Origin: Microgenomates group bacterium Gr01-1014_7
GTDB lineage: Bacteria > Patescibacteriota > Microgenomatia > Daviesbacterales > UBA10151
Assembly: GCA_007376405.1 (NCBI GenBank)
Contig: VMGD01000003.1
Coordinates: 336 to 64,335, forward strand
Direction: 5' to 3'
DNA: 64,000 nucleotides
Shown here: in pieces, positions 1 through 64,000 of the stretch
Layout: every line of letters begins with the position of its first letter
Position numbering within the stretch: position 1 is the stretch's first letter
Program-made: the position numbers and the translations under genes
Notes under the pieces: generated by a model
Told to the model about the DNA's origin: nothing
Databases searched by the model: none
What the model saw: the letters and a program-made list of their open reading frames with translations, nothing else

Positions 1-135
1 TAGACTTTAAAACAAAACTCTTCACCTTTTCTCCTGCCAATATTGCTCAAAAACTAGAAGCCGAGTACCTGTCTGGTGGGGTGCTCCCAGTGAAAGACAT
101 ATTTGCTGAGTACAACTTTTTAAAAGATCTGTTAT

Positions 136-2310
136 TTGACCGAGAAACCAATGGAGAAAAATATGAGCTACCTATCTAATCACGGTATTTCCAAAGACCA
201 ACAACAAAAGTTTGGCATCATTGAAGACACTGATAAGGTCACATTTCCCTATAAAGACAAGGAGGGTAATTTCCTTTTCAATAAATATCGCCATCTTGAT
301 CAAAGATCCTTGGAAAATGGTAAAAAATTTAGCTTTAGTTCTGGATATAAACCTGTTCTATTTAATATTCAGGCATTAGATCAGGATTATGTTGTATATG
401 CAGAAGGAGAACCAGATGTTGTCAGATCAGATCAAGAAGGCATCCCTACTGTATCTGGAAGTACAGGGGCAGCTACTTTTAATAAAGATTGGGTACCAGA
501 TTTTATAGGCAAAAGAGTGTATATCTGCCTAGATAATGATGATACTGGTCGAGAGGGGGCTCGGAAAGTTGCAGAACTATTATTAAGAGGAAGTGTGGAA
601 GAAGTTTACCAGTTAACACTTCCAGAAGATTGCAAGGACATATGTGAGTTTTATAGTAAGGGTCACACAAAAGAAGAATTTCTCAATTTACTAGAAAACG
701 CCCAGAGGGCTAAGCTGGAAGATTTTAAAGATACCCAAAACCAAGATGACTCACTGGAAGATGAGTCTGGAGATAAAGAAGAGAATGAGTCCATCACGAA
801 ACAGGTAATTAAGTTAGTTTTAGAAAGCGGAGCTAAATTATTTCATGATCAATTCAATGATTCATATTTAGCTCCAACTGGAAATGGTCAGTTAGTTTTT
901 CGGTTAAAATCTAAACAGGCAAAAAGCTGGCTAAGTTATCTTACTTGGAAATATATTGGATTATCCTTAAGCTCACATCCCCTCAACTCAACAATTCTAA
1001 CCCTTGAGGCTATGGCTTGTTATGAAGGACCACAGATCTCGTTAGCTATTAGAGTAGCCAAAGAGGGAGAGATTATATGGTATGACTTAGGAGGTAAAAC
1101 AATTAAAATTACTTCTGAAGGCTGGGACATTGTCGAAGAATCACCCATCTTATTTAGGCGTTTCCCTCATCAAAAATACCAGATTGAGCCCAAGAGTGGT
1201 AATAAATTAGATGAATTATTAGATTTTATTAATTTAGAACGACAAGCTGATGGAAGGTTGAGCGACGAACAACTACTGACACTTTGTTGGTTAGTATTTG
1301 GTTTAGTACCAGGGCTGCCCCACCCAGCTCTAGTTCTATATGGTTCACAAGGGTCTAAAAAGACTACTCTACATAAGATTTTAAAAGAGCTTCTTGATCC
1401 ATCTTCAATAGAGGTTAATGGTAGCCAGAAAAATATAACTGAGTTTGTCCAAACAGTTTCCCACCACTGGTTTTTAGTCCTTGATAATATGACTTATCTA
1501 CCAGAGTGGCTTTCGGATGCCATGTGCAGGGTTATCAGTGGAGGCGGACTTTCTAAAAGAGAGTTGCATTCCGACGACGATGATATACTCTACAACTTCC
1601 GACATATTGTAGGCATAAATGGGATTAATTTAATGATCGAAAAGGCAGATCTCTATGAACGCTCCCTTATATTTGTACTCAAAAGAATTAAAAAGTTTAA
1701 AACAGAAAAATTGTTCTGGGCTCAGTTTGAAGAGAGAAAACCCTACATTTTAGGAGCGTTATTTGACACATTAGTTAAGACACTGCAAATAATCTCTACT
1801 ACTCCAGAACCAGAAGGGGAATTTAGAATGGCTGATTTTGCCCATTGGGGACCAACCATAGCTCAAGCTCTAGGTTATGAGGCAAATGATTTTCTGAAGG
1901 CATATAAAGCTAATATTTATAAACAAAACAAAGAAGCTCTTGAAGCTAGTCCAGTCGGATTAGCTGTAATAGACCTCATGTCTGACCAAGACCGCTGGAG
2001 CGGAACTCCCACTGAACTATTATCAGAATTAGATAAGATTGCCCTTAAGCTCCGCATAGACCAAGATCATAAATCATGGCCAAAAGATGCTAGGTGGGTA
2101 TGGCGACGTATTAGCGAGGTATTACCAAACCTTGAAGAGGAAGGTATTAAAGCTAGTAAGGGCAAGGATGACGCTAGGTTGATAATCCTTGAGAAGACCC
2201 TAACAAATGATGTCGGTAATGACAATGATGGCGGTCAGATTCCTAATAATCAGGTTCAATCGGACATTAAAGACAACAAAGGCGACATTTTTGGGGGAGG
2301 GGTGGATTAG
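136..2310 (+). CDS. Primase-helicase of a mobile element: N-terminal Toprim (DnaG-like) primase domain fused to a P-loop NTPase (D5/VirE-like)
   Basis: Toprim acidic motifs (YAEGEPDV, CLDNDDTGREGA); Walker A GSQGSKKT further downstream; this architecture is typical of phage/plasmid primase-helicases. Confidence 0.6.
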   Translation: MTEKPMEKNMSYLSNHGISKDQQQKFGIIEDTDKVTFPYKDKEGNFLFNKYRHLDQRSLENGKKFSFSSGYKPVLFNIQALDQDYVVYAEGEPDVVRSDQEGIPTVSGSTGAATFNKDWVPDFIGKRVYICLDNDDTGREGARKVAELLLRGSVEEVYQLTLPEDCKDICEFYSKGHTKEEFLNLLENAQRAKLEDFKDTQNQDDSLEDESGDKEENESITKQVIKLVLESGAKLFHDQFNDSYLAPTGNGQLVFRLKSKQAKSWLSYLTWKYIGLSLSSHPLNSTILTLEAMACYEGPQISLAIRVAKEGEIIWYDLGGKTIKITSEGWDIVEESPILFRRFPHQKYQIEPKSGNKLDELLDFINLERQADGRLSDEQLLTLCWLVFGLVPGLPHPALVLYGSQGSKKTTLHKILKELLDPSSIEVNGSQKNITEFVQTVSHHWFLVLDNMTYLPEWLSDAMCRVISGGGLSKRELHSDDDDILYNFRHIVGINGINLMIEKADLYERSLIFVLKRIKKFKTEKLFWAQFEERKPYILGALFDTLVKTLQIISTTPEPEGEFRMADFAHWGPTIAQALGYEANDFLKAYKANIYKQNKEALEASPVGLAVIDLMSDQDRWSGTPTELLSELDKIALKLRIDQDHKSWPKDARWVWRRISEVLPNLEEEGIKASKGKDDARLIILEKTLTNDVGNDNDGGQIPNNQVQSDIKDNKGDIFGGGVD

Positions 2311-2509
2311 AGCGATGATTAGTGCTGAGGCTGTTGAAGAGTTTAAAAGGCTATATTTCAGAGAGCATGGTATGAAACTTACCAATGAACAGGCAGTAGA
2401 CATGGGGAATAAACTTATTAGGCTAGTCAAGGTCGTTTTTGGCCCTAATCTACCTGAAGAATGGAAACCCCAGAAACTTGACTCTGTAGGGCCTAAAAAG
2501 GTACGATAA
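2207..2509 (+). CDS. Small hypothetical protein of the mobile element (true start probably internal, around 2316)
   Basis: ORF only; overlaps the primase 3' end. Confidence 0.2.
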   Translation: MMSVMTMMAVRFLIIRFNRTLKTTKATFLGEGWIRAMISAEAVEEFKRLYFREHGMKLTNEQAVDMGNKLIRLVKVVFGPNLPEEWKPQKLDSVGPKKVR

Positions 2510-2513
2510 TTCT

Positions 2514-4340
2514 ATGAATACTGCAGATTTTGTTCTAACCTATGGTGCCTATTCCAGAAGATCCTCTGAAGATTATGAGGATCGCCAAGTTGCTTCAATC
2601 GAAAGCCAGGAAAGAGAATTAAAGGAAGTTAAAGAAAGGTTAAACCTTAATGTTAAACAGCTTGTTTCAGAGTCGAGAAGTGCCCATACCATAGGACGTC
2701 CAGTATTTAATCAGCTTTTGGCTGACCTAGAAGATGGAGTAATAAATGCCATTTTAACCTACCACCCAAATCGTTTGTGCCGAAACGCATTTGACGCAGG
2801 AAGGCTGATTTATTTAATGGACGAGGGTAAACTCTTAGAGATTAGAACTCCATCACGAGTCTTTAAAAATACACCAGAAGATAAATTTATGCTTAATCTT
2901 GAGTTTGGGATTAGTAAAAAAGACAGTGACGACAAATCTGTGGTGGTCAAAAGAGGGCTTAGAAATAAGATAGAGCTAGGCTGGAGACCAGGTGTGGCTC
3001 CACATGGCTATCTGAATGATCGAGCTACAGAATCGGGCCACCGTAGAATATTAATTGACCCAGAAAGATTTGAGTTTATTAAACAAATATTTCAACTCAA
3101 ATATAAAGGTGTTCCAACTATGGAGATTCTTAGAATTGTCAATGAAGATTGGAAATTTAAAACTAGACCAAAAAAAAGATACCCTTCAGAACCACTTTCC
3201 TGCAGTAGTCTTTATAAGCTTTTAGGCAATCCTTTTTATTGTGGTAAATATTTTTATAGTGGGCAGTGGCATGAAGGAGCTCACGAGAAAGCTGTTGAAC
3301 CAGACATTTTTGACCAAATACAGATAATGTTAGGAGATAAAGGTTGCAGAAGACAACCAAAAACTCATGAATTTGCTTATACAGGAATGGTTAGATGTGG
3401 TGAATGCTCTGGTATGGTTACGGCTGAGGAGAAATGGCAAATAATTTGTTCAAAATGCAGGAATAAGTTTGCTCTGACAAGAAAAAACAGTTCTATATGT
3501 CCAGAATGTAATACTTTAATTGAAGAGATGGATCAACCAAGGATTTTGTACTACTCTTATTATCATTGCGGGAAAAAGATAAAACCCTGTTCTCAAAAAT
3601 CAATTGAAGTTACTGATCTTGAAGAACAAATCCAATTAATATTGGGTAGTATTGAGATTTCAGATTTTTTCTTATCTTGGGCTGTTGCAGAAATCCATAA
3701 GGATTTAGAGTCTGAAAAGGATTTTAGGGAGGATAAGGTTAAATCTGTACAAAGAGCTCATGAGGAATGCAGGTCTAAACTAGATAACCTGCTTAAGCTC
3801 AAAATTTCTCCTCTTAATTCTGATGGTAGTTTGATGAGTGATGAGAAGTTTAAGACCGAAAAACAGGCTCTAGAGACCGAATTAACAGGGTTGGAGAAAC
3901 AATTAAACGAAGTTGACAATAGGATGATACAAAAGGCTCAGGAAGCTGTGGATAAGTTTGATTTTGCTGCTAACGCCAAGGCTAGATTTGAAACTGATGA
4001 TCTGGCTGTTAAACGTGAGATACTTTCAACTCTTGGGTCGAACCTTACCTTAAAAGATAAAAAACTGGATTTACAGCCTCATCCAATACTCAACGCTATT
4101 AAAAAGATAAGGGAGGAAGAACCAAAAGTATCAAGAGGAGTAGAACCTTCAAATCAGCCTTTCACAAAAGCCCAAATGGATGCCTTTTACTCCTCAAATA
4201 TCACCGTGTTGCGGGGGCGGGAGTCGAACCCGCTGCCTCAAGATTATGCACTTAACTTGCATTACTGCAAGGGTAGGACTATATCATCACCCTGTACCGG
4301 ACGGTACGGGGCCCGGCGTGTAGTCTCTACGGGGTCCTAG
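2514..4340 (+). CDS. Large serine recombinase (phage-type integrase)
   Basis: N-terminal resolvase-type catalytic region (YSRRSSEDYEDRQVASIESQ); recombinase domain; Cys-rich zinc ribbon (CGECSG...CSKC...CPEC); C-terminal coiled-coil. The annotated 3' end reads through tRNA exon 2 and intron sequence on the opposite strand, so the true stop is uncertain. Confidence 0.7.
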   Translation: MNTADFVLTYGAYSRRSSEDYEDRQVASIESQERELKEVKERLNLNVKQLVSESRSAHTIGRPVFNQLLADLEDGVINAILTYHPNRLCRNAFDAGRLIYLMDEGKLLEIRTPSRVFKNTPEDKFMLNLEFGISKKDSDDKSVVVKRGLRNKIELGWRPGVAPHGYLNDRATESGHRRILIDPERFEFIKQIFQLKYKGVPTMEILRIVNEDWKFKTRPKKRYPSEPLSCSSLYKLLGNPFYCGKYFYSGQWHEGAHEKAVEPDIFDQIQIMLGDKGCRRQPKTHEFAYTGMVRCGECSGMVTAEEKWQIICSKCRNKFALTRKNSSICPECNTLIEEMDQPRILYYSYYHCGKKIKPCSQKSIEVTDLEEQIQLILGSIEISDFFLSWAVAEIHKDLESEKDFREDKVKSVQRAHEECRSKLDNLLKLKISPLNSDGSLMSDEKFKTEKQALETELTGLEKQLNEVDNRMIQKAQEAVDKFDFAANAKARFETDDLAVKREILSTLGSNLTLKDKKLDLQPHPILNAIKKIREEEPKVSRGVEPSNQPFTKAQMDAFYSSNITVLRGRESNPLPQDYALNLHYCKGRTISSPCTGRYGARRVVSTGS

Positions 4341-4469
4341 TGTTAATCGAAGGACTTCCCTCGGTATTACCCTAATAGGGTTTCACCGATATAGCCAAGT
4401 TCTCTCCGATAGTTACCCATCGGAGGGCCCATATTTGAGCCTTGTGTGCAGCCGTTACACTTCCCCGCG
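4209..4469 (-). tRNA. tRNA-Met(CAU), initiator type (C1.A72 mismatch, CGCGGGG...CCCCGCA-A like E. coli tRNAfMet), interrupted by a group I intron. Exon 1 is 4438..4469 and exon 2 is 4209..4248
   Basis: Minus strand reads CGCGGGG-AA-GTGT-AACGGCT-GCAC-A-CAAGG-CT|intron|CATAA-TCTTG-AGGCA-GCGGG-TTCGACT-CCCGC-CCCCGCA-A. Anticodon is CAT. T-arm is perfect. The 5' exon ends in U, as a group I splice site requires. Confidence 0.7.
4249..4437 (-). ncRNA. Group I self-splicing intron (about 189 nt, no ORF) inserted between nt 33 and 34 of the tRNA-Met anticodon loop
   Basis: Minus strand carries canonical R-like (GTAGAGACTACACG) and S-like (GATATAGTCC) core elements forming P7. An internal guide GGCC can pair with exon ...GGCU (P1, with U.G). 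The intron ends in G (omega-G) before the CAT anticodon. Confidence 0.75.
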
Positions 4470-4530
4470 ATATTTAAAAGAACAGACTGTATTTTAACTT
4501 TACTTTTAGTTTATGTCAATTAAAATATGC

Positions 4531-4559
4531 TTGACAACGTATTCGAAATAATGTAATGT
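4531..4559 (+). promoter_or_regulatory. sigma70-like promoter (TTGACA, 17 bp spacer, TAATGT) for the HTH-LAGLIDADG gene
   Basis: Read directly from the sequence. Confidence 0.4.
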
Positions 4560-4588
4560 GGATATACATCCCATATAACAGTAATTCT

Positions 4589-5266
4589 ATGAAACGTAAA
4601 ATTGAAGAATACAAACGGGCATTAATATTAAGAGGAAAGGGTAAAAGTATTAAACAAATAGCAAGAATACTGGGAGTAAGCGTGAGTATTGTGAGCGTGT
4701 GGTGCAGGGGAGTAAGGCTTACTGACAAGCAAATAGAGAACTTAAAAAGAAGAAAAATAAGAATTAGACATTTAAGGAAATTGGCTAGACAAAGTCATTT
4801 GGAAAAAGTAAAAAGAGTACAAAAACTTTTTCAAATCGCCAAAGCTGAAGTTGGCCCTCTTTCTGATAGGGAAATCTTCTTAACAGGGCTTGCACTTTAT
4901 TGGGCAGAAGGCTTTAAAAGTTTAAAGGAAGCTAGATTAGGCTTCTGTAATTCTGATCCTGCTATGATAAAGTTTATAATTAGATGGCTCAAAAAAGGCT
5001 TAAAAGTAAAGCAGGAAGATTTCATTTTAAGGACTGAATTTAATCTTTCACATAAAGATAGAGAGGAAGAAATTAAAATTTATTGGTCCAAAATTACAGG
5101 CGTACCCTTAACTCAATTTGAAAAACCATTTTACCATCAATCAAACTGGTTAAGAGAATATCCTAGTAGGGATAATTATTTTGGAGTTTTAAGAATCAGG
5201 GTGCGTAAAAGCAGTGAATTATTAAATAAAATGAGGGGATGGATAAGCGGTTTAGCGGTAATTTAG
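4589..5266 (+). CDS. HTH domain fused to a single-motif LAGLIDADG-like homing-endonuclease domain (ORF track starts at 4556)
   Basis: N-terminal HTH (SIKQIARILGVSVSIVSVW); motif FLTGLALYWAEGF resembles the LAGLIDADG block (compare LIGYYLAEGS in the intein of this window); paralogous to 7362..8111. Confidence 0.5.
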   Translation: MKRKIEEYKRALILRGKGKSIKQIARILGVSVSIVSVWCRGVRLTDKQIENLKRRKIRIRHLRKLARQSHLEKVKRVQKLFQIAKAEVGPLSDREIFLTGLALYWAEGFKSLKEARLGFCNSDPAMIKFIIRWLKKGLKVKQEDFILRTEFNLSHKDREEEIKIYWSKITGVPLTQFEKPFYHQSNWLREYPSRDNYFGVLRIRVRKSSELLNKMRGWISGLAVI

Positions 5267-5284
5267 CAATGATATAATCTAATT

Positions 5285-5803
5285 ATGAAAGTAGTTTTAT
5301 CCGTAGCCACTTCTCTAAACGGAATAATTGCTACGGAAGACGGAAGTGAAGATTTTTTATCTCATGAAAATTGGTTAGCATTTGTTAAATTAGCACAGAA
5401 AATTGGCAATAATATTTGGGGACGAAAAACATACCAAACTGTAAAAAATTGGCCAAAAGAATATTTTAATAGCCTAAATAGTGTAGTAAAGGTTATTATT
5501 TCAACGGATGAATCGTTGGAATTATTGCCTGGTTTTACAAGAGTTAGTTCTCCACAGGAAGCAATAGGCTATCTATCTAGTCAAGGTTTTAAAGAAGCGC
5601 TTGTGACGGGAGGGAGCACAATCTACAGTAGTTTCCTAAGGGAAAATTTAGTAGACGAGATTATCGTTGATGTTAATCCAACTATATTAGGCAAGGGAAT
5701 AGCAGCTTTTGATTTTGAAGGATCAATAGTTCGAATGAAGCCAATAAAAGTAAAGAAACTGAAGGATGGGATAATGGAGATATATTATAAAGTATTAAAA
5801 TAG
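5285..5803 (+). CDS. RibD C-terminal domain / dihydrofolate-reductase-like reductase
   Basis: Length and motif pattern (LNGIIATEDGS...LVTGGSTIY) typical of the PF01872 family. Confidence 0.45.
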   Translation: MKVVLSVATSLNGIIATEDGSEDFLSHENWLAFVKLAQKIGNNIWGRKTYQTVKNWPKEYFNSLNSVVKVIISTDESLELLPGFTRVSSPQEAIGYLSSQGFKEALVTGGSTIYSSFLRENLVDEIIVDVNPTILGKGIAAFDFEGSIVRMKPIKVKKLKDGIMEIYYKVLK

Positions 5804-5870
5804 ACTTCAAAAATTGAAAAATTTTGTTCGTCTGCTTGACTACATTAATCGCTTGATCTACTCTTAAATT

Positions 5871-7238
5871 ATGACCAGAAAACTGCTCAAAAAAGTGGCT
5901 GAAGCCCCGGCTGTAGCTCTGGAGCAGAGCATTAATACTTCAAGAAGACTAGTTAAAGCATTCAGAAATCAAAAAGAGGTGGTTAAAGCCAGAAGTTACT
6001 GGAAAACTCTGGGTCCGGGTTTAACAACAGGTGCTGCGGATGATGACCCTTCAGGAATTGCAACTTATTCCCAGGCAGGCGCAGGATACGGGTTTAATTT
6101 TTTATGGACTGCTGCCTTTACCTTTCCTTTCATGGCCATTGTTCAGGAGATGTGTGCCAGAATTGGTCTTGTTACAGGCAGGGGTTTGGCAGGGTCAATC
6201 AGATTATTTTTCCCCAAATGGGTTTTATATACCTGTACTCTTTTGCTTTTTGCAGCCAATTCCTTAAACATTGGAGCGGATTTAGGGGCAATGTCCAAAG
6301 CTACCCAGCTTTTATACCCTAATTTTAATTTTGAATTTTTGGTTTTGGCATTTGCCCTTTTTAGTCTGGCCCTTCAGATTTTTACCACCTATGAAAAGTA
6401 CGCCAAATACTTGAAATGGTTGGCTTTGGTACTTCTGGCTTATGTATTTTCAGCGCTATCAGCCAATTTAAACTTTGAGGAGATTGCCATGAATGCGGTT
6501 TTACCCTCAATTAAGTTTAGCAAAGACCAGATATTCATGATTACGGCCATATTGGGTACAACTATTTCTCCATATTTATTCTTCTGGCAAACTTCCCAGG
6601 AAGTGGAAGAGCAGATACTGGGTGGAAGAACAACTTTAAAACTGCGTGAGGGTGCTACAGATAAGGAAATTTCCGATATGAGGCTGGATGTATGGTCAGG
6701 TATGTTTTTATCAAATTTGGTTATGTTTTTTATTATTGCCGCATGTGGAGCAATTTTATTTCCGGCCGGCATCACAACTATTACTTCTGCCGGGCAGGCA
6801 GCAGAGGCCTTAAGGCCCTTTGCAGGGGACTTTTCATATCTGCTTTTTGCAGTAGGGATTATTGGCACAGGTCTTTTGGCAATTCCCATTCTGGCAGGAT
6901 CAGCTTCATATGCGCTATCTGAAAGTTTTGGATGGAAATCCGGGCTTTACAGAAAGCTAAAAGAAGCCAATGCTTTTTATGGCACAATCATTATCTCCAC
7001 TTTAATTGGCCTGGGGATTAATTTTATTGGATTTGACCCAATTAAGACTTTAATTTATTCCGCTGTGATAAATGGTTTAATTGCTCCTGTTATTTTAGTT
7101 TTAATTATTTTATTGAGTAACAGTAAAAAAGTTATGGGGGAGCGGGTCAATAACCCCGCTATTACTGCTTTAGGCTGGTTTATTACATTAGTTATGATCG
7201 TGGCAGGAGCCGCAACTATATCTTCGCTCCTTCCTTAA
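5871..7238 (+). CDS. mntH: NRAMP-family divalent metal (Mn2+/Fe2+) transporter
   Basis: GPGLTTGAADDDPSGIATYSQAGAGYGF signature region; about 11 TM helices. Confidence 0.75.
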   Translation: MTRKLLKKVAEAPAVALEQSINTSRRLVKAFRNQKEVVKARSYWKTLGPGLTTGAADDDPSGIATYSQAGAGYGFNFLWTAAFTFPFMAIVQEMCARIGLVTGRGLAGSIRLFFPKWVLYTCTLLLFAANSLNIGADLGAMSKATQLLYPNFNFEFLVLAFALFSLALQIFTTYEKYAKYLKWLALVLLAYVFSALSANLNFEEIAMNAVLPSIKFSKDQIFMITAILGTTISPYLFFWQTSQEVEEQILGGRTTLKLREGATDKEISDMRLDVWSGMFLSNLVMFFIIAACGAILFPAGITTITSAGQAAEALRPFAGDFSYLLFAVGIIGTGLLAIPILAGSASYALSESFGWKSGLYRKLKEANAFYGTIIISTLIGLGINFIGFDPIKTLIYSAVINGLIAPVILVLIILLSNSKKVMGERVNNPAITALGWFITLVMIVAGAATISSLLP

Positions 7239-7325
7239 AAGAGAAATAATTGTTTGAACAAATAATCAGATGGTCCAATAAAGTAATGCCTAAAATTTCT
7301 CCTGCAGCCTGAACTCTTTTGATAC

Positions 7326-7355
7326 TTGACTTCCAAATAAAACCCGTAATATACT
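7326..7355 (+). promoter_or_regulatory. sigma70-like promoter (TTGACT, 17-18 bp spacer, TATACT)
   Basis: Read directly from the sequence. Confidence 0.35.
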
Positions 7356-7361
7356 GGAAGT

Positions 7362-7520
7362 ATGGCAAAATCTCTTTTAAGATTGGAAGCACATAAACTA
7401 CGTAAGAAGGGTATAAGTGTTAGAAAAATCGCCCAAACACTAGGTATTTCTAAAAGTACAATAAGTCATTGGACAAGGGATATTATCTTAACGGTAGAAC
7501 AGCTAGAGGCGCTTAGATAA
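7362..7520 (+). pseudogene. HTH module (52 aa) of the second HTH-LAGLIDADG paralog, ending at an in-frame TAA (7518-7520); the LAGLIDADG module continues in the same frame
   Basis: MAKSLLRLEAHKLRKKGISVRKIAQTLGISKSTISHWTRD... is homologous to the N-terminus of 4589..5266; 7362 and 7566 are in the same frame. Confidence 0.45.
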
Positions 7521-7565
7521 TCAACTATAAAAGGTGCAGAACTAGGTCGTTTAAAAGGGGCCTTA

Positions 7566-8111
7566 ATGCAGAAAAAGAGAAGATTAAGAATGGTTGAGGA
7601 GGCAAATAAAGCAGGAATCGATTTTTTATCTTCACTCACAGAACGAGAATTCTTAATAGCAGGTTTGGCGCTCTATTGGGGAGAGGGACACAAAAAGAGT
7701 CGTAATAGGGTTGGATTTTGTAATTCTGATCCTAAGATGATAAAATTCTTAATACTTTGGTTGGTTAAGTATTTAGGAGTAAAACTTGCCGATTTAAGAT
7801 GTAGAGTTGGAATTAATGTCATTCATACCAAAAGAGAACAAGTAGTAAGAGAATATTGGTCTAAGATAATTGGTATACCATTAAGCCAATTTAATAGTAC
7901 CAGCTTTAAAAAAGTTAATAACAAAAAGATTTATGAAAATTTTAATGAGCATTATGGAACTTTAGATATAGGTGTGGTGAAACCTACGCCTCTTTATTAT
8001 AGAATAATGGGTTTGATCGAGGGTTTAGCATGCCAGGGTAGCTCAGTGGGAGAGCACAGGATTCATATCCCTGCGGTCGCGAGTTCGATCCTCGCCCCTG
8101 GTACAAATTAA
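7566..8111 (+). CDS. LAGLIDADG-like module of the second paralog; no stop before the tRNA-Met gene, so the ORF reads through it to TAA at 8112
   Basis: LIAGLALYWGEGHK motif; colinear similarity to 4589..5266 up to ...GLA, after which the ORF continues across 8032..8103. Confidence 0.45.
   Translation: MQKKRRLRMVEEANKAGIDFLSSLTEREFLIAGLALYWGEGHKKSRNRVGFCNSDPKMIKFLILWLVKYLGVKLADLRCRVGINVIHTKREQVVREYWSKIIGIPLSQFNSTSFKKVNNKKIYENFNEHYGTLDIGVVKPTPLYYRIMGLIEGLACQGSSVGEHRIHIPAVASSILAPGTN
8032..8103 (+). tRNA. tRNA-Met/Ile2-type (anticodon CAU), intronless
   Basis: GCCAGGG-TA-GCTC-AGTGGGA-GAGC-A-CAGGA-TTCATAT-CCCTG-CGGTC-GCGAG-TTCGATC-CTCGC-CCCTGGT-A. Perfect T-arm and D-arm. G1.U72 and an A31.C39 mismatch make it slightly atypical. 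Confidence 0.6.
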
Positions 8112-8139
8112 GTTAAAAGTGTAAAGTTAAAAGTGAAAA

Positions 8140-9432
8140 ATGAAAATAATAGTGCTTGCAGCAGGGTCTGGTAAAAGGATGTGGCCCATACAAAAAGATA
8201 AATGTTTGATTCCTTTTTTGGGAAAGCCTCTTTTATATCATAATCTTAAAAAAATTAAAGGTGTCCTAAATCCGGAAGAGTTTATTATAGTTGCCCGGCC
8301 GGAAAGCAAAGATAAAATTCTGGAGGTTATCAAGCAGCTTGGAATTACCGGCACAATTGCCATTCAGCAGGAGTCCAAAGGAATGGCAGATGCTATTTTA
8401 TCAGCCAGAGAGCTGGTAGAGGGAGAAGTTTTAGTTATTAATGCGGAAGATATAGTTGACCCGGATCTCTATGCACAGGTAGCCAAAGGGGAAGAGGAAG
8501 TAGTGTTAGCAGGGCTGAAAGTGGATAAGTATTTCCCGGGAGGATATATAAAGGTAACAGGCAACAGGGTACAGGAGATAGTGGAGAAGCCGGGGGAGGG
8601 AAACGAGCCGTCGGATTTAGTTAAATTAGTGGTTGATTATTTTAAGAATGGTAAAAAACTAATTGAATATCTGCAAAAGGCCTCAAGTGATAAAGATGAC
8701 CGGTATGAAGTAGCCCTGGCAAATATGATTTCGGATGGGGTAGATATCAGGGTTATAAAATATAACGGAATTTGGATTCCTCTTAAATATCCCTGGCAGA
8801 TTTTAGATATACTGGGTTACTTTTTAGATAATATTGAACAAAGAATTTCCCCGGGGGCAAAAATTGCCAAAACAGCTGAAATTTCCGGAAAAGTGATCAT
8901 AGAAGATGGGGTTAGGATCTTTGAAGGAGCTGTTATTAAAGGCCCGTGTTATATAGGGAAAAACTGCATTATTGGCAATAACACCATGGTTAGGGAATCA
9001 GCTTTGGAGGAAGGTTGTGTCACCGGATTTAACTCGGATATTACCAGGAGCTATATTGGTGCAGAGAGTTGGTTTCATACCAATTATATTGGAGACTGCG
9101 TAATAGAAGGGGATTTTGGTATGGGGTCAGGGGCAGTGCTGGCTAATTTAAGATTGGATGATCATACAATAAGAGTTAAGATAGAGGGAGAGCTGATTGA
9201 TTCCGACAGGCACAAACTTGGATTGATTGCAGGTAAAGGTTCCCGTGTAGGTGTTAATGCCTCAACCATGCCGGGAGTAAAAATAGGGGCTAATTCTTTA
9301 GTTGGTCCGGGAGTTACTCTGTATGAGGATGTGAAAGATAATACTAAAATACTGGTTAAACAGGAATATTCTGTTTCCGAACACACCCCGGCCTTAACCA
9401 GCTATGATCAATTCAGGGAAAAACTGAATTAG
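8140..9432 (+). CDS. Sugar-phosphate nucleotidyltransferase with a C-terminal left-handed beta-helix (GlmU/GCD1-like)
   Basis: N-terminal LAAGSGKRMWP nucleotidyltransferase motif; C-terminal hexapeptide repeats. Confidence 0.6.
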   Translation: MKIIVLAAGSGKRMWPIQKDKCLIPFLGKPLLYHNLKKIKGVLNPEEFIIVARPESKDKILEVIKQLGITGTIAIQQESKGMADAILSARELVEGEVLVINAEDIVDPDLYAQVAKGEEEVVLAGLKVDKYFPGGYIKVTGNRVQEIVEKPGEGNEPSDLVKLVVDYFKNGKKLIEYLQKASSDKDDRYEVALANMISDGVDIRVIKYNGIWIPLKYPWQILDILGYFLDNIEQRISPGAKIAKTAEISGKVIIEDGVRIFEGAVIKGPCYIGKNCIIGNNTMVRESALEEGCVTGFNSDITRSYIGAESWFHTNYIGDCVIEGDFGMGSGAVLANLRLDDHTIRVKIEGELIDSDRHKLGLIAGKGSRVGVNASTMPGVKIGANSLVGPGVTLYEDVKDNTKILVKQEYSVSEHTPALTSYDQFREKLN

Positions 9433-9438
9433 GTTCCA

Positions 9439-9468
9439 ATTGACAATGTAATACAAATGTAATACAAT
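9439..9468 (+). promoter_or_regulatory. Promoter TTGACA, 17 bp spacer, TACAAT, directly abutting the ATG (leaderless); contains the direct repeat ATGTAATACA twice (possible operator)
   Basis: Read directly from the sequence. Confidence 0.45.
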
Positions 9469-9747
9469 ATGACTAGAATTAAGATTAACCAGTTGGTTTG
9501 GGATGAGTGGAATATTGAGCATATAAGAAAACATGATGTTACAAAAGATGAGGTTGAGGTAGTAGCTAAAAATATAGTAACTCATAAAAAAGCTAAAAAG
9601 GGGAGATATTTAATTATGGGAAGAGTAAGTTCAAGAATTTTGTCGGTAGCGATTAGTAGAAAAGGAATAGGAGTGTATTATCCGGTAATGGCAAGAGATT
9701 CAGCTAAAAAAGAAAGGAGAATAGTTTATGAAAAAGAAAAAATTTAA
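9469..9747 (+). CDS. brnT: BrnT-family (DUF497, RelE-fold) toxin
   Basis: VWDEWNIEHIRKHDV...RxISARDSAKKERRIVYE pattern; about 92 aa; followed by overlapping BrnA. Confidence 0.6.
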   Translation: MTRIKINQLVWDEWNIEHIRKHDVTKDEVEVVAKNIVTHKKAKKGRYLIMGRVSSRILSVAISRKGIGVYYPVMARDSAKKERRIVYEKEKI

Positions 9748-10006
9748 ATTCCCTGATTTTAATAAAATGACTTATGGAGAAGAAGCAAATTGGTGGGATA
9801 CCCATGATTGGGGAGAATTCTGGAATGAATTGGAAGATGTAGATATTGTGGTTGATCTTCATAAACCAAAAGAAGAAACTTTAATTTTAAGACTGCAAAA
9901 AAATTTAAAAGATAGGTTAACGGCAATTGCCCGCTCTAAAGGGTTAAATGTTTCAAGTTTAGCCAGAATGTGGTTAATGGAAAAACTGCAAGCCAGCAGA
10001 ACATAA
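9728..10006 (+). CDS. brnA: BrnA-family (CopG/RHH-type) antitoxin
   Basis: FKFPDF...EANWWDTHDWGEFWNE motif; C-terminal RHH (LRLQKNLKDRLTAIARSKGLNVSSLARMWLMEKL). Confidence 0.6.
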   Translation: MKKKKFKFPDFNKMTYGEEANWWDTHDWGEFWNELEDVDIVVDLHKPKEETLILRLQKNLKDRLTAIARSKGLNVSSLARMWLMEKLQASRT

Positions 10007-10007
10007 C

Positions 10008-11180
10008 ATGCTTCTATATGAATTTGAGGGGAAACAACTATTTAAAAATTGCGGGATCAATGTTCCTGCATCACAACTTTTAGAATCTCCTGATGAGGAA
10101 ATTGTCATCAAGCCTCCTTTGGTTTTAAAAGCTCAAGTTTTATCAGGCAAAAGGGCGCAAGCAGGAGGTATTGTTTTTGATCAAAACGCCAATCTTTTTG
10201 GAAAGGTTATCAATGGAGAGAAGGTAGAAAAGGTTTTAGTGGAAGAGAGAATAGAGATAACAAGAGAGTATTATCTTTCGTTTTCATATAGTACAGAAAC
10301 CAGAGGGCCGGTAATGACTTTTGGTCAAGGTGGAAGTGGAGTAGAAGAAAAGAGAGTAAAAAGTTTTCCAATTGACACGGCTCACCCCGAAGGAGTCAAA
10401 GCCCTGCCCGCTCGCAAGCTCGCGTTGCAGGCGGGCCACCTTCGGGGTGTTGGCTTGCCGGAGCAATTAGTGGAAACTGGTAAACAACTTTGGGAAGTGT
10501 TCATAAAATATGATTGTGAGCTGGCTGAAATAAATCCTTTGGTAGTGGACAAGAATGGTAAAGTTTGGGCGCTGGACAGTAAAGTAATTCTGGATGATGA
10601 TGGTGACTTTAGAAGGGAAATAAAATTTCCGGAAAGAAATCTGTTTGGAAGACCTCCGACTGAAAATGAAATTGAGGCAAGGATTATAGATGAAGGAGAT
10701 CACAGGGGCACAGCAGGTTCTGTTTACTGGGACCTGGATGGAGATATAGCAGTGATTGCCGCAGGGGGCGGGGGTTCAATTGTTAATATGGATGCTCTTT
10801 TGGCTTTTGGAGGTAAACCTGCCAATTATACTGAGCATTCAGGGAATCCTCCCAGGGAAAAGCTCGAAAAACTCACCAAAATAGTTTTATCAAAACCCGA
10901 TTTAAAGGGGTGCTGGTTTGTAGGGGGTACTGCCAATTTTACAGATATTTATGAAACTTTAATGGGATTTGTGGAGGGCTTAAGGGAAATTAAACCCAAA
11001 CCCATTTATCCGATTGTGATCCGTCGGGGTGGGCCAAGAGATAAAGAAGCCTTTGCAGCGTTAAAAGAAATTGGCAAAAAAGAAGGCTTTAATTTTTATA
11101 TCTATGGAAGGGAAACTCCCATGACATCTACAGCCAAGATTATGATGGAGTTAGCATATGGCAATATTAGTAAACGATAA
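10008..11180 (+). CDS. Succinyl-CoA synthetase beta-subunit-like ATP-grasp protein (SucC / citryl-CoA synthetase large-subunit-like); carries a GC-rich palindromic insertion at 10385..10446
   Basis: ATP-grasp N-terminus; pairs with the downstream alpha-like subunit. Confidence 0.55.
   Translation: MLLYEFEGKQLFKNCGINVPASQLLESPDEEIVIKPPLVLKAQVLSGKRAQAGGIVFDQNANLFGKVINGEKVEKVLVEERIEITREYYLSFSYSTETRGPVMTFGQGGSGVEEKRVKSFPIDTAHPEGVKALPARKLALQAGHLRGVGLPEQLVETGKQLWEVFIKYDCELAEINPLVVDKNGKVWALDSKVILDDDGDFRREIKFPERNLFGRPPTENEIEARIIDEGDHRGTAGSVYWDLDGDIAVIAAGGGGSIVNMDALLAFGGKPANYTEHSGNPPREKLEKLTKIVLSKPDLKGCWFVGGTANFTDIYETLMGFVEGLREIKPKPIYPIVIRRGGPRDKEAFAALKEIGKKEGFNFYIYGRETPMTSTAKIMMELAYGNISKR
10385..10446. 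repeat. GC-rich nested palindrome (CCCCGAAGG...GCCCGC...GCGGGC...CCTTCGGGG) inside the sucC-like gene
   Basis: Read directly from the sequence; about 70% GC in an otherwise AT-rich gene. Confidence 0.5.
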
Positions 11181-12051
11181 AACACGGGTATTAATTCAGG
11201 GCATAACCGGCAAAGAAGGTTCCAAAGTATGCCTGCAAATGAAAAACTATGCTACCCGGGTTTTGGCCGGGGTTACTCCCGGAAAGGGCGGGCAGGAAGT
11301 GCACGGAGTGCCGGTTTATAATACGGTTGCCCAGGCGCTGGAAAATCACCCGGGAATAAATACCTCTTTGATTTCTGTTCCTAATTTTGCTAGTTTCGGG
11401 GCAATGAAGGAGGCAATAGAGAGCAAGATTGCTCTTATAAATGTTTTCACCGAACATGTGCCAATTGCAGATACTGCCAAGGCTATCGCTTTAGCTAAAC
11501 AAAATGGGGTCAGGATTGTAGGCCCCTCGTCCATGGGTATTATTTCTCCTGGGATAGGGAAAGTAGGGCAAATAGGCGGGGAAGATCCCAGGGGAATTTT
11601 TTTGAGAGGCAGTGTGGGGGTTATTTCCAAATCCGGGGGTATGGCCTCGGAAGTGTCCTGGATTTTAACCAAAAATGGCATTGGGCAATCAACTGTGGTG
11701 GGAATAGGGGGGGATGTGCTGGTGGGCTCAAGCTTTGCGGATTTAATGGAGGAGTTTGAGAAGGACGAGCAAACAAAAGCAGTAATTATTTTTGGAGAAA
11801 TAGGAGGGACTTATGAAGAAGAAGCAGCGGATTTTATTAAAAGTGGAAAGTTTACAAAGAAAGTTGTAGCATTTATATCGGGGCTGTTTGCCCAGACTCT
11901 GCCACAGGGGACAAAACTGGGCCATGCAGGAGCAATAGTTTACGGGGAAAAAGGCAGCTATAAATCAAAAATTGAAAGTTTAAAAGAAGCAGGAGTAACA
12001 ATAGCCAAAACTCCGGATGAAATACCCAGCCTGTTAAAATTTCCCTCTTGA
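11158..12051 (+). CDS. Succinyl-CoA synthetase alpha-subunit-like CoA-binding protein with a phosphohistidine loop
   Basis: VLIQGITGKEGS CoA-binding motif; GHAGAIV His loop. Confidence 0.65.
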   Translation: MAILVNDKTRVLIQGITGKEGSKVCLQMKNYATRVLAGVTPGKGGQEVHGVPVYNTVAQALENHPGINTSLISVPNFASFGAMKEAIESKIALINVFTEHVPIADTAKAIALAKQNGVRIVGPSSMGIISPGIGKVGQIGGEDPRGIFLRGSVGVISKSGGMASEVSWILTKNGIGQSTVVGIGGDVLVGSSFADLMEEFEKDEQTKAVIIFGEIGGTYEEEAADFIKSGKFTKKVVAFISGLFAQTLPQGTKLGHAGAIVYGEKGSYKSKIESLKEAGVTIAKTPDEIPSLLKFPS

Positions 12052-12076
12052 CAAATATATACAATTTGCATACAGT
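12048..12076 (+). promoter_or_regulatory. Promoter TTGACA, 17 bp spacer, TACAGT
   Basis: Read directly from the sequence. Confidence 0.4.
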
Positions 12077-12082
12077 TTATGT

Positions 12083-12868
12083 ATGAAGGCTCAATCACAA
12101 ACTTTTAACGTAGCCCTGCCTGAAGATTTAGTGAAGAAAGCTGATAAAGTTGCAAAGAAAGAATACAGGAATAGAAGTGAACTTATAAGAGAAGCGCTCC
12201 GTAACTATCTACAAGAATCTGTTTCTAAAACAATAGGTATGTTCTTGCCCAGGAGAACAGAGATTTTTAGTGCGCTTATTGACCAATCTTTAATTTTAAA
12301 AGAAGCTGCGAAAGTTTTTAAAGAGGCTGTTAGTGATTGGAAAAAACTTGATGCAAGTTGTTTCAGGTTAAAACAATTAGAACATGAAGCTGATAACATC
12401 GTACATACCCTGACAAATGAGATTGAAAAAACATTTATGCTTTCTTTAGATAAAGAAGACATTAAAGATTTGGCAGAATCTGTAGATGATGTAATGGATG
12501 AAATTGAACAAGTTGCCAATAGGCTAAAAATCTACAAAGTCCCTAAAGGAAATATACAAATTAAGGAGTTCGCCAATCTTATTGTAAAAATGATCGATCA
12601 GCTAAATGAAGGAATGAGGCTCCTGAAAAGAAATAAATTATCCTCAAGAGAATTTGCAACCTGTTGTTTAGCTATTCATGAAATAGAATCAGCAGGGGAT
12701 GATCTTCACAGACAAGTGCTTTCTGAAATGATAGGCAAGAGATCGCTAAACAAAGACATTCTCTCAATGATTATATGGAAAGAAATTTTTCAAAGCCTGG
12801 AAGATACTCTGGATAAATGTGAGGATATTGCCATAATTTTTGACCGGTTAAAACTCAAATATAGATAA
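12083..12868 (+). CDS. RHH (CopG-like) N-terminal domain fused to a DUF47/PhoU-like phosphate-transport regulator domain
   Basis: NVALPEDLVKKADKVAKKEYRNRSELIREALRNYL resembles a ribbon-helix-helix; the rest is helical and DUF47-like, and is adjacent to a PiT transporter, the usual DUF47 partner. Confidence 0.5.
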   Translation: MKAQSQTFNVALPEDLVKKADKVAKKEYRNRSELIREALRNYLQESVSKTIGMFLPRRTEIFSALIDQSLILKEAAKVFKEAVSDWKKLDASCFRLKQLEHEADNIVHTLTNEIEKTFMLSLDKEDIKDLAESVDDVMDEIEQVANRLKIYKVPKGNIQIKEFANLIVKMIDQLNEGMRLLKRNKLSSREFATCCLAIHEIESAGDDLHRQVLSEMIGKRSLNKDILSMIIWKEIFQSLEDTLDKCEDIAIIFDRLKLKYR

Positions 12869-13861
12869 ATGGAAGCAACGCTTGCGCTTTTAATCCTCGT
12901 CATCATCCTCTCATATATATACGCATTTGTGGGTGGATTTACAGACGCAGCAAATGCAATTGCCACCTCTATTGGCACAAGAGCTTTAAGTCCTGTTACT
13001 GCTGTTTTAATGGCAGGTTTTTTGGAACTGGCAGGTGCTTTAACAGGTACAGCTGTTGCTTTAACCATTGGCAAGGGGATTGTATCTTTAGAGCTTATAA
13101 CACTGGCTACTGTTGTTGCAGCACTCCTTGCAACGATGTGTTGGAGTCTTTTTACCTACTACTTTGGTATTCCTGTAAGTGAAACCCATGGTTTAATTGG
13201 AGGAGTACTTGGAGCCGCGCTTGCTACAGCTGGTACTAAAGCTGTGTTGTGGGATGGGTTAAACAAAGTTCTAATCGCAATAGTTGCATCACCCCTGCTG
13301 GGTTTTTTAGGAGGAGCAATTTTTATTAGTATTATCTATTTTTTCTTCCACAAAGGTTCAAATAAAAAAATGAACGGAATTTTTACAAACCTTCAGCGTT
13401 TATCTGCTGCATTTATGGCTTTTAGTCATGGAAGAAACGATGCTCAAAAACCCATGGGAGTTTTAGTAATGGCCCTTGCCCTATATTTTGGCTGGAAAGA
13501 TCCGCAAGTGCCTCTTTGGGTTATTCTAAGTGTAGGTTTAACAGCAGGCTTAGGGGTAGCTTATGGAGGTTGGAGAATTATTAGGACTCTGGGAACAAAG
13601 ATCACCCCCCTTACTACCGCACAAGGATTTTCTGCTGAGACTTCTGCTGCTTTAGTTTTACAGCTTGCATCACAATTTGGAATACCAGTTTCTACAACTC
13701 ATACCATAACCTCTGCAATTGTAGGGGCTGGTGCAGCCAGGAGGGTTTCAAGTGTTAGATGGGGAATTGTGCAAGATATTGTCCTTTCCTGGGTATTTAC
13801 ATTACCAGTAACAATTATTCTAGGATGGATTTTTGCTTCAGTTTTTCAATTTCTTTTTTAA
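12869..13861 (+). CDS. pit: Inorganic phosphate transporter, PiT family
   Basis: GGFTDAANAIATSIGT near the N-terminus and GRNDAQKPMG in the C-terminal half (duplicated GANDVAN-like motifs). Confidence 0.7.
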   Translation: MEATLALLILVIILSYIYAFVGGFTDAANAIATSIGTRALSPVTAVLMAGFLELAGALTGTAVALTIGKGIVSLELITLATVVAALLATMCWSLFTYYFGIPVSETHGLIGGVLGAALATAGTKAVLWDGLNKVLIAIVASPLLGFLGGAIFISIIYFFFHKGSNKKMNGIFTNLQRLSAAFMAFSHGRNDAQKPMGVLVMALALYFGWKDPQVPLWVILSVGLTAGLGVAYGGWRIIRTLGTKITPLTTAQGFSAETSAALVLQLASQFGIPVSTTHTITSAIVGAGAARRVSSVRWGIVQDIVLSWVFTLPVTIILGWIFASVFQFLF

Positions 13862-13924
13862 GTTTATTTTGTTAAAACCCCGGATGAATACAGGAATTAT
13901 TAAAGGTGGTATAATATATCTATC

Positions 13925-14158
13925 ATGAAAGTATCTCAAGATTCCAAAAGATTAGAACAACTTTCCGATAAACTATATAAAAAATATGGCAAGCCCTTAG
14001 AAGGAGAACACTGGGGTGAGTTTTTGGCTGTCTCTCAAAAAGGCAAAACAATTTTAGGTGAGACTCTTTTAGAAGTTGCTCAAAAAGCTTCTAGTATTCT
14101 TGGCCTTGGGAATTTTATCTTTAAGGTGGGGGAAAAAGCTGTTGGTAAATGGCGGTAA
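13925..14158 (+). CDS. Small protein (77 aa) preceding a retropepsin-like protease (module copy A)
   Basis: ORF only; weak similarity to 35042..35236 (GKTILGETLLEVAQKA vs GKTLTTLIKKLEKMG). Confidence 0.3.
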   Translation: MKVSQDSKRLEQLSDKLYKKYGKPLEGEHWGEFLAVSQKGKTILGETLLEVAQKASSILGLGNFIFKVGEKAVGKWR

Positions 14159-14161
14159 GTT

Positions 14162-14509
14162 ATGAATTTAATAAGTTCCCGGTTTCCTTATGTCCGGGTA
14201 ACGCTTCAAGTTTTGCAAAGAAATCTAAAAGTAGAGGTTTTATTAGATACTGGTTTTGATGGGGATATAACAGTACCACCAGAAATGATTCTAAATGGAA
14301 AACCTCCTCAGGGTTATCTTCCTTGGACTTTGGCTAACGGAGAAGAAGTAAATGCTCCTTATTTTCTGGGAAAGATAAGGATAGGGAAATTTGAACCTAT
14401 TAGTGTTTTAATTACAGCTTTAGGTGATGAGCCACTTGTCGGGAGGGGAGTAACCGATAGATTTAAAGTTATCTTTGATCATGGAAGAAAGGTTATTGTA
14501 GAGCTATAA
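14162..14509 (+). CDS. Retropepsin-like (clan AA) aspartic protease
   Basis: LLDTGFDGDI active-site motif; GRGVTDRF second motif; 115 aa. Confidence 0.5.
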   Translation: MNLISSRFPYVRVTLQVLQRNLKVEVLLDTGFDGDITVPPEMILNGKPPQGYLPWTLANGEEVNAPYFLGKIRIGKFEPISVLITALGDEPLVGRGVTDRFKVIFDHGRKVIVEL

Positions 14510-14517
14510 TTGATTTT

Positions 14518-15282
14518 ATGGATAAGAAATGGAAAACTAGTATAGCCGGGATAATTGACCTGCCTGCCGGCAGGCAAGGTGGGGAGGCCCATATTCACGG
14601 GTATAAAGTGACGGACCTGATTGAAAAAGTTAATTTTACTTCGGCCATCTGGCTTGAATTAAAAGGGGAGCTGCCAACGGAAAAAGAAAGAGCCATGCTG
14701 GATAGCATATTAATTTCAACTATAGACAATGGTTTAGGCCCGCCCTCCATAACCAATGCCCGCAATTCCGCCTCAAGCGGAAACCCCATGCAGGCTGCGG
14801 TTGCTGCAGGAGTTTTAGGGGTAGGGGATTCCCATGGGGGTGCTATTGAAGAATGTGCCAGATTGCTGCAGATGGGGATATCTGCGGAAAAGCTGGTAGA
14901 AAAAGTTATTTCTTCAGGAGAAAGGATTCCGGGATATGGCCACAAAGTCTATACGGAGGATCCAAGAGCCAAGCAAATTTTCGAGAAGGCTAAAAGTTTA
15001 GGGTTTTATGGAGAGCACTGTGAACTGGCAGTAGCAGTGGAAAAAATTCTGGAAGAAAAAAAGGGTAAGAAAATCCCCATTAATGTGGACGGGGCAATAG
15101 CGGCTGTTATATCTGACATGGGGTTTGATTACAGGCTGGGAAAAGGGTTTTTTATCATTGGCAGGGTGGTTGGGCTTGTTGCCCATATATATGAGGAATG
15201 GGTGCGCGAAAAGCCATTTAGAAGAATTCCGGACGGCGAAATTGAATATGACGGCACACCTCCCAGGAAACTACCCTCTTGA
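14518..15282 (+). CDS. Short citrate-synthase-family protein (citryl-CoA lyase / ACL C-terminal-domain-like)
   Basis: GYGHKVY citrate-synthase His signature; only 254 aa, so not a full citrate synthase; 21-bp palindrome inside the 5' end. Confidence 0.5.
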   Translation: MDKKWKTSIAGIIDLPAGRQGGEAHIHGYKVTDLIEKVNFTSAIWLELKGELPTEKERAMLDSILISTIDNGLGPPSITNARNSASSGNPMQAAVAAGVLGVGDSHGGAIEECARLLQMGISAEKLVEKVISSGERIPGYGHKVYTEDPRAKQIFEKAKSLGFYGEHCELAVAVEKILEEKKGKKIPINVDGAIAAVISDMGFDYRLGKGFFIIGRVVGLVAHIYEEWVREKPFRRIPDGEIEYDGTPPRKLPS

Positions 15283-15349
15283 CAGGGAGGCACTGCTATT
15301 AGATGATAAAGCTATAAACAGCCAATTTTGGTTGTTTTTTAATTTTTTT

Positions 15350-15640
15350 ATGGCTAACCCTGAAATAAATATTAAACCAAAACATCTGGCGGAAGGAAGA
15401 GCCTTAGTTGCTCAACACATTTTAGATGGTAAAGTAATAGAGGAAAGAGCTATTTATAAGATTCTTGGTAGACGTTTAGTTGAAGGTCAAGAACCTGACT
15501 TGTTGCTTCAAGCTCAAGGAGGACAGGTAATACAATTTCCGGAGAGTGAAGTGTTAAGAGGTGGCAATTATTGGATGCGCATTACGGGGATTTTATCCAG
15601 AGAAGAAGTTGCGGGTATCTTTTTTGCTCCCATAAAATAA
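15350..15640 (+). CDS. Hypothetical protein (track ORF 15125..15640 is trimmed to its first non-overlapping ATG)
   Basis: ORF only. Confidence 0.2.
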   Translation: MANPEINIKPKHLAEGRALVAQHILDGKVIEERAIYKILGRRLVEGQEPDLLLQAQGGQVIQFPESEVLRGGNYWMRITGILSREEVAGIFFAPIK

Positions 15641-15644
15641 CCCC

Positions 15645-15673
15645 TTGACAAGATACTACTGTACTAGTATAAT
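15645..15673 (+). promoter_or_regulatory. Promoter TTGACA, 17 bp spacer, TATAAT
   Basis: Read directly from the sequence. Confidence 0.45.
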
Positions 15674-15681
15674 AGTATGTT

Positions 15682-15939
15682 ATGTTTGGAAATAATCCGT
15701 TAAATGAGTTAATTGATTTATTGCTAGACATTAAAGACAAAGAATATATGAAAGATTTTCTTTTGGGGATTTTAACTCCAAAAGAACTGGAAGAAATACC
15801 TACCAGGCTTCAGATAGTTAAGATGTTGAAGCAGGGAATATCTCAGCATAAAGTTGCAGAAGATTTAAAAGTAGGTATAGCAACAGTAACCCGCGGTTCA
15901 AAAGAGCTGCAGAAAGGTAGATTTAAAGTGGTACGCTAG
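15682..15939 (+). CDS. TrpR/YerC-family small DNA-binding regulator
   Basis: 85 aa, HTH (ISQHKVAEDLKVGIATVTRGSKEL), Trp-repressor-like fold family; sits upstream of trpEG. Confidence 0.55.
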   Translation: MFGNNPLNELIDLLLDIKDKEYMKDFLLGILTPKELEEIPTRLQIVKMLKQGISQHKVAEDLKVGIATVTRGSKELQKGRFKVVR

Positions 15940-15944
15940 TACCA

Positions 15945-15963
15945 TCCCGAACTTGTTTCGGGA
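15945..15963 (+). terminator. Hairpin TCCCGAA-cttgt-TTCGGGA after the regulator gene
   Basis: 7-bp stem; weak U-tract. Confidence 0.35.
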
Positions 15964-16122
15964 TCTATAAAAATATGGAAAGAATAGATACACATACAAA
16001 TGAAGGACCCCCTGGTTCCTCTTCTGAGGGACAGGGGTTAGTTTGGCTCTAAATACTCATTAACTCTAGATCAAGTTAGAGATATTGCTCCAGGAGGCTC
16101 AATTATTCCAATCTTTCGGACC

Positions 16123-17559
16123 ATGGCGGCCAATTTTTATACCCCGGCTGGTGTATATCTTGGTTTGGTAAGTGTCGAATCTGCAGAAAATGATCCAAAA
16201 CAGCCATCATTTCTGCTGGAAAGTATTGAAAGAGGGGATAGTTTAGGTAGGTATAGTTATATTGGTGTAGGGCCCAAAGCAGGAGTAGTTCTTAGGGATG
16301 GAGAAATCTCCCATCATAACAGAGATGGTACAGTATCCCGTCTTAGTAATGCATCAAAAGATCCTTTAGCTGTGATTCGAGAAGAGGTATCAAGACCAAC
16401 TGTAAAAATCCCCCGGTTATCTCCCTTTACAGGAGGTTATGTGGGATACCTTGGGTATGAAATGATAAGTATCTTTGAACCAAAGGTTTCTGTTTCTAAC
16501 CCAGATGTATTAGGGGTTCCAGATGCAATGTTATTTAATTATGATCATATAATTGCATTTGACCATGCCCGTAATGAAATTAATGTGATTGGTAACATTC
16601 ATGTCAATGGTGATTTGGAAGAGCAATATCAGCAAACCACTGCCGCTATTGATCAGATTATAGACAGGATTAAGTCCCGACCCCCAATGATAATGCGGGA
16701 GCAAGAAATTGAACTTGAGCATCAATCAGCCCAATCTAATTTTGAGCATTCTAAATATTTAGAAGCAGTAGAAAAAGCCAGGGAATATGTTAGCGCCGGA
16801 GATGTAATTCAAGTTGTAATTTCGCAAAGATTTGCCAGGAAAACAGAGGCTGATCCATTTTCACTATACTGCGCATTAAGAATGATCAATCCTTCTCCTT
16901 TTATGACCTACCTTGATTATGGAGATTTCCAGATTATTGGTGCGTCTCCAGAATTATTACTTAGGGTTAACGAAGGAACGGTTACTACAAATCCGATTGC
17001 CGGCACCAGGCCGGTGGTCACTGCAGAAGAGGAAAACAAAAGATTGGAAGAGGAACTTAGTAATAATGAAAAAGAAAAAGCAGAACATCGTATGTTAGTT
17101 GATTTAGGCAGAAATGATGTAGGTAGGGTTTCGGCTCCGGGAACTGTGAGAGTGCCTGAACTGATGAAAATCAAGCGATTTTCTCATGTAATGCATATAG
17201 CTTCTGAAGTTCAAGGACAGCTTGCAGATCAATATTTCTCATTAGATGCTTTGCGCAGCACATTCCCGGCAGGCACTTTAAGTGGAGCACCAAAAATAAG
17301 AGCAATGCAAATAATAGATGAGCTTGAACCAGAAAAAAGAGGTCCTTATGGAGGAGTGATGGGATATATTGCTTACAACGGAAACGTCGAAATGGCAATT
17401 ACTATTCGGACCATGGTGTATAAAGACGGAATTGCGTATGTTCAAGCTGGGGGAGGAATCGTTTATGACAGTGTACCAGAAGAAGAATTTATAGAAACAA
17501 TTAATAAAGCAAAAGCATCGATGCGGGCTATTGATGTAGCAGAAGAGGAGTATGTATGA
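16123..17559 (+). CDS. trpE: Anthranilate synthase component I (TrpE-type chorismate-binding enzyme)
   Basis: N-terminal LLES...GRYSYIG motif typical of TrpE; chorismate-binding C-terminal domain. Confidence 0.7.
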   Translation: MAANFYTPAGVYLGLVSVESAENDPKQPSFLLESIERGDSLGRYSYIGVGPKAGVVLRDGEISHHNRDGTVSRLSNASKDPLAVIREEVSRPTVKIPRLSPFTGGYVGYLGYEMISIFEPKVSVSNPDVLGVPDAMLFNYDHIIAFDHARNEINVIGNIHVNGDLEEQYQQTTAAIDQIIDRIKSRPPMIMREQEIELEHQSAQSNFEHSKYLEAVEKAREYVSAGDVIQVVISQRFARKTEADPFSLYCALRMINPSPFMTYLDYGDFQIIGASPELLLRVNEGTVTTNPIAGTRPVVTAEEENKRLEEELSNNEKEKAEHRMLVDLGRNDVGRVSAPGTVRVPELMKIKRFSHVMHIASEVQGQLADQYFSLDALRSTFPAGTLSGAPKIRAMQIIDELEPEKRGPYGGVMGYIAYNGNVEMAITIRTMVYKDGIAYVQAGGGIVYDSVPEEEFIETINKAKASMRAIDVAEEEYV

Positions 17560-18200
17560 GCGCAGAAAGACAGGAAGGAGCTCCTAGAGTGCTTTTAGTT
17601 GATAATTACGATAGCTTTACTTATAACCTTTCTCAGTACCTTGCGGAATTAGGGGCAGAAGTTGAAGTGTATCGTAATGACAGAATAACTCTTGATGAGA
17701 TTGAGGAGATGAATCCAGACAAAATTGTTTTATCACCTGGGCCCTGTTCTCCTAAAGAAGCAGGGATATCAGTGGATGTGGTTAAGCGGTTTGGGGAGAG
17801 AATACCTCTTTTGGGAGTTTGTTTGGGGCATCAGTGTATTGGTGAAGCCTATGGCGCAGTAGTAGACAGAGCAGGAGAGATTGTGCATGGTAAAACCAGC
17901 ATGATTAGGCATAAAGATGTAGGAATTTTTGCTGGATTACCTAACCCATTTAAAGCAATCCGTTATCATTCACTGGTAATTTTGCCTGAAACTGTTCCCA
18001 GCGAACTAGAAATAACCGCAACTACTGCTAATAAGTTAGTAATGGGTATTAGACATAGAGAATATCCAATTCAGGGAGTCCAATTTCATCCTGAATCTAT
18101 TTTTACACCTCAAGGAAAAAGACTGTTGAGGAATTTTCTAAGACCAGGGTATCGGGATGAAGAAAGGCGCCAGCATTATTTCGGGCTGGGGTACCTTTAG
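17556..18200 (+). CDS. trpG: Anthranilate synthase component II (class I glutamine amidotransferase)
   Basis: GVCLGHQ catalytic Cys motif; HPES His motif; start overlaps the trpE stop. Confidence 0.7.
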   Translation: MSAERQEGAPRVLLVDNYDSFTYNLSQYLAELGAEVEVYRNDRITLDEIEEMNPDKIVLSPGPCSPKEAGISVDVVKRFGERIPLLGVCLGHQCIGEAYGAVVDRAGEIVHGKTSMIRHKDVGIFAGLPNPFKAIRYHSLVILPETVPSELEITATTANKLVMGIRHREYPIQGVQFHPESIFTPQGKRLLRNFLRPGYRDEERRQHYFGLGYL

Positions 18201-18210
18201 GAGCTAACAT

Positions 18211-18921
18211 ATGAAACAAGCTGCAATTTGTATATTAGATGGAATGGGGCCTCAAGCAGGAGGATATTTATATAACACCATAATTCAAAAGGCGGTGAGG
18301 GATTATGGTGCTAAAAATAATGACGATTTTCCTGAAATTATTTTATATTCGGTTCCGGTACCGGACTTTATTTCTAACAATAGATCAAAAGATAGAACCT
18401 TAAAAATGTTGCAGGCAAAAGTTAGAGAAACTAATAAACTAGAAATTTCATGTATATCGATTGCATGTAATACTGCACATATACTCTTAGAACAATTACA
18501 AAAGGAAACGGATATTCCCTTCGTTTCTATAATTGAGGAAACAATAAAAGGTGTTAAAAAAGATAAGGTAAGTGTAGTAGGATTAATGGGAACACCGTCT
18601 ACCTTAAGGTTTGGTTTTTATCAAGAGGAATTGAAGAAGGAAGGGATAAAATGTATAGTGCCTTCGAAAGCCCAAATTATTATTCTAGAAAGGGTTACTA
18701 GAAATATTATTGCAGGAAAAGTTCTTCAATCAGATCAAAGCAAACTAATATCAATTGCAGATTCTTTTAAAAAGAAAGGTGCAAGAGCTATTATTTTAGG
18801 CTGCACAGAGTTACCTTTAGGATTTCCTAAAAAGTACTCATTGCCAATTTATAATTCGGTTGAAGAATTATGTAAAGCCTTATTGCGTATATATTATGGA
18901 AGCAATACAATACAAAAGTAG
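18211..18921 (+). CDS. Asp/Glu/hydantoin racemase family protein
   Basis: ILDGMGPQAGG and CNTAH motifs. Confidence 0.6.
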   Translation: MKQAAICILDGMGPQAGGYLYNTIIQKAVRDYGAKNNDDFPEIILYSVPVPDFISNNRSKDRTLKMLQAKVRETNKLEISCISIACNTAHILLEQLQKETDIPFVSIIEETIKGVKKDKVSVVGLMGTPSTLRFGFYQEELKKEGIKCIVPSKAQIIILERVTRNIIAGKVLQSDQSKLISIADSFKKKGARAIILGCTELPLGFPKKYSLPIYNSVEELCKALLRIYYGSNTIQK

Positions 18922-18922
18922 T

Positions 18923-18952
18923 ATGAAACGTATTCTCACAGGGGATAGGCCA
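18923..18952 (+). repeat. Duplicated copy of the first 10 codons of trpS (MKRILTGDRP), left flank of the inserted BrnTA cassette
   Basis: atgaaacgtattctcacaggggataggcca here vs atgaaaagaatattaacaggggataggccg at 19520; same peptide; 23/30 nt identical. Confidence 0.6.
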
Positions 18953-18953
18953 A

Positions 18954-18982
18954 TTGACATTTGTATAACAGTGTAATACAAT
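18954..18982 (+). promoter_or_regulatory. Promoter TTGACA, 17 bp spacer, TACAAT, abutting the ATG (leaderless)
   Basis: Read directly from the sequence. Confidence 0.45.
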
Positions 18983-19267
18983 ATGACCAGAATCATTGTT
19001 AAGGGTTTAGTTTGGGATAGCATAAATTTGGAACATGTTAAAAAACATAATGTTTCTAAAGAGGAAGTTGAGGGAGCTAAAGAGATAATTTATCATAGGC
19101 GTACTTATGGTGGAAAATATTTGGCTACCAGCAGAAGCGGGAATAGATTAATAACTATTATTTTAAGGCGTCAAGGTTTGGGTAAATACTATGTAGTTAC
19201 AGCCAGAGATGCCAGTAGGAAAGAAAGGAGAAAAGTATATGAAATTGAAGAAAAGCAGAATTCCTAA
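18983..19267 (+). CDS. brnT: BrnT-family toxin
   Basis: Paralog of 9469..9747 (LVWDSINLEHVKKHNV...VTARDASRKERRKVYE). Confidence 0.6.
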   Translation: MTRIIVKGLVWDSINLEHVKKHNVSKEEVEGAKEIIYHRRTYGGKYLATSRSGNRLITIILRRQGLGKYYVVTARDASRKERRKVYEIEEKQNS

Positions 19268-19523
19268 ATTTAAAACCTATGCGGAAGAGGCTTCATTTTG
19301 GGATACGCATGATATAACTGATTTTGAGGATGAAACAGAAGATGTAGAAATTGTTTTTGAACTAAATAAGCCAAGAGATGAAACGATTGTTTTAAGGGTG
19401 CAAAAAGAAGTTAAGGAAAAATTGGATAAATTTGCCAGAAGTTCAGGATTAAATTTATCTACTCTTTCTAGAATGTGGCTGATGGAAAAATTACAAGAGA
19501 ATTTAAGAAAGGCAAAAATATGA
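19209..19523 (+). CDS. brnA: BrnA-family antitoxin
   Basis: EEASFWDTHDITDF motif plus C-terminal RHH. Confidence 0.6.
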   Translation: MPVGKKGEKYMKLKKSRIPKFKTYAEEASFWDTHDITDFEDETEDVEIVFELNKPRDETIVLRVQKEVKEKLDKFARSSGLNLSTLSRMWLMEKLQENLRKAKI

Positions 19524-20515
19524 AAAGAATATTAACAGGGGATAGGCCGACATATGATAGTTTTCATTTGGGAAACTATGTCGGGTCTTTAAAAAATCGA
19601 GTAAAGTTGCAGGATGCATACGAGTGCTTTTTTTTGGTGGCAGATTTACATGCGCTAACTACTCACTTCGATAAGACATCTGATTTGGAGAAAAATATCA
19701 GGGGTTTAATGTTGGGCAATCTTTCAATGGGACTTGATCCTAAAAAAGTAACATTTATTCTGCAGTCTCAAGAGCTGGAGAAACTTGAGCTGGCCTATAT
19801 TTTATCTACTCTTACACAAAGGACTTTACTGGAAAGACAGCCTGCCTTAAAAGAAAAGCTGGATCAAGGTGAACAGGACAGCTTGGGATTATATCAATAT
19901 CCGGTTTTAATGGCAGCTGATATTTTACTCCCCAAGGCTAATCTGGTGCCGGTTGGTAAAGATCAAAAAGCCCATGTTGAGTTTGCCAGGGATTTGGCAA
20001 TTAAGTTTAATAAATTATATGGAGAAGTTTTCCCGGTTCCGGAGCCTTTAATTGGAGAGGGTGGAACTTTGCCTGGAACAGACGGTCAAATCAAGATGGG
20101 AAAGTCTTTAAATAATGCTATTTTTTTGACTGATACACCTGAAGAAGTAGAGAAAAAAGTGATGAGTATGTATACGGATCCCAAAAGAATACACGCTACT
20201 GACCTGGGAACTGTTGAAGGAAACCCTGTTTTTATTTATCTTGATGCCTTCGCATCGGATAGTGACAAGCAACAAATAACAAGATATAAAGAACTTTATA
20301 GAAAAGGCCAGGTGGGAGATATTGAGGTAAAAAAGTTTCTGGTGAAAATTTTAAATAATTTTCTGGATCCTATTAGAAAAAGGCGTGCGCAGTTTGAAAA
20401 ACAGCCGGAATTGGTGGATAAAATCTTAAGAGAGGGAACAAAAAAAGCAAGAATTGAGGCCCAAAAAACTTTAACGGAAGTAAAAAAAGCCATGAAAATT
20501 GATTATTTTGTATAA
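19520..20515 (+). CDS. trpS: Tryptophanyl-tRNA synthetase
   Basis: HLGNY (HIGH-type motif) and KMGKS (KMSKS motif); class I Rossmann fold, short TrpRS length. Start is ATG 19520, overlapping the brnA stop (ATGA). Confidence 0.75.
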   Translation: MKRILTGDRPTYDSFHLGNYVGSLKNRVKLQDAYECFFLVADLHALTTHFDKTSDLEKNIRGLMLGNLSMGLDPKKVTFILQSQELEKLELAYILSTLTQRTLLERQPALKEKLDQGEQDSLGLYQYPVLMAADILLPKANLVPVGKDQKAHVEFARDLAIKFNKLYGEVFPVPEPLIGEGGTLPGTDGQIKMGKSLNNAIFLTDTPEEVEKKVMSMYTDPKRIHATDLGTVEGNPVFIYLDAFASDSDKQQITRYKELYRKGQVGDIEVKKFLVKILNNFLDPIRKRRAQFEKQPELVDKILREGTKKARIEAQKTLTEVKKAMKIDYFV

Positions 20516-20779
20516 TGACTTGTGGTGAATAAAAAATGAAAAAAACAGCCCAGCAAGTACAGGATGAAATCTTTAGAAAAATGTCTGCCGATAGAAAGAT
20601 TAAATTAGGCTCAAGCATGTGGAGACTTGCTAAAGAATTAGCTGGAGATAAGATAGATTTTAGAATCAATGGATCCGCAACACTTACTGGTAAAAATAGT
20701 TAAGATATTAAACTCTTTAAAAATTCCTTAGAACACAAAAAACTTTAGGGGTTTTAGAAGAAATGATTAGTTTAATCTA

Positions 20780-21103
20780 ATGGTAACTTTTGATGAATTT
20801 TCTAAACTGGAATTAAGAGTTGGTACTGTAATGGAAGCAGAGGAAGTAGTAGAGAGCGAGAAGTTGATTAAGCTTAAAGTGGATTTGGGGGAAGATGAAC
20901 CAAGGCAGATTCTGGTAGGAGTAAAGCAGTGGTATGCCCCCAAAGATTTTGTAGGTAAACAGGTTGTGGTTGTGGCAAATTTGGAACCCAGAATAATGAT
21001 GGGTTTGGAAAGCCAGGGAATGATGCTGGCTGCAGACACGGAAGATGGCCCTGTTTTTCTGACAGTTCCCAAAAAAGTTCCCCCGGGTACAAAAATACGT
21101 TAA
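20780..21103 (+). CDS. tRNA-binding OB-fold protein (CsaA/Trbp111/MetRS C-terminal-domain-like)
   Basis: LRVGTV...LKVDLGE...QIVVGV...MLA pattern of the EMAP/Trbp111 family. Confidence 0.55.
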   Translation: MVTFDEFSKLELRVGTVMEAEEVVESEKLIKLKVDLGEDEPRQILVGVKQWYAPKDFVGKQVVVVANLEPRIMMGLESQGMMLAADTEDGPVFLTVPKKVPPGTKIR

Positions 21104-21123
21104 GTTGTGTTAAAATTCTCGCT

Positions 21124-22971
21124 ATGGCAAATGGAAAAAGAAAAGTAAATTTAAATAAAAGAATTGCCGGAGTGCTAAAGGGCCTGGCAATTTATGCCTT
21201 GATTGCTTTTGCCGCTTTAATGTTTTTCTATCAGGTGTCCGGCCCTCCACCGGCAGGCAATGAGATGCCAATTTCTCAAATTATCAATGACATTAAAGAC
21301 AATAAAATTCAGAAGCTTTCTCTTGAAGGAACTAGAGTTACTGCCGAATACAAAGAAGGAGGTCAAAAACTGCTCAGTCACAAAGAAGAAGGTGAGTCAA
21401 TCTATAAAATTCTGGAGTCATCCGGAGTTGATCCCAAATCAGTCACCATTGAAGTTAGGGATTTATCCATGCAGCAGGCCTGGGCGGGGGTGATCTCTGC
21501 CATCCTGCCTGTTTTGCTGCTGGTTGGGCTGATGTTTTTACTTTTTAGAAACGCCAGAGAAGCAGGCCAGGGAATTTTCAATTTTGCCCAGTCCCGGGCC
21601 AGACTTTTTACCAAAGATGCTCCCCAAATTAAATTTTCCGATGTGGCCGGAGCCAATGAGGCTAAAAAAGAACTGGAAGAGATTGTAGATTTTCTTAAAA
21701 ACCCGGCCAAATATAAAGAAATGGGGGCAAGGATCCCCAAAGGGGTTTTACTGGTTGGTCCTCCGGGTTGTGGGAAAACCCTGATTTCGCGCAGCGTTGC
21801 AGGAGAGGCTAATGTGCCATTTTATTCCATAGCCGGGTCGGAGTTTATGGAAATGCTGGTGGGGGTGGGAGCAGCGCGCGTGCGTGATATGTTTGCTACT
21901 GCTAAGAAAAACTCACCGTCCATTATTTTTATAGACGAGATTGAATCAATTGGCAGAATGAGAGGTATGGGCATGGTGGGAGGAGGGCATGATGAAAGAG
22001 AACAAACCCTAAATCAGATTCTGGTGGAAATGGACGGATTTACCCCCAACGATCATGTAATAGTAATGGGTGCCAGTAACAGACCGGATATGCTGGACCC
22101 GGCCCTGATCCGCCCCGGGCGCTTTGACAGGAGAGTGGTTATGAATATGCCTGATATTGAGGAGCGAAAGTTCATTATCAAGCTTCATATGAAGGGTAAG
22201 CCTTTTACTGAGGATGTTGATGTGGAAAGGCTGGCCAGACGAACAGTTGGTTTTTCCGGAGCGGATTTATCTAATATGTTAAATGAAGCGGCAATTTTGG
22301 CTGCCAGAGAAGGTAAAAAGGCCATTGACCCCTTATGTCTGGAAGAAGCAGCCACCAAAGTTAAACTGGGGCCACAGCGAAAAAGAATGCAAACGGAAGA
22401 AGATAGAAAACTGGCAGCCTATCATGAGGGAGGTCATGCCATTGTCGGTCACAACCTTCCCAAAGTTGATCCTGTTCACCGGATTACTATTGTAGCCAGA
22501 GGAATGATCGGAGGACATACCACCTTTCCTCCAACAGAGGATCGCTCTAATGAAACCAGATCCCGCCTTTTGGAACAAATCAGCACAGCTTTGGGAGGGA
22601 GAGCGGCAGAGGACATGATTTTTAAAGATATTTCAACCGGTGCGGCCAATGATTTGGAACTGGCAACTGCCATTGCCCGCGACATGGTCACGGAATACGG
22701 TATGTCTGCTCTGGGGCCAATTAATATTAAGCCACATCCGATGTTTGGACTGTGGGCCAGAATGCAGGATGAAGGTGGAGGGGTATCTCAAGCCATGCAA
22801 TCCAAAATAGATAATGAGATTAAAAAGATCATAGATTCCTGCTATAAACAGGCAGTAAATATTTTGCATAAAAATAAACCAAAGCTTGATAAAGTAGCCG
22901 AAGCTCTTCTGGAAAAAGAAACTTTAGATACAGATGAATTTGAAAAATTAGTGGGAAAGAAGAAAAGTTAA
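21124..22971 (+). CDS. ftsH: ATP-dependent zinc metalloprotease FtsH
   Basis: N-terminal TM segments; Walker A GPPGCGKT; Walker B IIFIDEIE; SRH; HEGGHA zinc-binding motif. Confidence 0.9.
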
Positions 22972-23037
22972 TGAATAATGGCGGATTTATGCCCAAATTG
23001 TTGCACAATCCGAACTTAAGGGGTAATATCATCATTA

Positions 23038-23682
23038 ATGAGATTTACCATAGTGTTGACTCTTGCTGCTTTTTTTGTTTTTTCTTCAGGCCAGGTGGTT
23101 TTGGCCAATGAGGATCAAATTGGCCAGTCCAGAATTCATCCTGCCTCCCCTTTTTATTTTTTAAAATCAGTTAGAGAAATATTGGAATTAAAGTTTGCAG
23201 GAACAACAAATGTAAAAAGTCTGCGCTATTTGGAATTTTCTACCAGAAGAATAAGAGAGGTAAAAAGCTTAATGTCGGTTAACCGTCCTGATTTAATTCC
23301 TCCTACTTTGGAAAAATACTCCTCAAGCCTAGAAAAGGTTTTGGGTCTAATTAATTTCAGGGATGAAGTTTTAGGTCCTCAAGTAATTGATAAAGTTGGG
23401 AAACATGTACTCATACTTGAGGGACTTTTCAATCAAACCGAAAACCAGAAAGCTAAAATAGCCATCAGATTGGCCATTTATAGAATTTCCCGCTGGAATG
23501 AACAACTTTTAGGAAGACTTGTTTCAGAAGATAAGGTTAGATTGTCTCCAGAAATTACTAAAAATCAGGCTTTTATCTGTAATTTCCTGTCCAAAGAAGC
23601 CTCATCTTCTGCCTTAAATGATACGGAAAAGGCAGTCTTAACCCAGCGGGCACAAAAATGCCTTCAAATTAAATCTTTGTAA
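23038..23682 (+). CDS. Secreted hypothetical protein (signal peptide)
   Basis: MRFTIVLTLAAFFVFSSGQVVLA signal-like N-terminus. Confidence 0.3.
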   Translation: MRFTIVLTLAAFFVFSSGQVVLANEDQIGQSRIHPASPFYFLKSVREILELKFAGTTNVKSLRYLEFSTRRIREVKSLMSVNRPDLIPPTLEKYSSSLEKVLGLINFRDEVLGPQVIDKVGKHVLILEGLFNQTENQKAKIAIRLAIYRISRWNEQLLGRLVSEDKVRLSPEITKNQAFICNFLSKEASSSALNDTEKAVLTQRAQKCLQIKSL

Positions 23683-24830
23683 AACCCTAAGAGTTTATTA
23701 ACAGTTTTCTCAACAGAATATTGTTTGATCAGTTCCAGGGATTTTTCTTTCATTTGATCGGCTGTTTTTACATCATAAACTATTTGCTCAATTTTTCGAG
23801 CTAACCCTCTTGTATCACCCGGTTTGACAAGAAAGCCATTCGAAGAGACAAGTTCAATCAAACCTGCCTGTTTCACTCCGACAATAGGCAATCCAAAAGA
23901 CATGGCCTCCAAAACAGCCATTGGATTGTTTTCCATAGCGGAGGCTGTGGCAAATACACCTCCAAGGCCTAAAAGTCCGGATGATAAAAGATATTGATGG
24001 TCAATAAAACCGGTAAATATAATCTCTTTTTCCAGACCAAGTTTCTTAGTCAGTTTAATCAGGCTTTTTTTAGCCGGGCCGTCACCGATTATAAGTAAGC
24101 TGATATCACGATGATTTTTTGCCAGAATATGAAAGGCCTTAATCAGCTGATCAACATTTTTTTCATAAGACAGTCTGCCAAAATGCAGCACAACTTTTTC
24201 TTTCAGGCCATACTTTTTCTTAAGTGCTTCCTTTGCCTTGACAGATAAGTGTTTAGGTTGATTTAAGTCAATACCGTTTGGCAAATAAGAAACTTGTCTT
24301 TTAAAACCGTTTTTATTTAACTCCGAGGCAAGTATTTTTGAAGGGGAAAGCACCATATTACACTGGCTATACAGAAAATTAAGATAGCTCTGGGAGACTT
24401 TATCTAACAGTTTAACTGCCAGTTTATATTTTACAAAACGCAAATAATCGGAGTTGGTAAAATAAATATGGACCGTGCCAACCAAAGGTTTTTTAAAAAT
24501 TTTGGCTGCCATTACCGCATCCATGCCAATGGTGAAAGGGGAGTGCAGGTGAATAATATCGGGCTTAAATTTGGTCAAATATTGTATTACCCTGGGCAGG
24601 CCAAATACCCCGAACTTGAATTCGGTATAAATTAGAGCGGGAACAGTGGGTAAATGGACTACGGTCACGTTTTTGGCTTTGAATCTCTCCCGCTTGATGC
24701 CGTCTAATTTAGGGGTAAATATCAAAATATTGTGTCCCAGCTCACCCAAAATCCTGGCCTGATTGGACAGGGAGGTGGCAATACCGTTTACCTGAGGCAA
24801 AAACATATCAGTAAAATATGCAATCTTCAT
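23664..24830 (-). CDS. GT4-family glycosyltransferase
   Basis: GT-B fold; N-terminal FLPQVNGIA and C-terminal EGFGLP-like motifs. Confidence 0.65.
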   Translation of the reverse strand: MKIAYFTDMFLPQVNGIATSLSNQARILGELGHNILIFTPKLDGIKRERFKAKNVTVVHLPTVPALIYTEFKFGVFGLPRVIQYLTKFKPDIIHLHSPFTIGMDAVMAAKIFKKPLVGTVHIYFTNSDYLRFVKYKLAVKLLDKVSQSYLNFLYSQCNMVLSPSKILASELNKNGFKRQVSYLPNGIDLNQPKHLSVKAKEALKKKYGLKEKVVLHFGRLSYEKNVDQLIKAFHILAKNHRDISLLIIGDGPAKKSLIKLTKKLGLEKEIIFTGFIDHQYLLSSGLLGLGGVFATASAMENNPMAVLEAMSFGLPIVGVKQAGLIELVSSNGFLVKPGDTRGLARKIEQIVYDVKTADQMKEKSLELIKQYSVEKTVNKLLGFYKDLI

Positions 24831-24904
24831 AAATCTAAACCCAATTGTGGGTTCAAGGTTATCCGCCGTAGGTGGATGTTCTTATTATATGTTAAATTAA
24901 TTAT

Positions 24905-25897
24905 ATGGGCAAAAAAGTTTTAGTTGCAGGATTGGGATTTGTTGTTTTGGTTCTGCTTGGACAGCTAATTTTTAATTACATATATAATTTCCCAAAGCAA
25001 GTTGAATACGGAGTAACCTTTTCTCCGCAGTATGCAAAATATCTGGGACTTAATTGGAAAGAAATTTATATCAAGATGCTGGATGAACTTAAAGTTGACC
25101 GGCTACGACTTCCCTCCTATTGGGAAGATATAGAAAAACAGCGGGGAAATTTTAATTTTGAAGATGAGGATTTTATGCTGGATGAAGCAGGGAAAAGAGG
25201 CGCGAAGATAATTTTGGTGGTGGGTGTAAGACAACCACGCTGGCCTGAGTGTCATCTGCCTTCCTGGGCAATGAGTTTAAGTTTGGAACAAAAAAGAGCA
25301 AAGATTTTGCAGTTTGTCCAGCAGGTGGTTGAAAGGTACAAAAATAATGATGCTATTGAGGCAATTCAAGTTGAAAATGAGCCTTTTCTGCCTTATTTTG
25401 GTGAAAATTGCGATAAAGGGGATAAGAGGTTTTTAAAAACAGAAGTTGAGCTGGTTAGAAGTTTAACCAATAAGCCAATTATTGTATCAGACTCCGGAGA
25501 GCTGGGTAGCTGGATAGTACCGATGCAGACATCGGATATTTTCGGAACAACCCTTTATCGTGATGTCTATAATCCTTTGATGGGCTATATTTCATATCCA
25601 ATCCTGCCATATTTTTATAATCTAAAGTCTTGGGTTATAAGAAGAATTTTCGCTCCCGAAAATCAAAAAACCGTCATTGTTGAACTTCAGGCAGAACCCT
25701 GGCTGGCCAGTAAAGACCTGCAGCGCAGCCCTGAAAAACAGGCAACACTTTTTTCTTTAAAAAAGCTTCAAAGTTATATAAATTATGCTGAAAAAACCGG
25801 GTTTGATGAAATTTACCTTTGGGGAGTGGAGTGGTGGATCTGGCTGGAAGAACATGGGCACCCCGAATATCTGGATTTTATAAAAACTCTTTTATAG
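24905..25897 (+). CDS. Membrane-anchored putative glycoside hydrolase (TIM-barrel, GH5-like)
   Basis: N-terminal TM anchor; VENEPF (NEP catalytic-Glu-like motif). Confidence 0.3.
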   Translation: MGKKVLVAGLGFVVLVLLGQLIFNYIYNFPKQVEYGVTFSPQYAKYLGLNWKEIYIKMLDELKVDRLRLPSYWEDIEKQRGNFNFEDEDFMLDEAGKRGAKIILVVGVRQPRWPECHLPSWAMSLSLEQKRAKILQFVQQVVERYKNNDAIEAIQVENEPFLPYFGENCDKGDKRFLKTEVELVRSLTNKPIIVSDSGELGSWIVPMQTSDIFGTTLYRDVYNPLMGYISYPILPYFYNLKSWVIRRIFAPENQKTVIVELQAEPWLASKDLQRSPEKQATLFSLKKLQSYINYAEKTGFDEIYLWGVEWWIWLEEHGHPEYLDFIKTLL

Positions 25898-25920
25898 ACA
25901 CGTCGTGATATAATCGGACG

Positions 25921-26226
25921 ATGGAGAATCTGGAAGCTAGACAAATTGGTTGGAGAGAAGTTATGGGTCGGGAGGTGGTTGAGATTGCCATAGCGCCTTT
26001 AACCTATGCCATGGATTTGCGTTCTTGTCTGGGAAGAGAGCCTGGATGGCTCAGTAGAGCTGGAGTATTAATCTTTCCTGTAGCTGTAGGAGTAGGTTTG
26101 GGCATACTTACACAAGATCCGGCTGCCGGAGCAAAAATCGGTTTGACAGCTTGGATGATAGAAGGATTTGGTATAGAGGTTGAGAGAACCCTTCGCTTTT
26201 TTGCAGCAGCATATATCAATCGGTAA
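25921..26226 (+). CDS. Hypothetical small hydrophobic protein
   Basis: ORF only. Confidence 0.2.
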   Translation: MENLEARQIGWREVMGREVVEIAIAPLTYAMDLRSCLGREPGWLSRAGVLIFPVAVGVGLGILTQDPAAGAKIGLTAWMIEGFGIEVERTLRFFAAAYINR

Positions 26227-26280
26227 ATCTACGTTTAATCGGGATCGAAGAATAGTCTATTTCATGCTACAATCGTCATA

Positions 26281-28446
26281 ATGAAACGCCTTGTTTTAAT
26301 TGATGGTAATGCTTTGCTGCATCGGGCTTATCATGCCACACCTCCTTTTACCACCTCAAAAGGGGAACTGGTTAATGCTGTTTATGGATTTTCTTCAATG
26401 ATTCTAAAGGTTTTAAGTGATCTTAAGCCTGATTTTATGGCTGTAACCTGGGATGAAAAGGGGCCTACATTCCGCCATCAGGTCTATACTCAGTATAAAG
26501 CCACCAGAGCGCAAACAGATGAGGCTTTAAGTAATCAGTACAAAAGAGTTCATGAGCTGATTAAAGCATTCAATGTACCGGAGTTTAGCTTAGCTGGATA
26601 CGAAGCAGATGATTTAATAGGAACACTGGCAATTCAAGCCTTGAAAACTCTGGGAGTGGAAGTAATTGTAGTAACCGGTGACCGAGATATTATGCAGCTT
26701 ATAAATGGGAAAGTTAAGGTTTTAATGCCTAAAAAAACTCTTGCTGATGTTGGACTTTACGGAGAAGAGGAATTTGCGGCCAAATATGGGTTTCCGCCCG
26801 GACAATTAGTAGACCTAAAAGGCTTGGCAGGAGATGCCTCTGATAATATTCCGGGAGTGTCAGGAATAGGGGAGGTTAGTGCTACCAAGCTGATACACCA
26901 GTTTGGGACCATAGAGCAAATTTTCAAACCGGAAAATCTAAAAACTCTGCCTGACAGAATGCAAAAGCTTCTAAGCGAGGGGGCAGAGGATGCTGTGATG
27001 AGCAAAAAGCTGGCTACTTTGGATTTGAATGCTCCGATAAACCTAAATTTGGAAAAATGTGCGATACATGATTTTGATAAAAATAGAGTAGTTTCGTTAT
27101 TTGAAGAACTGGAATTTAAGAGTCTAATAAATAGGATACAGGCCTTCGGCTCTGAGGTTCAGGCTCGAAGAGGTACAGGTGACAGTGGACAGGAAATTCC
27201 ACAAGCAAAACAAAATAAGCACACATCAGATTTAGATCAGGCTGTTGCTCCGATTCTTGAAAAAATGTCAAAACATGGAGTACTGGTTAATCTTAAGTTT
27301 TTAAGTAAACTTGGCAAGGAGTTGAAAAATAGGCTTACTAAACTTGAGAAAGAAATTTACTCGAAGATTGGGCATCAGTTTAATCTGAATAGTCCAAAGC
27401 AACTGCAAGTTGTACTATTTGATGAGCTAAACTTGCCGGTTATTAGAAAAACTAAAACTGGACGTTCCACTGATGAAGCCACTTTACATGAACTCTCAAG
27501 CGCTCATCCTTGTATCCCACTTCTTTTAGAGTATAGAGTGCTTTTTAAGCTGGTTTCGACCTACATTGATGCTCTGCCAAAGTCAGTGGGTTCTGACGGT
27601 AGGATTCATTCTACATTTAATGTTGAAGGGGCTGCCACCGGAAGATTGTCATCCAAAGATCCTAATTTACAAAATATTCCAATTAAAACCGAGCTTGGCG
27701 GAGAAATCAGAAAGGCATTTGTGGCGCCCAAAGGCAAAGCGTTACTGGCAGCGGATTATTCTCAAATTGAGCTTAGGATAATGGCGCATTTTTCGGATGA
27801 TCCTGCGCTAAAACTTTTCTTTGAGCAGGGCTTGGATATACACAGCGCCACAGCAGCTAAAATTTTTAAAGTGCCCATAGATCAAGTTACAAAAGAGCAG
27901 AGAATGGTGGGAAAAACCATGAATTTTGCCACTTTATATGGCCAGGGCCCTCATGCGCTGTCCCGGCAACTTAAGATTCCCTTTGAGCTTGCCCAGCAAT
28001 ATATTCTGGAGTATTTTGAACAATTTCCAAAAGTTAGGGAGTGGATGCAAAAAACTTTGGAATTTGGGATAGAAAAGGGATATGTTGAAACTTTGTGGGG
28101 CCGCCGCCGCTATATTCCGGAGCTTCAAGCAGGTAATAGGATGATTAAATCTGCCGGGGAGCGAGCAGCCATAAATCATCCTGTTCAAGGAACTGCAGCG
28201 GATATGATTAAAAAGGCAATGGTGGAAATAGATCAAGCGTTAACCGGACGCTTAACGCTTCACGGTTTACCCTGTCGAATGATTCTGCAAGTTCACGATG
28301 AGCTTTTATTTGAGTGTTCACCAAAGTCTGTGAAAGAAGTGGCCAAAATGGTCAAAGATAAAATGGAAAATGCCTTAAAGTTATCAGTTCCTGTTATAGT
28401 AGATCTCAAGATTGGCAATAACTGGGGAGAGATGAAGGCTTTGTGA
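26281..28446 (+). CDS. polA: DNA polymerase I (5'-3' exonuclease plus polymerase domains; appears to lack a 3'-5' proofreading domain, 721 aa)
   Basis: N-terminal FEN-like domain; polymerase motifs (RRxxKxxNFGxxYG-like KTMNFATLYG, QVHDELLFE). Confidence 0.85.
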   Translation: MKRLVLIDGNALLHRAYHATPPFTTSKGELVNAVYGFSSMILKVLSDLKPDFMAVTWDEKGPTFRHQVYTQYKATRAQTDEALSNQYKRVHELIKAFNVPEFSLAGYEADDLIGTLAIQALKTLGVEVIVVTGDRDIMQLINGKVKVLMPKKTLADVGLYGEEEFAAKYGFPPGQLVDLKGLAGDASDNIPGVSGIGEVSATKLIHQFGTIEQIFKPENLKTLPDRMQKLLSEGAEDAVMSKKLATLDLNAPINLNLEKCAIHDFDKNRVVSLFEELEFKSLINRIQAFGSEVQARRGTGDSGQEIPQAKQNKHTSDLDQAVAPILEKMSKHGVLVNLKFLSKLGKELKNRLTKLEKEIYSKIGHQFNLNSPKQLQVVLFDELNLPVIRKTKTGRSTDEATLHELSSAHPCIPLLLEYRVLFKLVSTYIDALPKSVGSDGRIHSTFNVEGAATGRLSSKDPNLQNIPIKTELGGEIRKAFVAPKGKALLAADYSQIELRIMAHFSDDPALKLFFEQGLDIHSATAAKIFKVPIDQVTKEQRMVGKTMNFATLYGQGPHALSRQLKIPFELAQQYILEYFEQFPKVREWMQKTLEFGIEKGYVETLWGRRRYIPELQAGNRMIKSAGERAAINHPVQGTAADMIKKAMVEIDQALTGRLTLHGLPCRMILQVHDELLFECSPKSVKEVAKMVKDKMENALKLSVPVIVDLKIGNNWGEMKAL

Positions 28447-28458
28447 TATACTTTCCTC

Positions 28459-29262
28459 ATGGCTAAGACTTTGGTTACCCATATTAATCCGCATCTGGAT
28501 GATATTTTGGGAATTTGGCTGTTTAGAAAATATCATCCTGGTTTTAAAGATGCCAATTTGGAATTCATCTCCGCATCCCGCGAAAATAATGAATCCGCAG
28601 ATAAAATTTACATAGGCACAGGAGGAGGGAAGTTTGATGAACATAAAGAAGGTTTGGCAACCTGCGCAGGATCACTCGTTTTTGAATATTTGAACCGGGA
28701 AGGGTTTATTCCTCAAGATCAAGTAATTCAAAAAGCTCTGGGAAGATTAGTGGAATGGAATAAACTGATAGATACCGGGCAGGCCCCTGATTCGGAGTTT
28801 GATGAATTCAGCGTTCAATCATTGATTAGGGTAAGGGATAATTCTCCCGATAGTTCAAAAAGAGCAGTTGAGTTGGGAGAAGAACTTCTAAGCAGGATAT
28901 TACAGGTGTTAAAAAGAAAACAACAGGCAATAACTGATTGGGAAAAAAGAGTGGAGTTTGAATCAAAGTTTGGAAAATCATATGCGGTTGTCTCTGAAAC
29001 CATCAACAGAGAATTTTGCCGGGAGCAGGATGGGGATTTGTTTTTAATGTATGATCCGCGCTACAAATCAGTCCAGTTTTTTGCACCAGTTAAAGATATT
29101 GCGGAAGTTTTTTCAAAAGTTAAAAGTTTAGACCCGCAAGCTTCCTGGTTTTTGCACCAATCCCACCATATGGTTATTTGCGGTTCATCTTCCGCCCCGG
29201 AATCAAAGCCTACCAGATTGACCCCTGAACAACTAATAGAGATAGCAAAGGGGGTGAGCTAG
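28459..29262 (+). CDS. UPF0160/MYG1-like metal-dependent hydrolase (tentative)
   Basis: N-terminal THINPHLDDILGIWL resembles the MYG1 His/Asp pattern. Confidence 0.3.
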   Translation: MAKTLVTHINPHLDDILGIWLFRKYHPGFKDANLEFISASRENNESADKIYIGTGGGKFDEHKEGLATCAGSLVFEYLNREGFIPQDQVIQKALGRLVEWNKLIDTGQAPDSEFDEFSVQSLIRVRDNSPDSSKRAVELGEELLSRILQVLKRKQQAITDWEKRVEFESKFGKSYAVVSETINREFCREQDGDLFLMYDPRYKSVQFFAPVKDIAEVFSKVKSLDPQASWFLHQSHHMVICGSSSAPESKPTRLTPEQLIEIAKGVS

Positions 29263-29264
29263 AA

Positions 29265-29429
29265 TGTGTTACAACTGCGGATGCGGGATGCCTGATGATG
29301 ATATGGGCGATCCAAAAAATATAACCAATAAAACCTTTGAAGAAGCAGCTAAAGCTTCCGGCCAAACAGTAGAACAGGCCAAAAAAGAAGCTTTGAAACT
29401 GCTTAAAAAGGAGTTGGGGGAAAGTTAAA
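29265..29429 (+). CDS. Small Cys-rich protein (MCYNCGCGMPDDDMGD...)
   Basis: 54-aa ORF not in the track; CxxCxC metal-binding-like N-terminus followed by a helical tail. Confidence 0.25.
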
Positions 29430-29477
29430 AGTTACTAGACTTGCAAAGATATCCTATAGAATGTATAATACTGGTTT

Positions 29478-30335
29478 ATGGAGACTTATCAGCCGGGAAA
29501 GTTACGCCCGGAAGTGGCAAATCCACAGCCTGCCAGTAAGGCTGAAGTTATTGCTACAGAATTATTAACCTTCCCGCGAATCTTTCGGGATAAAATCAAA
29601 GAGTGGAGAAAACCGCTGGCTGTCGGCGGAGCTGTGCTGACTATTACTGCCGTTTTGGCACTGGGTTACTGTAATTTACCCAAAAGCGCATCCAAAACGG
29701 AATTAGCAGTTACTCAATTGGGGCCGGAACAGGAAGTTCCTTATTTGGGTTTAACCAGGGAACAGTATTCTGATTACCAGAATTTATCTCCCGGTATGGT
29801 CGCAACTTTTGACGGAGGAGTGCTTGTAAATACTTCCAATGGTGTAACGCTTAGTGTTTTTAATAACAGGTTAAGTAAACTAAGTCACGATCCACGGATC
29901 GGTATTGGTGCGAAAGATGACATCTCCGTTGTAGTATACTTTTCGCCGTTCTCCGTATTTACCGGAGAGGCTTTGGAAAGAAGCAGTCAAATATGGCAGG
30001 ATCAAAAGGATCAAATTAGAGAGCGCTATGATTCCGATCAGAGAAAAACCACTAATCGTTTTTCAACCAATATTATATCCCTTAAGGATAGATTTATCAC
30101 CTATTTTATAGATAAAGATCCGTCTTTAAGGAGATCAGTCAGTGATTTTAGGGAACCCTTAAGCGAACTGCTGTCACTGGATTGGGCAGCGATCATGAGA
30201 AATCAGTTATCTGCTGAAAGAGGACAAGGTTCAGCTTCTTTAACTAAAGAGGCACAGGCAATTGTAATGAGGGAAATACCGATTCAAGTTTCAGCTATTG
30301 AACCGTCTGTTTTTCAGCAATTAGGCTTGGATTAA
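29478..30335 (+). CDS. Hypothetical membrane-anchored protein
   Basis: ORF plus one predicted TM segment. Confidence 0.25.
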   Translation: METYQPGKLRPEVANPQPASKAEVIATELLTFPRIFRDKIKEWRKPLAVGGAVLTITAVLALGYCNLPKSASKTELAVTQLGPEQEVPYLGLTREQYSDYQNLSPGMVATFDGGVLVNTSNGVTLSVFNNRLSKLSHDPRIGIGAKDDISVVVYFSPFSVFTGEALERSSQIWQDQKDQIRERYDSDQRKTTNRFSTNIISLKDRFITYFIDKDPSLRRSVSDFREPLSELLSLDWAAIMRNQLSAERGQGSASLTKEAQAIVMREIPIQVSAIEPSVFQQLGLD

Positions 30336-31189
30336 TTTTTATCTCTGGCTTTTGCCCAGCTTAATTTTCTTTGATCAGCCAACCATCTTTGGTAAGCATC
30401 TTTGATAGGCTTGGGCAGTTGTCGAAACAGATCTGCAAAGGGAATTTCAGTCATCTGCTCCGGCAATCTCGAATTGCGTTTCCTGGCTTGGCTCCATCGG
30501 TCTTCAGTTTCAACCACAAAGTCTCCAAAATTATCAGGATGATAAGTTGGGTCACTGGCGAATTTTTGGCCAAATAACCTGGCTAGAAAATCTTCTCTCA
30601 CAGGTACAACTTTTAAATAGTCAACTTCTACATCAAAATGGCCAACCAGTATTGTTTCTGCTGTGGATAAAAACCTCTCTTCACTTGATCTTAATTGATC
30701 TCTTTCAATTTGCAAAATGAATCTTTTTGACCGGAGTTCTTCAGAAGAATTTTGGAAATGTATTATTGCTTGCCTGTGGGTTTCCTCAGCTTGTGATTGT
30801 TCTGTACTAAGTGGTGCTAACCAGGGATGCTCGGGAAGTCCCCAAATCCTTCCCAAAACAGGCACACTGTGTAATCCAACCCTCAAATTACCAATTTCTA
30901 CAGCTAACATGCCTTTACTGCCATCTCTTCTGGCCCTGGCCATAAAATCTAAAGTTTTAGCTCTGCGGGCCGAAACGTCATCTATCCGGTCGTGAGCCTC
31001 GGTTACCTGCTGTTGTATAGAAGATTGAAGCTGATCTATTGCATCAGTATTAAAAGCCAAAAGACGATCTTGCCTCAAAATCACTGTTGCCTGTTTAGAA
31101 ATCTGCGGTCTTTGTTCTTCTGTCAGGACAGGTTGAAGTATTTTTTCTAGGATGACAACTTTTCCTGCCATTTCTTCCGGATTTATCAT
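30332..31189 (-). CDS. Hypothetical protein
   Basis: ORF only. Confidence 0.3.
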   Translation of the reverse strand: MINPEEMAGKVVILEKILQPVLTEEQRPQISKQATVILRQDRLLAFNTDAIDQLQSSIQQQVTEAHDRIDDVSARRAKTLDFMARARRDGSKGMLAVEIGNLRVGLHSVPVLGRIWGLPEHPWLAPLSTEQSQAEETHRQAIIHFQNSSEELRSKRFILQIERDQLRSSEERFLSTAETILVGHFDVEVDYLKVVPVREDFLARLFGQKFASDPTYHPDNFGDFVVETEDRWSQARKRNSRLPEQMTEIPFADLFRQLPKPIKDAYQRWLADQRKLSWAKARDKN

Positions 31190-31260
31190 AAATGAATTAT
31201 ACTTAATTTATACCCCATAGTCAAATGAAGATTAGTTTAGTATCTGTTACAATGTAGATT

Positions 31261-32403
31261 ATGAAAGTAGCTTTGGCTCATGATTTTTTAAGGGAATATG
31301 GTGGGGCAGAGCGGGTTTTGGAAGTACTCCATGAAATTTTTCCGGATGCTCCCGTGTATACCACCTATGCGAATTTGGATGCCATGGGGGAAAATGGTAA
31401 AAGGTTTAAAAGTTGGGATTTGAGGCCCTCGTGGTTTCAGAAGTTTCCCTTTGCCAATCAGTTGCTGTCTCCATTCCGTATATTTGCCCCGTTAATGTTT
31501 GAAAGCTTTGATTTATCCGAATATAATCTGGTAATTTCTTCCTCATCTGCTACACATTTGGCTAAATCAGTCATCACCAGGCCGGAAACGTTGCACATAA
31601 GTTACATTCATACCCCCCCGCGGTTTTTATATGGTTATACCACCTCTTTTAATTATAAAAAGAGATGGTGGACCAGGATTGGAGGGGAGATTATAAATCA
31701 CTTCATGAGAATTTATGATTTTGAGGTTTCCCAGAGGCCGGATATTTTAATAGCCAATTCTAAAAATGTGCAATCCCGGATTAAGAAATTTTATAGGAGA
31801 GATTCTGTAGTAATATATCCGCCGGTTGATCTAGAAAGTATTAAGTATAGAGTATTAGGTATTAAGGGTAAGAAAAAAGATTATTTCTTAGTTTTAAGCA
31901 GATTGACCAGAGGCAAAGGTGTGGATGTAATAATTGAGGCATGTGCTAGATTAGGTCTGCCTTTAAAGATAGCCGGAACAGGTCCGGAATTGAAAAGTTT
32001 AATGTTTAAAGTTAAAAGTGAAAATTTAAATAATATAGAATTTCTCGAATGGGTGTCGGATGAGGAAAGGATTAAACTTTTGCAGAATGCCAAGGCTTTG
32101 ATTGTGGCTTCCGAAGATGAGGATTTTGGCATTACCTCAATTGAGGCTCAAGCAACAGGAACCCCGGTTATTGCTCCCGCATCGGGAGGATTTTTGGAAA
32201 CTGTGATTGATCAAAAAACCGGTTTGTTGTATGATGGTTCGGGTCAAGTAACTGTAGAAAGTTTGGTTGAGGCTTTACAAAGCTTTGATTCACAGGAGTT
32301 TAAGATAGACGATTTGCTAAAAAACGCTGAAAAATTCTCTAAAGAAAGGTTTAAAAAAGAAATTTTGGATTTGGTTGATAAAAATTTAAAAAATTATGGT
32401 TAA
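31261..32403 (+). CDS. GT4-family glycosyltransferase
   Basis: EYGGAERV N-terminal motif; GT-B fold. Confidence 0.65.
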   Translation: MKVALAHDFLREYGGAERVLEVLHEIFPDAPVYTTYANLDAMGENGKRFKSWDLRPSWFQKFPFANQLLSPFRIFAPLMFESFDLSEYNLVISSSSATHLAKSVITRPETLHISYIHTPPRFLYGYTTSFNYKKRWWTRIGGEIINHFMRIYDFEVSQRPDILIANSKNVQSRIKKFYRRDSVVIYPPVDLESIKYRVLGIKGKKKDYFLVLSRLTRGKGVDVIIEACARLGLPLKIAGTGPELKSLMFKVKSENLNNIEFLEWVSDEERIKLLQNAKALIVASEDEDFGITSIEAQATGTPVIAPASGGFLETVIDQKTGLLYDGSGQVTVESLVEALQSFDSQEFKIDDLLKNAEKFSKERFKKEILDLVDKNLKNYG

Positions 32404-32408
32404 CTACT

Positions 32409-32993
32409 TCAGTGAGTTTTTGACAAAACATGCATTAAAGTTGACTGTTCTCTTTCAGGCAATAGAACTTCAATAGAATCAGTAAGCTCTATGGTGCCAG
32501 AATTCTTCATTCTATGTACTATCTCATCGCTTAGTAGTATATCAATTCTTCTCTGTCTGGCAACCTGGGCAATTTGTAAAGCTTTATTGACCGGAACTCC
32601 TACAGGACCATACTGAATTCGCTCCTTGCTGCCCACGTTTCCCACGAACACTCTACCAGTATCTATGCCAATACTGACAGCTAATGGATGCCTGGTTAAT
32701 TGGATAATTTCTCTTGCCGCATTTAATGCTCGTAAACTGTGATCGGGCTCGGGCTGTTGGGATGAATCAAACCACGCAACCAGTCCTCCTTCGTTTTGAA
32801 TATAATAGTTTATTTCCCCATCCTGCTTATGAATGATAGCAACCCGAGATGGATAAAATCCATTTAAAAAGTTGGTTTGGTCAGCGGGAGATAAGGTTGC
32901 AGTAAGTTCATCTATGTCCCTAAGGACAAGAGCCAGTACTGTTATTTCTGATATGTATCCATTGCCAGGTTTAAGTTCAATCTCTTGGAGCAT
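32409..32993 (-). CDS. Minimal class III nucleotidyl cyclase (CHD) domain protein
   Basis: GIDTGRVFVGNVGS and YGPVGVPVNKALQIAQVA cyclase motifs; only 194 aa. Confidence 0.5.
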   Translation of the reverse strand: MLQEIELKPGNGYISEITVLALVLRDIDELTATLSPADQTNFLNGFYPSRVAIIHKQDGEINYYIQNEGGLVAWFDSSQQPEPDHSLRALNAAREIIQLTRHPLAVSIGIDTGRVFVGNVGSKERIQYGPVGVPVNKALQIAQVARQRRIDILLSDEIVHRMKNSGTIELTDSIEVLLPEREQSTLMHVLSKTH

Positions 32994-33033
32994 AACACGT
33001 TTTATATAGCACTATTGAGCTAAAATGTCAAAG

Positions 33034-33062
33034 TTGACAAAAAAATAAAGGTAGGATAGTGT
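33034..33062 (+). promoter_or_regulatory. Promoter TTGACA, 17 bp spacer, TAGTGT
   Basis: Read directly from the sequence. Confidence 0.35.
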
Positions 33063-33074
33063 AGACTGCGCTTC

Positions 33075-34037
33075 ATGAATCAGATAAAAAAATATATAAC
33101 CCGGGCTACGGAGCTTACTGCTATTTCCGTTGCAAGACTTATTAAAGAGCATGGTTTTTCTCCAAACGATCTTTTAACAGAAGAAGAATCCATTAAAAGA
33201 GAAAGATTAATTGATCAGGCAGGAGCAGATGCCATGTATGTGGCACTTACCGATATCCCCTTTGTTTTGCGGGTGGTGGGTAGCGAAGGCAGAAAACATG
33301 TTCATCAATACGGGGAAGCTCTCCCTACTCTTCAGGGGACGTTTGGTTCTGGAGATTTAAAATTGGACTGTGTTAATGATGTGGTGGAGGGCAGTAAAGC
33401 TGCCAAGTTAAATACTCCCGGGGCAGTTTCCGTAATTGCGCTTTCTACACATAATGGTTTAATGGCAACACCCATTGATATAGATTACATGGATAAACTG
33501 TTTGGACCTCCACAGCTTGATGGCAGGATTTCCATGAAAAATACTGTTGAAGAAAACTTAGCAGAAGTAGTGGATGTATTTAAAGTAAATCCTTCTGAAA
33601 TTAATGTAGTAATTCTAGATAGGGAAAGGAATGCTCATTATATAAATGCCTGCCAAAAATTTGGAGTCAATTTAATCCTAATTAAAGCGGGGGATTTTCT
33701 TCCCTCGATATTATCTTTTATTAATCCGGATATTTCTGGAAAAGGAGTCCATTTAATAATGGGAAGTGGAGGATTTGAAGAAGGAGTGATGGCAGCTGTT
33801 GCGGGGAAAGTTTTAGGGGGAGCTTGCCAGGCACGGGGCTGGTCAGCAGATAAAGAGATTCAAAGCAGATACAGTAAAGTTTGGACAATAGATGATTTGG
33901 TTCCCGGTAAAATAAGAGACTGCCTGGTATCAATTTCCAGCATAACAAGAGATAATAAATGGTTTGATTTGCCCCCACTCTCTACCTTGACAGTGTCGGA
34001 AGATGGTGTAAAAATAGTTAAGACAATTCATCGTTAA
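33075..34037 (+). CDS. glpX: GlpX-like class II fructose-1,6-bisphosphatase (tentative)
   Basis: Colinear resemblance to the GlpX family (GSGGFEEGV); adjacent to the aldolase. Confidence 0.45.
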   Translation: MNQIKKYITRATELTAISVARLIKEHGFSPNDLLTEEESIKRERLIDQAGADAMYVALTDIPFVLRVVGSEGRKHVHQYGEALPTLQGTFGSGDLKLDCVNDVVEGSKAAKLNTPGAVSVIALSTHNGLMATPIDIDYMDKLFGPPQLDGRISMKNTVEENLAEVVDVFKVNPSEINVVILDRERNAHYINACQKFGVNLILIKAGDFLPSILSFINPDISGKGVHLIMGSGGFEEGVMAAVAGKVLGGACQARGWSADKEIQSRYSKVWTIDDLVPGKIRDCLVSISSITRDNKWFDLPPLSTLTVSEDGVKIVKTIHR

Positions 34038-35026
34038 TGGATATAAACATACTTAAACAAACAGTTCAAGCTTTACTTGCTCCCACAAAAGGAATCCTGG
34101 CTGCTGATGAAAGTTCCGGTACTATCAAAAAAAGATTCGAAAAAATTGGCTTGGAAAGTAGTCCTGATACTAACTTAGCCTACAGGAAAATGCTTTTTAC
34201 CACCCCGGGAATTGAAGAGTATCTTTCAGGAATAATTTTGTTTGATGAAACAATCAGACAAAGTATTGACGGGAAATCCGTTTCGGAATATCTAGAAAGT
34301 AAGGGTATTATTCCGGGGATAAAAGTAGATAAGGGTGCAGTTGATTTACCTAATTTTCCCGATGAGAAAATAACAGAAGGTCTGGACGGGCTTAAAGCCA
34401 GATTGGAAGAATATGCGGGAATGGGTGCCAAATTTGCCAAATGGAGAGCGGTAATCAAAATTGGTGAGGGAATTCCCACAGACACTTGTTTGTATTCAAA
34501 TGCAGAAGTTTTGGCAAGGTATGCAGCCATTACCCAAAATGCCGGATTGGTGCCGATAATTGAGCCTGAAGTTATCAGGGATGGATCACACGATCTTAAA
34601 AAAGACGCTGAAGTTACCGCGGAAGCTTTAAAAGCAGTTTTTGAAAGAATTGCTGCTCATAAAATTGCACTTGAAGGTTTAATCCTGAAAACTAACATGG
34701 TAACTGCTGGTGAGGATAACCCGAACCAGGCCAGCCCGGATGAAGTTGCCAAGGCAACTATAGATGCGTTTTTAGAGTCAGTACCGAAAGAGTTACCGGG
34801 GATTGTATTTTTATCCGGGGGGCAGCCTCCTGAGATGGCCACTGATAACTTAAATACAATAAGTAAAATTGGCGGACCATGGGAGCTAAGTTTCTCTTTT
34901 GCCAGAGCACTGCAGGGTGAGGCAATGGAATTATGGGCAGGTAAAGATGAAAATCTGGAGTCTGCTCAAAAAGCCTTTCTTGAGCGGGCCAAAAAAGTCT
35001 CCCTTGCCCGAGCGGGCAAACTATAA
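34037..35026 (+). CDS. Class I (Schiff-base) fructose-bisphosphate aldolase
   Basis: ILAADESSGTIKKRF... family pattern; about 330 aa. Confidence 0.75.
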   Translation: MDINILKQTVQALLAPTKGILAADESSGTIKKRFEKIGLESSPDTNLAYRKMLFTTPGIEEYLSGIILFDETIRQSIDGKSVSEYLESKGIIPGIKVDKGAVDLPNFPDEKITEGLDGLKARLEEYAGMGAKFAKWRAVIKIGEGIPTDTCLYSNAEVLARYAAITQNAGLVPIIEPEVIRDGSHDLKKDAEVTAEALKAVFERIAAHKIALEGLILKTNMVTAGEDNPNQASPDEVAKATIDAFLESVPKELPGIVFLSGGQPPEMATDNLNTISKIGGPWELSFSFARALQGEAMELWAGKDENLESAQKAFLERAKKVSLARAGKL

Positions 35027-35041
35027 TACAATTACGTTATT

Positions 35042-35236
35042 ATGATAAAAGCTAATCTTGCAAAGGTCTTAAAAGGTTATACTTCCGGATGGGTTTCTAT
35101 TTCTAAAGATTATAAAAAGGTCCTTGCTTCAGGTAAAACCTTAACTACCTTAATTAAGAAATTAGAAAAGATGGGTAGCCCGGATGGATATTTAATGAAA
35201 GCAGCAAAAGATTATTCCGGATATGTTGGCTCATGA
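35042..35236 (+). CDS. Small protein (64 aa) preceding a retropepsin-like protease (module copy B)
   Basis: ORF; overlaps the downstream gene by 4 nt. Confidence 0.3.
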   Translation: MIKANLAKVLKGYTSGWVSISKDYKKVLASGKTLTTLIKKLEKMGSPDGYLMKAAKDYSGYVGS

Positions 35237-35685
35237 AACCAATTCAATTGGCCTCACCAATTAAGGTTTGGTATAAGCCGCTCCCGCGATTTCCCAGAAT
35301 TTCCTGGCCTATTATAGATATTAGACTTTCTCATGGAAATAGAAGTTTACCTCAACCAGTTCTGGCACTGGTTGATTCCGGGGCAAGCTTTTCTATTTTA
35401 CATGTTGAAGTTGCCAAATTTTTAGGATTTGATTTAAAAAAGCTGGGTAAACCGCAACCAATAGGCATATCAGTCAGCGGTTCATATAGAACTTGGATTT
35501 TACCGGAACCTATTACCGTCAATATTTATGGATTTTCCTTTGAGTTTAATTTTTCAGTGATAGATAATCCCGGATTAATTTGGCCATGTATTTTAGGTGA
35601 AGATAGTATTTTCCAGGCCGCAAAACTTGATTTTCAAAGATTTAAAGGATATTTTGAAATCCGCTTTAGGCAGGATAGGAATTAG
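35233..35685 (+). CDS. Retropepsin-like (clan AA) aspartic protease
   Basis: LVDSGASFSIL active-site motif; LGEDSIF second motif. Confidence 0.45.
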   Translation: MKPIQLASPIKVWYKPLPRFPRISWPIIDIRLSHGNRSLPQPVLALVDSGASFSILHVEVAKFLGFDLKKLGKPQPIGISVSGSYRTWILPEPITVNIYGFSFEFNFSVIDNPGLIWPCILGEDSIFQAAKLDFQRFKGYFEIRFRQDRN

Positions 35686-35739
35686 TTATCTAAGATTTTT
35701 GCTTGATATTTAGAAGTCAGGTCTTTAAAATAAGAATAT

Positions 35740-36222
35740 ATGGCTGATCCAAATTCCCCGGAATTTAGTGAAACACCAACAGCAGATGCAGCAGAAGAAT
35801 TTTTGAGAAATGTAAGGGAAATTCACGCTATACAAAGAGCCAATAACACAATTGATCCCGAAGCAGCGAGAACTCAATGTAAGGAATTCGCTCAATTAAC
35901 TGAAGAAATCATGCAACAAGTTCAAAGCCTGCCTCCGGATGATTACCCCTTTGATACTAAGATTCCAGGCATTCAGGTTATAGAATTAGGAACGCAGCGA
36001 GCTATTGGGATTAATACCAAAGAAGCAACAATCCCTTTTAACCCTCTTCTTATAAGAGATCTTGTAATAATAGGAATTCCAAGTAGAGATTTACCATATT
36101 ATTCAGAGTGGGTTGTCCCGAAATATGTAATACAGGTAGAGCATAGAACAGAACCTGGGATGATCCCTCCTTTTCGGTCTACTCCAATTGAAGGAGATCC
36201 TCAATCTTATCTTGCCGGATAG
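35740..36222 (+). CDS. Hypothetical protein occupying the position of a BrnT N-terminus in a degenerate cassette
   Basis: ORF; promoter-like TTGATA/TAAAAT upstream. Confidence 0.25.
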   Translation: MADPNSPEFSETPTADAAEEFLRNVREIHAIQRANNTIDPEAARTQCKEFAQLTEEIMQQVQSLPPDDYPFDTKIPGIQVIELGTQRAIGINTKEATIPFNPLLIRDLVIIGIPSRDLPYYSEWVVPKYVIQVEHRTEPGMIPPFRSTPIEGDPQSYLAG

Positions 36223-36397
36223 AACACATTCGGGAGCAGAGGAGAGGTATTATGCTTTCGGTATTACTAACAGAGGACGTTATCTTCTAGTTTCCTTTAC
36301 CTTGAGGGGAAAACAGGAAGATCGGATTCGTCCTATTATGTCGCGGGAACAGACCAAAAAAGAGCGATTGTACTATCATAAAGAGAAAGCGAGGTGA
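36188..36397 (+). pseudogene. BrnT toxin C-terminal fragment (N-terminal FEWD...KH region missing; TTG start)
   Basis: HSGAEERYYAFGITNRGRYLLVSFTLRG...IRPIMSRE aligns to the C-terminal two thirds of the other BrnT copies. Confidence 0.4.
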
Positions 36398-36401
36398 ATA
36401 T

Positions 36402-36686
36402 ATGAAGAAAAAAATACGTAAAATACCAAGATTTAAAAATGAGGATGAGGAAAGGCAGTTTTGGTACACTCATTCACCGCTGGATTATCTTGATGATCTA
36501 AAACCTGTACAATTTGATTTTTCGGAGCTGAAACCGTCAACAAAAACCATCAGCATACGGTTGCCCCAATCTATGCTTGATCAGCTAAAAAGGCTGGCCA
36601 ATAAAAAAGATGTGCCCTATCAGTCATTACTGAAAATATTTTTGGGAGAAAAGATCAAAGAAGAAACAGTTGCAGTAAGCCCTTGA
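36402..36686 (+). CDS. brnA: BrnA-family antitoxin
   Basis: PRFKNEDEERQFWYTHSPLDY motif plus C-terminal RHH. Confidence 0.6.
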   Translation: MKKKIRKIPRFKNEDEERQFWYTHSPLDYLDDLKPVQFDFSELKPSTKTISIRLPQSMLDQLKRLANKKDVPYQSLLKIFLGEKIKEETVAVSP

Positions 36687-36719
36687 CAAGGTATTTAAAA
36701 AGGTTTTTGATTAAAGTAT

Positions 36720-36944
36720 ATGGCTGTTCTTGAAGCTGAAAGAGAAATAACTCCAAGAGCGGAAGAAATTCTTACCCAATTTCCAACCAGACAATCAAGA
36801 TTAAGGGTTTTCGATGAACAAGGGTTACCTTTATCAGGAGAAGAAGCTTGGCTTATGCTTCCTGAACCAGACGAACACCCGTTACTTCGCAGTTTATTTA
36901 ATGTTGTGATAAGATTTCCTCATGCCGGAGCTTCCAGAAGTTGA
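36720..36944 (+). CDS. Hypothetical small protein
   Basis: ORF only. Confidence 0.2.
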   Translation: MAVLEAEREITPRAEEILTQFPTRQSRLRVFDEQGLPLSGEEAWLMLPEPDEHPLLRSLFNVVIRFPHAGASRS

Positions 36945-37788
36945 AACTATCAAGTTAGGTTTACAAAAGAAAATTATTGGGCTAAAAATTAAAGAAATAG
37001 AAATTATTTCTCCTAAATCTTTTATTGGAAATGCAAAATTAGTAAAGGGTAAGAAAGTACTCAATATTTGGAGAAAAGCAAAGATTTTAGGTGTGGAATT
37101 AGACGGATCAGTAATACTATTTCATCTGAAAATGACTGGGCAATTAATATTTGACCCTTCGACTTCGCTCAGGGCAAGTAAGCGTTTAATTGGGGGACAT
37201 CCGACGCAAGATATGGTTGGGCCGCTGCCGAATAAGTCTACAAGGGTCATTCTCCAGTTTTCAGATGGATCAAAGATGTACTTTAATGATCAGCGCAGGT
37301 TTGGCTGGATAAAAGTAGTTGAAAGTTCAAAGTTAAAAGTGCAAAGTTTTTTAAAAAATTTGGGACCGGAGCCGCTGGAGGAAAGATTTAGCTGGCAGAT
37401 TCTGAAACAGAATCTTTTAAAGCATAAATCTCAACCTGTAAAGGTTACTCTAATGGATCAAAAGCTAATTTCCGGAGTGGGAAATATTTATGCCAATGAA
37501 GCCTGTTTTAATGCCAAACTTGATCCCCGGAAAAAGGTAAGCAGTTTGAGTGATGAAGAATTTAGGACTTTACATAGAGGAGTGGTTAAAGCACTCCGGG
37601 ATGGAATAAAGTATGGGGGTTCAACCAGGGCTCATTTTGTAGATAGTGAGGGCCATAAAGGCTATTTTTTAGATTATGCGTATGTTTATTGGAAAAATTC
37701 CCACCCATGCAAAATTTGTGGTACAGAAATTAAAAAGGTCCAACTGGGCGGCCGCGGCACCTACTTCTGCCCAAATTGCCAGGCTTGA
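36922..37788 (+). CDS. mutM: Formamidopyrimidine-DNA glycosylase (Fpg/MutM)
   Basis: N-terminal MPELPEVE (catalytic Pro2); C-terminal zinc finger CKICGT...CPNCQ. Confidence 0.8.
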   Translation: MPELPEVETIKLGLQKKIIGLKIKEIEIISPKSFIGNAKLVKGKKVLNIWRKAKILGVELDGSVILFHLKMTGQLIFDPSTSLRASKRLIGGHPTQDMVGPLPNKSTRVILQFSDGSKMYFNDQRRFGWIKVVESSKLKVQSFLKNLGPEPLEERFSWQILKQNLLKHKSQPVKVTLMDQKLISGVGNIYANEACFNAKLDPRKKVSSLSDEEFRTLHRGVVKALRDGIKYGGSTRAHFVDSEGHKGYFLDYAYVYWKNSHPCKICGTEIKKVQLGGRGTYFCPNCQA

Positions 37789-37813
37789 CAAAATACAGAC
37801 TGTATAATACAGT
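37785..37813 (+). promoter_or_regulatory. Promoter TTGACA, 17 bp spacer, TACAGT, with palindrome TACAGACTGTA (possible operator)
   Basis: Read directly from the sequence. Confidence 0.45.
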
Positions 37814-37824
37814 ATATACAATAA

Positions 37825-38127
37825 ATGAATGTTGTTAAAGAAGTTTTAGAGTTTGAATGGGATAAAGGAAATACTGGTAAAAATTTAAAACATAATGTAG
37901 AGGATAAAGAAGCAGAAGAAACTTTTTTAGACGAACATAGGTTTATTTTTAAAGACAAATTACACTCACAGGGTGAAGAGCGCTTTAGAATAATAGGTAG
38001 AACCAGGGAAGGAAGATTATTATTTATAGTTTTTACTATACGAGGTGAGAAAGTTAGAATAATATCAGCTCGAGATATTAACAAAAAGGAGGTGTACTTA
38101 TATGAAAAAAAAGTTAGTATTACCTAA
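37825..38127 (+). CDS. brnT: BrnT-family toxin
   Basis: EFEWDKGNTGKNLKHNV...ERFRIIGRTREGRLLFIVFTIRGEKVRIISARD, the classic DUF497 pattern. Confidence 0.7.
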   Translation: MNVVKEVLEFEWDKGNTGKNLKHNVEDKEAEETFLDEHRFIFKDKLHSQGEERFRIIGRTREGRLLFIVFTIRGEKVRIISARDINKKEVYLYEKKVSIT

Positions 38128-38371
38128 ATTCAAAAATGAAGATGAGGAGAGAAAATTCTGGTGGAATTTAGATCTGTCGAAATATTATGAACCAGAGGAT
38201 TTGGAACCTGTTAGTTTTCCAAATTTAAAACCTACTACCAGGTCTATTTCGATTAGAATTCCGGAATATCTTTTAAATAGGGTTAAGGAAAAAGCTAATG
38301 CGATTAATATACCTTATCAGTCTCTGATTAAAGAGTATATTCACAAGGGAGTGTTAGCTTCTAAGTATTAA
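38102..38371 (+). CDS. brnA: BrnA-family antitoxin
   Basis: PKFKNEDEERKFWWNLDLSKYYEPEDLE plus RHH. Confidence 0.65.
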   Translation: MKKKLVLPKFKNEDEERKFWWNLDLSKYYEPEDLEPVSFPNLKPTTRSISIRIPEYLLNRVKEKANAINIPYQSLIKEYIHKGVLASKY

Positions 38372-38395
38372 AGGGAAAGATTAAAGGAATAAATT

Positions 38396-38581
38396 ATGGC
38401 TAAATTAATTCCATTTCAAATTTATTTACCCAGGCAACTGCGTTCTGAAATTGACAAAATGCGTAAAGAAACAGGTGAGAGTCTAAGTGCTTATATGCGC
38501 CAAGCTGTTAAGGAGCGGTTAGAAGTTACCAATAATAAAGCCGATTTTCCAATGAAAGATATTAAGATAATTTCTCCTTAA
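38396..38581 (+). CDS. Orphan RHH/CopG-family small protein
   Basis: IYLPRQLRSEIDKMRKETGESLSAYMRQAVKERL, a ribbon-helix-helix pattern. Confidence 0.4.
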   Translation: MAKLIPFQIYLPRQLRSEIDKMRKETGESLSAYMRQAVKERLEVTNNKADFPMKDIKIISP

Positions 38582-39204
38582 CCTTTGCCCAAAATGCCAA
38601 ATAAAGGGTGAAAAGATTCACTTTCCTGCAAGCCAAAAACTATATATGTTCTTATCGTAGAACGAGGGGTCTGCAATAAAAATAATTCAGCTCTTAAATA
38701 ATTTTCCGGCAAAGCTTTCAATGTATTCTCTCCAATCATAAGATTTGATCTTACATTTGAGGCAGCAGCTTCAGCAAGAAAATCAGCCTGTCTACCAGGT
38801 TGGCCAGATATACCATAATGCAACTGTTCCGGAGATCCTATGTTGCCATGAACTACCTCACCGGTATTTACTCCAATTCCAAAACGAACCTGCCATTTAA
38901 TCTCCTGAAAATCAACTAAAGCTTCCCTTAACTCTAGCGCGGTAGTTACAGCTTGCAAGATATGATCCGTTTGTCCTGGAAAAACTCCAAAAAAAGCTCT
39001 AGTGTAGTCACCACTAAATATATCTGCTATGGTTCCGCTATTTCGGTGGATTATTGGTTCGGTTACTTTGCAAAGAGCATTTATATACATTACTTCTTCC
39101 TGCGGATTTTCAAATGCCATATCTAAACTGCTTATACGTAAACTTAAAGATGTACGTGCACTCTGACCGGATGGAAATTCTGGTGGTCTGCCTTCAGCCG
39201 TCAT
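38578..39204 (-). CDS. Minimal class III nucleotidyl cyclase domain protein (paralog-type of 32409..32993)
   Basis: FGIGVNTGEVVHGNIGS and YGISGQPGRQADFLAEAA motifs. Confidence 0.5.
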   Translation of the reverse strand: MTAEGRPPEFPSGQSARTSLSLRISSLDMAFENPQEEVMYINALCKVTEPIIHRNSGTIADIFSGDYTRAFFGVFPGQTDHILQAVTTALELREALVDFQEIKWQVRFGIGVNTGEVVHGNIGSPEQLHYGISGQPGRQADFLAEAAASNVRSNLMIGENTLKALPENYLRAELFLLQTPRSTIRTYIVFGLQESESFHPLFGILGKG

Positions 39205-39276
39205 GGTTAGTTTGTACTCTAAAAAGATTAGTTTGTCAATATTATCAAAAAGCCTTATACTTAAAGATGGAATATT

Positions 39277-40659
39277 ATGATATACAAACCGACATTTTCC
39301 TCGGTAATTGCAAACCGGGGATTTTTAAACCTGTGGGTTAATCAGATTTTAGTTCAGCTTTCCTATAATTCCTTAAATTTTGCTTTAATTATTTGGGTTT
39401 TTAGCTTAACAGGATCAAACATCGCAGTTTCCGCATTGTTATTTGCTATTTACATACCTGCTGTAATTTTGGGGCTTTTTGCCGGAGTTTTGGTGGATGT
39501 TACGGACAGAAAAAAGATAATTCTTTCAATCAATATTTTACTTTCCATTTCTTATTTCAGTCTGATCTTTTTCAAGGAGAGTTACTTTGCTATCCTAATA
39601 ATTGCTTTTTTTGTTAATGCCCTGGGCCAATTTTACGCCCCGGCAGAAGCATCAGCAATCCCTCTAATTGTTAAAAGAAGGGAGCTTATTACTGCCAATT
39701 CTATTTTTTCTGCTACTTTATATTCCTGTTTTCTTTTAGGATTCGGTTTGGCTGGCCCTTTAATTACTCATTTAGGAATTGATTTTGTTTTTGGATTTGA
39801 AGGGATAGCCTTGGCACTGGGCTTTATTTTTGCTTTGAGCTTTCCCTCCATTATTACCAGGCCGGATGAAGAGGGTAAAAAATTGCTGGTGGCTTTAAGG
39901 AAAAGAAAATTTTCCGATATTAAGGATATTGGTATTATTGAAATTGTCAGAACAATGAGGTTAATAAGGGGGAAGTTGTCGGTTGTAACCTCAATCGGGA
40001 TTCTGGCAGGAGTACAGATGGTGGTTGGAATTCTGGCAGTACTGATGCCTGGATTTTTGGAAAACTCCTTACGGATTAAAGCAACAGATGCATCTTATGT
40101 TTTAGTTATTCCCCTTGGTGCGGGAATAGTCACGGGTGGACTCGTTTTGGGAAAATTAGCACATAAATTTGTCAAAAGAATACTGGTAGGCAGAGCCATT
40201 GTTTTTGGAGGTTTACTTTTTTTTCTGGTTGGGATATCTCCAATCATTTCACCGGCAATTAACTATTTGCATAAACCCAAGGCCCTGGCCTTTTTTACCC
40301 AACCGTCCCTCTCTTCAGTGTTAATAGTCGGATCATTTCTTTTAGGCATAGCCATGGTTTCAATTTTGGTTCCATCCCAAACAGTCTTACAGGAAAATAC
40401 TCCGGAACAGGATCGGGGAAAAGTCTTTTCCGTTTTAGGGGTGGCTATGGCCGCTCTTTCTTTGATCCCGGTACTTTTAGCAGGTGTTTTGGCAGATCTT
40501 TTTGGAACAGCGCCGATTTTTACCGGATTGGGAGCAGTTATAATGTTAATAGGACTTTTGGGGCTCAAACCAAGCTTATTTTTTCCCGGTAAAAGCTTGC
40601 CATATAAGACAAAAGAATTTTTAGGACTGGGACACTGGACAAAGAGCAATGTTTCTTAA
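39277..40659 (+). CDS. MFS transporter
   Basis: 12 predicted TM helices; D-R-K-like loop motif GVLVDVTDRKKII. Confidence 0.6.
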   Translation: MIYKPTFSSVIANRGFLNLWVNQILVQLSYNSLNFALIIWVFSLTGSNIAVSALLFAIYIPAVILGLFAGVLVDVTDRKKIILSINILLSISYFSLIFFKESYFAILIIAFFVNALGQFYAPAEASAIPLIVKRRELITANSIFSATLYSCFLLGFGLAGPLITHLGIDFVFGFEGIALALGFIFALSFPSIITRPDEEGKKLLVALRKRKFSDIKDIGIIEIVRTMRLIRGKLSVVTSIGILAGVQMVVGILAVLMPGFLENSLRIKATDASYVLVIPLGAGIVTGGLVLGKLAHKFVKRILVGRAIVFGGLLFFLVGISPIISPAINYLHKPKALAFFTQPSLSSVLIVGSFLLGIAMVSILVPSQTVLQENTPEQDRGKVFSVLGVAMAALSLIPVLLAGVLADLFGTAPIFTGLGAVIMLIGLLGLKPSLFFPGKSLPYKTKEFLGLGHWTKSNVS

Positions 40660-41752
40660 AGCTTTTAATCTGACAAACTTCCGCAATTATGCCCGGCTGG
40701 AATTAAATTTCGATACACGCCCTACTATTTTAGTGGGTAATAATGCTGCCGGAAAATCTAATCTTCTGGAAGCTATTTATCTTCTTTCCACCACCAAATC
40801 TCTACGTGTTGAAACTGAAGATGAGTTGATTAAAGAAGGGGAGGAATTTGTCAGAGTGGAGGGATTTTTTCGTCCAGAGGACGACCAGCCTTTGGCTGGA
40901 GGTTCGGAAACCGAGCTTTTGGTAATAATCAACCGTTCTACAGAGCAAGTTAGCTTCAGGAAAAAAGTAATGGTTAACGGAATTTCCAAAAGAGCAGTTG
41001 ATTTTATTGGAAACTTACCGGCTGTAATTTTTTATCCTCAAGATATAAATATGGTAACCGGTGCTCCCAGCCTTCGCCGGTGGCATTTGGATTTAAGTCT
41101 TGCGCAAGTGGATTCTTCCTATAAAAAAACATTAACTTTATATGAGCAGATTTTAACTAATAGAAATAGAGTGTTAAAGAGCATCAGGGAAGGACAAGGG
41201 AAGGCAGATGAGCTTAAATACTGGACAGATGAGCTGGCAGAAAAGGGGGAAGGGGTAAGGGTAAAGCGTGAAGAATTCTTCAAGTTTATTAATAATCTGG
41301 AAAGTCCGTTGGGGGATTTTAGGTTTGAGTATTTACAGAGTCCGATTTCTGTAGAAAGATTAAGGGAAACAAATGGCAGGGAAGTGGCTGCGGCAGCAAC
41401 ATTGATAGGACCACATCGTGACGATTTTGTCGTCACGACCCTGAGCGAAGTCGAAGGGCAGGGATCACGTGATCTGGCACATTTCGGTTCAAGAGGTGAG
41501 CAAAGAACCGCTACTTTAGCCTTTAAATTAGCTCAGCTTGAATATATGGCTAAAATTTTGGGGAAGAGGCCAATACTTTTATTGGATGATGTTTTTTCCG
41601 AGCTGGATGCCAATCACCGGGCTCATGTGGTGGAAATAGTTGGCAAACAGCAAACAATCATTGCCACAGTTGAACTGGAAAATATTCCTAAATCCTTTTT
41701 AGATTCTGCAAGAATTCTTAAAGTGGAGGATGGAAAAATCAGCGGGAGTTGA
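40649..41752 (+). CDS. recF: DNA replication and repair protein RecF
   Basis: Walker A GNNAAGKSNLLEA; GPHRDD signature; carries palindromic insertions at 41417..41474. Confidence 0.8.
   Translation: MFLKAFNLTNFRNYARLELNFDTRPTILVGNNAAGKSNLLEAIYLLSTTKSLRVETEDELIKEGEEFVRVEGFFRPEDDQPLAGGSETELLVIINRSTEQVSFRKKVMVNGISKRAVDFIGNLPAVIFYPQDINMVTGAPSLRRWHLDLSLAQVDSSYKKTLTLYEQILTNRNRVLKSIREGQGKADELKYWTDELAEKGEGVRVKREEFFKFINNLESPLGDFRFEYLQSPISVERLRETNGREVAAAATLIGPHRDDFVVTTLSEVEGQGSRDLAHFGSRGEQRTATLAFKLAQLEYMAKILGKRPILLLDDVFSELDANHRAHVVEIVGKQQTIIATVELENIPKSFLDSARILKVEDGKISGS
41417..41474. repeat. Cluster of perfect palindromes inside recF (CGTGACGAttttGTCGTCACG; CCCTGAGCGAAGTCGAAGGGCAGGG, related to family A termini; GATCACGTGATC)
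   Basis: Read directly from the sequence. Confidence 0.5.
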
Positions 41753-41999
41753 ATCTGGAGGCAAGGCGGGAGAGCTGGTAAGTTATTAAGACTGCCAGAA
41801 AAGTTATTAAAAGTGCATAAATTAGTTTTGACAAAAGGCCTGATCCGGGAATTCTCGGCTCAATAAAATCATTAACAGCTTGTTGTATAGCTTCATTCCA
41901 GGCCAGTGCTGCCACCAGTCCAAATCCGGAGGTGGAAAGGGTAACCAGTTGCTGTACCAGTTCCTGATGAAAGGCCTTTTCTTTTTTATAGTCTGTCAT
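41739..41999 (-). CDS. Small hypothetical membrane protein
   Basis: ORF plus hydrophobic segments. Confidence 0.25.
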   Translation of the reverse strand: MTDYKKEKAFHQELVQQLVTLSTSGFGLVAALAWNEAIQQAVNDFIEPRIPGSGLLSKLIYALLITFLAVLITYQLSRLASRFNSR

Positions 42000-42013
42000 G
42001 ATAATATTCTAGC

Positions 42014-43072
42014 ATGCCGAAAAAAATAACGCTACCGGGTCTGGTTGATGTGCACACACACTTGCGAGAACCCGGAGCTACCCAGAAAGAGGATTTTGAA
42101 ACAGGCACCAAGGCTGCGGCTGCAGGAGGTTATACGGTTATTTTAGACATGCCTAATAATCCTATTCCCACTGTTTCCCCGCAAGCTCTAGATCAAAAAA
42201 TAGCTTTGGCAACAGGCAGAATTTACTGTGATTTGGGTTTTCACTTTGGAGCAACAAAAGACTCAACAAAGCATTTTAATCTATTAAAAAATAAAATATT
42301 TGGTTTAAAAGTTTACATGAATCATACAACAGGGGATTTACTATTGGAAGATGGTCATATTTTGGAAGAAGTTTTCTCCAGATGGCCAAAGGGCAAGATT
42401 ATAATGGTTCATGCGGAAGGTGAAACACTAATTAAAGCGATAAATTTTGCCGGGAAATTTAAATCAAGGCTTCATGTTTGTCATATAGCCACAAAGCAGG
42501 AAATTGAACTTATAAAAAAAGCAAAAAAACAGGGATTAGATATTAGCTGTGAAGTTTCATGTCATCATTTATTCTTAACAGAAGAGGATGCAAAAAGCTT
42601 GGGTCCGTTTGGCAAGGTAAGGCCGCCACTGGCTACGGAAGAAGATAGAAAATCCCTGTGGGATAATCTGGACAGTATAGATATGATTGCCTCCGACCAT
42701 GCTCCTCATACCAAAGAGGAAAAAAACGGGCCCAATCCACCCAATGGAGTGCCGGGTTTGGAAACCAGTTTACCCTTGCTTTTAACAGCAGTTAGTGAAG
42801 GTAGATTAACTATAGAAAAGTTAATAGAGTTAACAAATGAAAACCCGAGAAGAATATTTAACATCCCGGATCAGCCCGATACTTTTATTGAAGTTGAATT
42901 TACTAAACCCTATATCCTAAACCCTATACCCTTGTTTACTAAATGCCACTGGACTCCTTTTGAAGGTATGGAAGTTAGAGGAAGGGTTAAAAGGGTAATT
43001 CTGCGTGGGCAAATTGTTTTTGAAGATGGCAAAATTTCCGGTCCGTTTGGAAAAGTAATATTCCCATCTTAA
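42014..43072 (+). CDS. pyrC: Dihydroorotase-like amidohydrolase
   Basis: DVHTHLREPG metal-binding motif; location in the pyr cluster. Confidence 0.7.
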   Translation: MPKKITLPGLVDVHTHLREPGATQKEDFETGTKAAAAGGYTVILDMPNNPIPTVSPQALDQKIALATGRIYCDLGFHFGATKDSTKHFNLLKNKIFGLKVYMNHTTGDLLLEDGHILEEVFSRWPKGKIIMVHAEGETLIKAINFAGKFKSRLHVCHIATKQEIELIKKAKKQGLDISCEVSCHHLFLTEEDAKSLGPFGKVRPPLATEEDRKSLWDNLDSIDMIASDHAPHTKEEKNGPNPPNGVPGLETSLPLLLTAVSEGRLTIEKLIELTNENPRRIFNIPDQPDTFIEVEFTKPYILNPIPLFTKCHWTPFEGMEVRGRVKRVILRGQIVFEDGKISGPFGKVIFPS

Positions 43073-43088
43073 CATACATCTTGGGCGA

Positions 43089-43117
43089 TTGACATAATAC
43101 ATAATGTATGGTATGGT
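43089..43117 (+). promoter_or_regulatory. Promoter TTGACA, 17 bp spacer, TATGGT, with palindrome ACATAATGT
   Basis: Read directly from the sequence. Confidence 0.4.
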
Positions 43118-43129
43118 TACATACATAGG

Positions 43130-43426
43130 ATGGATATTGATTTTGATGATTTAGAGGGTTTTGACTGGGATCAGGGCAATCTTGAGCATATTAAGAAACA
43201 TGATGTTGCCAGGGAAGAATGTGAGCAGTCATTTTTAAATAAGCCTGTTTTTATAAATAAAGATGAAACTCATTCACAGAAAGAAGAACGGTTTCGCCTT
43301 TACGGACAAACTGACAGTGCAAGATTAATAATTTTAATATTTACAATCAGAGATAAAAAAATTAGGGTAATCTCGGCAAGAGATCAAACTAAAATGGAAC
43401 GGGAAGAATTTAGAAAAAGGAGGTGA
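43130..43426 (+). CDS. brnT: BrnT-family toxin
   Basis: FDWDQGNLEHIKKHDV...ERFRLYGQTDSARLIILIFTIRDKKIRVISARD. Confidence 0.7.
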   Translation: MDIDFDDLEGFDWDQGNLEHIKKHDVAREECEQSFLNKPVFINKDETHSQKEERFRLYGQTDSARLIILIFTIRDKKIRVISARDQTKMEREEFRKRR

Positions 43427-43432
43427 AGATTT

Positions 43433-43711
43433 ATGAAAAAGTTAAAAAAAATACCAAGATTTAAAAACGAAGATGAGGAAGATAAATTCTGGTCTACTCA
43501 CGATACCACTGATTACTTTGATTTTAGCAAAGCAATAGTTAATCCCAGCTTCCCAAACCTGAAGCCGTCTACAAGAAACATCACTATGAGGGTTTCTGAA
43601 TCAATGCTAAGAGATCTGAAGATGTTGGCCAATAAAAAGGATGTTCCGTACCAATCACTGGCTAAGATGTTTTTAGATGAGAAAATAAAGGAGGCACAAA
43701 TTAATAGTTGA
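43433..43711 (+). CDS. brnA: BrnA-family antitoxin
   Basis: PRFKNEDEEDKFWSTHDTTDYFD plus RHH. Confidence 0.65.
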   Translation: MKKLKKIPRFKNEDEEDKFWSTHDTTDYFDFSKAIVNPSFPNLKPSTRNITMRVSESMLRDLKMLANKKDVPYQSLAKMFLDEKIKEAQINS

Positions 43712-43794
43712 CAGGGAGGACTTTTATCGCTAAACTAGCAAAAGATTTATGGTAGTTCTTAGAATTAAATATCAGTTTGAATATGAAATATTAT

Positions 43795-43817
43795 CCCGCC
43801 GTGGCGGGATTTTTTTT
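43795..43817 (+). terminator. Rho-independent terminator CCCGCC-gt-GGCGGG followed by T8, directly in front of the pyrB ATG
   Basis: GC stem followed by ATTTTTTTT. Confidence 0.6.
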
Positions 43818-43824
43818 GAAAAAA

Positions 43825-44766
43825 ATGAATAAATTTAATTTTAAGGGTAGGGATATTATAGATATAAATGACTTTTCCAAAGAAGAACTGCTTTTTATTT
43901 TGAAAATGGCCAAAAAATTTGATCCCGAATATGTTAAAAGCGACCGGTCAAACTACACTATTGCCCAGGGTAAAATTGCAGGATTATTATTTTTTGAACA
44001 ATCTACCCGAACTGAACAATCATTTAGATCAGCTGCTCAAAAAATAGGCATGGGCATAATTGGATTTAATGATCCGCAGTCCACATCTATTCACAAAGGA
44101 GAGAGTTTTCCCGACACTATCAGAATAATGGATTCATATGCGGATTGTTTGATCATAAGACATCCTAAAGGTGGAGCTGCCAAAGATGCCGCAGAGGTAG
44201 CTGCGATACCGGTAATTAATGCCGGGGACGGCCCCAACCAACATCCTACACAAACTATACTGGATCTTTATACCATACAAAAAGTTGCCGGCAAATTAGA
44301 AGGTATTACAGTAGCTTTAATGGGGGATTTAAAATATGGAAGAACTGTTCATGCGTTATCTATTGCCTTAAGTCACTTTAATGTAAAACAAATTTTTATC
44401 TCCCACCCCTCTTTGGCAATGCCACAAGAATATTTAAACATTTTAAAGACAAGGAATCGAAAATATGAAGTATGGGAGAAGTTATCAATGGATTTGGAAG
44501 GAGTAGATTTTTTGTATCAAACCAGAGTTCAAAAAGAAAGATTTGCTAATTTGAATGAATATAAAAAAATAAAAGATTTATTTATACTTGACAAATCTTT
44601 TAAAAAATATCTTGATAGAGGAGTTAAACTTATGCATCCTTTGCCCAGGGTTAATGAAATAGATCCGGAGCTGGATGCACATCCTAATGCTATTTATTTT
44701 CAGCAAGCCAGGAATGGATTATATATAAGGGAAGCTTTGCTGGCACTGGTTCTTGGCAGGCTTTAA
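43825..44766 (+). CDS. pyrB: Aspartate carbamoyltransferase catalytic subunit
   Basis: STRT motif (QSTRTEQSF); HPLP motif; start trimmed to ATG 43825 downstream of the terminator (track start 43777 lies inside the hairpin). Confidence 0.8.
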   Translation: MNKFNFKGRDIIDINDFSKEELLFILKMAKKFDPEYVKSDRSNYTIAQGKIAGLLFFEQSTRTEQSFRSAAQKIGMGIIGFNDPQSTSIHKGESFPDTIRIMDSYADCLIIRHPKGGAAKDAAEVAAIPVINAGDGPNQHPTQTILDLYTIQKVAGKLEGITVALMGDLKYGRTVHALSIALSHFNVKQIFISHPSLAMPQEYLNILKTRNRKYEVWEKLSMDLEGVDFLYQTRVQKERFANLNEYKKIKDLFILDKSFKKYLDRGVKLMHPLPRVNEIDPELDAHPNAIYFQQARNGLYIREALLALVLGRL

Positions 44767-44783
44767 AGAGTAAAGGACTTTTT

Positions 44784-45812
44784 ATGCAGGGAAAACTTGT
44801 CCTGTCAGACGGGACTTATTTTTTAGGGGAAAGTTTTGGAGCTTTAGGTTCTACTTCAGGAGAGGTAGTTTTTAATACCGGCATGGTGGGGTATCCGGAA
44901 TCTTTAACTGATCCATCATATTTTGGCCAAATTCTGGTTTTAACATATCCACTGGCAGGAAATTATGGAGTCCCCAAAAAAGAATTCTGGGAATCCAAAA
45001 AAATTCAGGTAAAGGCTTTGATAGTACAAAATTATATTAATCATCCTTCACATTTTGAATCGGAAAGAAGTTTAGGTCAATGGCTTAAAGATGAGGGAAT
45101 ACCTGCACTTCAGGGAGTAGATACCCGAATGCTCACAAGAAAGCTTCGTCAGCATGGTGTTATGCTTGGAAAAATTGGGGATGCTAATATTTATGATCCC
45201 AATTATGAAAACCTCCTGCCATATGTCAGTACGGCTAAAGTAGAAACTTATGGCAGTGGCAGGAAAAATATTTTGCTTATTGATTGTGGGGCTAAAGAAA
45301 ATATTATCAGGAGTTTGATAAAGCGCGGAGTTAGGGTAACAAAAGTACCCTGGGATTTTAATCCCATGCGGGCAAAGTTTGATTTTGACGGAGTTTTTAT
45401 TTCCAATGGTCCCGGGAATCCAAAACAAGCTAAAAAAACTATAAAAAATGTTACAGGAATTTTAAAGCAAGGTATTCCTGCTTTGGGAATTTGCCTTGGT
45501 AGCCAGATTTTGGCTTTGGCAGCAGGAGGAAACACTTATAAATTAAAGTTTGGTCACAGAGGACAAAACCAGCCGGTTTTAAATTGCATTACTAATAAAT
45601 CCATAATCACTTCTCAAAATCACGGGTTTGCAGTTGATATGAAATCATTGGATTCAGGCTGGAGGGAGTGGTTTGTTAATTTAAATGACGGAACAAATGA
45701 AGGTATCAGGCACAAAAAAAGGCCATTTCTGGCAGTGCAGTTTCATCCGGAAGCTTCCCCCGGTCCATTAGACGCAAGTTATTTATTTGATGAATTTATT
45801 GGAGAATTATGA
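44784..45812 (+). CDS. carA: Carbamoyl-phosphate synthase small (glutaminase) subunit
   Basis: GICLGSQIL catalytic Cys; HPE motif. Confidence 0.85.
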   Translation: MQGKLVLSDGTYFLGESFGALGSTSGEVVFNTGMVGYPESLTDPSYFGQILVLTYPLAGNYGVPKKEFWESKKIQVKALIVQNYINHPSHFESERSLGQWLKDEGIPALQGVDTRMLTRKLRQHGVMLGKIGDANIYDPNYENLLPYVSTAKVETYGSGRKNILLIDCGAKENIIRSLIKRGVRVTKVPWDFNPMRAKFDFDGVFISNGPGNPKQAKKTIKNVTGILKQGIPALGICLGSQILALAAGGNTYKLKFGHRGQNQPVLNCITNKSIITSQNHGFAVDMKSLDSGWREWFVNLNDGTNEGIRHKKRPFLAVQFHPEASPGPLDASYLFDEFIGEL

Positions 45813-48800
45813 AGAAAGTACTAATTCTTGGTTCGGGAGCGCTAAAAATAGGTGAGGCCGGAGAATTTGATTACTCGGGCTCGCAAGCTTTAAAGGCCTT
45901 AAAAGAAGAAGGCGTTGCGACAGTTTTAATTAACCCTAATATTGCAACCATACAAACCTCAAAAGAGCTGGCTACTAAAGTTTACTTTTTACCGGTGACT
46001 CCCTATTTTGTCATCAGAGTAATTGAGAAAGAAAGGCCTGATGGGATTTTTTTATCATTTGGAGGGCAAACTGCCTTAAATTGTGGACTGGCACTTAATA
46101 AAAAGGGAGTTCTGAAAAAATATAATGTAGTTGTTTTAGGGACTCCTGTTAAAAGTATAGAGATAACTGAAGACAGGGAGCTTTTTGCTAAAGAGCTTGC
46201 AAAAATCGGGGTTAAAGTACCCATGGGGGGGTTTGCCAAGACTGTTGAGGATGCAAAAAAAATCGCTCACGGTTTAGGTTATCCGGTTTTGATAAGGTCC
46301 GGATTTTCTTTAGGAGGTTTGGGTTCAGGAATAATAGAAAAAGAAAAAGATTTAATAAAGATGGTTTCAGTAGCCTTAAAGCATGCCCCCCAAATAGCAG
46401 TTGAAGAGTATTTAAAACACTGGAAAGAAATAGAATATGAAGTGGTAAGAGATAATCTGGGTAATGAAATTACTGTCTGCAACATGGAAAACATGGATCC
46501 ATTAGGTATCCATACGGGGGAGAGTATTGTAGTTGCTCCATCTCAAACCCTTAATAATTATCAGTATCATATGCTCCGCAAGTTATCTTTGCAGGTAGTT
46601 GAACATTTAGGTGTAGTGGGAGAATGTAATATCCAGTTTGCTCTAAATCCCAAAGATAATGATTATCGGGTAATTGAAGTAAATGCCAGGTTATCCAGGT
46701 CATCTGCTCTGGCTTCAAAAGCAACAGGATATCCGCTTGCGTATATTGCCGCAAAGATTGGCCTGGATTATAACTTGTCTGATTTAAAAAATTCTGTTAC
46801 AGAATCTACCTCTGCCTTTTTTGAGCCGGCTCTGGATTATCTGGTGGTTAAAATTCCCCGCTGGGATTTGCAAAAATTCGCGGGAGCCAAAGAGTCTATT
46901 GGATCAGAAATGAAAAGCGTAGGTGAAGTAATGGCTATTGGCAGAAGTTTTCCTGAATGTCTGCAAAAGGGTGTAAGAATGCTGGAAACCGGCCAGGACG
47001 GACTTTTATCAAACGGGGTTGATGATACCAAACTTACACCTACTTCCGAGCGTCTTTTTGCCGTAGCCAAAAGACTGTCAAAGCTAGAAAGTGTTGATGA
47101 TATTTATCAGGAAACCGGTATTGACCCCTGGTTTTTATACCAGATTAAAAAAATAGTGGATTTTGAAATAAACTTAAAGAAAAAAAACCTTCTGGAAGCG
47201 AAAAAAATGGGATTTTCGGATAAAATAATTGCCAGAGCCTTTAAAAAAAGTGAAGAAGAGATCAGAAGTGACAGGAAAAAGCAGGGAATTGTCCCCAAAG
47301 TTAAGCATATTGATACTTTGGCAGCAGAGTATCCGGCAAAAACCAATTATTTGTATATGACTTATCATGGAGAGGAAAGTGAAGGGGAATCCCTCGACTA
47401 CGTTCGGGACAAGCGCGTGAAGCGTGAAGGGGAAAGCGAAAAAGCAATAGTCCTGGGGTCAGGGCCATACCGGATTGGGTCATCGGTTGAATTTGACTGG
47501 TGTTCGGTAACCGCGACGCAAACTCTAAAGAAAAAAGGAGTAGAGGTGGTACTAATAAATTGTAATCCTGAAACCGTTTCCACGGATTATGATATGGCAG
47601 ATAAACTGTACTTTGAAGAACTAACATTTGAACGTGTCAGTGATATTGCAGATATTGAGGGAGGGAATCTTGTATTATCTTTCGGAGGACAAATACCAAA
47701 CAATCTGGCAATGCCCGTATTCAAAGCAGGGTATAAAATTCTAGGCACGGCACCTCAAAATATTGACAAAGCAGAAGACCGGGATAAGTTTTCAAAGATT
47801 TTAGATAAATTAAATATTGGGCAACCGGCATGGAGAATCTTAAAATCCATTGATGATGCTATCGGGTTTGCCGGAATTATAACTTATCCTGTTTTAATCA
47901 GGCCTTCATATGTGCTTTCAGGATCAGCTATGAATGTTTGTTTTACCCCCCTGGAGTTAAAAAAATACTTAAAACAGGCAACAGAGGTTTCAAGTGAGCA
48001 TCCTGTGGTAATTTCCAAATTTATAGAAGGAGCCAAAGAAATAGAAATAGACGGAGTAGGGCAGGATGGTAAACTGATAATTTATGCTATTTCCGAACAT
48101 GTAGAAAATGCGGGGGTGCATTCCGGGGATGCAACTTTAGTTCTTCCCCCGCAAAAACTTTATCTGGAAACTGTCAGAAAGATCAAAGAAACTACTAAAA
48201 AAATACTGGCGGAGCTAAAAATAACCGGACCTTTTAATATCCAGTTTCTGGCAAAGAAAAATGAATTGCTTGTAATAGAGCTTAATTTACGCTCTTCCCG
48301 GTCTTTTCCCTTTGTTTCCAAAGTAACAGGCTATAATTTTGTGGATATGGCTACAAGGGTTATGCTGGGGGAGGATTTAAGAGGAGATTATCAGACAGTT
48401 GATCTTGACTACGTGGCAGTAAAAGCTCCACAATTTTCATTCCATCGGATCAAAGGGGCAGATCCAAGACTTCGGGTTGAAATGTCTTCAACAGGGGAGG
48501 TAGCCTGTTTTGGAGGGGATTTACAGGAAGCCTACTTAAAAGCTTTACTTTCTGTTGGATTTAAATTGCCTGAAAATGCGGTCTTTCTGGCACTGGGAGG
48601 GGATAAAAATAAACTTGATTTTTTACCTGCTGCCAAACTGTTAGTTTCCATGGGTCTTAAAATTTATGCTACGAAAGGAACTTCAAAATTTTTACAGGCA
48701 CAGGGGATAAACGCTACCCGTGCATTTAAAATCTCGGAGAAAAAATACCCCTCTGCTTTAGACTTGATGCAGCAGGGGAAAATAGATCTGGCTATTAATA

Positions 48801-48979
48801 TTTCCGAACCGGGGTCCGCAAAGGCAGAATCCGACGGGTTTGTTATCAGAAGAAACTGTGTTGATTTAGGAATTCCTTTAATTACCAATCTTCAGGCAGC
48901 GCAGCTTTTAATATCCTCTCTTTTTACCAAAAAAATAGAGGATCTGGAGATCAAATCCTGGGATGAGTATGTCAGATAG
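45809..48979 (+). CDS. carB: Carbamoyl-phosphate synthase large subunit; carries a short hairpin-repeat insertion at 47388..47415 in the inter-half linker
   Basis: Two ATP-grasp halves; 1056 aa; MGS-like C-terminal domain. Confidence 0.9.
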   Translation: MKKVLILGSGALKIGEAGEFDYSGSQALKALKEEGVATVLINPNIATIQTSKELATKVYFLPVTPYFVIRVIEKERPDGIFLSFGGQTALNCGLALNKKGVLKKYNVVVLGTPVKSIEITEDRELFAKELAKIGVKVPMGGFAKTVEDAKKIAHGLGYPVLIRSGFSLGGLGSGIIEKEKDLIKMVSVALKHAPQIAVEEYLKHWKEIEYEVVRDNLGNEITVCNMENMDPLGIHTGESIVVAPSQTLNNYQYHMLRKLSLQVVEHLGVVGECNIQFALNPKDNDYRVIEVNARLSRSSALASKATGYPLAYIAAKIGLDYNLSDLKNSVTESTSAFFEPALDYLVVKIPRWDLQKFAGAKESIGSEMKSVGEVMAIGRSFPECLQKGVRMLETGQDGLLSNGVDDTKLTPTSERLFAVAKRLSKLESVDDIYQETGIDPWFLYQIKKIVDFEINLKKKNLLEAKKMGFSDKIIARAFKKSEEEIRSDRKKQGIVPKVKHIDTLAAEYPAKTNYLYMTYHGEESEGESLDYVRDKRVKREGESEKAIVLGSGPYRIGSSVEFDWCSVTATQTLKKKGVEVVLINCNPETVSTDYDMADKLYFEELTFERVSDIADIEGGNLVLSFGGQIPNNLAMPVFKAGYKILGTAPQNIDKAEDRDKFSKILDKLNIGQPAWRILKSIDDAIGFAGIITYPVLIRPSYVLSGSAMNVCFTPLELKKYLKQATEVSSEHPVVISKFIEGAKEIEIDGVGQDGKLIIYAISEHVENAGVHSGDATLVLPPQKLYLETVRKIKETTKKILAELKITGPFNIQFLAKKNELLVIELNLRSSRSFPFVSKVTGYNFVDMATRVMLGEDLRGDYQTVDLDYVAVKAPQFSFHRIKGADPRLRVEMSSTGEVACFGGDLQEAYLKALLSVGFKLPENAVFLALGGDKNKLDFLPAAKLLVSMGLKIYATKGTSKFLQAQGINATRAFKISEKKYPSALDLMQQGKIDLAINISEPGSAKAESDGFVIRRNCVDLGIPLITNLQAAQLLISSLFTKKIEDLEIKSWDEYVR
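47388..47415. repeat. Hairpin repeat family B copy (AATCCCTCGACTACGTTCGGGACAAGCG) in carB, flanked by the 11-bp direct repeat GTGAAGGGGAA (47379-47389 and 47424-47434)
   Basis: Read directly from the sequence. Confidence 0.55.
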
Positions 48980-49012
48980 ATTTTTTGCGGGAAATATGGC
49001 AAGATAGGGTTA

Positions 49013-50089
49013 ATGTTCATTCCCAAATATTCAATCACCAACAAGATACTTAAAAGTATTGGCATTGTTGAGGCAGCGCGTGAGGTGATAATGAATGCTC
49101 CACTGGTTCCCGCATGGGAGGCAAAATTCAGGAAAGAGGCAATGGAGAGAACTGTTCATCATGGCACTCATCTGGAGGGAAATCCGCTGTCGGAAGAAGA
49201 AGTAAAGGATGTTTTGGATGGCCAGGAGGTTATAGCCAGGGACAGAGATATCCAGGAGATATTAAATTACAGAAATGTTTTAAAGTTTATAGATGGGGTG
49301 CAAACCCAAATCGGTCCCTCCGGAAACTACAACTTTACGCTTGAGACAATTCTGGAAATGCACCGGTTAACCACTGAAAAAATTCTTCCGCCGGAATCAA
49401 CCGGCAACTTTAGAATCCGCCAGGTGGTGATTAAAAATACCAAAACAGGACAAGTTTCCTACACCCCGCCTCCGGCAGTGGAAGTGCCGTATCTGGTTGA
49501 GGACTTGGTGAATTGGATTAACTCCGATGAAGGCAAAGAAGCTAATCCGGTGATTAAAGCCGGGATTATTCATTATGAACTGGCCCGGATTCACCCGTTT
49601 ACAGATGGAAATGGTAGAGTAGCCCGGGCTGTGGCCACTTTAATTATGTTTCTGGATGGTTATGATATCAGGAAATTCTTTGCTTTGGAAGAATACTTTG
49701 ATGAAAATCCAATGAACTATTACTTAACGCTGCAAGCTGTATCAAACCAGCTCGTACTAGATACTCACGAGCGGGATTTAACTCCCTGGCTGGAGTACTT
49801 TGTGGAAGGGGTGGCCATTGAACTCAACAGAGTTAAAGAGAAAGTGCAAAGAATTTCCGTTGATGCCAGGGTTAAAGATAGGTTGGGGGAGCAGCTGACT
49901 TTGAATGAGCGGCAAATGCTTATCATGGAATATCTTCACCGGCATAAAGCCATGACTAATAAAGATTTTAGAAAAATCTTTCCTGATTTCTCAGATGATA
50001 CTGTGCTTAGAGAGCTCATGTTTTTACGTAAAAAAGGATTATTAAAAAAAGTTGGTGGAACCAAAAAAGCTACATACGTTTTGAAATAG
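49013..50089 (+). CDS. Fic/DOC-family protein (AMPylator-type) with a C-terminal winged-helix domain
   Basis: HPFTDGNGRVARA, the canonical Fic motif HPFx(D/E)GNGR. Confidence 0.75.
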   Translation: MFIPKYSITNKILKSIGIVEAAREVIMNAPLVPAWEAKFRKEAMERTVHHGTHLEGNPLSEEEVKDVLDGQEVIARDRDIQEILNYRNVLKFIDGVQTQIGPSGNYNFTLETILEMHRLTTEKILPPESTGNFRIRQVVIKNTKTGQVSYTPPPAVEVPYLVEDLVNWINSDEGKEANPVIKAGIIHYELARIHPFTDGNGRVARAVATLIMFLDGYDIRKFFALEEYFDENPMNYYLTLQAVSNQLVLDTHERDLTPWLEYFVEGVAIELNRVKEKVQRISVDARVKDRLGEQLTLNERQMLIMEYLHRHKAMTNKDFRKIFPDFSDDTVLRELMFLRKKGLLKKVGGTKKATYVLK

Positions 50090-50375
50090 GTTCAGGGCCT
50101 ACATAGTCCAATATTTGCTGGGTTATTTTGTCATCGGGCACTCCCATTTTCCGATAATCCCTTACGATTAGCCTGCACTGCTCTTTTATACTATCCCATT
50201 GCTCCTCTTCGGTTTGGTGGGCGAAACTAACATGGCGTGTAGCCGTTATTAAGCCGTTCTGTCTGTTCAATTCTACCCATTTATCGGTTTCATTTAAATC
50301 TTCAGGAGGAAGCAATTCTTCTGGCTCTTTAGTTTCTATATTGCCTGCATCTGTCATTCTTTCAGAATAAGACAA
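50070..50375 (-). CDS. Hypothetical protein
   Basis: ORF only. Confidence 0.2.
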   Translation of the reverse strand: MSYSERMTDAGNIETKEPEELLPPEDLNETDKWVELNRQNGLITATRHVSFAHQTEEEQWDSIKEQCRLIVRDYRKMGVPDDKITQQILDYVGPEPISKRM

Positions 50376-50421
50376 AAACGGAAATTTTACAATATACCAA
50401 TAATCTATTACAATCCCATTA

Positions 50422-52134
50422 ATGACATTTGCTAAACTTTCCCAATATTTTGAAAAACTTGAAGAAACATCCTCCAGACTTATCTTAATTGATATTTTAT
50501 CCGAACTTTTTTTTAAGGTGAGAGCTGATGAAATTGGGATGGTTTCCTATCTTTTGCAGGGAAGAGTAGCCCCATTTTATGAACCAATTGAGATGGGAAT
50601 GTCGGAAAAGCTGGTAGCTCAAGCCATGGCCCGAGCTTACGGGGTGGATCGCGAGCAAGTGCTCAAGGAATATGGAAGAGCGGGGGATTTGGGGAAGGTG
50701 GCGGAGAAATTTGCAAAAGAATTAAGAATCAAGAATAAAGAATTAAGCGTAGAAGAAGTGTTTAAAATCTTAACTGAAATTGCCAAAACTACAGGGGATG
50801 GGACCGTAGAAAAGAAAATAGCTCTTCTTGCAGGTTTACTCTCAAAAATGGATGGAGTTTCGGCTAAACACCTGGTAAGAATTCCCCTTGGGGTACTGCG
50901 GCTGGGGATAGGTGATCCAACTATTTTGGATGCTTTTTCCCTCGCATACGCTCGGGACAGGGCCAAACGTCCGATACTTGAAGCTGCATATAATAAAGTT
51001 TCGGATTTGGGTTTAGTGGGAGAAACTTTATCGAAGGGCGGGCTAAAGGCTGTTGAAAGATTAAGTGTAACAGTCGGGCGTCCAATAAGATCACAACTGG
51101 CAGAAAGATTACCAACTCCTGAAAAAGTTATTGAAAAAATGGGAACTGTTAATGCGCAAAGAAAATTAGATGGCTTTAGGGTGGCTATACATAAGAAAGC
51201 TAGCGAAGTAAGGCTTTTTTCCAGGAATCTGGAGGAAACAACCCCCATGTTTCCGGAAATAGTTGAAGGAGCAAAGAAACAAATTAAAGCTAAAAGTGTA
51301 ATTCTTGATGCCGAAGCCATTGGTTTTAATCCTATTTCCGGTGAATTTTTGCCCTTTCAGGAAACAACTCAAAGAAGAAGAAAGTATGGCATTGAAGAAA
51401 TGGCCAAAAAAATCCCTCTTAAGACTTTTTGTTTTGATATTTTATACAAGGATGGGACATCCTTGATCGATCAGCCTTTGGCTGCTCGATTAAAAACGTT
51501 AAAAAATACAATCAAAGACGGAGAAGTGCTTTTTCCCGAACTGGGAATAGTGGTTGAGACGGCTAAAAAATTGCAAATAATGCTGGATGAGAGTATTTCG
51601 GAAGGACTAGAGGGTTTGGTTGTTAAGAGGTTGGATAGCAAATATGAGGCCGGAGCCAGAAATTTTAACTGGGTAAAACTAAAAAGGCACTCAGATGGTG
51701 AGCTTAGAGATACAATTGATTGCGTGATTTTGGGTTATATTTATGGCAGGGGAAAAAGAGCATCATTCGGTGCGGGCGCGCTACTTGTTGGTGTTTACGA
51801 TGAGTCGCAAGACGAATTCGTGACAGTCAGTAAAATAGGAACCGGTTTAACAGATGAAGAGTTTAGGGAAATTCGAAGGAGGGCAGATAAAATTAAGGTT
51901 GATAAGCAGCCCGCTAGAGTCAATTCCATTTTAAAGCCTTCAGTTTGGATTGCTCCGGAAATTGTAATTGAAGTTTTGGCAGATGAAATAACCAGAAGCC
52001 CGATTCACAGCGCAGGCTATGCCCTGCGTTTCCCCAGACTTATTAAATTCCGCGAGGCCGACAAAAAAGCCGAAGACGCAACTACGGTTAAAGAGTTAAT
52101 TGAGATGTATCATCAGCAGTTTAAGAAAATATAA
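50422..52134 (+). CDS. ATP-dependent DNA ligase (archaeal/eukaryotic LigB type)
   Basis: KLDGFRV (KxDG adenylation motif I); three-domain length of 570 aa. Confidence 0.8.
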   Translation: MTFAKLSQYFEKLEETSSRLILIDILSELFFKVRADEIGMVSYLLQGRVAPFYEPIEMGMSEKLVAQAMARAYGVDREQVLKEYGRAGDLGKVAEKFAKELRIKNKELSVEEVFKILTEIAKTTGDGTVEKKIALLAGLLSKMDGVSAKHLVRIPLGVLRLGIGDPTILDAFSLAYARDRAKRPILEAAYNKVSDLGLVGETLSKGGLKAVERLSVTVGRPIRSQLAERLPTPEKVIEKMGTVNAQRKLDGFRVAIHKKASEVRLFSRNLEETTPMFPEIVEGAKKQIKAKSVILDAEAIGFNPISGEFLPFQETTQRRRKYGIEEMAKKIPLKTFCFDILYKDGTSLIDQPLAARLKTLKNTIKDGEVLFPELGIVVETAKKLQIMLDESISEGLEGLVVKRLDSKYEAGARNFNWVKLKRHSDGELRDTIDCVILGYIYGRGKRASFGAGALLVGVYDESQDEFVTVSKIGTGLTDEEFREIRRRADKIKVDKQPARVNSILKPSVWIAPEIVIEVLADEITRSPIHSAGYALRFPRLIKFREADKKAEDATTVKELIEMYHQQFKKI

Positions 52135-52174
52135 CCATTATAACGGTTATAATAATTATAAAATTTATACTAAA

Positions 52175-52702
52175 ATGCAAAATGAAGGCTACAAAAATCT
52201 TCCCTTTTTTAAACAGACAGAAATAATCTATGATTTTACCGTAGACTTCGTTAAAAAATATATTGACTACAAATCCCGTACCAAAGACCAGATGGAGCAG
52301 GCAGCCCGCTCCGGGAAACAGAATATAGCTGAAGGATATTTACAAAAAAGTTTAGAGGGAAGAATTAAGTTGGTGGGTGTAGCTCGCGGCTCTTTAGAAG
52401 AGCTTTTAAATGATTATTTGGATTACTTGCGTCAGCATAGGTTAAAGCTTTGGGATATGAATTCTGCGGAAGCCCGAAAAGTCCGAAGCTTCGTATATAA
52501 CAGTTATAACGATTATAAAAATTATAAAGATTATATTGAAAACCCGGAAAGCGCAGCTAATGCTATGATTTGCCTAATTAACCAAACCAACCGCTTACTG
52601 GATCAAAAAATCCGCTGGCTAGAAGAAAAATTTATTAATGAAGGCGGATTCAGGGAAAACCTTTTTAAAAAGAGGATGGAAAAAAGAAAAGCAGTGAGGT
52701 AA
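52175..52702 (+). CDS. Four-helix-bundle protein (TIGR02436, the so-called 23S rRNA IVS protein family)
   Basis: FKQTEIIYDFTVDF...AEGY...GSLEEL family pattern; start trimmed to ATG 52175. Confidence 0.55.
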   Translation: MQNEGYKNLPFFKQTEIIYDFTVDFVKKYIDYKSRTKDQMEQAARSGKQNIAEGYLQKSLEGRIKLVGVARGSLEELLNDYLDYLRQHRLKLWDMNSAEARKVRSFVYNSYNDYKNYKDYIENPESAANAMICLINQTNRLLDQKIRWLEEKFINEGGFRENLFKKRMEKRKAVR

Positions 52703-52711
52703 AATGCCTGC

Positions 52712-55330
52712 ATGGCATATGTAGCTGATTTGCATATTCATTCCAGATTTTCCAGGGCTTGTTCACAACAACTTAATATTCCAAATTTAGTAGAGTGGGC
52801 CAAATTAAAAGGCATAAATCTTTTAGGGACAGGGGATTTTTTACACCCACTTTGGCTAACAGAATTAAAACATCAGCTTAAAGAAGATGGGTCAGGGTTT
52901 TTAAAGGGTAAAGCGGAAAGCGTAAAGGGGGAAGAGGTAAGATTTGTTCTGACAGTAGAGATTGCTTCAATGTATTCTCATGGAGGCAGAGGCAGAAGAA
53001 TCCATAATCTGGTTTTTATGCCCGGCTTTGAGGCTGCTGAAAAATTCCAAAAAGCACTTTTAGCAAGAAGAGCAACTTTAGCTTCAGATGGTAGGCCAAT
53101 TGTAGGTATTCCCTCAAAAGAACTTCTGCAGATGGCGCTAACTGCTGACAAAAAAGCCATTTTTATTCCGGCTCACTGTGTCTTACCCGATACCCAAGTG
53201 CACACTGTTAAAGGAATGCAAGAAATACAAAGCATAAAGCCAGGTGATTTAGTTTATACCCACAATAATCGTAAAAGAGAGGTAACAGAAGTCATCAAAC
53301 ACGAGCACGACGGGACTTTATACAAAATTCAACCTTGGTATTTCTCTCCTGGTTTAGAAGCGACCGAAGAACACCCTTATTATGGTTTCCATATAAAATA
53401 TTGTCCTTCAACTGGTTCTCCTTGCCTTCCTACAGAAGCACATAAAAGAAGATGTAAACATAAATTTTATGAACAATATATCCCAATATGGCTTCCTGCA
53501 CAGGATTTAAGAGATGGAGATGTTTTGGTTTTTCCTAGATTTACTAATACTACACCAATGCCAACGCTTTTTTTAGATAAAGAATTAGCATATCAAGCCG
53601 TAGGTGAGTTAATCAAAACAGGAGGTTCAAGAGGCCATATTTTTAACCAGCAAATTCAAATTGATGAGAGCTTTTGCAGATTAATTGGCTACTATTTAGC
53701 TGAAGGTTCCCTTAGTACAACAAAAGGACACATAAGCCTCGCATTTAATCAGAGTGAGAGTGTGTATATTGAAGATGTAAAGCAATTGATTGAGAAAGTA
53801 TTTGGAATAAAGCATATACGCATATATAGAAGATTAAATAATAAGGGGGTGGAGATAACCATTTATTCTAAATTAATTTCAGAACTTTTTGCCAAACTTT
53901 TTTATACAGACAATTCGCATAAAGCATTTAATAAGAATTTACCTGACTGGATGCTTCATTTGCCAGAATTTCTGCAGGCTCAAATCTTGCTAGGATGGTG
54001 GAGGGGTGATCATGGTTATACTGTTTCGCGATCTTTAATGAATCAAATGAAAGTTATTTGTTTACGTCTGGGGATTGTTCCCTCGATAGGTGTTGACAAA
54101 TCAGAGAATCATCTTAAGAGAGGAAATCATATATATCAGGATAGAATTATCAAAGCAACTTCAGATCTTTATTACTTCTCCGGGCTTGCTTTTTTTGAAG
54201 ATAAATATAATCTTTTAAGTGATCCTGTATTTGAGGAATCTAAGCGTAAACTTACAAGAAGACATGGATGGATTGATAAAGACTATATCTATATGCCTAT
54301 CCGTAAAATTACCAGGAGGAAGTATACAGGGGAGGTTTTTAATTTGGAGGTAGACGAAGATAATTCCTATATAACTGAATTTGCTGCAGTACATAATTGC
54401 TGGACGCCCTGGTTTGGTCTATTTGGGTCCGAAAGTGGATATGATTCGCTAGAGGAGTGTTTTGAGGATTTAACAGACCATGTGTATGGGATTGAAACCG
54501 GGCTCTCAAGCGATCCGGCTATGAACTGGAGGATAAAGGAACTTGATAACCGCTCAATTATTTCCTGTTCTGATGCGCATTCCTTGCCAAATCTGGGAAG
54601 AGAGGCAACGGTGATAGAAGGGGAATTTAGCTATAATGGTTTATGGAAAGCTGTTTCTAACCCTTCTATCATTCTGAGGCCGAAGGCCGAAGAATCCCCC
54701 ACGAATGTGGGTTCTGACATTCGTCAGAGGTCCTTCGCTAAAGCTCAGGACGACAATAGAATTGTCGGTACCATTGAATTTCATCCTGAGGAAGGGAAAT
54801 ATCATTATACCGGACACAGAAACTGCGGAGTTAAATATGATTCGGAACAGGAAGTTGCAAACGGGGTTATTTGTCCAAAGTGCAAAAGACCCTTAACCGT
54901 GGGAGTAATGAGTAGAGTAGAGAAGATCGCAGGGCGATCAGTAGATGAAGTAGGGATGTTAGAGGATGAGCAGGGAATAATCAAAAGCAAGGTCTTTAAT
55001 AGGCCGGGATACCGGATGTTAGTCCCGCTTTTGCAGATTATTGCGGAAGCGCTACACTCTACTCCAACAAGCCAAAAAGTATTAAACGAGTATAAAAAGT
55101 TAGCAATTAATCTGGGTGGAGAAATTAAGGTTTTAACTAAGGTTGATGTGTCGGAAATTGCCAAACTTTCCGGCCCCAGAATTACTGAAGGGGTGGAAAG
55201 AATGAGAAAAGGTACTATTGTAATTGATCCCGGATATGATGGAGTCTATGGAGTGGTAAAAATATGGCCCGATGGGGAATCGATTGAAGAAAGTAGCGCA
55301 GAAGCTCCACAGTTGGGATTGTTTGATTAG
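52712..55330 (+). CDS. PHP-domain phosphoesterase with a C-terminal Zn ribbon (COG1379-like), interrupted by an intein
   Basis: N-terminal DLHIHSRFS PHP motif; CPKCKRPLTVG zinc ribbon; intein at codons 156-562. Confidence 0.65.
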   Translation: MAYVADLHIHSRFSRACSQQLNIPNLVEWAKLKGINLLGTGDFLHPLWLTELKHQLKEDGSGFLKGKAESVKGEEVRFVLTVEIASMYSHGGRGRRIHNLVFMPGFEAAEKFQKALLARRATLASDGRPIVGIPSKELLQMALTADKKAIFIPAHCVLPDTQVHTVKGMQEIQSIKPGDLVYTHNNRKREVTEVIKHEHDGTLYKIQPWYFSPGLEATEEHPYYGFHIKYCPSTGSPCLPTEAHKRRCKHKFYEQYIPIWLPAQDLRDGDVLVFPRFTNTTPMPTLFLDKELAYQAVGELIKTGGSRGHIFNQQIQIDESFCRLIGYYLAEGSLSTTKGHISLAFNQSESVYIEDVKQLIEKVFGIKHIRIYRRLNNKGVEITIYSKLISELFAKLFYTDNSHKAFNKNLPDWMLHLPEFLQAQILLGWWRGDHGYTVSRSLMNQMKVICLRLGIVPSIGVDKSENHLKRGNHIYQDRIIKATSDLYYFSGLAFFEDKYNLLSDPVFEESKRKLTRRHGWIDKDYIYMPIRKITRRKYTGEVFNLEVDEDNSYITEFAAVHNCWTPWFGLFGSESGYDSLEECFEDLTDHVYGIETGLSSDPAMNWRIKELDNRSIISCSDAHSLPNLGREATVIEGEFSYNGLWKAVSNPSIILRPKAEESPTNVGSDIRQRSFAKAQDDNRIVGTIEFHPEEGKYHYTGHRNCGVKYDSEQEVANGVICPKCKRPLTVGVMSRVEKIAGRSVDEVGMLEDEQGIIKSKVFNRPGYRMLVPLLQIIAEALHSTPTSQKVLNEYKKLAINLGGEIKVLTKVDVSEIAKLSGPRITEGVERMRKGTIVIDPGYDGVYGVVKIWPDGESIEESSAEAPQLGLFD
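53177..54397 (+). mobile_element. Intein (407 aa) with a LAGLIDADG homing-endonuclease domain
   Basis: Block A: Cys1 followed by VLPDTQV; two LAGLIDADG blocks (LIGYYLAEGS, ILLGWWRGDHG); C-terminal ...AAVHN followed by the extein Cys. Confidence 0.75.
54673..54754. repeat. Palindromic element family A, copy 1 (82 bp), in frame inside the PHP/intein gene C-extein
   Basis: Conserved termini TCTGAGGCCGAAGGCCGAAGAATC ... TCCTTCGCTAAAGCTCAGGACGAC (imperfect TIRs); internal hairpins CCCAC/GTGGG and CTGAC/GTCAG. Confidence 0.6.
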
Positions 55331-55951
55331 ATGAAGATATTCAAGGATAGACAATCTGCAGGTCAGTTACTCGCTAAACGTCTTAAAAACATCCATGCTG
55401 ATCTGGTTTTGGGGATTCCTAGAGGTGGGGTGGTGGTGGCTGCCGAGGTAGCAAAGATTCTTAAGCTACCTCTGGACATTATTGTTACCCGTAAAATAGG
55501 CGCTCCAATGCAGCCGGAATTGGCACTTGGTGCAGTTGATCCGGACGGGGAATGTATCTGGGAAGGGAATTTACTAAAAGATTTAAGATTAAAGATTAAT
55601 GATTTAGGAGAAATAATTCAGAATGAATGGAAAGAGTTAAAGAGGAGAGAAGATTTGTATAGAGGGGAAAAACCGCCGCTTAAGCCCGAAGGAAAAATTG
55701 TCATTCTGGTTGATGATGGGATTGCTACAGGTGCAACAACTCTTGCTGCCATAAATTTTCTAAAAAGACATAAGGCTAAAGAGATTATTCTCGCTGTGCC
55801 TGTTGCCAGCAAAGAATCAGCTGAAAGATTAACTGAGCAGATAGATGAAGCAATGATCCTGGAAACTCCGGATTATTTCCAGGCCGTGGGCCAGTTTTAT
55901 CAAAGTTTCTTACCTGTTTCTGATGAAGAGGTGGTACAATTTCTTTCATGA
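55331..55951 (+). CDS. Type I phosphoribosyltransferase domain protein
   Basis: VILVDDGIATGATTLAA PRPP-binding motif. Confidence 0.55.
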   Translation: MKIFKDRQSAGQLLAKRLKNIHADLVLGIPRGGVVVAAEVAKILKLPLDIIVTRKIGAPMQPELALGAVDPDGECIWEGNLLKDLRLKINDLGEIIQNEWKELKRREDLYRGEKPPLKPEGKIVILVDDGIATGATTLAAINFLKRHKAKEIILAVPVASKESAERLTEQIDEAMILETPDYFQAVGQFYQSFLPVSDEEVVQFLS

Positions 55952-56721
55952 TTGATTCGGAGTTTTTAAAAGTGGCCAAACAAGCTGCCATTGAGGCAGG
56001 AAAAATAGTTAAAAAATATTACCAGTCTGAACTCACTCTTTATAATAAAGGCCATTTTACTAATTTTGCTACGGAAGCAGACCTGCAAACGGAAAAAAAG
56101 ATTATTGAAATTATTAAAAGGAATTTTCCTACGCATAATATTATTGCTGAAGAAAGTGGAGGGGTAAAGAGTAAGTCAGAATATACTTGGGTTATTGATC
56201 CTATTGATGGTACGATAGCTTTTGTGGATGGTATTCCTACTTTTGGGATCTCCATAGGGTTATTAAAAAATAATGAGCCATTCCTCGGGGTTATTAGTCT
56301 GGTGGCAACAAGTCAGTTGTATTGGGCGGAAGCCGGCACGGGAGCTTTTTTAAACGGTAAAAGAATAAGTACAAGAAAAATATCTAATTTAGAAAATTGC
56401 ACTATTGCTTTCGGTTATGGACATAAAGACGGGTTGGCAATACTGGACAGCTTTTTCCGACCATTAATGGGAAGGGTTAGACAAATTTATCTTTTTGGTT
56501 CAGCAGTTTCAAGCATGTGTTATATTGCTAGGGGAATGATAGATAGCTATATTATTAGTGGTCATGTTTGGGATGTAGCTGCAGGAGCAATAATTGTGAA
56601 AGAGGCAGGAGGAAAGGTAACAGATCTCGGGGGTAATAAGCCTGATTGGACAAAGGATAGAATGGGATTAGTATTGTCAAACGGCTTAATTCATGATCAA
56701 ATACTGGAGGTACTAAAGTGA
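55948..56721 (+). CDS. Inositol monophosphatase/FBPase-family (SuhB-like) phosphatase
   Basis: WVIDPIDGT metal-binding motif. Confidence 0.7.
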   Translation: MIDSEFLKVAKQAAIEAGKIVKKYYQSELTLYNKGHFTNFATEADLQTEKKIIEIIKRNFPTHNIIAEESGGVKSKSEYTWVIDPIDGTIAFVDGIPTFGISIGLLKNNEPFLGVISLVATSQLYWAEAGTGAFLNGKRISTRKISNLENCTIAFGYGHKDGLAILDSFFRPLMGRVRQIYLFGSAVSSMCYIARGMIDSYIISGHVWDVAAGAIIVKEAGGKVTDLGGNKPDWTKDRMGLVLSNGLIHDQILEVLK

Positions 56722-57281
56722 AAATCATTGTCGGATTGGGAAATCCGGAGGATAAATATAAATCAGTCAGGCATAATTTGGGATTTATGGCGGTGGATAA
56801 ATTAGTATCGAGTATTAAGTATGAAGTATTATGGGAAGACAATAAAAAGTTTAAGTCTCAAATTGCCCGAGTTTCACCCGAACTTTTAGTAGCAAAGCCG
56901 CAGACTTATATGAATAATTCGGGAATGGCAGTGAAGTTACTGGCTGATTACTACAAAGTTTCTCCTGCAGATATTGTCATTATTTATGATGAGTTGGATT
57001 TACCTCTGGGAAAAATTAAAGTACGTTTAGGTGGAGCAGCAGCAGGGCATCATGGTGTGGAATCAATCATTGATGCACTGGGTACGGATCAATTTATCAG
57101 GGTAAGACTTGGGATTGGGAATTTAAGAACCCAAAGCTCCGAACACAAACATGCTCATGTTAATGCGGAGAAATTTGTGCTGGAACCTTTTATGCACTCT
57201 GAAAAAGCGCAAGTAAAACATATGATTAAGCAGGCAATTAAACTATTGCACAAAATTATTACAACTGGTAAACTAAATTGA
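56718..57281 (+). CDS. pth: Peptidyl-tRNA hydrolase
   Basis: MKIIVGLGNPEDKY...RHNLGF N-terminal signature. Confidence 0.85.
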   Translation: MKIIVGLGNPEDKYKSVRHNLGFMAVDKLVSSIKYEVLWEDNKKFKSQIARVSPELLVAKPQTYMNNSGMAVKLLADYYKVSPADIVIIYDELDLPLGKIKVRLGGAAAGHHGVESIIDALGTDQFIRVRLGIGNLRTQSSEHKHAHVNAEKFVLEPFMHSEKAQVKHMIKQAIKLLHKIITTGKLN

Positions 57282-58024
57282 TGAAAAATAGCTTAAATCC
57301 TCTTTATTCCACTTCCACAGCAATTCTAGCGGGAGCTTTAATAGTAGCAATTTCTGTTTTAATGCATGGAGGTATTATTAAATTAGGTAAAGGGGTAAGT
57401 GCTCCTTCTCCGGCTGCTCCTGCAGCCGGTCAACCTGTCCAGCCACAAGTTCAGGGTAAAACAGAAGCGGATATTGTTAAGGGATTAAAAACTTATGCCG
57501 GAAAGGCAGGCTTGGACCAGGGTAAATTCGATTCATGTCTGGATTCTGGTAGTAAAGCCTCTGCAGTTTCCAAAGATTTAGCCGATGGTACGGCAGCAGG
57601 TGTAAATGGCACTCCGGCATTTTTTGTTAACGGCAGGATTATTTCAGGAGCAGTGCCGTTTGAGCAGTTTAAAACCGTAATTGATGAAGAGATACAAGGG
57701 AGCGCCGCAACAACCGTTACCAGGCAAACCGTGGCAGTGGGGGATTTGCCTGTTCTTGGTAAAGAATCTGCTAAAGTAACTTTAATTGAATTTTCAGATT
57801 ATGAATGCCCGTTTTGTGAAAGGCATTTTAGCCAAACCGAACCTCAACTTAAAAAAGATTACATAGATAAAGGACTGGTTAAATTTTATTACAGGGATTT
57901 TCCTTTAACTTCTATTCATCCCGGAGCTCAAAAAGCAGCTGAAGCAGCAAGGTGCGCAAATGATCAGGGAAAATACTGGGAATATCATGATATAGTTTTT
58001 TCAAACCGCCAGGCTATTTTCTAA
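57278..58024 (+). CDS. DsbA-like thioredoxin-fold protein (membrane-anchored)
   Basis: CPFC active site; N-terminal TM segment. Confidence 0.6.
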   Translation: MMKNSLNPLYSTSTAILAGALIVAISVLMHGGIIKLGKGVSAPSPAAPAAGQPVQPQVQGKTEADIVKGLKTYAGKAGLDQGKFDSCLDSGSKASAVSKDLADGTAAGVNGTPAFFVNGRIISGAVPFEQFKTVIDEEIQGSAATTVTRQTVAVGDLPVLGKESAKVTLIEFSDYECPFCERHFSQTEPQLKKDYIDKGLVKFYYRDFPLTSIHPGAQKAAEAARCANDQGKYWEYHDIVFSNRQAIF

Positions 58025-58621
58025 ATGAGCAAAAAATGGATAATAATAAGTGTAATTACTGCTTTGTTTATAGCTTTTCTTGCTTGGCTTTTTATTGAAT
58101 CCTCAAAACCGCTGCCCGGAGAAAAAATAGCTGATTTGGGAAGGGGACATGTACCTGCTGGTACAAAAGTTGAATATAATTCAAACCCCCCAACATCAGG
58201 CAAGCATTATGAGGAATGGATTAGGGCAGGGGTATATAGCGAGCCCAAAGATGATAGAAATTTAGTTCATTCCCTGGAGCATGGGTACGTGATATTAAGT
58301 GTAAAGTGTAATCCCTCGACTGCGCTCGGGACAAGCGTTAAAAGTGAAAAGTTAGAGGAGGCGACAGCAAGCGGAGAAGCAACAGGGTCAGGAGAATTTA
58401 AGGCTGATGATGAATGCAGGAACAGATTGGAACAGCTTTCCAGAATTTATGAAAAAAAGGGTAAAAGAAAGTTGATTGTGGTTCCAAGGGAGAATTTAGA
58501 AACAGATTTTGCACTTACTGCCTGGCAGTTTCTTGATAAATTTGATCAATTTGATGCAGGTAGGATTGAAAAGTTTATTGATGCACATTTGAATCAAGGT
58601 CCGGAGAAAACAATGGAATAA
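58025..58621 (+). CDS. DUF3105-like membrane-anchored protein; carries a hairpin repeat at 58310..58337
   Basis: N-terminal TM segment; PTSGKH...HSLEHGY pattern. Confidence 0.3.
   Translation: MSKKWIIISVITALFIAFLAWLFIESSKPLPGEKIADLGRGHVPAGTKVEYNSNPPTSGKHYEEWIRAGVYSEPKDDRNLVHSLEHGYVILSVKCNPSTALGTSVKSEKLEEATASGEATGSGEFKADDECRNRLEQLSRIYEKKGKRKLIVVPRENLETDFALTAWQFLDKFDQFDAGRIEKFIDAHLNQGPEKTME
58310..58337. repeat. Hairpin repeat family B copy (AATCCCTCGACTGCGCTCGGGACAAGCG), in a different reading frame from the carB copy
   Basis: Differs from the carB copy only at the two loop positions (R/Y: tacgtt vs tgcgct); flanked by AAAGTG(T/A)AA direct repeats. Confidence 0.55.
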
Positions 58622-58622
58622 T

Positions 58623-59390
58623 ATGTCGATTTTGGGATACATATTAGTATTTACTTTAATAGGAAGTGTTATTTCCTTAATTGGAGGAATTTTACTACTT
58701 TTAAAGGAAAAATTTGCTTTAAAAATTTCCCATTATCTCTCCGCTTTTGCAGCAGGAGCTTTACTTGCCACAGCTTTTTTTGATCTTTTACCGGAAGCAG
58801 CAGAGCATATGGAAGAACTAGGAATAAGCATAAACCTTCCTTTTTGGACACTTCTTGGTATTTTAGGTTTTTTTCTGATTGAGAGATTTATTCATCACCA
58901 TCATGGTCATGGTCAAAGCAGAGAAGAAAAAAAATCAATAATACCTCTGGTAATAATAGGGGATACAATGCATAATTTTACTGATGGCGTTGCTATTGCT
59001 GCGACCTTTTTAATAAGTATCCCCTTGGGTATTGTAACCTCCCTTGCTGTGGCAGCTCATGAAATTCCCCAGGAGATTGGGGATTTTGGATTGATGCTTA
59101 ACAGGGGAGTGGAAAGAAAGAAAGTGCTTTTAATAAACTTTTATAGTGCTTTAGCTGCTATGGTAGGAGCTTTATTAACTTATATTTATAAAGACAAACT
59201 CGAAGGTCTCTTACCTGTTATTTTATCTGTCACTGCCGGATTTTTTATCTACATTGCTTTGGCAAATTTAATCCCGGAAATACATAATCGGGATAATCAA
59301 AAAGTAGCTTTCTGGGAAACAGTGATGCTATTTGTTGGTGTGATAGTAATATACTTTGCTATTTCTTCCTTGGAAGGCTTGACAAGGTAG
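58623..59390 (+). CDS. zupT: ZIP-family zinc transporter
   Basis: HNFTDGVAIA and HEIPQEIGDF motifs; His-rich loop. Confidence 0.7.
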   Translation: MSILGYILVFTLIGSVISLIGGILLLLKEKFALKISHYLSAFAAGALLATAFFDLLPEAAEHMEELGISINLPFWTLLGILGFFLIERFIHHHHGHGQSREEKKSIIPLVIIGDTMHNFTDGVAIAATFLISIPLGIVTSLAVAAHEIPQEIGDFGLMLNRGVERKKVLLINFYSALAAMVGALLTYIYKDKLEGLLPVILSVTAGFFIYIALANLIPEIHNRDNQKVAFWETVMLFVGVIVIYFAISSLEGLTR

Positions 59391-59427
59391 TTATTTTCGA
59401 TTATATTAGAAATGAAGCAATATTTTT

Positions 59428-60018
59428 ATGAAAAAAATCGAAATCATATGGCGGGAACTGCTTTTTCAGGCAACTGAAAAAGGGAATCGTCAATTTACAC
59501 AAAAAGATTTGGCACAAATTTTCGGATTTTCGACAAGTACCATTTTTCAAACCCTCAAAGTGCCCAGGCAGATGGGAGCAGTGAGGGTAACTGGCAGGAA
59601 TTTTGTGGTAGAGGATCCGGAGAAGCTCTTATATCATTGGGCAAGTGTGCGAAACCTGCAAAAAGACATTCTATTTACCACTCATGTGGATATACCGATT
59701 TTTGAGATTGAAGGCATGATGCCCCCTAATGTTACTTACGGCGGCTTTAGCGCTGCACGCAAGATTATGGGGCAGGCTGCGGCAGATTATGATACGGTAT
59801 ATGTATATGCGGAAAGTATTAGTGATTTAAAGATGAGGTTTACTTTTAAAAAGGGCAGAACCAACCTTGTTATTTTAAAAGCTGATCCCTATATAAGCCG
59901 CTATGGTCAGATTACCACTTTGACTCAAACCTTTGTTGATCTTTGGAGTCTTCCTTCCTGGCAGGCTAAAGATTTTGTGAATGAATTAAAGGAGAAAATA
60001 AATGGATTTTTATCATGA
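59428..60018 (+). CDS. Winged-HTH protein, AbiEi-like (type IV TA antitoxin / transcriptional regulator) (tentative)
   Basis: N-terminal wHTH (FTQKDLAQIFGFSTSTIFQTL); operonic with the downstream NTase. Confidence 0.35.
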   Translation: MKKIEIIWRELLFQATEKGNRQFTQKDLAQIFGFSTSTIFQTLKVPRQMGAVRVTGRNFVVEDPEKLLYHWASVRNLQKDILFTTHVDIPIFEIEGMMPPNVTYGGFSAARKIMGQAAADYDTVYVYAESISDLKMRFTFKKGRTNLVILKADPYISRYGQITTLTQTFVDLWSLPSWQAKDFVNELKEKINGFLS

Positions 60019-60610
60019 CCTGATTACTCAAGAAAGCTGGCAGGTTCTTCAAAGTCTTCGCAGCAAATTTAATTTTATCCTGATTGGTGGCTGGGCTGTT
60101 TTTTTATATACCCATGCTTTAAAGTCAAAAGATATTGATTTGGTGCTAGATTATAAAGATTTGGAAAAGGTAAAGAAAGAGTTTACTCTTACCAAAAATG
60201 ATCGTCTTAAAAAATATGAGGCGAGAAATGAAGAAATACAGATTGATATTTATGTGCCTTTTTATTCTAATCCGGGACTCCCGGCAGAGGATTTAAAACA
60301 GTTTGTGGCCAATATTGAAGGATTTTCTTCTATAGAGAAAGAGGTTTTGGCATTATTAAAACAGAAAGCTTTGATTGAAAGAGCCCACAGTTCCAAAGGC
60401 AGAAAGGATTTAATAGATTTAGTGTCCCTTTTCATGCTGGATGATTTTGACTTTGCAAAATATAGAAAGATTGCCTCTGGTTATAAACTGGCAGAATACA
60501 TGAAAAAAACACACGACCTTTTAAAGACCACGAGCAGCTTAATGGAGCTTGATTTAAACGAGCACAAAATGGCCCGGTTGAAAAAATCTATTCTGCCAAA
60601 GTTGCTATGA
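60002..60610 (+). CDS. Minimal nucleotidyltransferase-fold protein, AbiEii-like (tentative)
   Basis: LIGGWA...SKDIDLVL (Gly-Gly, then D-x-D signature of Pol-beta-type NTases); overlaps the upstream gene. Confidence 0.4.
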   Translation: MDFYHDLITQESWQVLQSLRSKFNFILIGGWAVFLYTHALKSKDIDLVLDYKDLEKVKKEFTLTKNDRLKKYEARNEEIQIDIYVPFYSNPGLPAEDLKQFVANIEGFSSIEKEVLALLKQKALIERAHSSKGRKDLIDLVSLFMLDDFDFAKYRKIASGYKLAEYMKKTHDLLKTTSSLMELDLNEHKMARLKKSILPKLL

Positions 60611-61146
60611 AAACCCAGGTAATTTTAGCTTGCGATGATAAAGGAAAGTTTTTAGAATACATCCCCAAAGAAGCGGGGCATACAGGGGATGGGAGAAAGC
60701 ATCTGGGGATTTCAGTGCTGGTATATAATCACAAAGGTCAAGTACTACTGCAAAGAAGAAAACATAAAGTATTTGATAATATTTGGGATTTAACAGGAGC
60801 TACTCATCCTCTGCATAAAAAAGACGGTACTGATGAAAGTTTGGAAGAAGCAACGCTGCGATGTCTTAAGAGAGAGTATGATATAGAAAATATCAAGCTT
60901 AAGAATCTGGGAGCCTTTAATTATTTTGCAAAAATAGATAATATTTGTGAGAATGAACATTGTTTTATGATGATTGGAGAATATAACGGTCCTGTTTCTC
61001 TGGATACGGAAGTTGGATATGAATATAAATGGGTATATAAAGAAGAGTTTTTAATTGATATCAAGAAAAATCCCAATAAATATTCAGCATGGGCAAAAGA
61101 AGGGGTATATATCTTGACAGCATCTGGATTTTTTGATAAAGTTTAA
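60607..61146 (+). CDS. idi: Nudix-fold isopentenyl-diphosphate isomerase (type 1)-like protein
   Basis: Nudix-like box (ESLEEATLRCLKREYDIE); conserved Cys/Glu positions; sits next to mevalonate-pathway genes. Confidence 0.45.
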   Translation: MKTQVILACDDKGKFLEYIPKEAGHTGDGRKHLGISVLVYNHKGQVLLQRRKHKVFDNIWDLTGATHPLHKKDGTDESLEEATLRCLKREYDIENIKLKNLGAFNYFAKIDNICENEHCFMMIGEYNGPVSLDTEVGYEYKWVYKEEFLIDIKKNPNKYSAWAKEGVYILTASGFFDKV

Positions 61147-61313
61147 CCCTCTCATGAGACTGTCCGTCGAGTCACCATCATTCATTATCCGTGGTCCATA
61201 TATCCCGGAGATTGGGGTAGAAATTGATCCTGCGCCCATAACTTATTCAAGAAGAAGAGGAAGAAGATCATTTAGGAGTACTTTGGCTTACAGGCTGGGT
61301 AAGCTGAAAAGAG

Positions 61314-62321
61314 CTAAGAAAGATGATTCTGGCTCAATCTCGTTCCTTCTCCAGGATTATTAACAATAATTTCTTTTACCTCTTTTATGCTCTTTATTTT
61401 ATTCACAACTTTTTTTACATTTTTTTGTTCACAGATTAAATGAATATCCTGGCCGGTATTGATGGTAAAGTATACCGGTATGCCTTCTGCCCTCCAATGA
61501 GATACCAGTTTCATAATCTTTAAGGTTCCGGGGGTCCAATATATGAGCGGAGGATATTGGGTAAGCATGATGGCGTGAAGCTCCAAGGCTTCTGCCTCAG
61601 CCAGCTCTCCTAAAGACTTAAAATTTTTCTCTTTAATAAGTTGTTTGACTAGCTTATCTTTCTCTTTCATATGGGAAAGACGAATGGACATGAATGGGGA
61701 AGATTTTGCTGCTTTGTGTCCTACTGATGTAGGAACTTCTTTTTTACCTTCCGATACTATTGCCACCACATCACAAATTGCCCAATGATCCGGAGGAAAA
61801 ATAGAAACTGCATAGGAGGTTTCTGATGTATCTCCATCCAGCCACTCCACAAACCCTCCCGGAATTGATCTGCAGGCAGAACCTGATCCTTGTCTGGTCA
61901 GTATAGATAGTTCTTTTTCAGATAAATCCAAACCGGCGGCTTTGGATGTAGCTAAAGTTAAGGCAGCAAAACCTGAAGCAGAAGATGAAAGCCCTGTTCC
62001 GATAGGAAAATTGTTTTTAGAAACTACTTTGGCTTTAAGGCTAATTTTAGCCATTTTTCTAACTCTATCCAGGTGTTTAATGACTCTTTGTGCTTCACCT
62101 TCTTCAACACCTCCGCCATTAATAATTACTTCATCTCTTGTATATTTAGGGGAAAATTCTACAGTAGTAGTAGTTAATAAATTTGAAAGACACATGGAAA
62201 TACTTCCATTTTCAGGAAGCCTTAAAATTTCATCCTTTTTACCCCAGCATTTGGTAAATGCAATATTAGATGGTGCCACAGCAGTTGCCTTTCGGCTGCG
62301 CTCAAGGTCAATGACTTTCAT
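61314..62321 (-). CDS. mvaD: Diphosphomevalonate decarboxylase
   Basis: NIAFTKCWGKKD (MVD signature NIAxxKYWGKRD); GHMP-family fold. Confidence 0.75.
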   Translation of the reverse strand: MKVIDLERSRKATAVAPSNIAFTKCWGKKDEILRLPENGSISMCLSNLLTTTTVEFSPKYTRDEVIINGGGVEEGEAQRVIKHLDRVRKMAKISLKAKVVSKNNFPIGTGLSSSASGFAALTLATSKAAGLDLSEKELSILTRQGSGSACRSIPGGFVEWLDGDTSETSYAVSIFPPDHWAICDVVAIVSEGKKEVPTSVGHKAAKSSPFMSIRLSHMKEKDKLVKQLIKEKNFKSLGELAEAEALELHAIMLTQYPPLIYWTPGTLKIMKLVSHWRAEGIPVYFTINTGQDIHLICEQKNVKKVVNKIKSIKEVKEIIVNNPGEGTRLSQNHLS

Positions 62322-63361
62322 TCAATTCTTACTCCTTCCGCATTGGTTTTGATATTAATTACTTGTCCACCGGCTTCGGTTATGGCTTTTTTTATAGCCT
62401 GTTTACCCTGAACGGAGTGAAGGGCAATCATGCAATCTCCAACTCCTGCTCCGGAAAGCTTTGCTCCATAAGCCCCGCCGTCCCTGGCAGCATAGATCAT
62501 CCTGCTAAGTTTTTTGCCTTCAACTCCCAATGTAGCCAGATATCCTTCATTAAAATTCATCAGTTCTCCTAAACTTTCCCAATCTTCCTTTAGTATAGCT
62601 TTTTTTGCTTGTTCTACTAATTGGCCAATTTGGTCATAAACATTACCTATAACCCATGGGTATTTTTTTGCTTTTTGAGCCACCTCGTCAATAATTCTAA
62701 CCGTATCAAACTTAATCCCACTATATCCTACTATTAATGGCAAAGTGTTAATTTTCAATGGCTGGATAACTTTACCGGGACTTACAAAGTATAAAGTTCC
62801 TCCATATATAGCTGCGGCAACATCAAATCCGGATCCTTTTCCCTGAATATCCAAAACAGTTTTGTAAGCCAGATTAAATATCTGTTTATTATCTAAATTA
62901 GCACCAGTTAACTGCGACAAAGCTTTAATTACACAAACAGTTGAGGCAGAAGAGGAGCCAAAACCAAACTCCGATGAAAATTCAGACTTTGTGACAATCT
63001 TGATTCCAAGATTGTCATTCTGAGGCGAAGCCGAAGAATCTCTCAATTTATTTGAGGGTCGCATTCGCGACAGATCCTTCGCTAATCGCTCAGGATGACG
63101 GTTCAGAAAGTTCTTCACCGTCATCTCCACAAACTTGGCTCCTTTGGGAATTTCTCCTTTACCCAAATGAGTTATTGGTTTTTGGTAATTGGTTATTTGT
63201 ACGTCAGGAGCATCAAGCTGGAAAATTTTATCATCAGTTAATTCTACAGTAGCTGTCATTCTCTGATTTACAGCCGTAACCAGGCATGGTTTGCCATAAA
63301 CCACAGCATGTTCACCCAAAAGCATTAATTTCCCCGGAGCAGAAACTGTAATCTTTTTCAT
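62318..63361 (-). CDS. mvk: Mevalonate kinase-like GHMP kinase; carries a palindromic element at 63019..63099 in frame
   Basis: GHMP ATP-binding motif (EFGFGSSSAS); operon with mvaD. Confidence 0.6.
   Translation of the reverse strand: MKKITVSAPGKLMLLGEHAVVYGKPCLVTAVNQRMTATVELTDDKIFQLDAPDVQITNYQKPITHLGKGEIPKGAKFVEMTVKNFLNRHPERLAKDLSRMRPSNKLRDSSASPQNDNLGIKIVTKSEFSSEFGFGSSSASTVCVIKALSQLTGANLDNKQIFNLAYKTVLDIQGKGSGFDVAAAIYGGTLYFVSPGKVIQPLKINTLPLIVGYSGIKFDTVRIIDEVAQKAKKYPWVIGNVYDQIGQLVEQAKKAILKEDWESLGELMNFNEGYLATLGVEGKKLSRMIYAARDGGAYGAKLSGAGVGDCMIALHSVQGKQAIKKAITEAGGQVINIKTNAEGVRIE
63019..63099. repeat. Palindromic element family A, copy 2 (81 bp), inside mvk (minus-strand gene)
   Basis: Termini TCTGAGGCGAAGCCGAAGAATC ... 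TCCTTCGCTAATCGCTCAGGATGAC; internal hairpins CTCAAtttaTTTGAG and TCGCattcGCGA. Confidence 0.6.
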
Positions 63362-63606
63362 TTATATGCTCCTTGCCTGTGGAGTATAGAGGTAATGTAT
63401 ATATTCTGATCTTGCAAATTAATATAATAGAGGATTCGATAGGGCCATGCTCTTAAAACTCTTAGCTCTGATAGTTCTCCTTCAAGCTTTTTCCCCGAAT
63501 ATGGTTCTTGTTTTACCATCAATAGCTTTTTCTTAATCTTCATGTATGCTGCCGAAGAAAGGTGTTTCAACTGCTTCTGCGCTTTAGGAGTGATTATAAC
63601 TTCCAT
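63358..63606 (-). CDS. ParE/RelE-family toxin
   Basis: 82 aa; LRVLRAWPYRILYY pattern. Confidence 0.6.
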   Translation of the reverse strand: MEVIITPKAQKQLKHLSSAAYMKIKKKLLMVKQEPYSGKKLEGELSELRVLRAWPYRILYYINLQDQNIYITSILHRQGAYK

Positions 63607-63609
63607 TAT

Positions 63610-63864
63610 TTATTTAAGTTTAGACAGGGGAATTCCTTTGCCTGCTTTGGCCTGTTTTAAACCTGTGTTTATGCTTTCTCTTGCACCAGGAATGGACAGG
63701 ATTTCCGCAGTTTCCAGTATAGATTCCAGTTCATCCTGGCTAATTAAAGTTGCAGCAGGCTGTCCATGGACCGTAATAGTTACTCTTTCCATAGTTTTAC
63801 TAACCTTATCAACCAGGCTGGGAAAATTATTTCTGGCATCTGAAATAGAAACAAAAGTACTCAT
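63610..63864 (-). CDS. Phd/YefM-family antitoxin (start trimmed to the internal Met)
   Basis: MSTFVSISDARNNFPSLVDKV...VTITVHGQPAATLIS pattern. Confidence 0.6.
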   Translation of the reverse strand: MSTFVSISDARNNFPSLVDKVSKTMERVTITVHGQPAATLISQDELESILETAEILSIPGARESINTGLKQAKAGKGIPLSKLK

Positions 63865-64000
63865 GGTGTAAAATGTACAATAGTTTGTACATTTTGTCAA
63901 GATTCAAGCCTTAAGCCTTCAGCTCCCAGTTCTACATTAAAAAACTGCAGGCTATTTTTGTTAGCAATTTCTTCAATAAATTTTCTGTTGCGGTGGTAGC

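Follow-up and report, generated by a model that had tools for sequence, protein, structure and literature searches.

Palindromic Elements Within Protein-Coding Genes

The window (that is, the whole stretch of 64,000 nucleotides, analysed in this work, of the genome of a tiny groundwater bacterium of the Microgenomates group) harbors, among others, recF, a gene coding for an endonuclease Q (EndoQ) family protein, and mvk, coding for a mevalonate kinase (Table 1). The second of these had been annotated as encoding a PHP protein; a gene does lie at that site, and its identity is refined here. The window also encodes a large serine recombinase, and a group I intron is found elsewhere in the genome.

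Table 1. Host genes, Family A elements, and their component parts in the window.
Feature	Position	Strand	Description
Host gene 1: endonuclease Q family protein	52712..55330	+	LAGLIDADG intein also present
A1, Family A doublet	54668..54754	+	87 nt, GC 0.54; translated in frame within the endonuclease Q gene, peptide IILRPKAEESPTNVGSDIRQRSFAKAQDD
A1 left arm	54668..54696	+	(A)TC tag, then ATTCT-GA-GGCC(GAA)GGCC-GA-AGAAT-C; self-folding hairpin
A1 centre	54698..54728	+	Small hairpins CCCAC-GAAT-GTGGG and TCTGAC-ATTC-GTCAGA
A1 right arm	54729..54754	-	Minus-strand reading GTC-GTCCT-GA-GCT(TT)AGC-GA-AGGAC-C
Host gene 2: mevalonate kinase (mvk)	62318..63361	-	Insert = residues 89-117
A2, Family A doublet	63014..63099	+	86 nt from GTC to GAC, GC 0.49; mvk translates the opposite strand, peptide RHPERLAKDLSRMRPSNKLRDSSASPQND
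A2 left arm	63014..63040	+	GTC-ATTCT-GA-GGC(GAA)GCC-GA-AGAAT-C
A2 centre	63043..63071	+	Hairpins CTCAA-TTTAT-TTGAG and GTCGC-ATTC-GCGAC; compensatory changes preserve them in orthologues
A2 right arm	63073..63099	-	Minus-strand reading GTC-ATCCT-GA-GC(GATTA)GC-GA-AGGAT-C
Host gene 3: recF	40649..41752	+	
recF remnant of a related doublet	41429..41474	+	Arm-like module CCCT-GA-GCGAAGTC-GA-AGGG (41439-41458) and palindrome GATCACGTGATC

The initial annotation had placed one palindromic element inside the EndoQ gene and one inside mvk. Both were recovered, with true boundaries a few bases wider than first drawn (54668-54754 and 63014-63099), and are referred to as A1 and A2 of Family A. Each is a doublet of two inverted arms of ~27 nt, whose tags point outward and which enclose one or two small, sequence-variable hairpins. 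The arm is a hairpin of the form YGTC-ATYCT-GA-[GC-GNA-GC]-GA-AGRAT-C: its 5' YGTC tag is followed by a 5-bp AT-initiated stem, which a tandem G.A internal loop separates from the GC-GNA-GC mini-hairpin at the core; the GCGNAGC mini-hairpin is very stable as DNA. The tag reads TGTC in the A2 left and A1 right arms, CGTC in the A2 right arm, and is degenerate (TATC) in the A1 left arm, and the AT stem start (ATTCT...AGAAT or ATCCT...AGGAT) occurs in the A1 left, A2 left, and A2 right arms as well as in metagenome copies. The GC content of the two elements exceeds that of the window (~0.39). When folded as ssDNA, both are far more stable than shuffled sequences (z from -3.3 to -5.7). No direct duplication that might represent a target-site duplication is visible at the A1 and A2 junctions.

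The copy number in the window is low, with two full doublets in 64 kb, as might be expected if no repeat existed and two genes with ordinary lineage-specific loops, or an assembly artefact, resembled each other by chance. This explanation is practically refuted. The pattern CTGAG-N4-14-CGAAGRAYC matches four times in the window, once per arm and on alternating strands, against 0.03 matches expected from shuffles, and hundreds of copies occur elsewhere with flanks that are conserved even though no search pattern specified them. Moreover, the peptides encoded by A1 and A2, which are read from opposite strands, are unrelated to each other, and L328, assembled independently, shows 100% identity to the window across positions 52318-63361, both elements included; therefore, they are not assembly artefacts.

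Both host ORFs stay open across the elements, in agreement with the in-frame insertion originally proposed. Compared with empty orthologues, EndoQ has a net gain of +31 aa and mvk one of +25 aa; these values do not equal the element length exactly, since the original loop was remodelled. The initial annotation had also expected surface loops as the sites of insertion. In the predicted structure of the mevalonate kinase, the insert sits between a helix (residues 73-88) and a strand (119-126), its residues 92-114 have a pLDDT below 50, and it is predicted to form a disordered loop, in keeping with that expectation. A word-index peptide search with the insert peptides gave no match, nor did phmmer with the 31-aa insert as query and 1.8 billion representatives as target.

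Presence, Absence, and Turnover in Orthologues

The reading of these segments as insertions was upheld by the orthologues, the majority of which lack them: no insert was found at the EndoQ site in 98 out of 121 relatives and at the mvk site in 70 out of 114. Across the orthologues, the same loops are either empty or occupied by the same element, by a trimmed footprint, or by another family of the same superfamily. Four relatives carry mvk copies orthologous to A2 (L122, L323, L324, and L325), mvk of L326 retains a 21-nt footprint only, and a half-element is present in P0031. The segments aligned between GAKFVE and FGFG(S/G)S of mvk measure 126, 168, 189, 192, 198, and 198 nt; all the variants are in frame and stop-free, and their length differences are multiples of 3. 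An orthologous copy of A1 resides in the EndoQ gene of L327, where the second centre hairpin has been swapped for a different one. The same relative, which is syntenic with the window, harbors a full doublet at the recF site (positions 955-1067), where the window retains one arm-like module and a small palindrome; the recF motif had been regarded as related to A1 and A2, and this finding bears that out. Other orthologues have inserts at the same two loops whose peptides match published Rickettsia and Wolbachia ones (DSRFRGND, VLDTG).

The alignments show loops of mvk, EndoQ, and recF that appear to have been repeatedly filled, swapped, and trimmed across the relatives. Alternatively, the elements might be inert relics of one ancient insertion per site, vertically inherited, with no living machinery in this lineage and with hairpins kept, independently of any enzyme or function, by intramolecular template-switch self-correction during replication and by gene conversion. 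The junctions of the mvk copies, which share one register among five relatives, fit such common descent, as do the trimmed or decayed versions (L124, P0031, P0035, L326, and the recF remnant). However, the mvk loop of L125 and of L128/L136 holds different repeat families, with left junctions and frames unlike those of A2, and close relatives whose sites are empty are interleaved with filled ones. Furthermore, the A2 element, with a near-identical centre, lies in a different flank in L258, and this copy may be counted as evidence of mobility. On balance, we consider inert relics an unlikely explanation.

Conservation and Covariation at the Nucleotide Level

Family A shows much higher conservation than the synonymous sites of the genes that host it. 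The identity of the A2 element to the window copy is 82-94%, versus 69-74% for flanking mvk, and its third codon positions are 79-90% identical, versus 42-52% for flanking mvk third positions; in EndoQ, too, the element is more conserved than the host gene. Gene conversion or template switching, rather than function, could also give rise to high nucleotide conservation of this kind.

At the free positions of the arm stem (pattern GTCAT[Y]CTGAG..CGAAG[R]ATC), the combinations found were TA (88), CG (70), CA (2), and TG (1), so that 158 out of 161 are Watson-Crick pairs and there is almost no wobble. This pattern of covariation points to a hairpin that probably acts at the DNA level. The outer half-stem of the right arm, which was left unspecified, reads AGGAT in 98 copies and AGAAT in 2, following its own inner half and not the left arm. 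The stem in the doublet centre averages 4.0 bp, versus 0.4 bp in shuffled sequences, and in a comparison of only five sequences, 3 out of 10 centre pairs had changed on both sides and none was broken.

The elements could instead be signals useful to the host, either Ssn-type cleavage marks shaping the uptake or recombination of single-stranded DNA (ssDNA) or mRNA hairpins modulating translation or decay. The third-position conservation and the compensatory changes are in line with this idea; so are the published function of NTS/SsnA in Neisseria transformation (PMC11893778) and the recurrence of DNA-repair hosts (EndoQ and recF here; polA, uvrC-like, and uvrD-like genes elsewhere). Nevertheless, the insert is absent from most orthologues, copies are freely trimmed or lost, the intragenic positions resemble tolerated loops rather than regulatory sites, and the near lack of G-T pairs runs contrary to a role at the RNA level. 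We hold a host function to be improbable, more so than inert relics.

A possible excision at the RNA level had also been raised by the initial annotation. According to this scenario, a self-cleaving, excised, or intron-like element would be removed from the mRNA, leaving the protein unaffected. The predicted structure is strong, the genome does contain a group I intron, and the arm, read as CUGA-GGCC-GAA-GGCC-GAAG, superficially resembles a hammerhead core with its stem II. The candidate of a hammerhead ribozyme was discarded, the arm being without the UGA of the CUGAUGA core. More generally, the whole window, scanned against Rfam at the gathering threshold, and the surroundings of A1 and A2, scanned by E-value, yielded no relevant family, with no match around either element even at E up to 10. 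The in-frame, stop-free orthologous variants with their multiple-of-3 length differences, the Watson-Crick covariation, and the mostly intergenic location of copies elsewhere likewise do not support the proposal, which we judge very improbable.

Distribution Beyond This Genome

The same doublet was retrieved from at least 120 metagenome contigs with a GC content ranging from 0.29 to 0.73, and the arm sequence is nearly constant across these hosts. Among the matches listed for a viral collection, more than 120 contigs contained the same termini, and the full doublet pattern gave 0 matches in that collection. The possibility that the termini were unique to the two sites, which would have undermined the repeat as first described, is therefore dismissed, since they recur in hundreds of other contigs. 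A long ORF spans only 16 out of 122 metagenome copies, which are mostly intergenic; intragenic copies lie in real genes, i.e., miaA, polA, mnmE, and a uvrD-like gene, and one copy is located within PglX on a Planktothrix plasmid. GTCAT is preceded by T in 87 out of 115 metagenome copies and by C in another 24. A weak bias was seen in the orientation of the copies relative to GC skew (52 vs. 30, p about 0.02); A1 and A2 are both oriented the opposite way.

The initial annotation considered this behaviour novel for this kind of organism. In-frame elements are indeed present in it, but they are not peculiar to it, the family being widely distributed and, outside this genome, located mostly between genes. 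The literature, whose coverage was partial and does not prove absence, yielded no description of such elements in CPR/Patescibacteria; the termini and the encoded peptides, used as literature search strings, returned unrelated primers or nothing.

In 1.26 Mb of Microgenomates loci, the strict Family A pattern has 3 matches, and a general scan for tagged hairpins over ~1.3 Mb of related Microgenomates loci gave 23 matches versus 15 in a Markov control, an enrichment that is not significant. Thus, we do not claim that related Microgenomates genomes are densely peppered with intact copies. This low density of intact tagged hairpins would suit inert relics. The near-constant arms, maintained from 0.29 to 0.73 GC, argue against them; self-correction alone would be insufficient to account for this.

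Search for a Partner Gene

In three unrelated contigs (L220, L272, and L243, with a GC content of 0.59, 0.65, and 0.36, respectively), Family A arms bracket a gene coding for a GIY-YIG protein of 94-100 aa. The L220 and L272 proteins match PF01541 at E ~1e-14 to 1e-15, the L243 protein was assigned to GIY-YIG via tblastn, and the three share 49-60% identity. NCBIfam returned no match for these proteins, whose class is GIY-YIG with no assignment to the Ssn family proper (cd10448), and in a search of solved structures, the nearest one was a UPF0213 GIY-YIG protein, a weak match (E 6e-4). The association concerns only 3 out of ~116 doublet loci, and no confirmed locus for relatives of the GIY-YIG protein emerged from the viral collection.

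Neither a GIY-YIG gene nor a transposase was detected in the 64-kb window or in the 10 kb beyond it (74 kb in total), which also fits inert relics. The Pfam analysis of about 55 window ORFs revealed the large serine recombinase but no transposase. The 150 ORFs adjoining metagenome doublets matched 225 families, none with more than 3 members (GIY-YIG had 2); no transposase enrichment and no Y1_Tnp were seen among them, and Y1_Tnp is likewise absent from the window. An autonomous transposon between distant inverted modules was considered and rejected: the intervening region consists of phage structural genes in L014, and in L235 it is a DUF1016-like ORF ending in an element.

The three arm-GIY-YIG-arm units may represent autonomous mobile elements of a type not recognised before, in which an Ssn-like single-strand nuclease of ~95 aa, in place of a transposase, would propagate its own hairpins. 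The doublets would be non-autonomous derivatives that cross phyla (GC 0.29-0.73) and that, where CPR genomes are gene-dense, repeatedly rewrite the same surface loops in essential proteins. We regard this as a possible but rather unlikely extension of the model presented below.

A Model for Family A

According to these data, Family A is probably a non-coding, non-autonomous, palindromic tagged-hairpin (REP-like) DNA repeat that has become part of coding sequence. In the model that we favor, the arms would act as ssDNA hairpins whose YGTCAT tag is recognised by a GIY-YIG nuclease of the Ssn type, and the doublets would have the arm-GIY-YIG-arm unit as their "parent". Such an enzyme, or else the replication and repair of DNA at the hairpins, may underlie their spread and turnover. 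Every copy breaking an essential reading frame would be purged by selection, and the encoded peptide would be a passenger and not the reason for the element. The window copies, in a gene-dense CPR genome, are in frame, stop-free, and located in tolerant protein loops, to which they add 25-31 residues.

This adds the candidate phyla radiation (CPR) to the groups, so far Rickettsia and a few proteobacteria, in which hairpin repeats have colonised essential genes in frame, and it brings to light an abundant cross-phylum hairpin family missed by published search patterns. It also provides a candidate, testable enzyme-substrate pair for the question of what moves or maintains CGTC-type REPs. From a practical viewpoint, inserts of this kind make proteins look more divergent than they are and give rise to spurious "hypothetical" peptides when metagenomes are annotated.

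Comparison with Known Systems

Bacterial MITEs (Correia, ERIC, and Nezha, among others) are, like Family A, short, non-coding sequences with terminal inverted repeats, sometimes intragenic and in frame (PMC10969869). However, the "terminal repeats" of Family A are self-complementary hairpins under structural constraint. Despite its inverted arms, Family A shows neither junction duplications nor a parent IS with matching ends, and membership was therefore rejected.

In REPINs and RAYTs, as in Family A, tagged hairpins are paired in inverted doublets that fold into one larger hairpin, a small gene lies between copies of its own repeat, and the logic is that of ssDNA-hairpin recognition (PMC3116915, PMC2817692). 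REPIN doublets are mobilised by IS200/IS605-like Y1 transposases (PMC3116915, PMC2817692), whereas the gene flanked by Family A arms codes for a GIY-YIG nuclease and the tag is YGTC instead of GTAG. In the absence of a GTAG tag, and of Y1_Tnp in the window and its neighbouring-ORF set, this membership was rejected as well.

As for NTS and the Ssn-related motifs, the published work (Nat Commun 2025, 16:2388; PMC11893778) reports that the GIY-YIG nucleases of the Ssn family cleave CGTCAT-tagged hairpins in ssDNA form only and that ssn genes are flanked by those hairpins (NTS-ssnA-NTS). Family A likewise has a YGTCAT tag directly 5' of the hairpin, arms on both sides of a single-domain GIY-YIG gene of ~94 aa in L220, L272, and L243, a wide cross-phylum distribution, and an active form predicted, from Watson-Crick-only covariation, to be ssDNA. 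On the other hand, the published SRM pattern HGTCWYN(0-2)YYVSBRHN(0-5)WNVSBRGN(0-2)RNCYNB matches 0 out of 4 window arms and 0 out of 122 metagenome arms, and does match the NTS control; in-frame intragenic copies and CPR hosts do not appear in the text consulted. Ssn proteins are shown to cut and not to transpose; hence, no CGTC/SRM repeat has an established mechanism of insertion.

The resemblance to Rickettsia palindromic elements (RPEs) had been drawn as an analogy. RPEs are palindromic repeats in frame within Rickettsia genes (Ogata et al. 2000, Science 290:347, as related in PMC10969869 and PMC3733652). Both RPEs and Family A occupy unrelated housekeeping genes of a small-genome bacterium, in frame, translated, and at positions tolerated by the fold; the palindromic insertion in the window is thus fold-compatible as in RPEs. 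RPE-1-type elements are about 100-150 bp long and Rickettsia-specific, whereas Family A measures about 60-90 bp, spans a GC content of 0.29 to 0.73, and is mostly intergenic outside CPR-like contigs. Compared with the RPE-4 and RPE-6 peptides (CGTC-4 and CGTC-1, respectively), to which the comparison extended, Family A shows no sequence similarity beyond the tag and does not belong to either named family. The likeness nonetheless goes beyond analogy, the arms sharing the YGTC tag and the AT-initiated stem with the superfamily of RPE-4 and RPE-6 (PMC3733652).

This superfamily, the CGTC-tagged REPs, includes Rickettsia conorii RPE-4 and RPE-6 and Neisseria dRS3 (Di Nocera, De Gregorio, Rocco 2013, BMC Genomics 14:522; PMC3733652). 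The published units comprise intragenic ones and outward-tag dimers, with no dedicated transposase, and DNA-repair genes are noted among the hosts of CGTC and GTAG REPs (PMC3733652). Some differences separate Family A from them. CGTC-1 to -4 have an uninterrupted stem of 8-9 bp with a 4-5-nt loop (PMC3733652), whereas Family A has a 5-bp stem, a GA/GA internal loop, and another 2-4 bp capped by a GNA loop of 3 nt; since the stem is interrupted, Family A falls outside the four published families. Its peptides VILSEAKDL, HPERSEGS, SASPQND, and AQDD are absent from the published table, its centre has conserved hairpins of its own, and its host belongs to the Microgenomates/CPR, which were not sampled in that survey (PMC3733652). 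At the same time, the published peptides of CGTC-1, -2, and -4 (DSRFRGND, VIP.NAGIQ, HPVLDTG, and RHAELVSAS) match orthologue inserts at the very EndoQ and mvk loops. Both groups share the CGTC/TGTC 5' tag with an A-T stem start, the prevalence of outward-tag dimers with a variable spacer and no dedicated transposase, the intragenic in-frame copies encoding 20-30 residues, and the DNA-repair genes as hosts. The best reading is that Family A represents a new family among the CGTC-tagged REP and Ssn-related hairpin repeats.

Architecture of the Family A elements

The initial annotation placed two palindromic mini-elements inside the genes encoding a PHP protein, that is, endonuclease Q (EndoQ), and mevalonate kinase (mvk). 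Both are present, and their alignment with each other, including the reverse complements, revealed a single design, i.e., an inverted pair of arms, with the tags outward, around a variable centre (doublets A1 and A2 of Family A, respectively). The window, from a CPR bacterium, is nearly all coding, with a GC content of about 39%; its mevalonate kinase shows 100% identity to the protein of Microgenomates group bacterium Gr01-1014_7, with Candidatus Daviesbacteria as the nearest relatives. As originally claimed, both host ORFs run uninterrupted across the elements; A1 is read via the element plus strand and A2 via the minus strand, resulting in unrelated peptides. A second, independent assembly (L328) is identical to the window across 11 kb, A1 and A2 included. 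The pattern CTGAG-N4-14-CGAAGRAYC occurs four times in the 64 kb, once per arm, versus 0.03 expected and, as single-stranded DNA, A1 and A2 have folding z-scores of -3.3 to -5.7 against shuffles.

Each arm is a hairpin of its own, formed by a YGTC tag, an ATYCT stem, a GA/GA internal loop, a GC stem with a GNA loop, and AGRAT; its core, GC-GNA-GC, corresponds to d(GCGNAGC), a DNA mini-hairpin whose exceptional stability has been reviewed (PMC13037366). When the sequence collection was scanned leaving two stem positions unconstrained, these were T..A in 88, C..G in 70, C..A in two and T..G in one of the matches listed, a near-perfect covariation. That G-T pairs are almost lacking suggests a constraint that would act at the DNA rather than the RNA level. 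In a scan whose pattern covered no more of the right arm than its inner half, the outer half, left free, read AGGAT in 98 and AGAAT in two of the matches listed; thus, each arm pairs with itself and not with the other arm. The doublet centre varies in sequence among copies while its stem continues (mean 4.0 bp vs. 0.4 bp when shuffled, matches listed).

Coordinates of the Family A elements and of the other features described in the text
Feature	Sequence	Positions	Remark
A1	window	54668-54754	outermost conserved bases
A2	window	63014-63099	outermost conserved bases
Arm-bracketed GIY-YIG	L220	7968-8356	Pfam PF01541 confirmed
Arm-bracketed GIY-YIG	L272	6562-6992	Pfam PF01541 confirmed
Arm-bracketed GIY-YIG	L243	about 6363-6815	assigned by tblastn
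A1 outer palindromy (TTCTAT...ATAGAA)	window	54663-54667, 54755-54759	5-6 nt past the tags
9-bp inverted repeat, GATGACGGT...ACCGTCATC	window	63097-63122	over conserved mvk codons EMTVKNFLNRH
EndoQ gene	window	52712-55330	host of A1
recF	L327	82-1353	
Second repeat family	window	47379-47415, 50927-50963, 58301-58337	carB, ATP-dependent DNA ligase, DUF3105
Nested palindrome, CACCCCGAAGG...CCTTCGGGGTG enclosing GCCCTGCCCGC...GCAGGCGGGC	window	10378-10460	GC-rich; in frame within ATP-grasp / citrate-binding gene
CCTGCCGGCAGGCA-type short palindromes	window	14555-14585, 21240-21262, 6785-6805	GC-rich; intragenic
tRNA gene	window	4206-4484 (minus)	missed by ARAGORN
Group I intron	window	4255-4447	Rfam RF00028, 73.7 bits
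Large serine recombinase ORF	window	2514-4340	
Small gene pair, three copies	window	9436-9562, 18950-19076, 43166-43225	alongside: 36407-36472, 38104-38169, 43435-43500
CopG_antitoxin match	window	19209-19523	
Reverse transcriptase gene	L328	1743-2735	RVT_1, 330 aa
Intron-like segment	L328	3387-3424	GC-rich

Insertion state at mvk, EndoQ, and recF

The mvk segment from GAKFVE to FGFGSS, 64 aa long in the window, measures 39 aa in archaeal relatives as well as in Gottesman-, Levy-, and Woesebacteria. The alignment of orthologues revealed that most lack an insert, the mvk loop having the baseline length in 70 out of 114 close orthologues (and at least six extra residues in 37) and the A1 site being empty in 98 out of 121 EndoQ orthologues (filled in 23). 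Several kinds of insert, Family A among them, occupy the two loops; the others include VIPANAGIQ...LDPRLRGDD in EndoQ, HPVLDTGS...DSRFRGND in mvk, and, across the two loops, RHAELVSAS and SLRG...ARND. At the DNA level, the mvk loop of L125 contains another kind of doublet, identical to the window at the right junction and off by 2 nt at the left one, and L128 and L136 have a solo hairpin in another reading frame, which argues that this loop has been rewritten or hit repeatedly. In the mvk of L326 a 21-nt footprint remains (GTCATCCTGAGCAAAATGAC). The kinship suspected for a recF motif was borne out by the syntenic relative L327, which harbors a full doublet there, the window having one arm-like module plus a small palindrome.

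In the AlphaFold model of the window mvk (mean pLDDT 84), insert residues 92-114 have pLDDT <50 and connect helix 73-88 with strand 119-126, and elsewhere the model superposes on solved mevalonate kinases; the insert is thus predicted to form a loop, in agreement with the initial expectation.

At the same sites, flanking "xPS" residues occur at the A1 position of every EndoQ orthologue with an insert, irrespective of the repeat family inserted. The inverted repeat adjoining A2 includes its GTCATC end and is missing from L122, where the codons are EIAV. A second variable insert (...HPGSANISDTPGVSTFHLGGGVEDPSRSHLPGEHTGSERKFEG...) lies near the N-terminal third of L327 recF, the window segment being much shorter.

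Conservation beyond coding needs

Taking the window copy as reference, the element in the four mvk orthologues retaining it shows 82-94% nucleotide identity (79-90% at third positions), compared with 69-74% (42-52%) in the flanking mvk sequence; in the EndoQ pair, third positions are 79% identical within the element and 44% in the flanks. Moreover, the two centre hairpins, compared in five sequences, have compensatory double changes in three out of ten pairs and none broken. This pattern is not what would be expected of a silent insert decaying in a disordered loop. Possible causes are selection on the hairpin, gene conversion among copies, quasi-palindrome self-correction, and renewed insertion at a hot spot.

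Distribution outside the window

The termini are not unique to the two sites, the single-arm pattern being found in at least 120 contigs of the viral collection (solo arms and doublets) and the 24-base doublet pattern in at least 120 metagenome contigs. Among the metagenome matches listed, contig GC ranges from 0.29 to 0.73, and the flanks GTCATT and GCTCAGGATGAC, both unspecified in the search, are nearly always there. A long open frame spans 16 of the 122 metagenome copies listed; thus, outside the window the element is mainly intergenic. The spanned copies lie mostly in contigs of 0.40-0.52 GC, in genes including miaA, polA, mnmE, and a uvrD-like gene. The L258 element has nearly the same centre as A2 and a different flank, and, among cultured organisms, Planktothrix agardhii has a copy within a plasmid-borne PglX gene and Gloeothece has an intergenic one. 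On average 1.8 of the six doublet frames are stop-free (two are always closed by the TGA in CTGAG), so purifying selection on random insertions would be enough to explain the in-frame survivors.

Neighbouring genes

No transposase was found in the window or in the 10 kb past its right end, and no family stands out among 150 ORFs adjoining metagenome doublets, GIY-YIG occurring twice. Three loci selected solely for carrying a doublet (L220, L272, and L243, with contig GC of 0.59, 0.65, and 0.36, respectively) have a single-domain GIY-YIG gene of 94-100 aa bracketed by Family A arms, and the three proteins share 49-60% identity. Relatives at 37-40% identity are encoded by the CPR loci L194 and L143, the former having two stem-GA-hairpin-GA-stem modules immediately upstream.

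Other repeats and features nearby

A second intragenic repeat family, (GTC)CC-GA-GCG.AGTC-GA-GGGA on the minus strand, has the stem-GA-hairpin-GA-stem arrangement of a Family A arm, yet is solo, and encodes peptides of the ...SLDYVRDK... type. An LPTGRQG peptide related to the short palindromes is present in the mvk orthologue P0044. Besides A1, the EndoQ gene contains a LAGLIDADG intein (C...HN|C; about residues 155-561), the intein-free L327 protein having 468 aa versus 872 aa in the window. The tRNA gene interrupted by the group I intron abuts the 3' end of the serine recombinase ORF. A small gene pair, apparently for a BrnT-like toxin and a CopG-like antitoxin, is present as three diverged paralogues, and the syntenic position in L327 is occupied by BrnT/CopG. 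In L328, a reverse transcriptase gene adjoins the mevalonate-pathway cluster about 7-8 kb past the right end of the window, and another segment is similar to part of the group I intron of the window.

Comparison with known systems

In-frame insertion of the REP/RPE type is an already established phenomenon; in line with the initial annotation, no earlier report of such elements in CPR/Patescibacteria was found, within an incomplete coverage of the literature. The CGTC-tagged REPs defined by Di Nocera et al. (PMC3733652), which include RPE-4, RPE-6, and Neisseria dRS3, have a CGTC/TGTC tag and AT-initiated stems, are mostly dimers, occur within genes, and lack a dedicated transposase. Their encoded peptides (VIPAKAGI, DSRFRGND, VIPVLDTGI, RHSELVSGS) match the other insert types at the mvk and EndoQ loops, not Family A.

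The NTS is a CGTCAT-tagged hairpin that SsnA, a GIY-YIG protein of 94 aa, cuts in single-stranded DNA only; its gene typically lies between such hairpins, and the family is widespread (2025; PMC11893778). Family A has such a tag and hairpin and, in L220, L272, and L243, arms on both sides of a GIY-YIG gene, its link with an Ssn-like nuclease being inferred; however, because of its GA/GA loop, Family A neither matches the published degenerate Ssn search pattern nor fits the 8-9-bp stem definition. Judged on these sequence traits, shared and divergent, Family A is best filed as a new family inside the known class of tagged hairpins.

Follow-up and report, generated by a model that had tools for sequence, protein, structure and literature searches.

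An intein directly after a zinc-ligand histidine of a predicted endonuclease Q from a Microgenomates bacterium is another member of a known allele family

The endonuclease-bearing inteins that have been solved structurally, TliVMA and PhoVMA (7qsu, 7qss, 7qst), PI-PkoII (2cw7), PI-SceI (1vde) and PI-PfuI (1dq3), are built from a two-part Hint domain with an inserted double LAGLIDADG domain and reside in V-ATPase, DNA polymerase and RNR hosts. Closer to the locus described here by its host family is the Mja hyp1 intein, which we take to be the intein in Methanocaldococcus jannaschii MJ0043 (InBase / Swiss-Prot entry). A further intein is carried by TBCH5v1_0436 (ALM74405.1) of the hyperthermophilic archaeon Thermococcus barophilus CH5; the annotation of this protein goes no further than 'hypothetical' or 'DOD-type homing endonuclease domain protein', and no experimental characterisation of the protein was found. 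The host protein without an intein is represented by endonuclease Q (EndoQ) of Pyrococcus furiosus (PfuEndoQ; 5zb8, 7k30-7k33), in which a PHP domain is followed by a Zn-binding domain and by a helical domain at the C-terminus. The Zn ligands of its PHP site are His8, His10, Glu76, His84, His139 and Asp193, and the mutant of one of them, H139A, is nearly inactive (PMC5961232). In the literature searched (EndoQ, MJ0043, COG1379 and Patescibacteria/DPANN intein topics) we found no paper describing the EndoQ intein reported here, and no experiments that demonstrate splicing or cleavage by a member of the EndoQ allele family.

We analysed a stretch of 64,000 nucleotides, referred to here as the window, from a metagenome-assembled genome of an uncultured groundwater bacterium, a Microgenomates/Daviesbacteria-like Patescibacterium. 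The open reading frame at 52712..55330 (all features lie on the plus strand unless stated otherwise) encodes 872 aa plus a stop codon, and we read it as the whole precursor of an EndoQ interrupted by one intein. The public record of exactly this protein is TSC88072.1, to which GenBank gives the product name "Mja hyp1 intein". The intein had been predicted at 53177-54397, and this range proved exact: motifs, profiles, an AlphaFold2 model and Foldseek comparisons place an intein of 407 aa at 53177..54397 (precursor aa 156-562, from CVLPDTQV to AAVHN), with the flanks IFIPAH before it and CWTPWF after it.

The identity of the host was set by comparing the spliced extein with PDB and NCBIfam entries. 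Alignment to 5zb8 delimited an N-extein that holds the first part of the PHP domain (52712..53176, aa 1-155) and a C-extein that begins with Cys+1 in CWTPWF (54398..55330, aa 563-872). When joined, the exteins aligned with PfuEndoQ (5zb8) at E 2.7e-41, and no gap was introduced over the junction (PAH/CWTPW against PAH/AFTPW, the slash marking the insertion site), so that the exteins are contiguous as anticipated. The E-values for 5zb8 and 7k30 were 1e-40 to 3e-41, and the alignment ran over two stretches that together cover the PHP, Zn-binding and C-terminal helical domains, in the same order as in PfuEndoQ. The score for TIGR00375 on the host was 162 bits, under the equivalog cut-off of 326.6; the host homologs carry the name 'endonuclease Q family protein' and their Pfam family is MJ0043_C. 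These comparisons identify the host, at the level of sequence, as EndoQ, predicted to be a lesion-specific DNA-repair nuclease. The original prediction had spoken of a PHP-domain phosphoesterase with an insertion in the active-site region; the position of the insertion stands, and the host is to be replaced by the repair nuclease EndoQ (5zb8/7k30, E 3e-41). The same result removes the claim of an unusual intein host, because a DNA-repair nuclease falls within the usual nucleic-acid-metabolism host class.

All six PHP Zn ligands of PfuEndoQ are aligned and identical in the window EndoQ, and His195 is conserved as well. Five of the ligands lie in the N-extein, namely H8, H10, the Glu of LTVEIAS, the His of RRIHNL and, as its final residue, His155, which in the alignment to 5zb8 corresponds to PfuEndoQ His139. 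Since the intein stands between this Zn-ligand histidine and the next residue, the PHP active site cannot form until the precursor has been spliced. The window protein differs from PfuEndoQ at the C4 zinc site, where the first Cys (Pfu Cys249) is a His in the window protein (YTGHRNC...CPKC) and in all Daviesbacteria homologs, the remaining three Cys being kept. It also differs at the C-terminus: archaeal homologs have a PIP-box-like QKxLx[DE]F at this end, whereas the window protein ends in QLGLFD (55310..55327), which resembles the bacterial beta-clamp-binding motif and is a candidate for one.

The anatomy of the intein conforms to class 1, and every motif that had been named beforehand was found, from Cys1 with VLPDTQV and the two LAGLIDADG blocks to the C-terminal HN followed by Cys. 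Block A, C1-VLPDTQV, provides the N-terminal nucleophile Cys1 (53177..53200), and block B contains the TxxH motif as T63-E-E-H66-P (53363..53377), whose T, E, H and P do not vary across 16 aligned alleles. Blocks F and G, GEVFNLEVDEDNSYITEFAAVHN, occupy intein aa 385-407 (54329..54397; motif and TIGR01443) and end in His406-Asn407, after which Cys+1 follows. In the 16 aligned alleles C1, T63-x-x-H66, H406-N407 and C+1 are all present and invariant. In block F the usual Asp is replaced by an invariant Asn (N389), and the usual His is Asn or His among alleles; such variations (Asn for Asp, Asn for His) are tolerated in known inteins. The N-terminal Hint half contains a Cys-rich insert, KYCPSTGSPCLPTEAHKRRCKHK, with C76, C83 and C93 (53396..53464; sequence and allele alignment), which is kept in most alleles and missing from one, P0132. 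The LAGLIDADG homing-endonuclease domain spans approximately intein aa 160-340 (53654..54196), as judged from Pfam LAGLIDADG_3 and structural matches. Within it lie motif 1, FCRLIGYYLAEGS (53672-53710, intein aa 166-178), with E176 in YYLAEG, the conserved Lys253 (53933-53935), and motif 2, LLGWWRGDHGYT (53987-54022, intein aa 271-282), with D278 in GWWRGD; among alleles D278 is invariant, E176 nearly so, and K253 invariant or nearly so.

Profile scores for the endonuclease and for the splicing domain were unequal. Pfam LAGLIDADG_3 scored 35.4 bits against a cut-off of 22.5, and TIGR01443 (intein_Cterm) scored 17.3 bits on the precursor and 13.9 on the intein alone against 15.6. Pfam Intein_splicing (26.8 vs 35.8) and Hint_2 (22.2 vs 28.4) were significant by E-value and below their gathering scores. 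The AlphaFold2 model of the intein had a pLDDT of 91.8 and a pTM of 0.91. Its best PDB matches in Foldseek were all endonuclease-bearing inteins, 7qsu (E 4e-20), 2cw7, 1vde and 1dq3, and it also matched the mini-inteins gp41-1, NpuDnaB and Mxe GyrA. According to this model the N- and C-terminal parts of the intein are predicted to form the Hint (Hedgehog/intein) fold, and the endonuclease domain is predicted to be a pseudo-dimer of the alpha-beta-beta-alpha-beta-beta-alpha fold; the endonuclease part matched PI-PkoII, PI-SceI, I-DmoI and I-AniI in Foldseek, and a sequence match of the intein to PI-PkoII was obtained at E 1.3e-5. Over the solved endonuclease-bearing inteins the matches ranged from E 4e-20 to 1e-11 with TM scores of 0.5-0.68 at a sequence identity of 12-15%. 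The window intein has the class-1 residues (Cys1, TxxH, HN and Cys+1) in common with them; its family is unlike them in the three-Cys insert after block B and in the Asn that takes the place of the block F Asp. A search of all six-frame open reading frames of the window with hmmsearch detected no further intein of the same family.

The Mja hyp1 intein belongs to the same host family, as judged from MJ0043_C on the host homologs and from the GenBank product name, whereas the host here is a bacterium. In every allelic intein tested alone, the last approximately 135 residues matched TIGR00375 columns 2-134 and the match ended exactly at the junction, as would be the case if one of the seed sequences of this profile had a homologous intein in the same position. 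This indirectly supports the view that the window intein is homologous to the Mja hyp1 intein and may occupy the same site. Two intein searches (profile and exhaustive phmmer) did not place MJ0043 within their best 120 or 150 matches, so it would be at best a distant allele. The T. barophilus CH5 intein has the same architecture and the same site (LIGPAH/C...LHN/CFTPWTALYKEYDSLKE, with CFTPW after the junction), between the positions of PfuEndoQ His139 and Ala140, and together with short extein flanks it is 38% identical to the window intein.

The insertion is not a rare event, as the distribution of alleles shows. Roughly 150 alleles were found altogether. At least 93 protein clusters contain allelic inteins with the pattern PAH/C...HN/C[WMLF]TPW, and the same site is filled in at least 50 species-level genomes (50 among the 119 genome-scan matches listed), which span Patescibacteria, Omnitrophota, DPANN archaea and T. 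barophilus. Matches of the scan pattern CAYAAYTGYTGGACNCCNTGG in many Pseudomonas genomes were set aside as noise, since they come from a conserved out-of-frame stretch with short open reading frames and no intein. One protein, EndoQ P0255, has two inteins, the second of them at the Asp193/His195 motif. The EndoQ inteins at the site described here constitute one allele family common to Patescibacteria, Omnitrophota, DPANN archaea and Thermococcales, and its presence in both domains requires that either the intein by itself or the entire EndoQ gene has crossed between the domains at least once. A survey for intein-free homologs, which had been proposed as a check, detected the intein in none of the 120 host homologs that are closest (64-77% identity), all of which have Ala, Ile, Val or Leu at +1; Cys+1 is confined to intein-bearing alleles. 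Among related genomes, the closest relative, L120, has a syntenic EndoQ locus with the intein-free site GCTTTATTTATTCCAGCCCATGCCTGGACTCCCTGGTTTGGAATTTTTGG, and the more distant L033 (the Daviesbacteria allele) carries the intein as the window does.

Pairwise comparison with L033 gave pN/pS of 0.157/0.711 (intein), 0.143/0.688 (N-extein) and 0.218/0.762 (C-extein), and the lowest pN of the whole gene was that of the endonuclease part (0.13); by this estimate, which is rough because dS is saturated, the intein and its exteins appear to be under purifying selection. Over 33 alleles compared in pairs, intein and extein identities were correlated (r = 0.53) and gave no indication that a transfer had occurred recently. 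The best cross-domain pair had an intein identity of 58.7% vs an extein identity of 51.9%, and recent cross-domain homing is not supported, as no cross-domain pair among the 33 alleles had an intein much more similar than its extein. We consider it quite unlikely that the intein is still homing between co-resident ultra-small groundwater bacteria and archaea; if it were, the intein could trace cross-domain DNA exchange.

Taken together, the segment is very probably a canonical class-1 intein with a double-motif LAGLIDADG homing endonuclease in the EndoQ gene, its splicing and cleavage being inferred. After translation, Cys156 of the precursor (intein Cys1) would undergo an N-S acyl shift, the resulting thioester would be attacked by Cys563 (+1), Asn562 would cyclise with the assistance of His561, and an S-N shift would ligate the exteins into an EndoQ of 465 aa. 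The predicted junction is AIFIPAH-CWTPWFGLFGSE (also given as AIFIPAH-CWTPWFGLFGSESGYDSLEE), and the ligated protein would bear a Cys where intein-free alleles have Ala, Ile, Val or Leu. The freed intein would be expected to act as a site-specific endonuclease that cuts intein-free EndoQ alleles around the boundary of TTTATTCCAGCCCAT and GCCTGGACTCCCTGGTTTGG, and recombinational repair would then copy the intein into the cut allele (homing).

Some of the same observations could be read as those of an intein that splices while its endonuclease is no longer active, a vertically inherited resident whose homing cycle has reached its decay phase. The correlation of intein and extein identities and the failure to see recent transfer are what such an intein would give, and two alleles of 308 aa and 345 aa show that shortening happens. 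We nevertheless hold this to be unlikely, because the catalytic residues E176, K253 and D278 are conserved as described, the endonuclease part is the most constrained at non-synonymous positions, and absence from L120 together with presence in the farther L033 fits ongoing gain and loss. Domestication as a conditional switch, in which redox or zinc would control splicing and hence EndoQ activity through Cys1, Cys+1 and the three-Cys insert, is very unlikely in our judgement. Insertion directly at the Zn-binding catalytic His, a conserved Cys-rich insert adjoining block B and purifying selection on the intein would all suit a switch; they do not separate it from ordinary selfish persistence, however, since insertion at active sites is the rule for inteins. 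Moreover, most EndoQ genes, including the 120 nearest, have no intein, so that the host does not need it, and allele P0132 manages without the Cys insert.

It is highly improbable that the segment does not splice at all, being either a retained domain insertion or a free-standing LAGLIDADG gene fused into an inactivated EndoQ pseudogene. The Pfam splicing-domain scores below the gathering thresholds would fit such a segment, but in a confident model, whose match to solved inteins extends over the full length, a Hint half lies on each side of the endonuclease, the residues Cys1, TxxH, HN and Cys+1 are conserved in more than 90 alleles, Cys+1 is restricted to the alleles that bear the intein, and the exteins retain all EndoQ catalytic residues under apparent purifying selection. 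An assembly chimera would be conceivable from the metagenomic source of the genome, but its probability is close to nil given an unbroken reading frame, synteny with L033 and L120 on both sides, and the same architecture in dozens of assemblies made independently, as well as in the genome of an isolate (T. barophilus).

The class-1 intein is accompanied by further insertions at this locus. As had been predicted, the C-extein contains a palindromic (MITE-like) element (54669..54754; RNA fold z = -3.7), inserted in frame in the loop that links the PHP domain to the Zn-binding domain, where it adds about 28 residues (ILRPKAEESPTNVGSDIRQRSFAKAQDD) that PfuEndoQ does not have in this linker. L033 and most homologs lack it; L120 has an orthologous copy. 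A second copy of the same family (63015..63098; z = -6.0) lies in frame in a mevalonate-kinase-like open reading frame (62318-63361, minus strand). It was recovered by a looser blastn search; strict 24-mers with up to 3 mismatches detected no copy beyond the query itself. Both copies are short, have terminal inverted repeats and preserve the frame of the gene in which they lie. In these respects the element of approximately 86 bp is like the Rickettsia palindromic elements (RPE), which are multi-copy, have terminal inverted repeats and are inserted in frame at surface loops with the open reading frame left intact; RPE belong to another sequence family and host phylum, and with two copies seen in this window the mobility of the present element is inferred. 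Upstream of EndoQ, the four-helix-bundle gene that had been noted at 52175..52702 was confirmed with TIGR02436 (31.6 bits against a cut-off of 24) and the TIGR04258 suffix (65.1 bits against 40). Only in the window genome does it lie between the EndoQ gene and an ATP-dependent DNA ligase gene (50422..52134), which related genomes keep as the neighbour upstream of EndoQ; it is absent from this position in L033 and L120.

The window intein is thus real but ordinary, another member of the known EndoQ allele family, and its significance beyond annotation is slight and would not surprise an intein specialist. The gene should be read as an intein-interrupted EndoQ; the labels 'hypothetical PHP phosphoesterase' and 'UvrD helicase' do not fit it, nor does 'intein' alone. 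EndoQ joins the DNA-repair genes whose catalytic centre, here directly after the Zn ligand His139, serves as an intein homing site, with an allele that is widespread in Patescibacteria, DPANN and Omnitrophota. The locus also illustrates three independent insertions, of an intein, a palindromic element and a four-helix-bundle gene, around one gene in a reduced genome.

The precursor is a single long ORF of 872 aa (52712–55330, forward strand), in the translation of which CVLPDTQV begins at residue 156 and AAVHN finishes at residue 562. These junctions place the intein at 53177–54397, between IFIPAH upstream and CWTPWF downstream, and agree exactly with the original prediction. Every motif that it had named was found in the sequence, namely the N-terminal Cys1, block B (T63-E-E-H66-P), two LAGLIDADG motifs (FCRLIGYYLAEGS, intein residues 166–178, and LLGWWRGDHGYT, residues 271–282) and blocks F/G (GEVFNLEVDEDNSYITEFAAVHN) followed by Cys+1. 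GC content is lower in the intein (0.35) than in the exteins (0.40 and 0.44). Comparison of alleles revealed small deviations from the textbook set of motifs: block F has an invariant Asn where Asp is usual and either Asn or His at its His position, and a conserved insert of three Cys (C76, C83 and C93) follows block B. Nearly all alleles have this insert (53396–53464, intein residues 74–96), with the pattern K-x-C-x(5-7)-C-x-P-x(8-10)-C; one allelic protein, P0132, lacks it. The AlphaFold2 model is confident across this insert (pLDDT 85–90), which may be a loop that binds metal or contacts DNA.

Profile searches gave mixed support. LAGLIDADG_3 exceeded its cut-off of 22.5 bits with a score of 35.4, and with the precursor TIGR01443 (intein C-terminal splicing region) reached 17.3 against 15.6, whereas the Pfam splicing-domain models had significant E-values and scores below their gathering scores. 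The identity of the element was settled by the structural and comparative evidence, which is decisive. An AlphaFold2 model of the intein, built from an alignment of 24 relatives, had a mean pLDDT of 91.8 and a pTM of 0.91. All 16 of its best PDB matches were endonuclease-bearing inteins, including TliVMA (7qsu, E 4e-20), PI-PkoII (2cw7), PhoVMA, PI-SceI and PI-PfuI; mini-inteins and free LAGLIDADG enzymes such as I-DmoI ranked next. The endonuclease part also matched PI-PkoII at the sequence level (E 1.3e-5).

Joining of the N- and C-exteins produced a protein of 465 aa that matched Pyrococcus furiosus endonuclease Q (PfuEndoQ; PDB 5zb8, 7k30-33) over all three domains with an E-value of 2.7e-41. 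This match identifies the host as a lesion-specific nuclease of DNA repair, a host class that is not unusual; the core of the original prediction was right, and its claim of an unusual host was wrong. The exteins form a contiguous PHP domain, with an ungapped alignment across the junction (pahCWTPWfglf versus PAHAFTPWTSLY). The intein had been placed in the PHP active-site region, and it indeed lies in the catalytic centre of EndoQ, directly after the residue that corresponds in the alignment to PfuEndoQ His139. Catalytic centres are the customary location of inteins. In the PfuEndoQ crystal structure the two catalytic Zn ions are bound by His8, His10, Glu76, His84, His139 and Asp193, and the H139A substitution almost abolished activity (PMC5961232). 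All six PHP Zn ligands and His195 are kept in the window EndoQ. The C4 zinc site of PfuEndoQ differs in the window enzyme, where its first Cys (Cys249) is replaced by His (YTGHRNC, region of 54880–54900); the same His was seen in all Daviesbacteria homologs inspected, giving an H-C-C-C site. Comparison of 41 alleles showed a C-terminal Q-x-x-L-F, similar to a beta-clamp-binding motif, in bacterial EndoQ proteins (QLGLFD in the window, 55310–55327, forward strand; QKTLF, QLSLF or QASLF elsewhere) and a C-terminal QKxLx[DE]F, similar to a PIP box, in those of DPANN archaea. The C-terminus in L089, a locus labelled Pacearchaeota, is of the bacterial type, which may reflect mis-binning or transfer.

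A survey for intein-free alleles was positive. The best 120 homologs of the spliced extein, mostly from Candidatus Daviesbacteria, were all 406–472 aa long and 64–77% identical, with product names of 'endonuclease Q family protein' or, mistakenly, 'UvrD'. The +1 position in intein-free homologs is Ala, Ile, Val or Leu, and never Cys. The closest relative, L120, has an empty site (...TTTATTCCAGCCCAT|GCCTGGACTCCCTGGTTTGG...) in a contig syntenic with the window, in the order Fic, ligase, EndoQ and phosphoribosyltransferase. The ATP-dependent DNA ligase of L120 (2118–3983) was called as two ORFs of 354 and 250 aa, and that of the window as one 570-aa ORF (50422–52134); a frameshift, an error in sequencing or a truly split gene could explain the two calls. 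The four-helix-bundle gene reported just upstream of EndoQ was recovered at 52175–52702 (TIGR02436 with a TIGR04258 suffix, GC 0.37). It lies between ligase and EndoQ only in the window and is missing there in L120 and in the intein-bearing Daviesbacteria allele L033, where the two genes are 17–57 nt apart; it looks like a separate insertion.

The palindromic element predicted in the C-extein was likewise found, as 86 bp at 54669–54754 bounded by terminal inverted repeats (fold z-score -3.7). The linker that connects the PHP domain to the Zn-binding domain gains about 28 residues from this element, which is common to the window and L120 and absent from L033 and most homologs. A second copy (63015–63098, z = -6.0), predicted to form a strong hairpin, is in frame in a mevalonate-kinase-like ORF (62318–63361, minus strand), to which it adds the residues ...RHPERLAKDLSRMRPSNKLRDSSASPQNDN... 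Most EndoQ homologs have no insert in the interdomain loop, and alignment of other Daviesbacteria homologs showed translations of different palindromic repeats there, with at least four different inserts (e.g. VIPANAGIQL...LDPRLRGDD, VILGRSEATTPES... and YPMRHAELVSASQ...). The occurrence of different palindromic inserts at one position makes this loop an insertion hot spot.

Searching with the intein alone detected 24 proteins in other Patescibacteria, each of which had the junctions PAH|C...HN|C[WM]TPWF. A profile of 16 alleles matched 93 allelic clusters, 57 of which had both junctions, with intein lengths of 308–430 aa. The junction HNCWTPW was also scanned across one genome per species, and at least 50 true EndoQ inteins were present among the 119 matches listed. 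These belonged to Patescibacteria (Davies-, Shapiro-, Gottesman-, Roizman-, Woyke-, Nealson- and Wildermuthbacteria, Paceibacterota and Saccharibacteria), Omnitrophota, DPANN archaea (Micr-, Woese-, Pace-, Parv- and Nanoarchaeota and Altarchaeum), one MAG from Methanosarcinales and some MAGs with a Gammaproteobacteria label. Exhaustive phmmer added Thermococcales EndoQ, in the same cluster as Thermococcus barophilus CH5 TBCH5v1_0436, with the site LIGPAH|C...LHN|CFTPWTALYKEYDSLKE, exactly PfuEndoQ His139|Ala140. Pseudomonas matches to the 21-nt junction pattern (L001, L002 and about 55 others) were rejected as noise unrelated to inteins; they represent conserved DNA in which a short open frame encodes ...PVTHNCWTPWKARKKTR. 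One JGI metagenome protein (P0255, 1331 aa) carries two inteins in one EndoQ, at the PAH|C site (residues 132–552) and, as a different intein, directly after SNSDSH| (residues 614–1128, ending ITHN|SPSH). The latter position, at the Asp193-x-His195 motif, thus gives this active centre a second site of insertion. The closest non-allelic relatives (about 30–35% identity; P0271, P0286, P0289, P0295 and P0304) interrupt thioredoxin-reductase-like proteins within their redox-active motif, CATC|...|CDG; SufB, NifU/IscU, 4Fe-4S ferredoxin/NuoI-like proteins and glycosyltransferases harbour others.

Allele alignments showed little or no variation at the endonuclease residues E176, K253 and D278. Between the window and L033 the intein is 76% and the extein 71% identical, with pN/pS values of 0.157/0.711 for the intein, 0.143/0.688 for the N-extein and 0.218/0.762 for the C-extein, and a pN of 0.13 for the endonuclease part. 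The intein is thus as strongly constrained as the host gene, an estimate that is only qualitative since dS is saturated. The intein is shared with L033 and absent from L120, which is nearer to the window by extein identity (77% versus 71%); such patchy presence is the pattern expected of homing-cycle gain and loss. Intein and extein identities were correlated (r = 0.53, 33 alleles). Pairwise comparison of these 33 alleles yielded no cross-domain pair with an intein far more similar than its extein, the best having 58.7% versus 51.9%, and recent inter-domain homing is therefore unsupported. Alongside the observed anatomy, fold, conservation and allele distribution, we infer the splicing and homing steps. 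Cys156 would undergo an N-S acyl shift, followed by trans-thioesterification onto Cys563, cyclisation of Asn562 and an S-N shift that would yield active EndoQ with a Cys adjoining the Zn-ligand His. Once released, the intein would cleave EndoQ alleles with an empty site, and repair would copy it into them.

Host homologs carry the Pfam family MJ0043_C. When allelic inteins were searched each alone, their last ~135 residues matched columns 2–134 of NCBIfam TIGR00375 (28–48 bits), ending at the junction, as expected if the seed of this old model has a homologous intein at the same site. The N-terminal columns of TIGR00375 thus appear to contain intein-derived signal, and intein fragments could be mis-annotated as 'TIGR00375 family protein'. 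We take the intein-bearing seed to be M. jannaschii MJ0043, whose intein, 'Mja hyp1', has figured in listings ever since the genome paper; the indirect evidence of the profile match suggests that it and the window intein occupy the same site. The public record of the window protein already labels the intein, as the identical 872-aa TSC88072.1 has the product name 'MAG: Mja hyp1 intein [Microgenomates group bacterium Gr01-1014_7]'. The window intein adds one more member to an allele family of inteins that is already known and is widespread.
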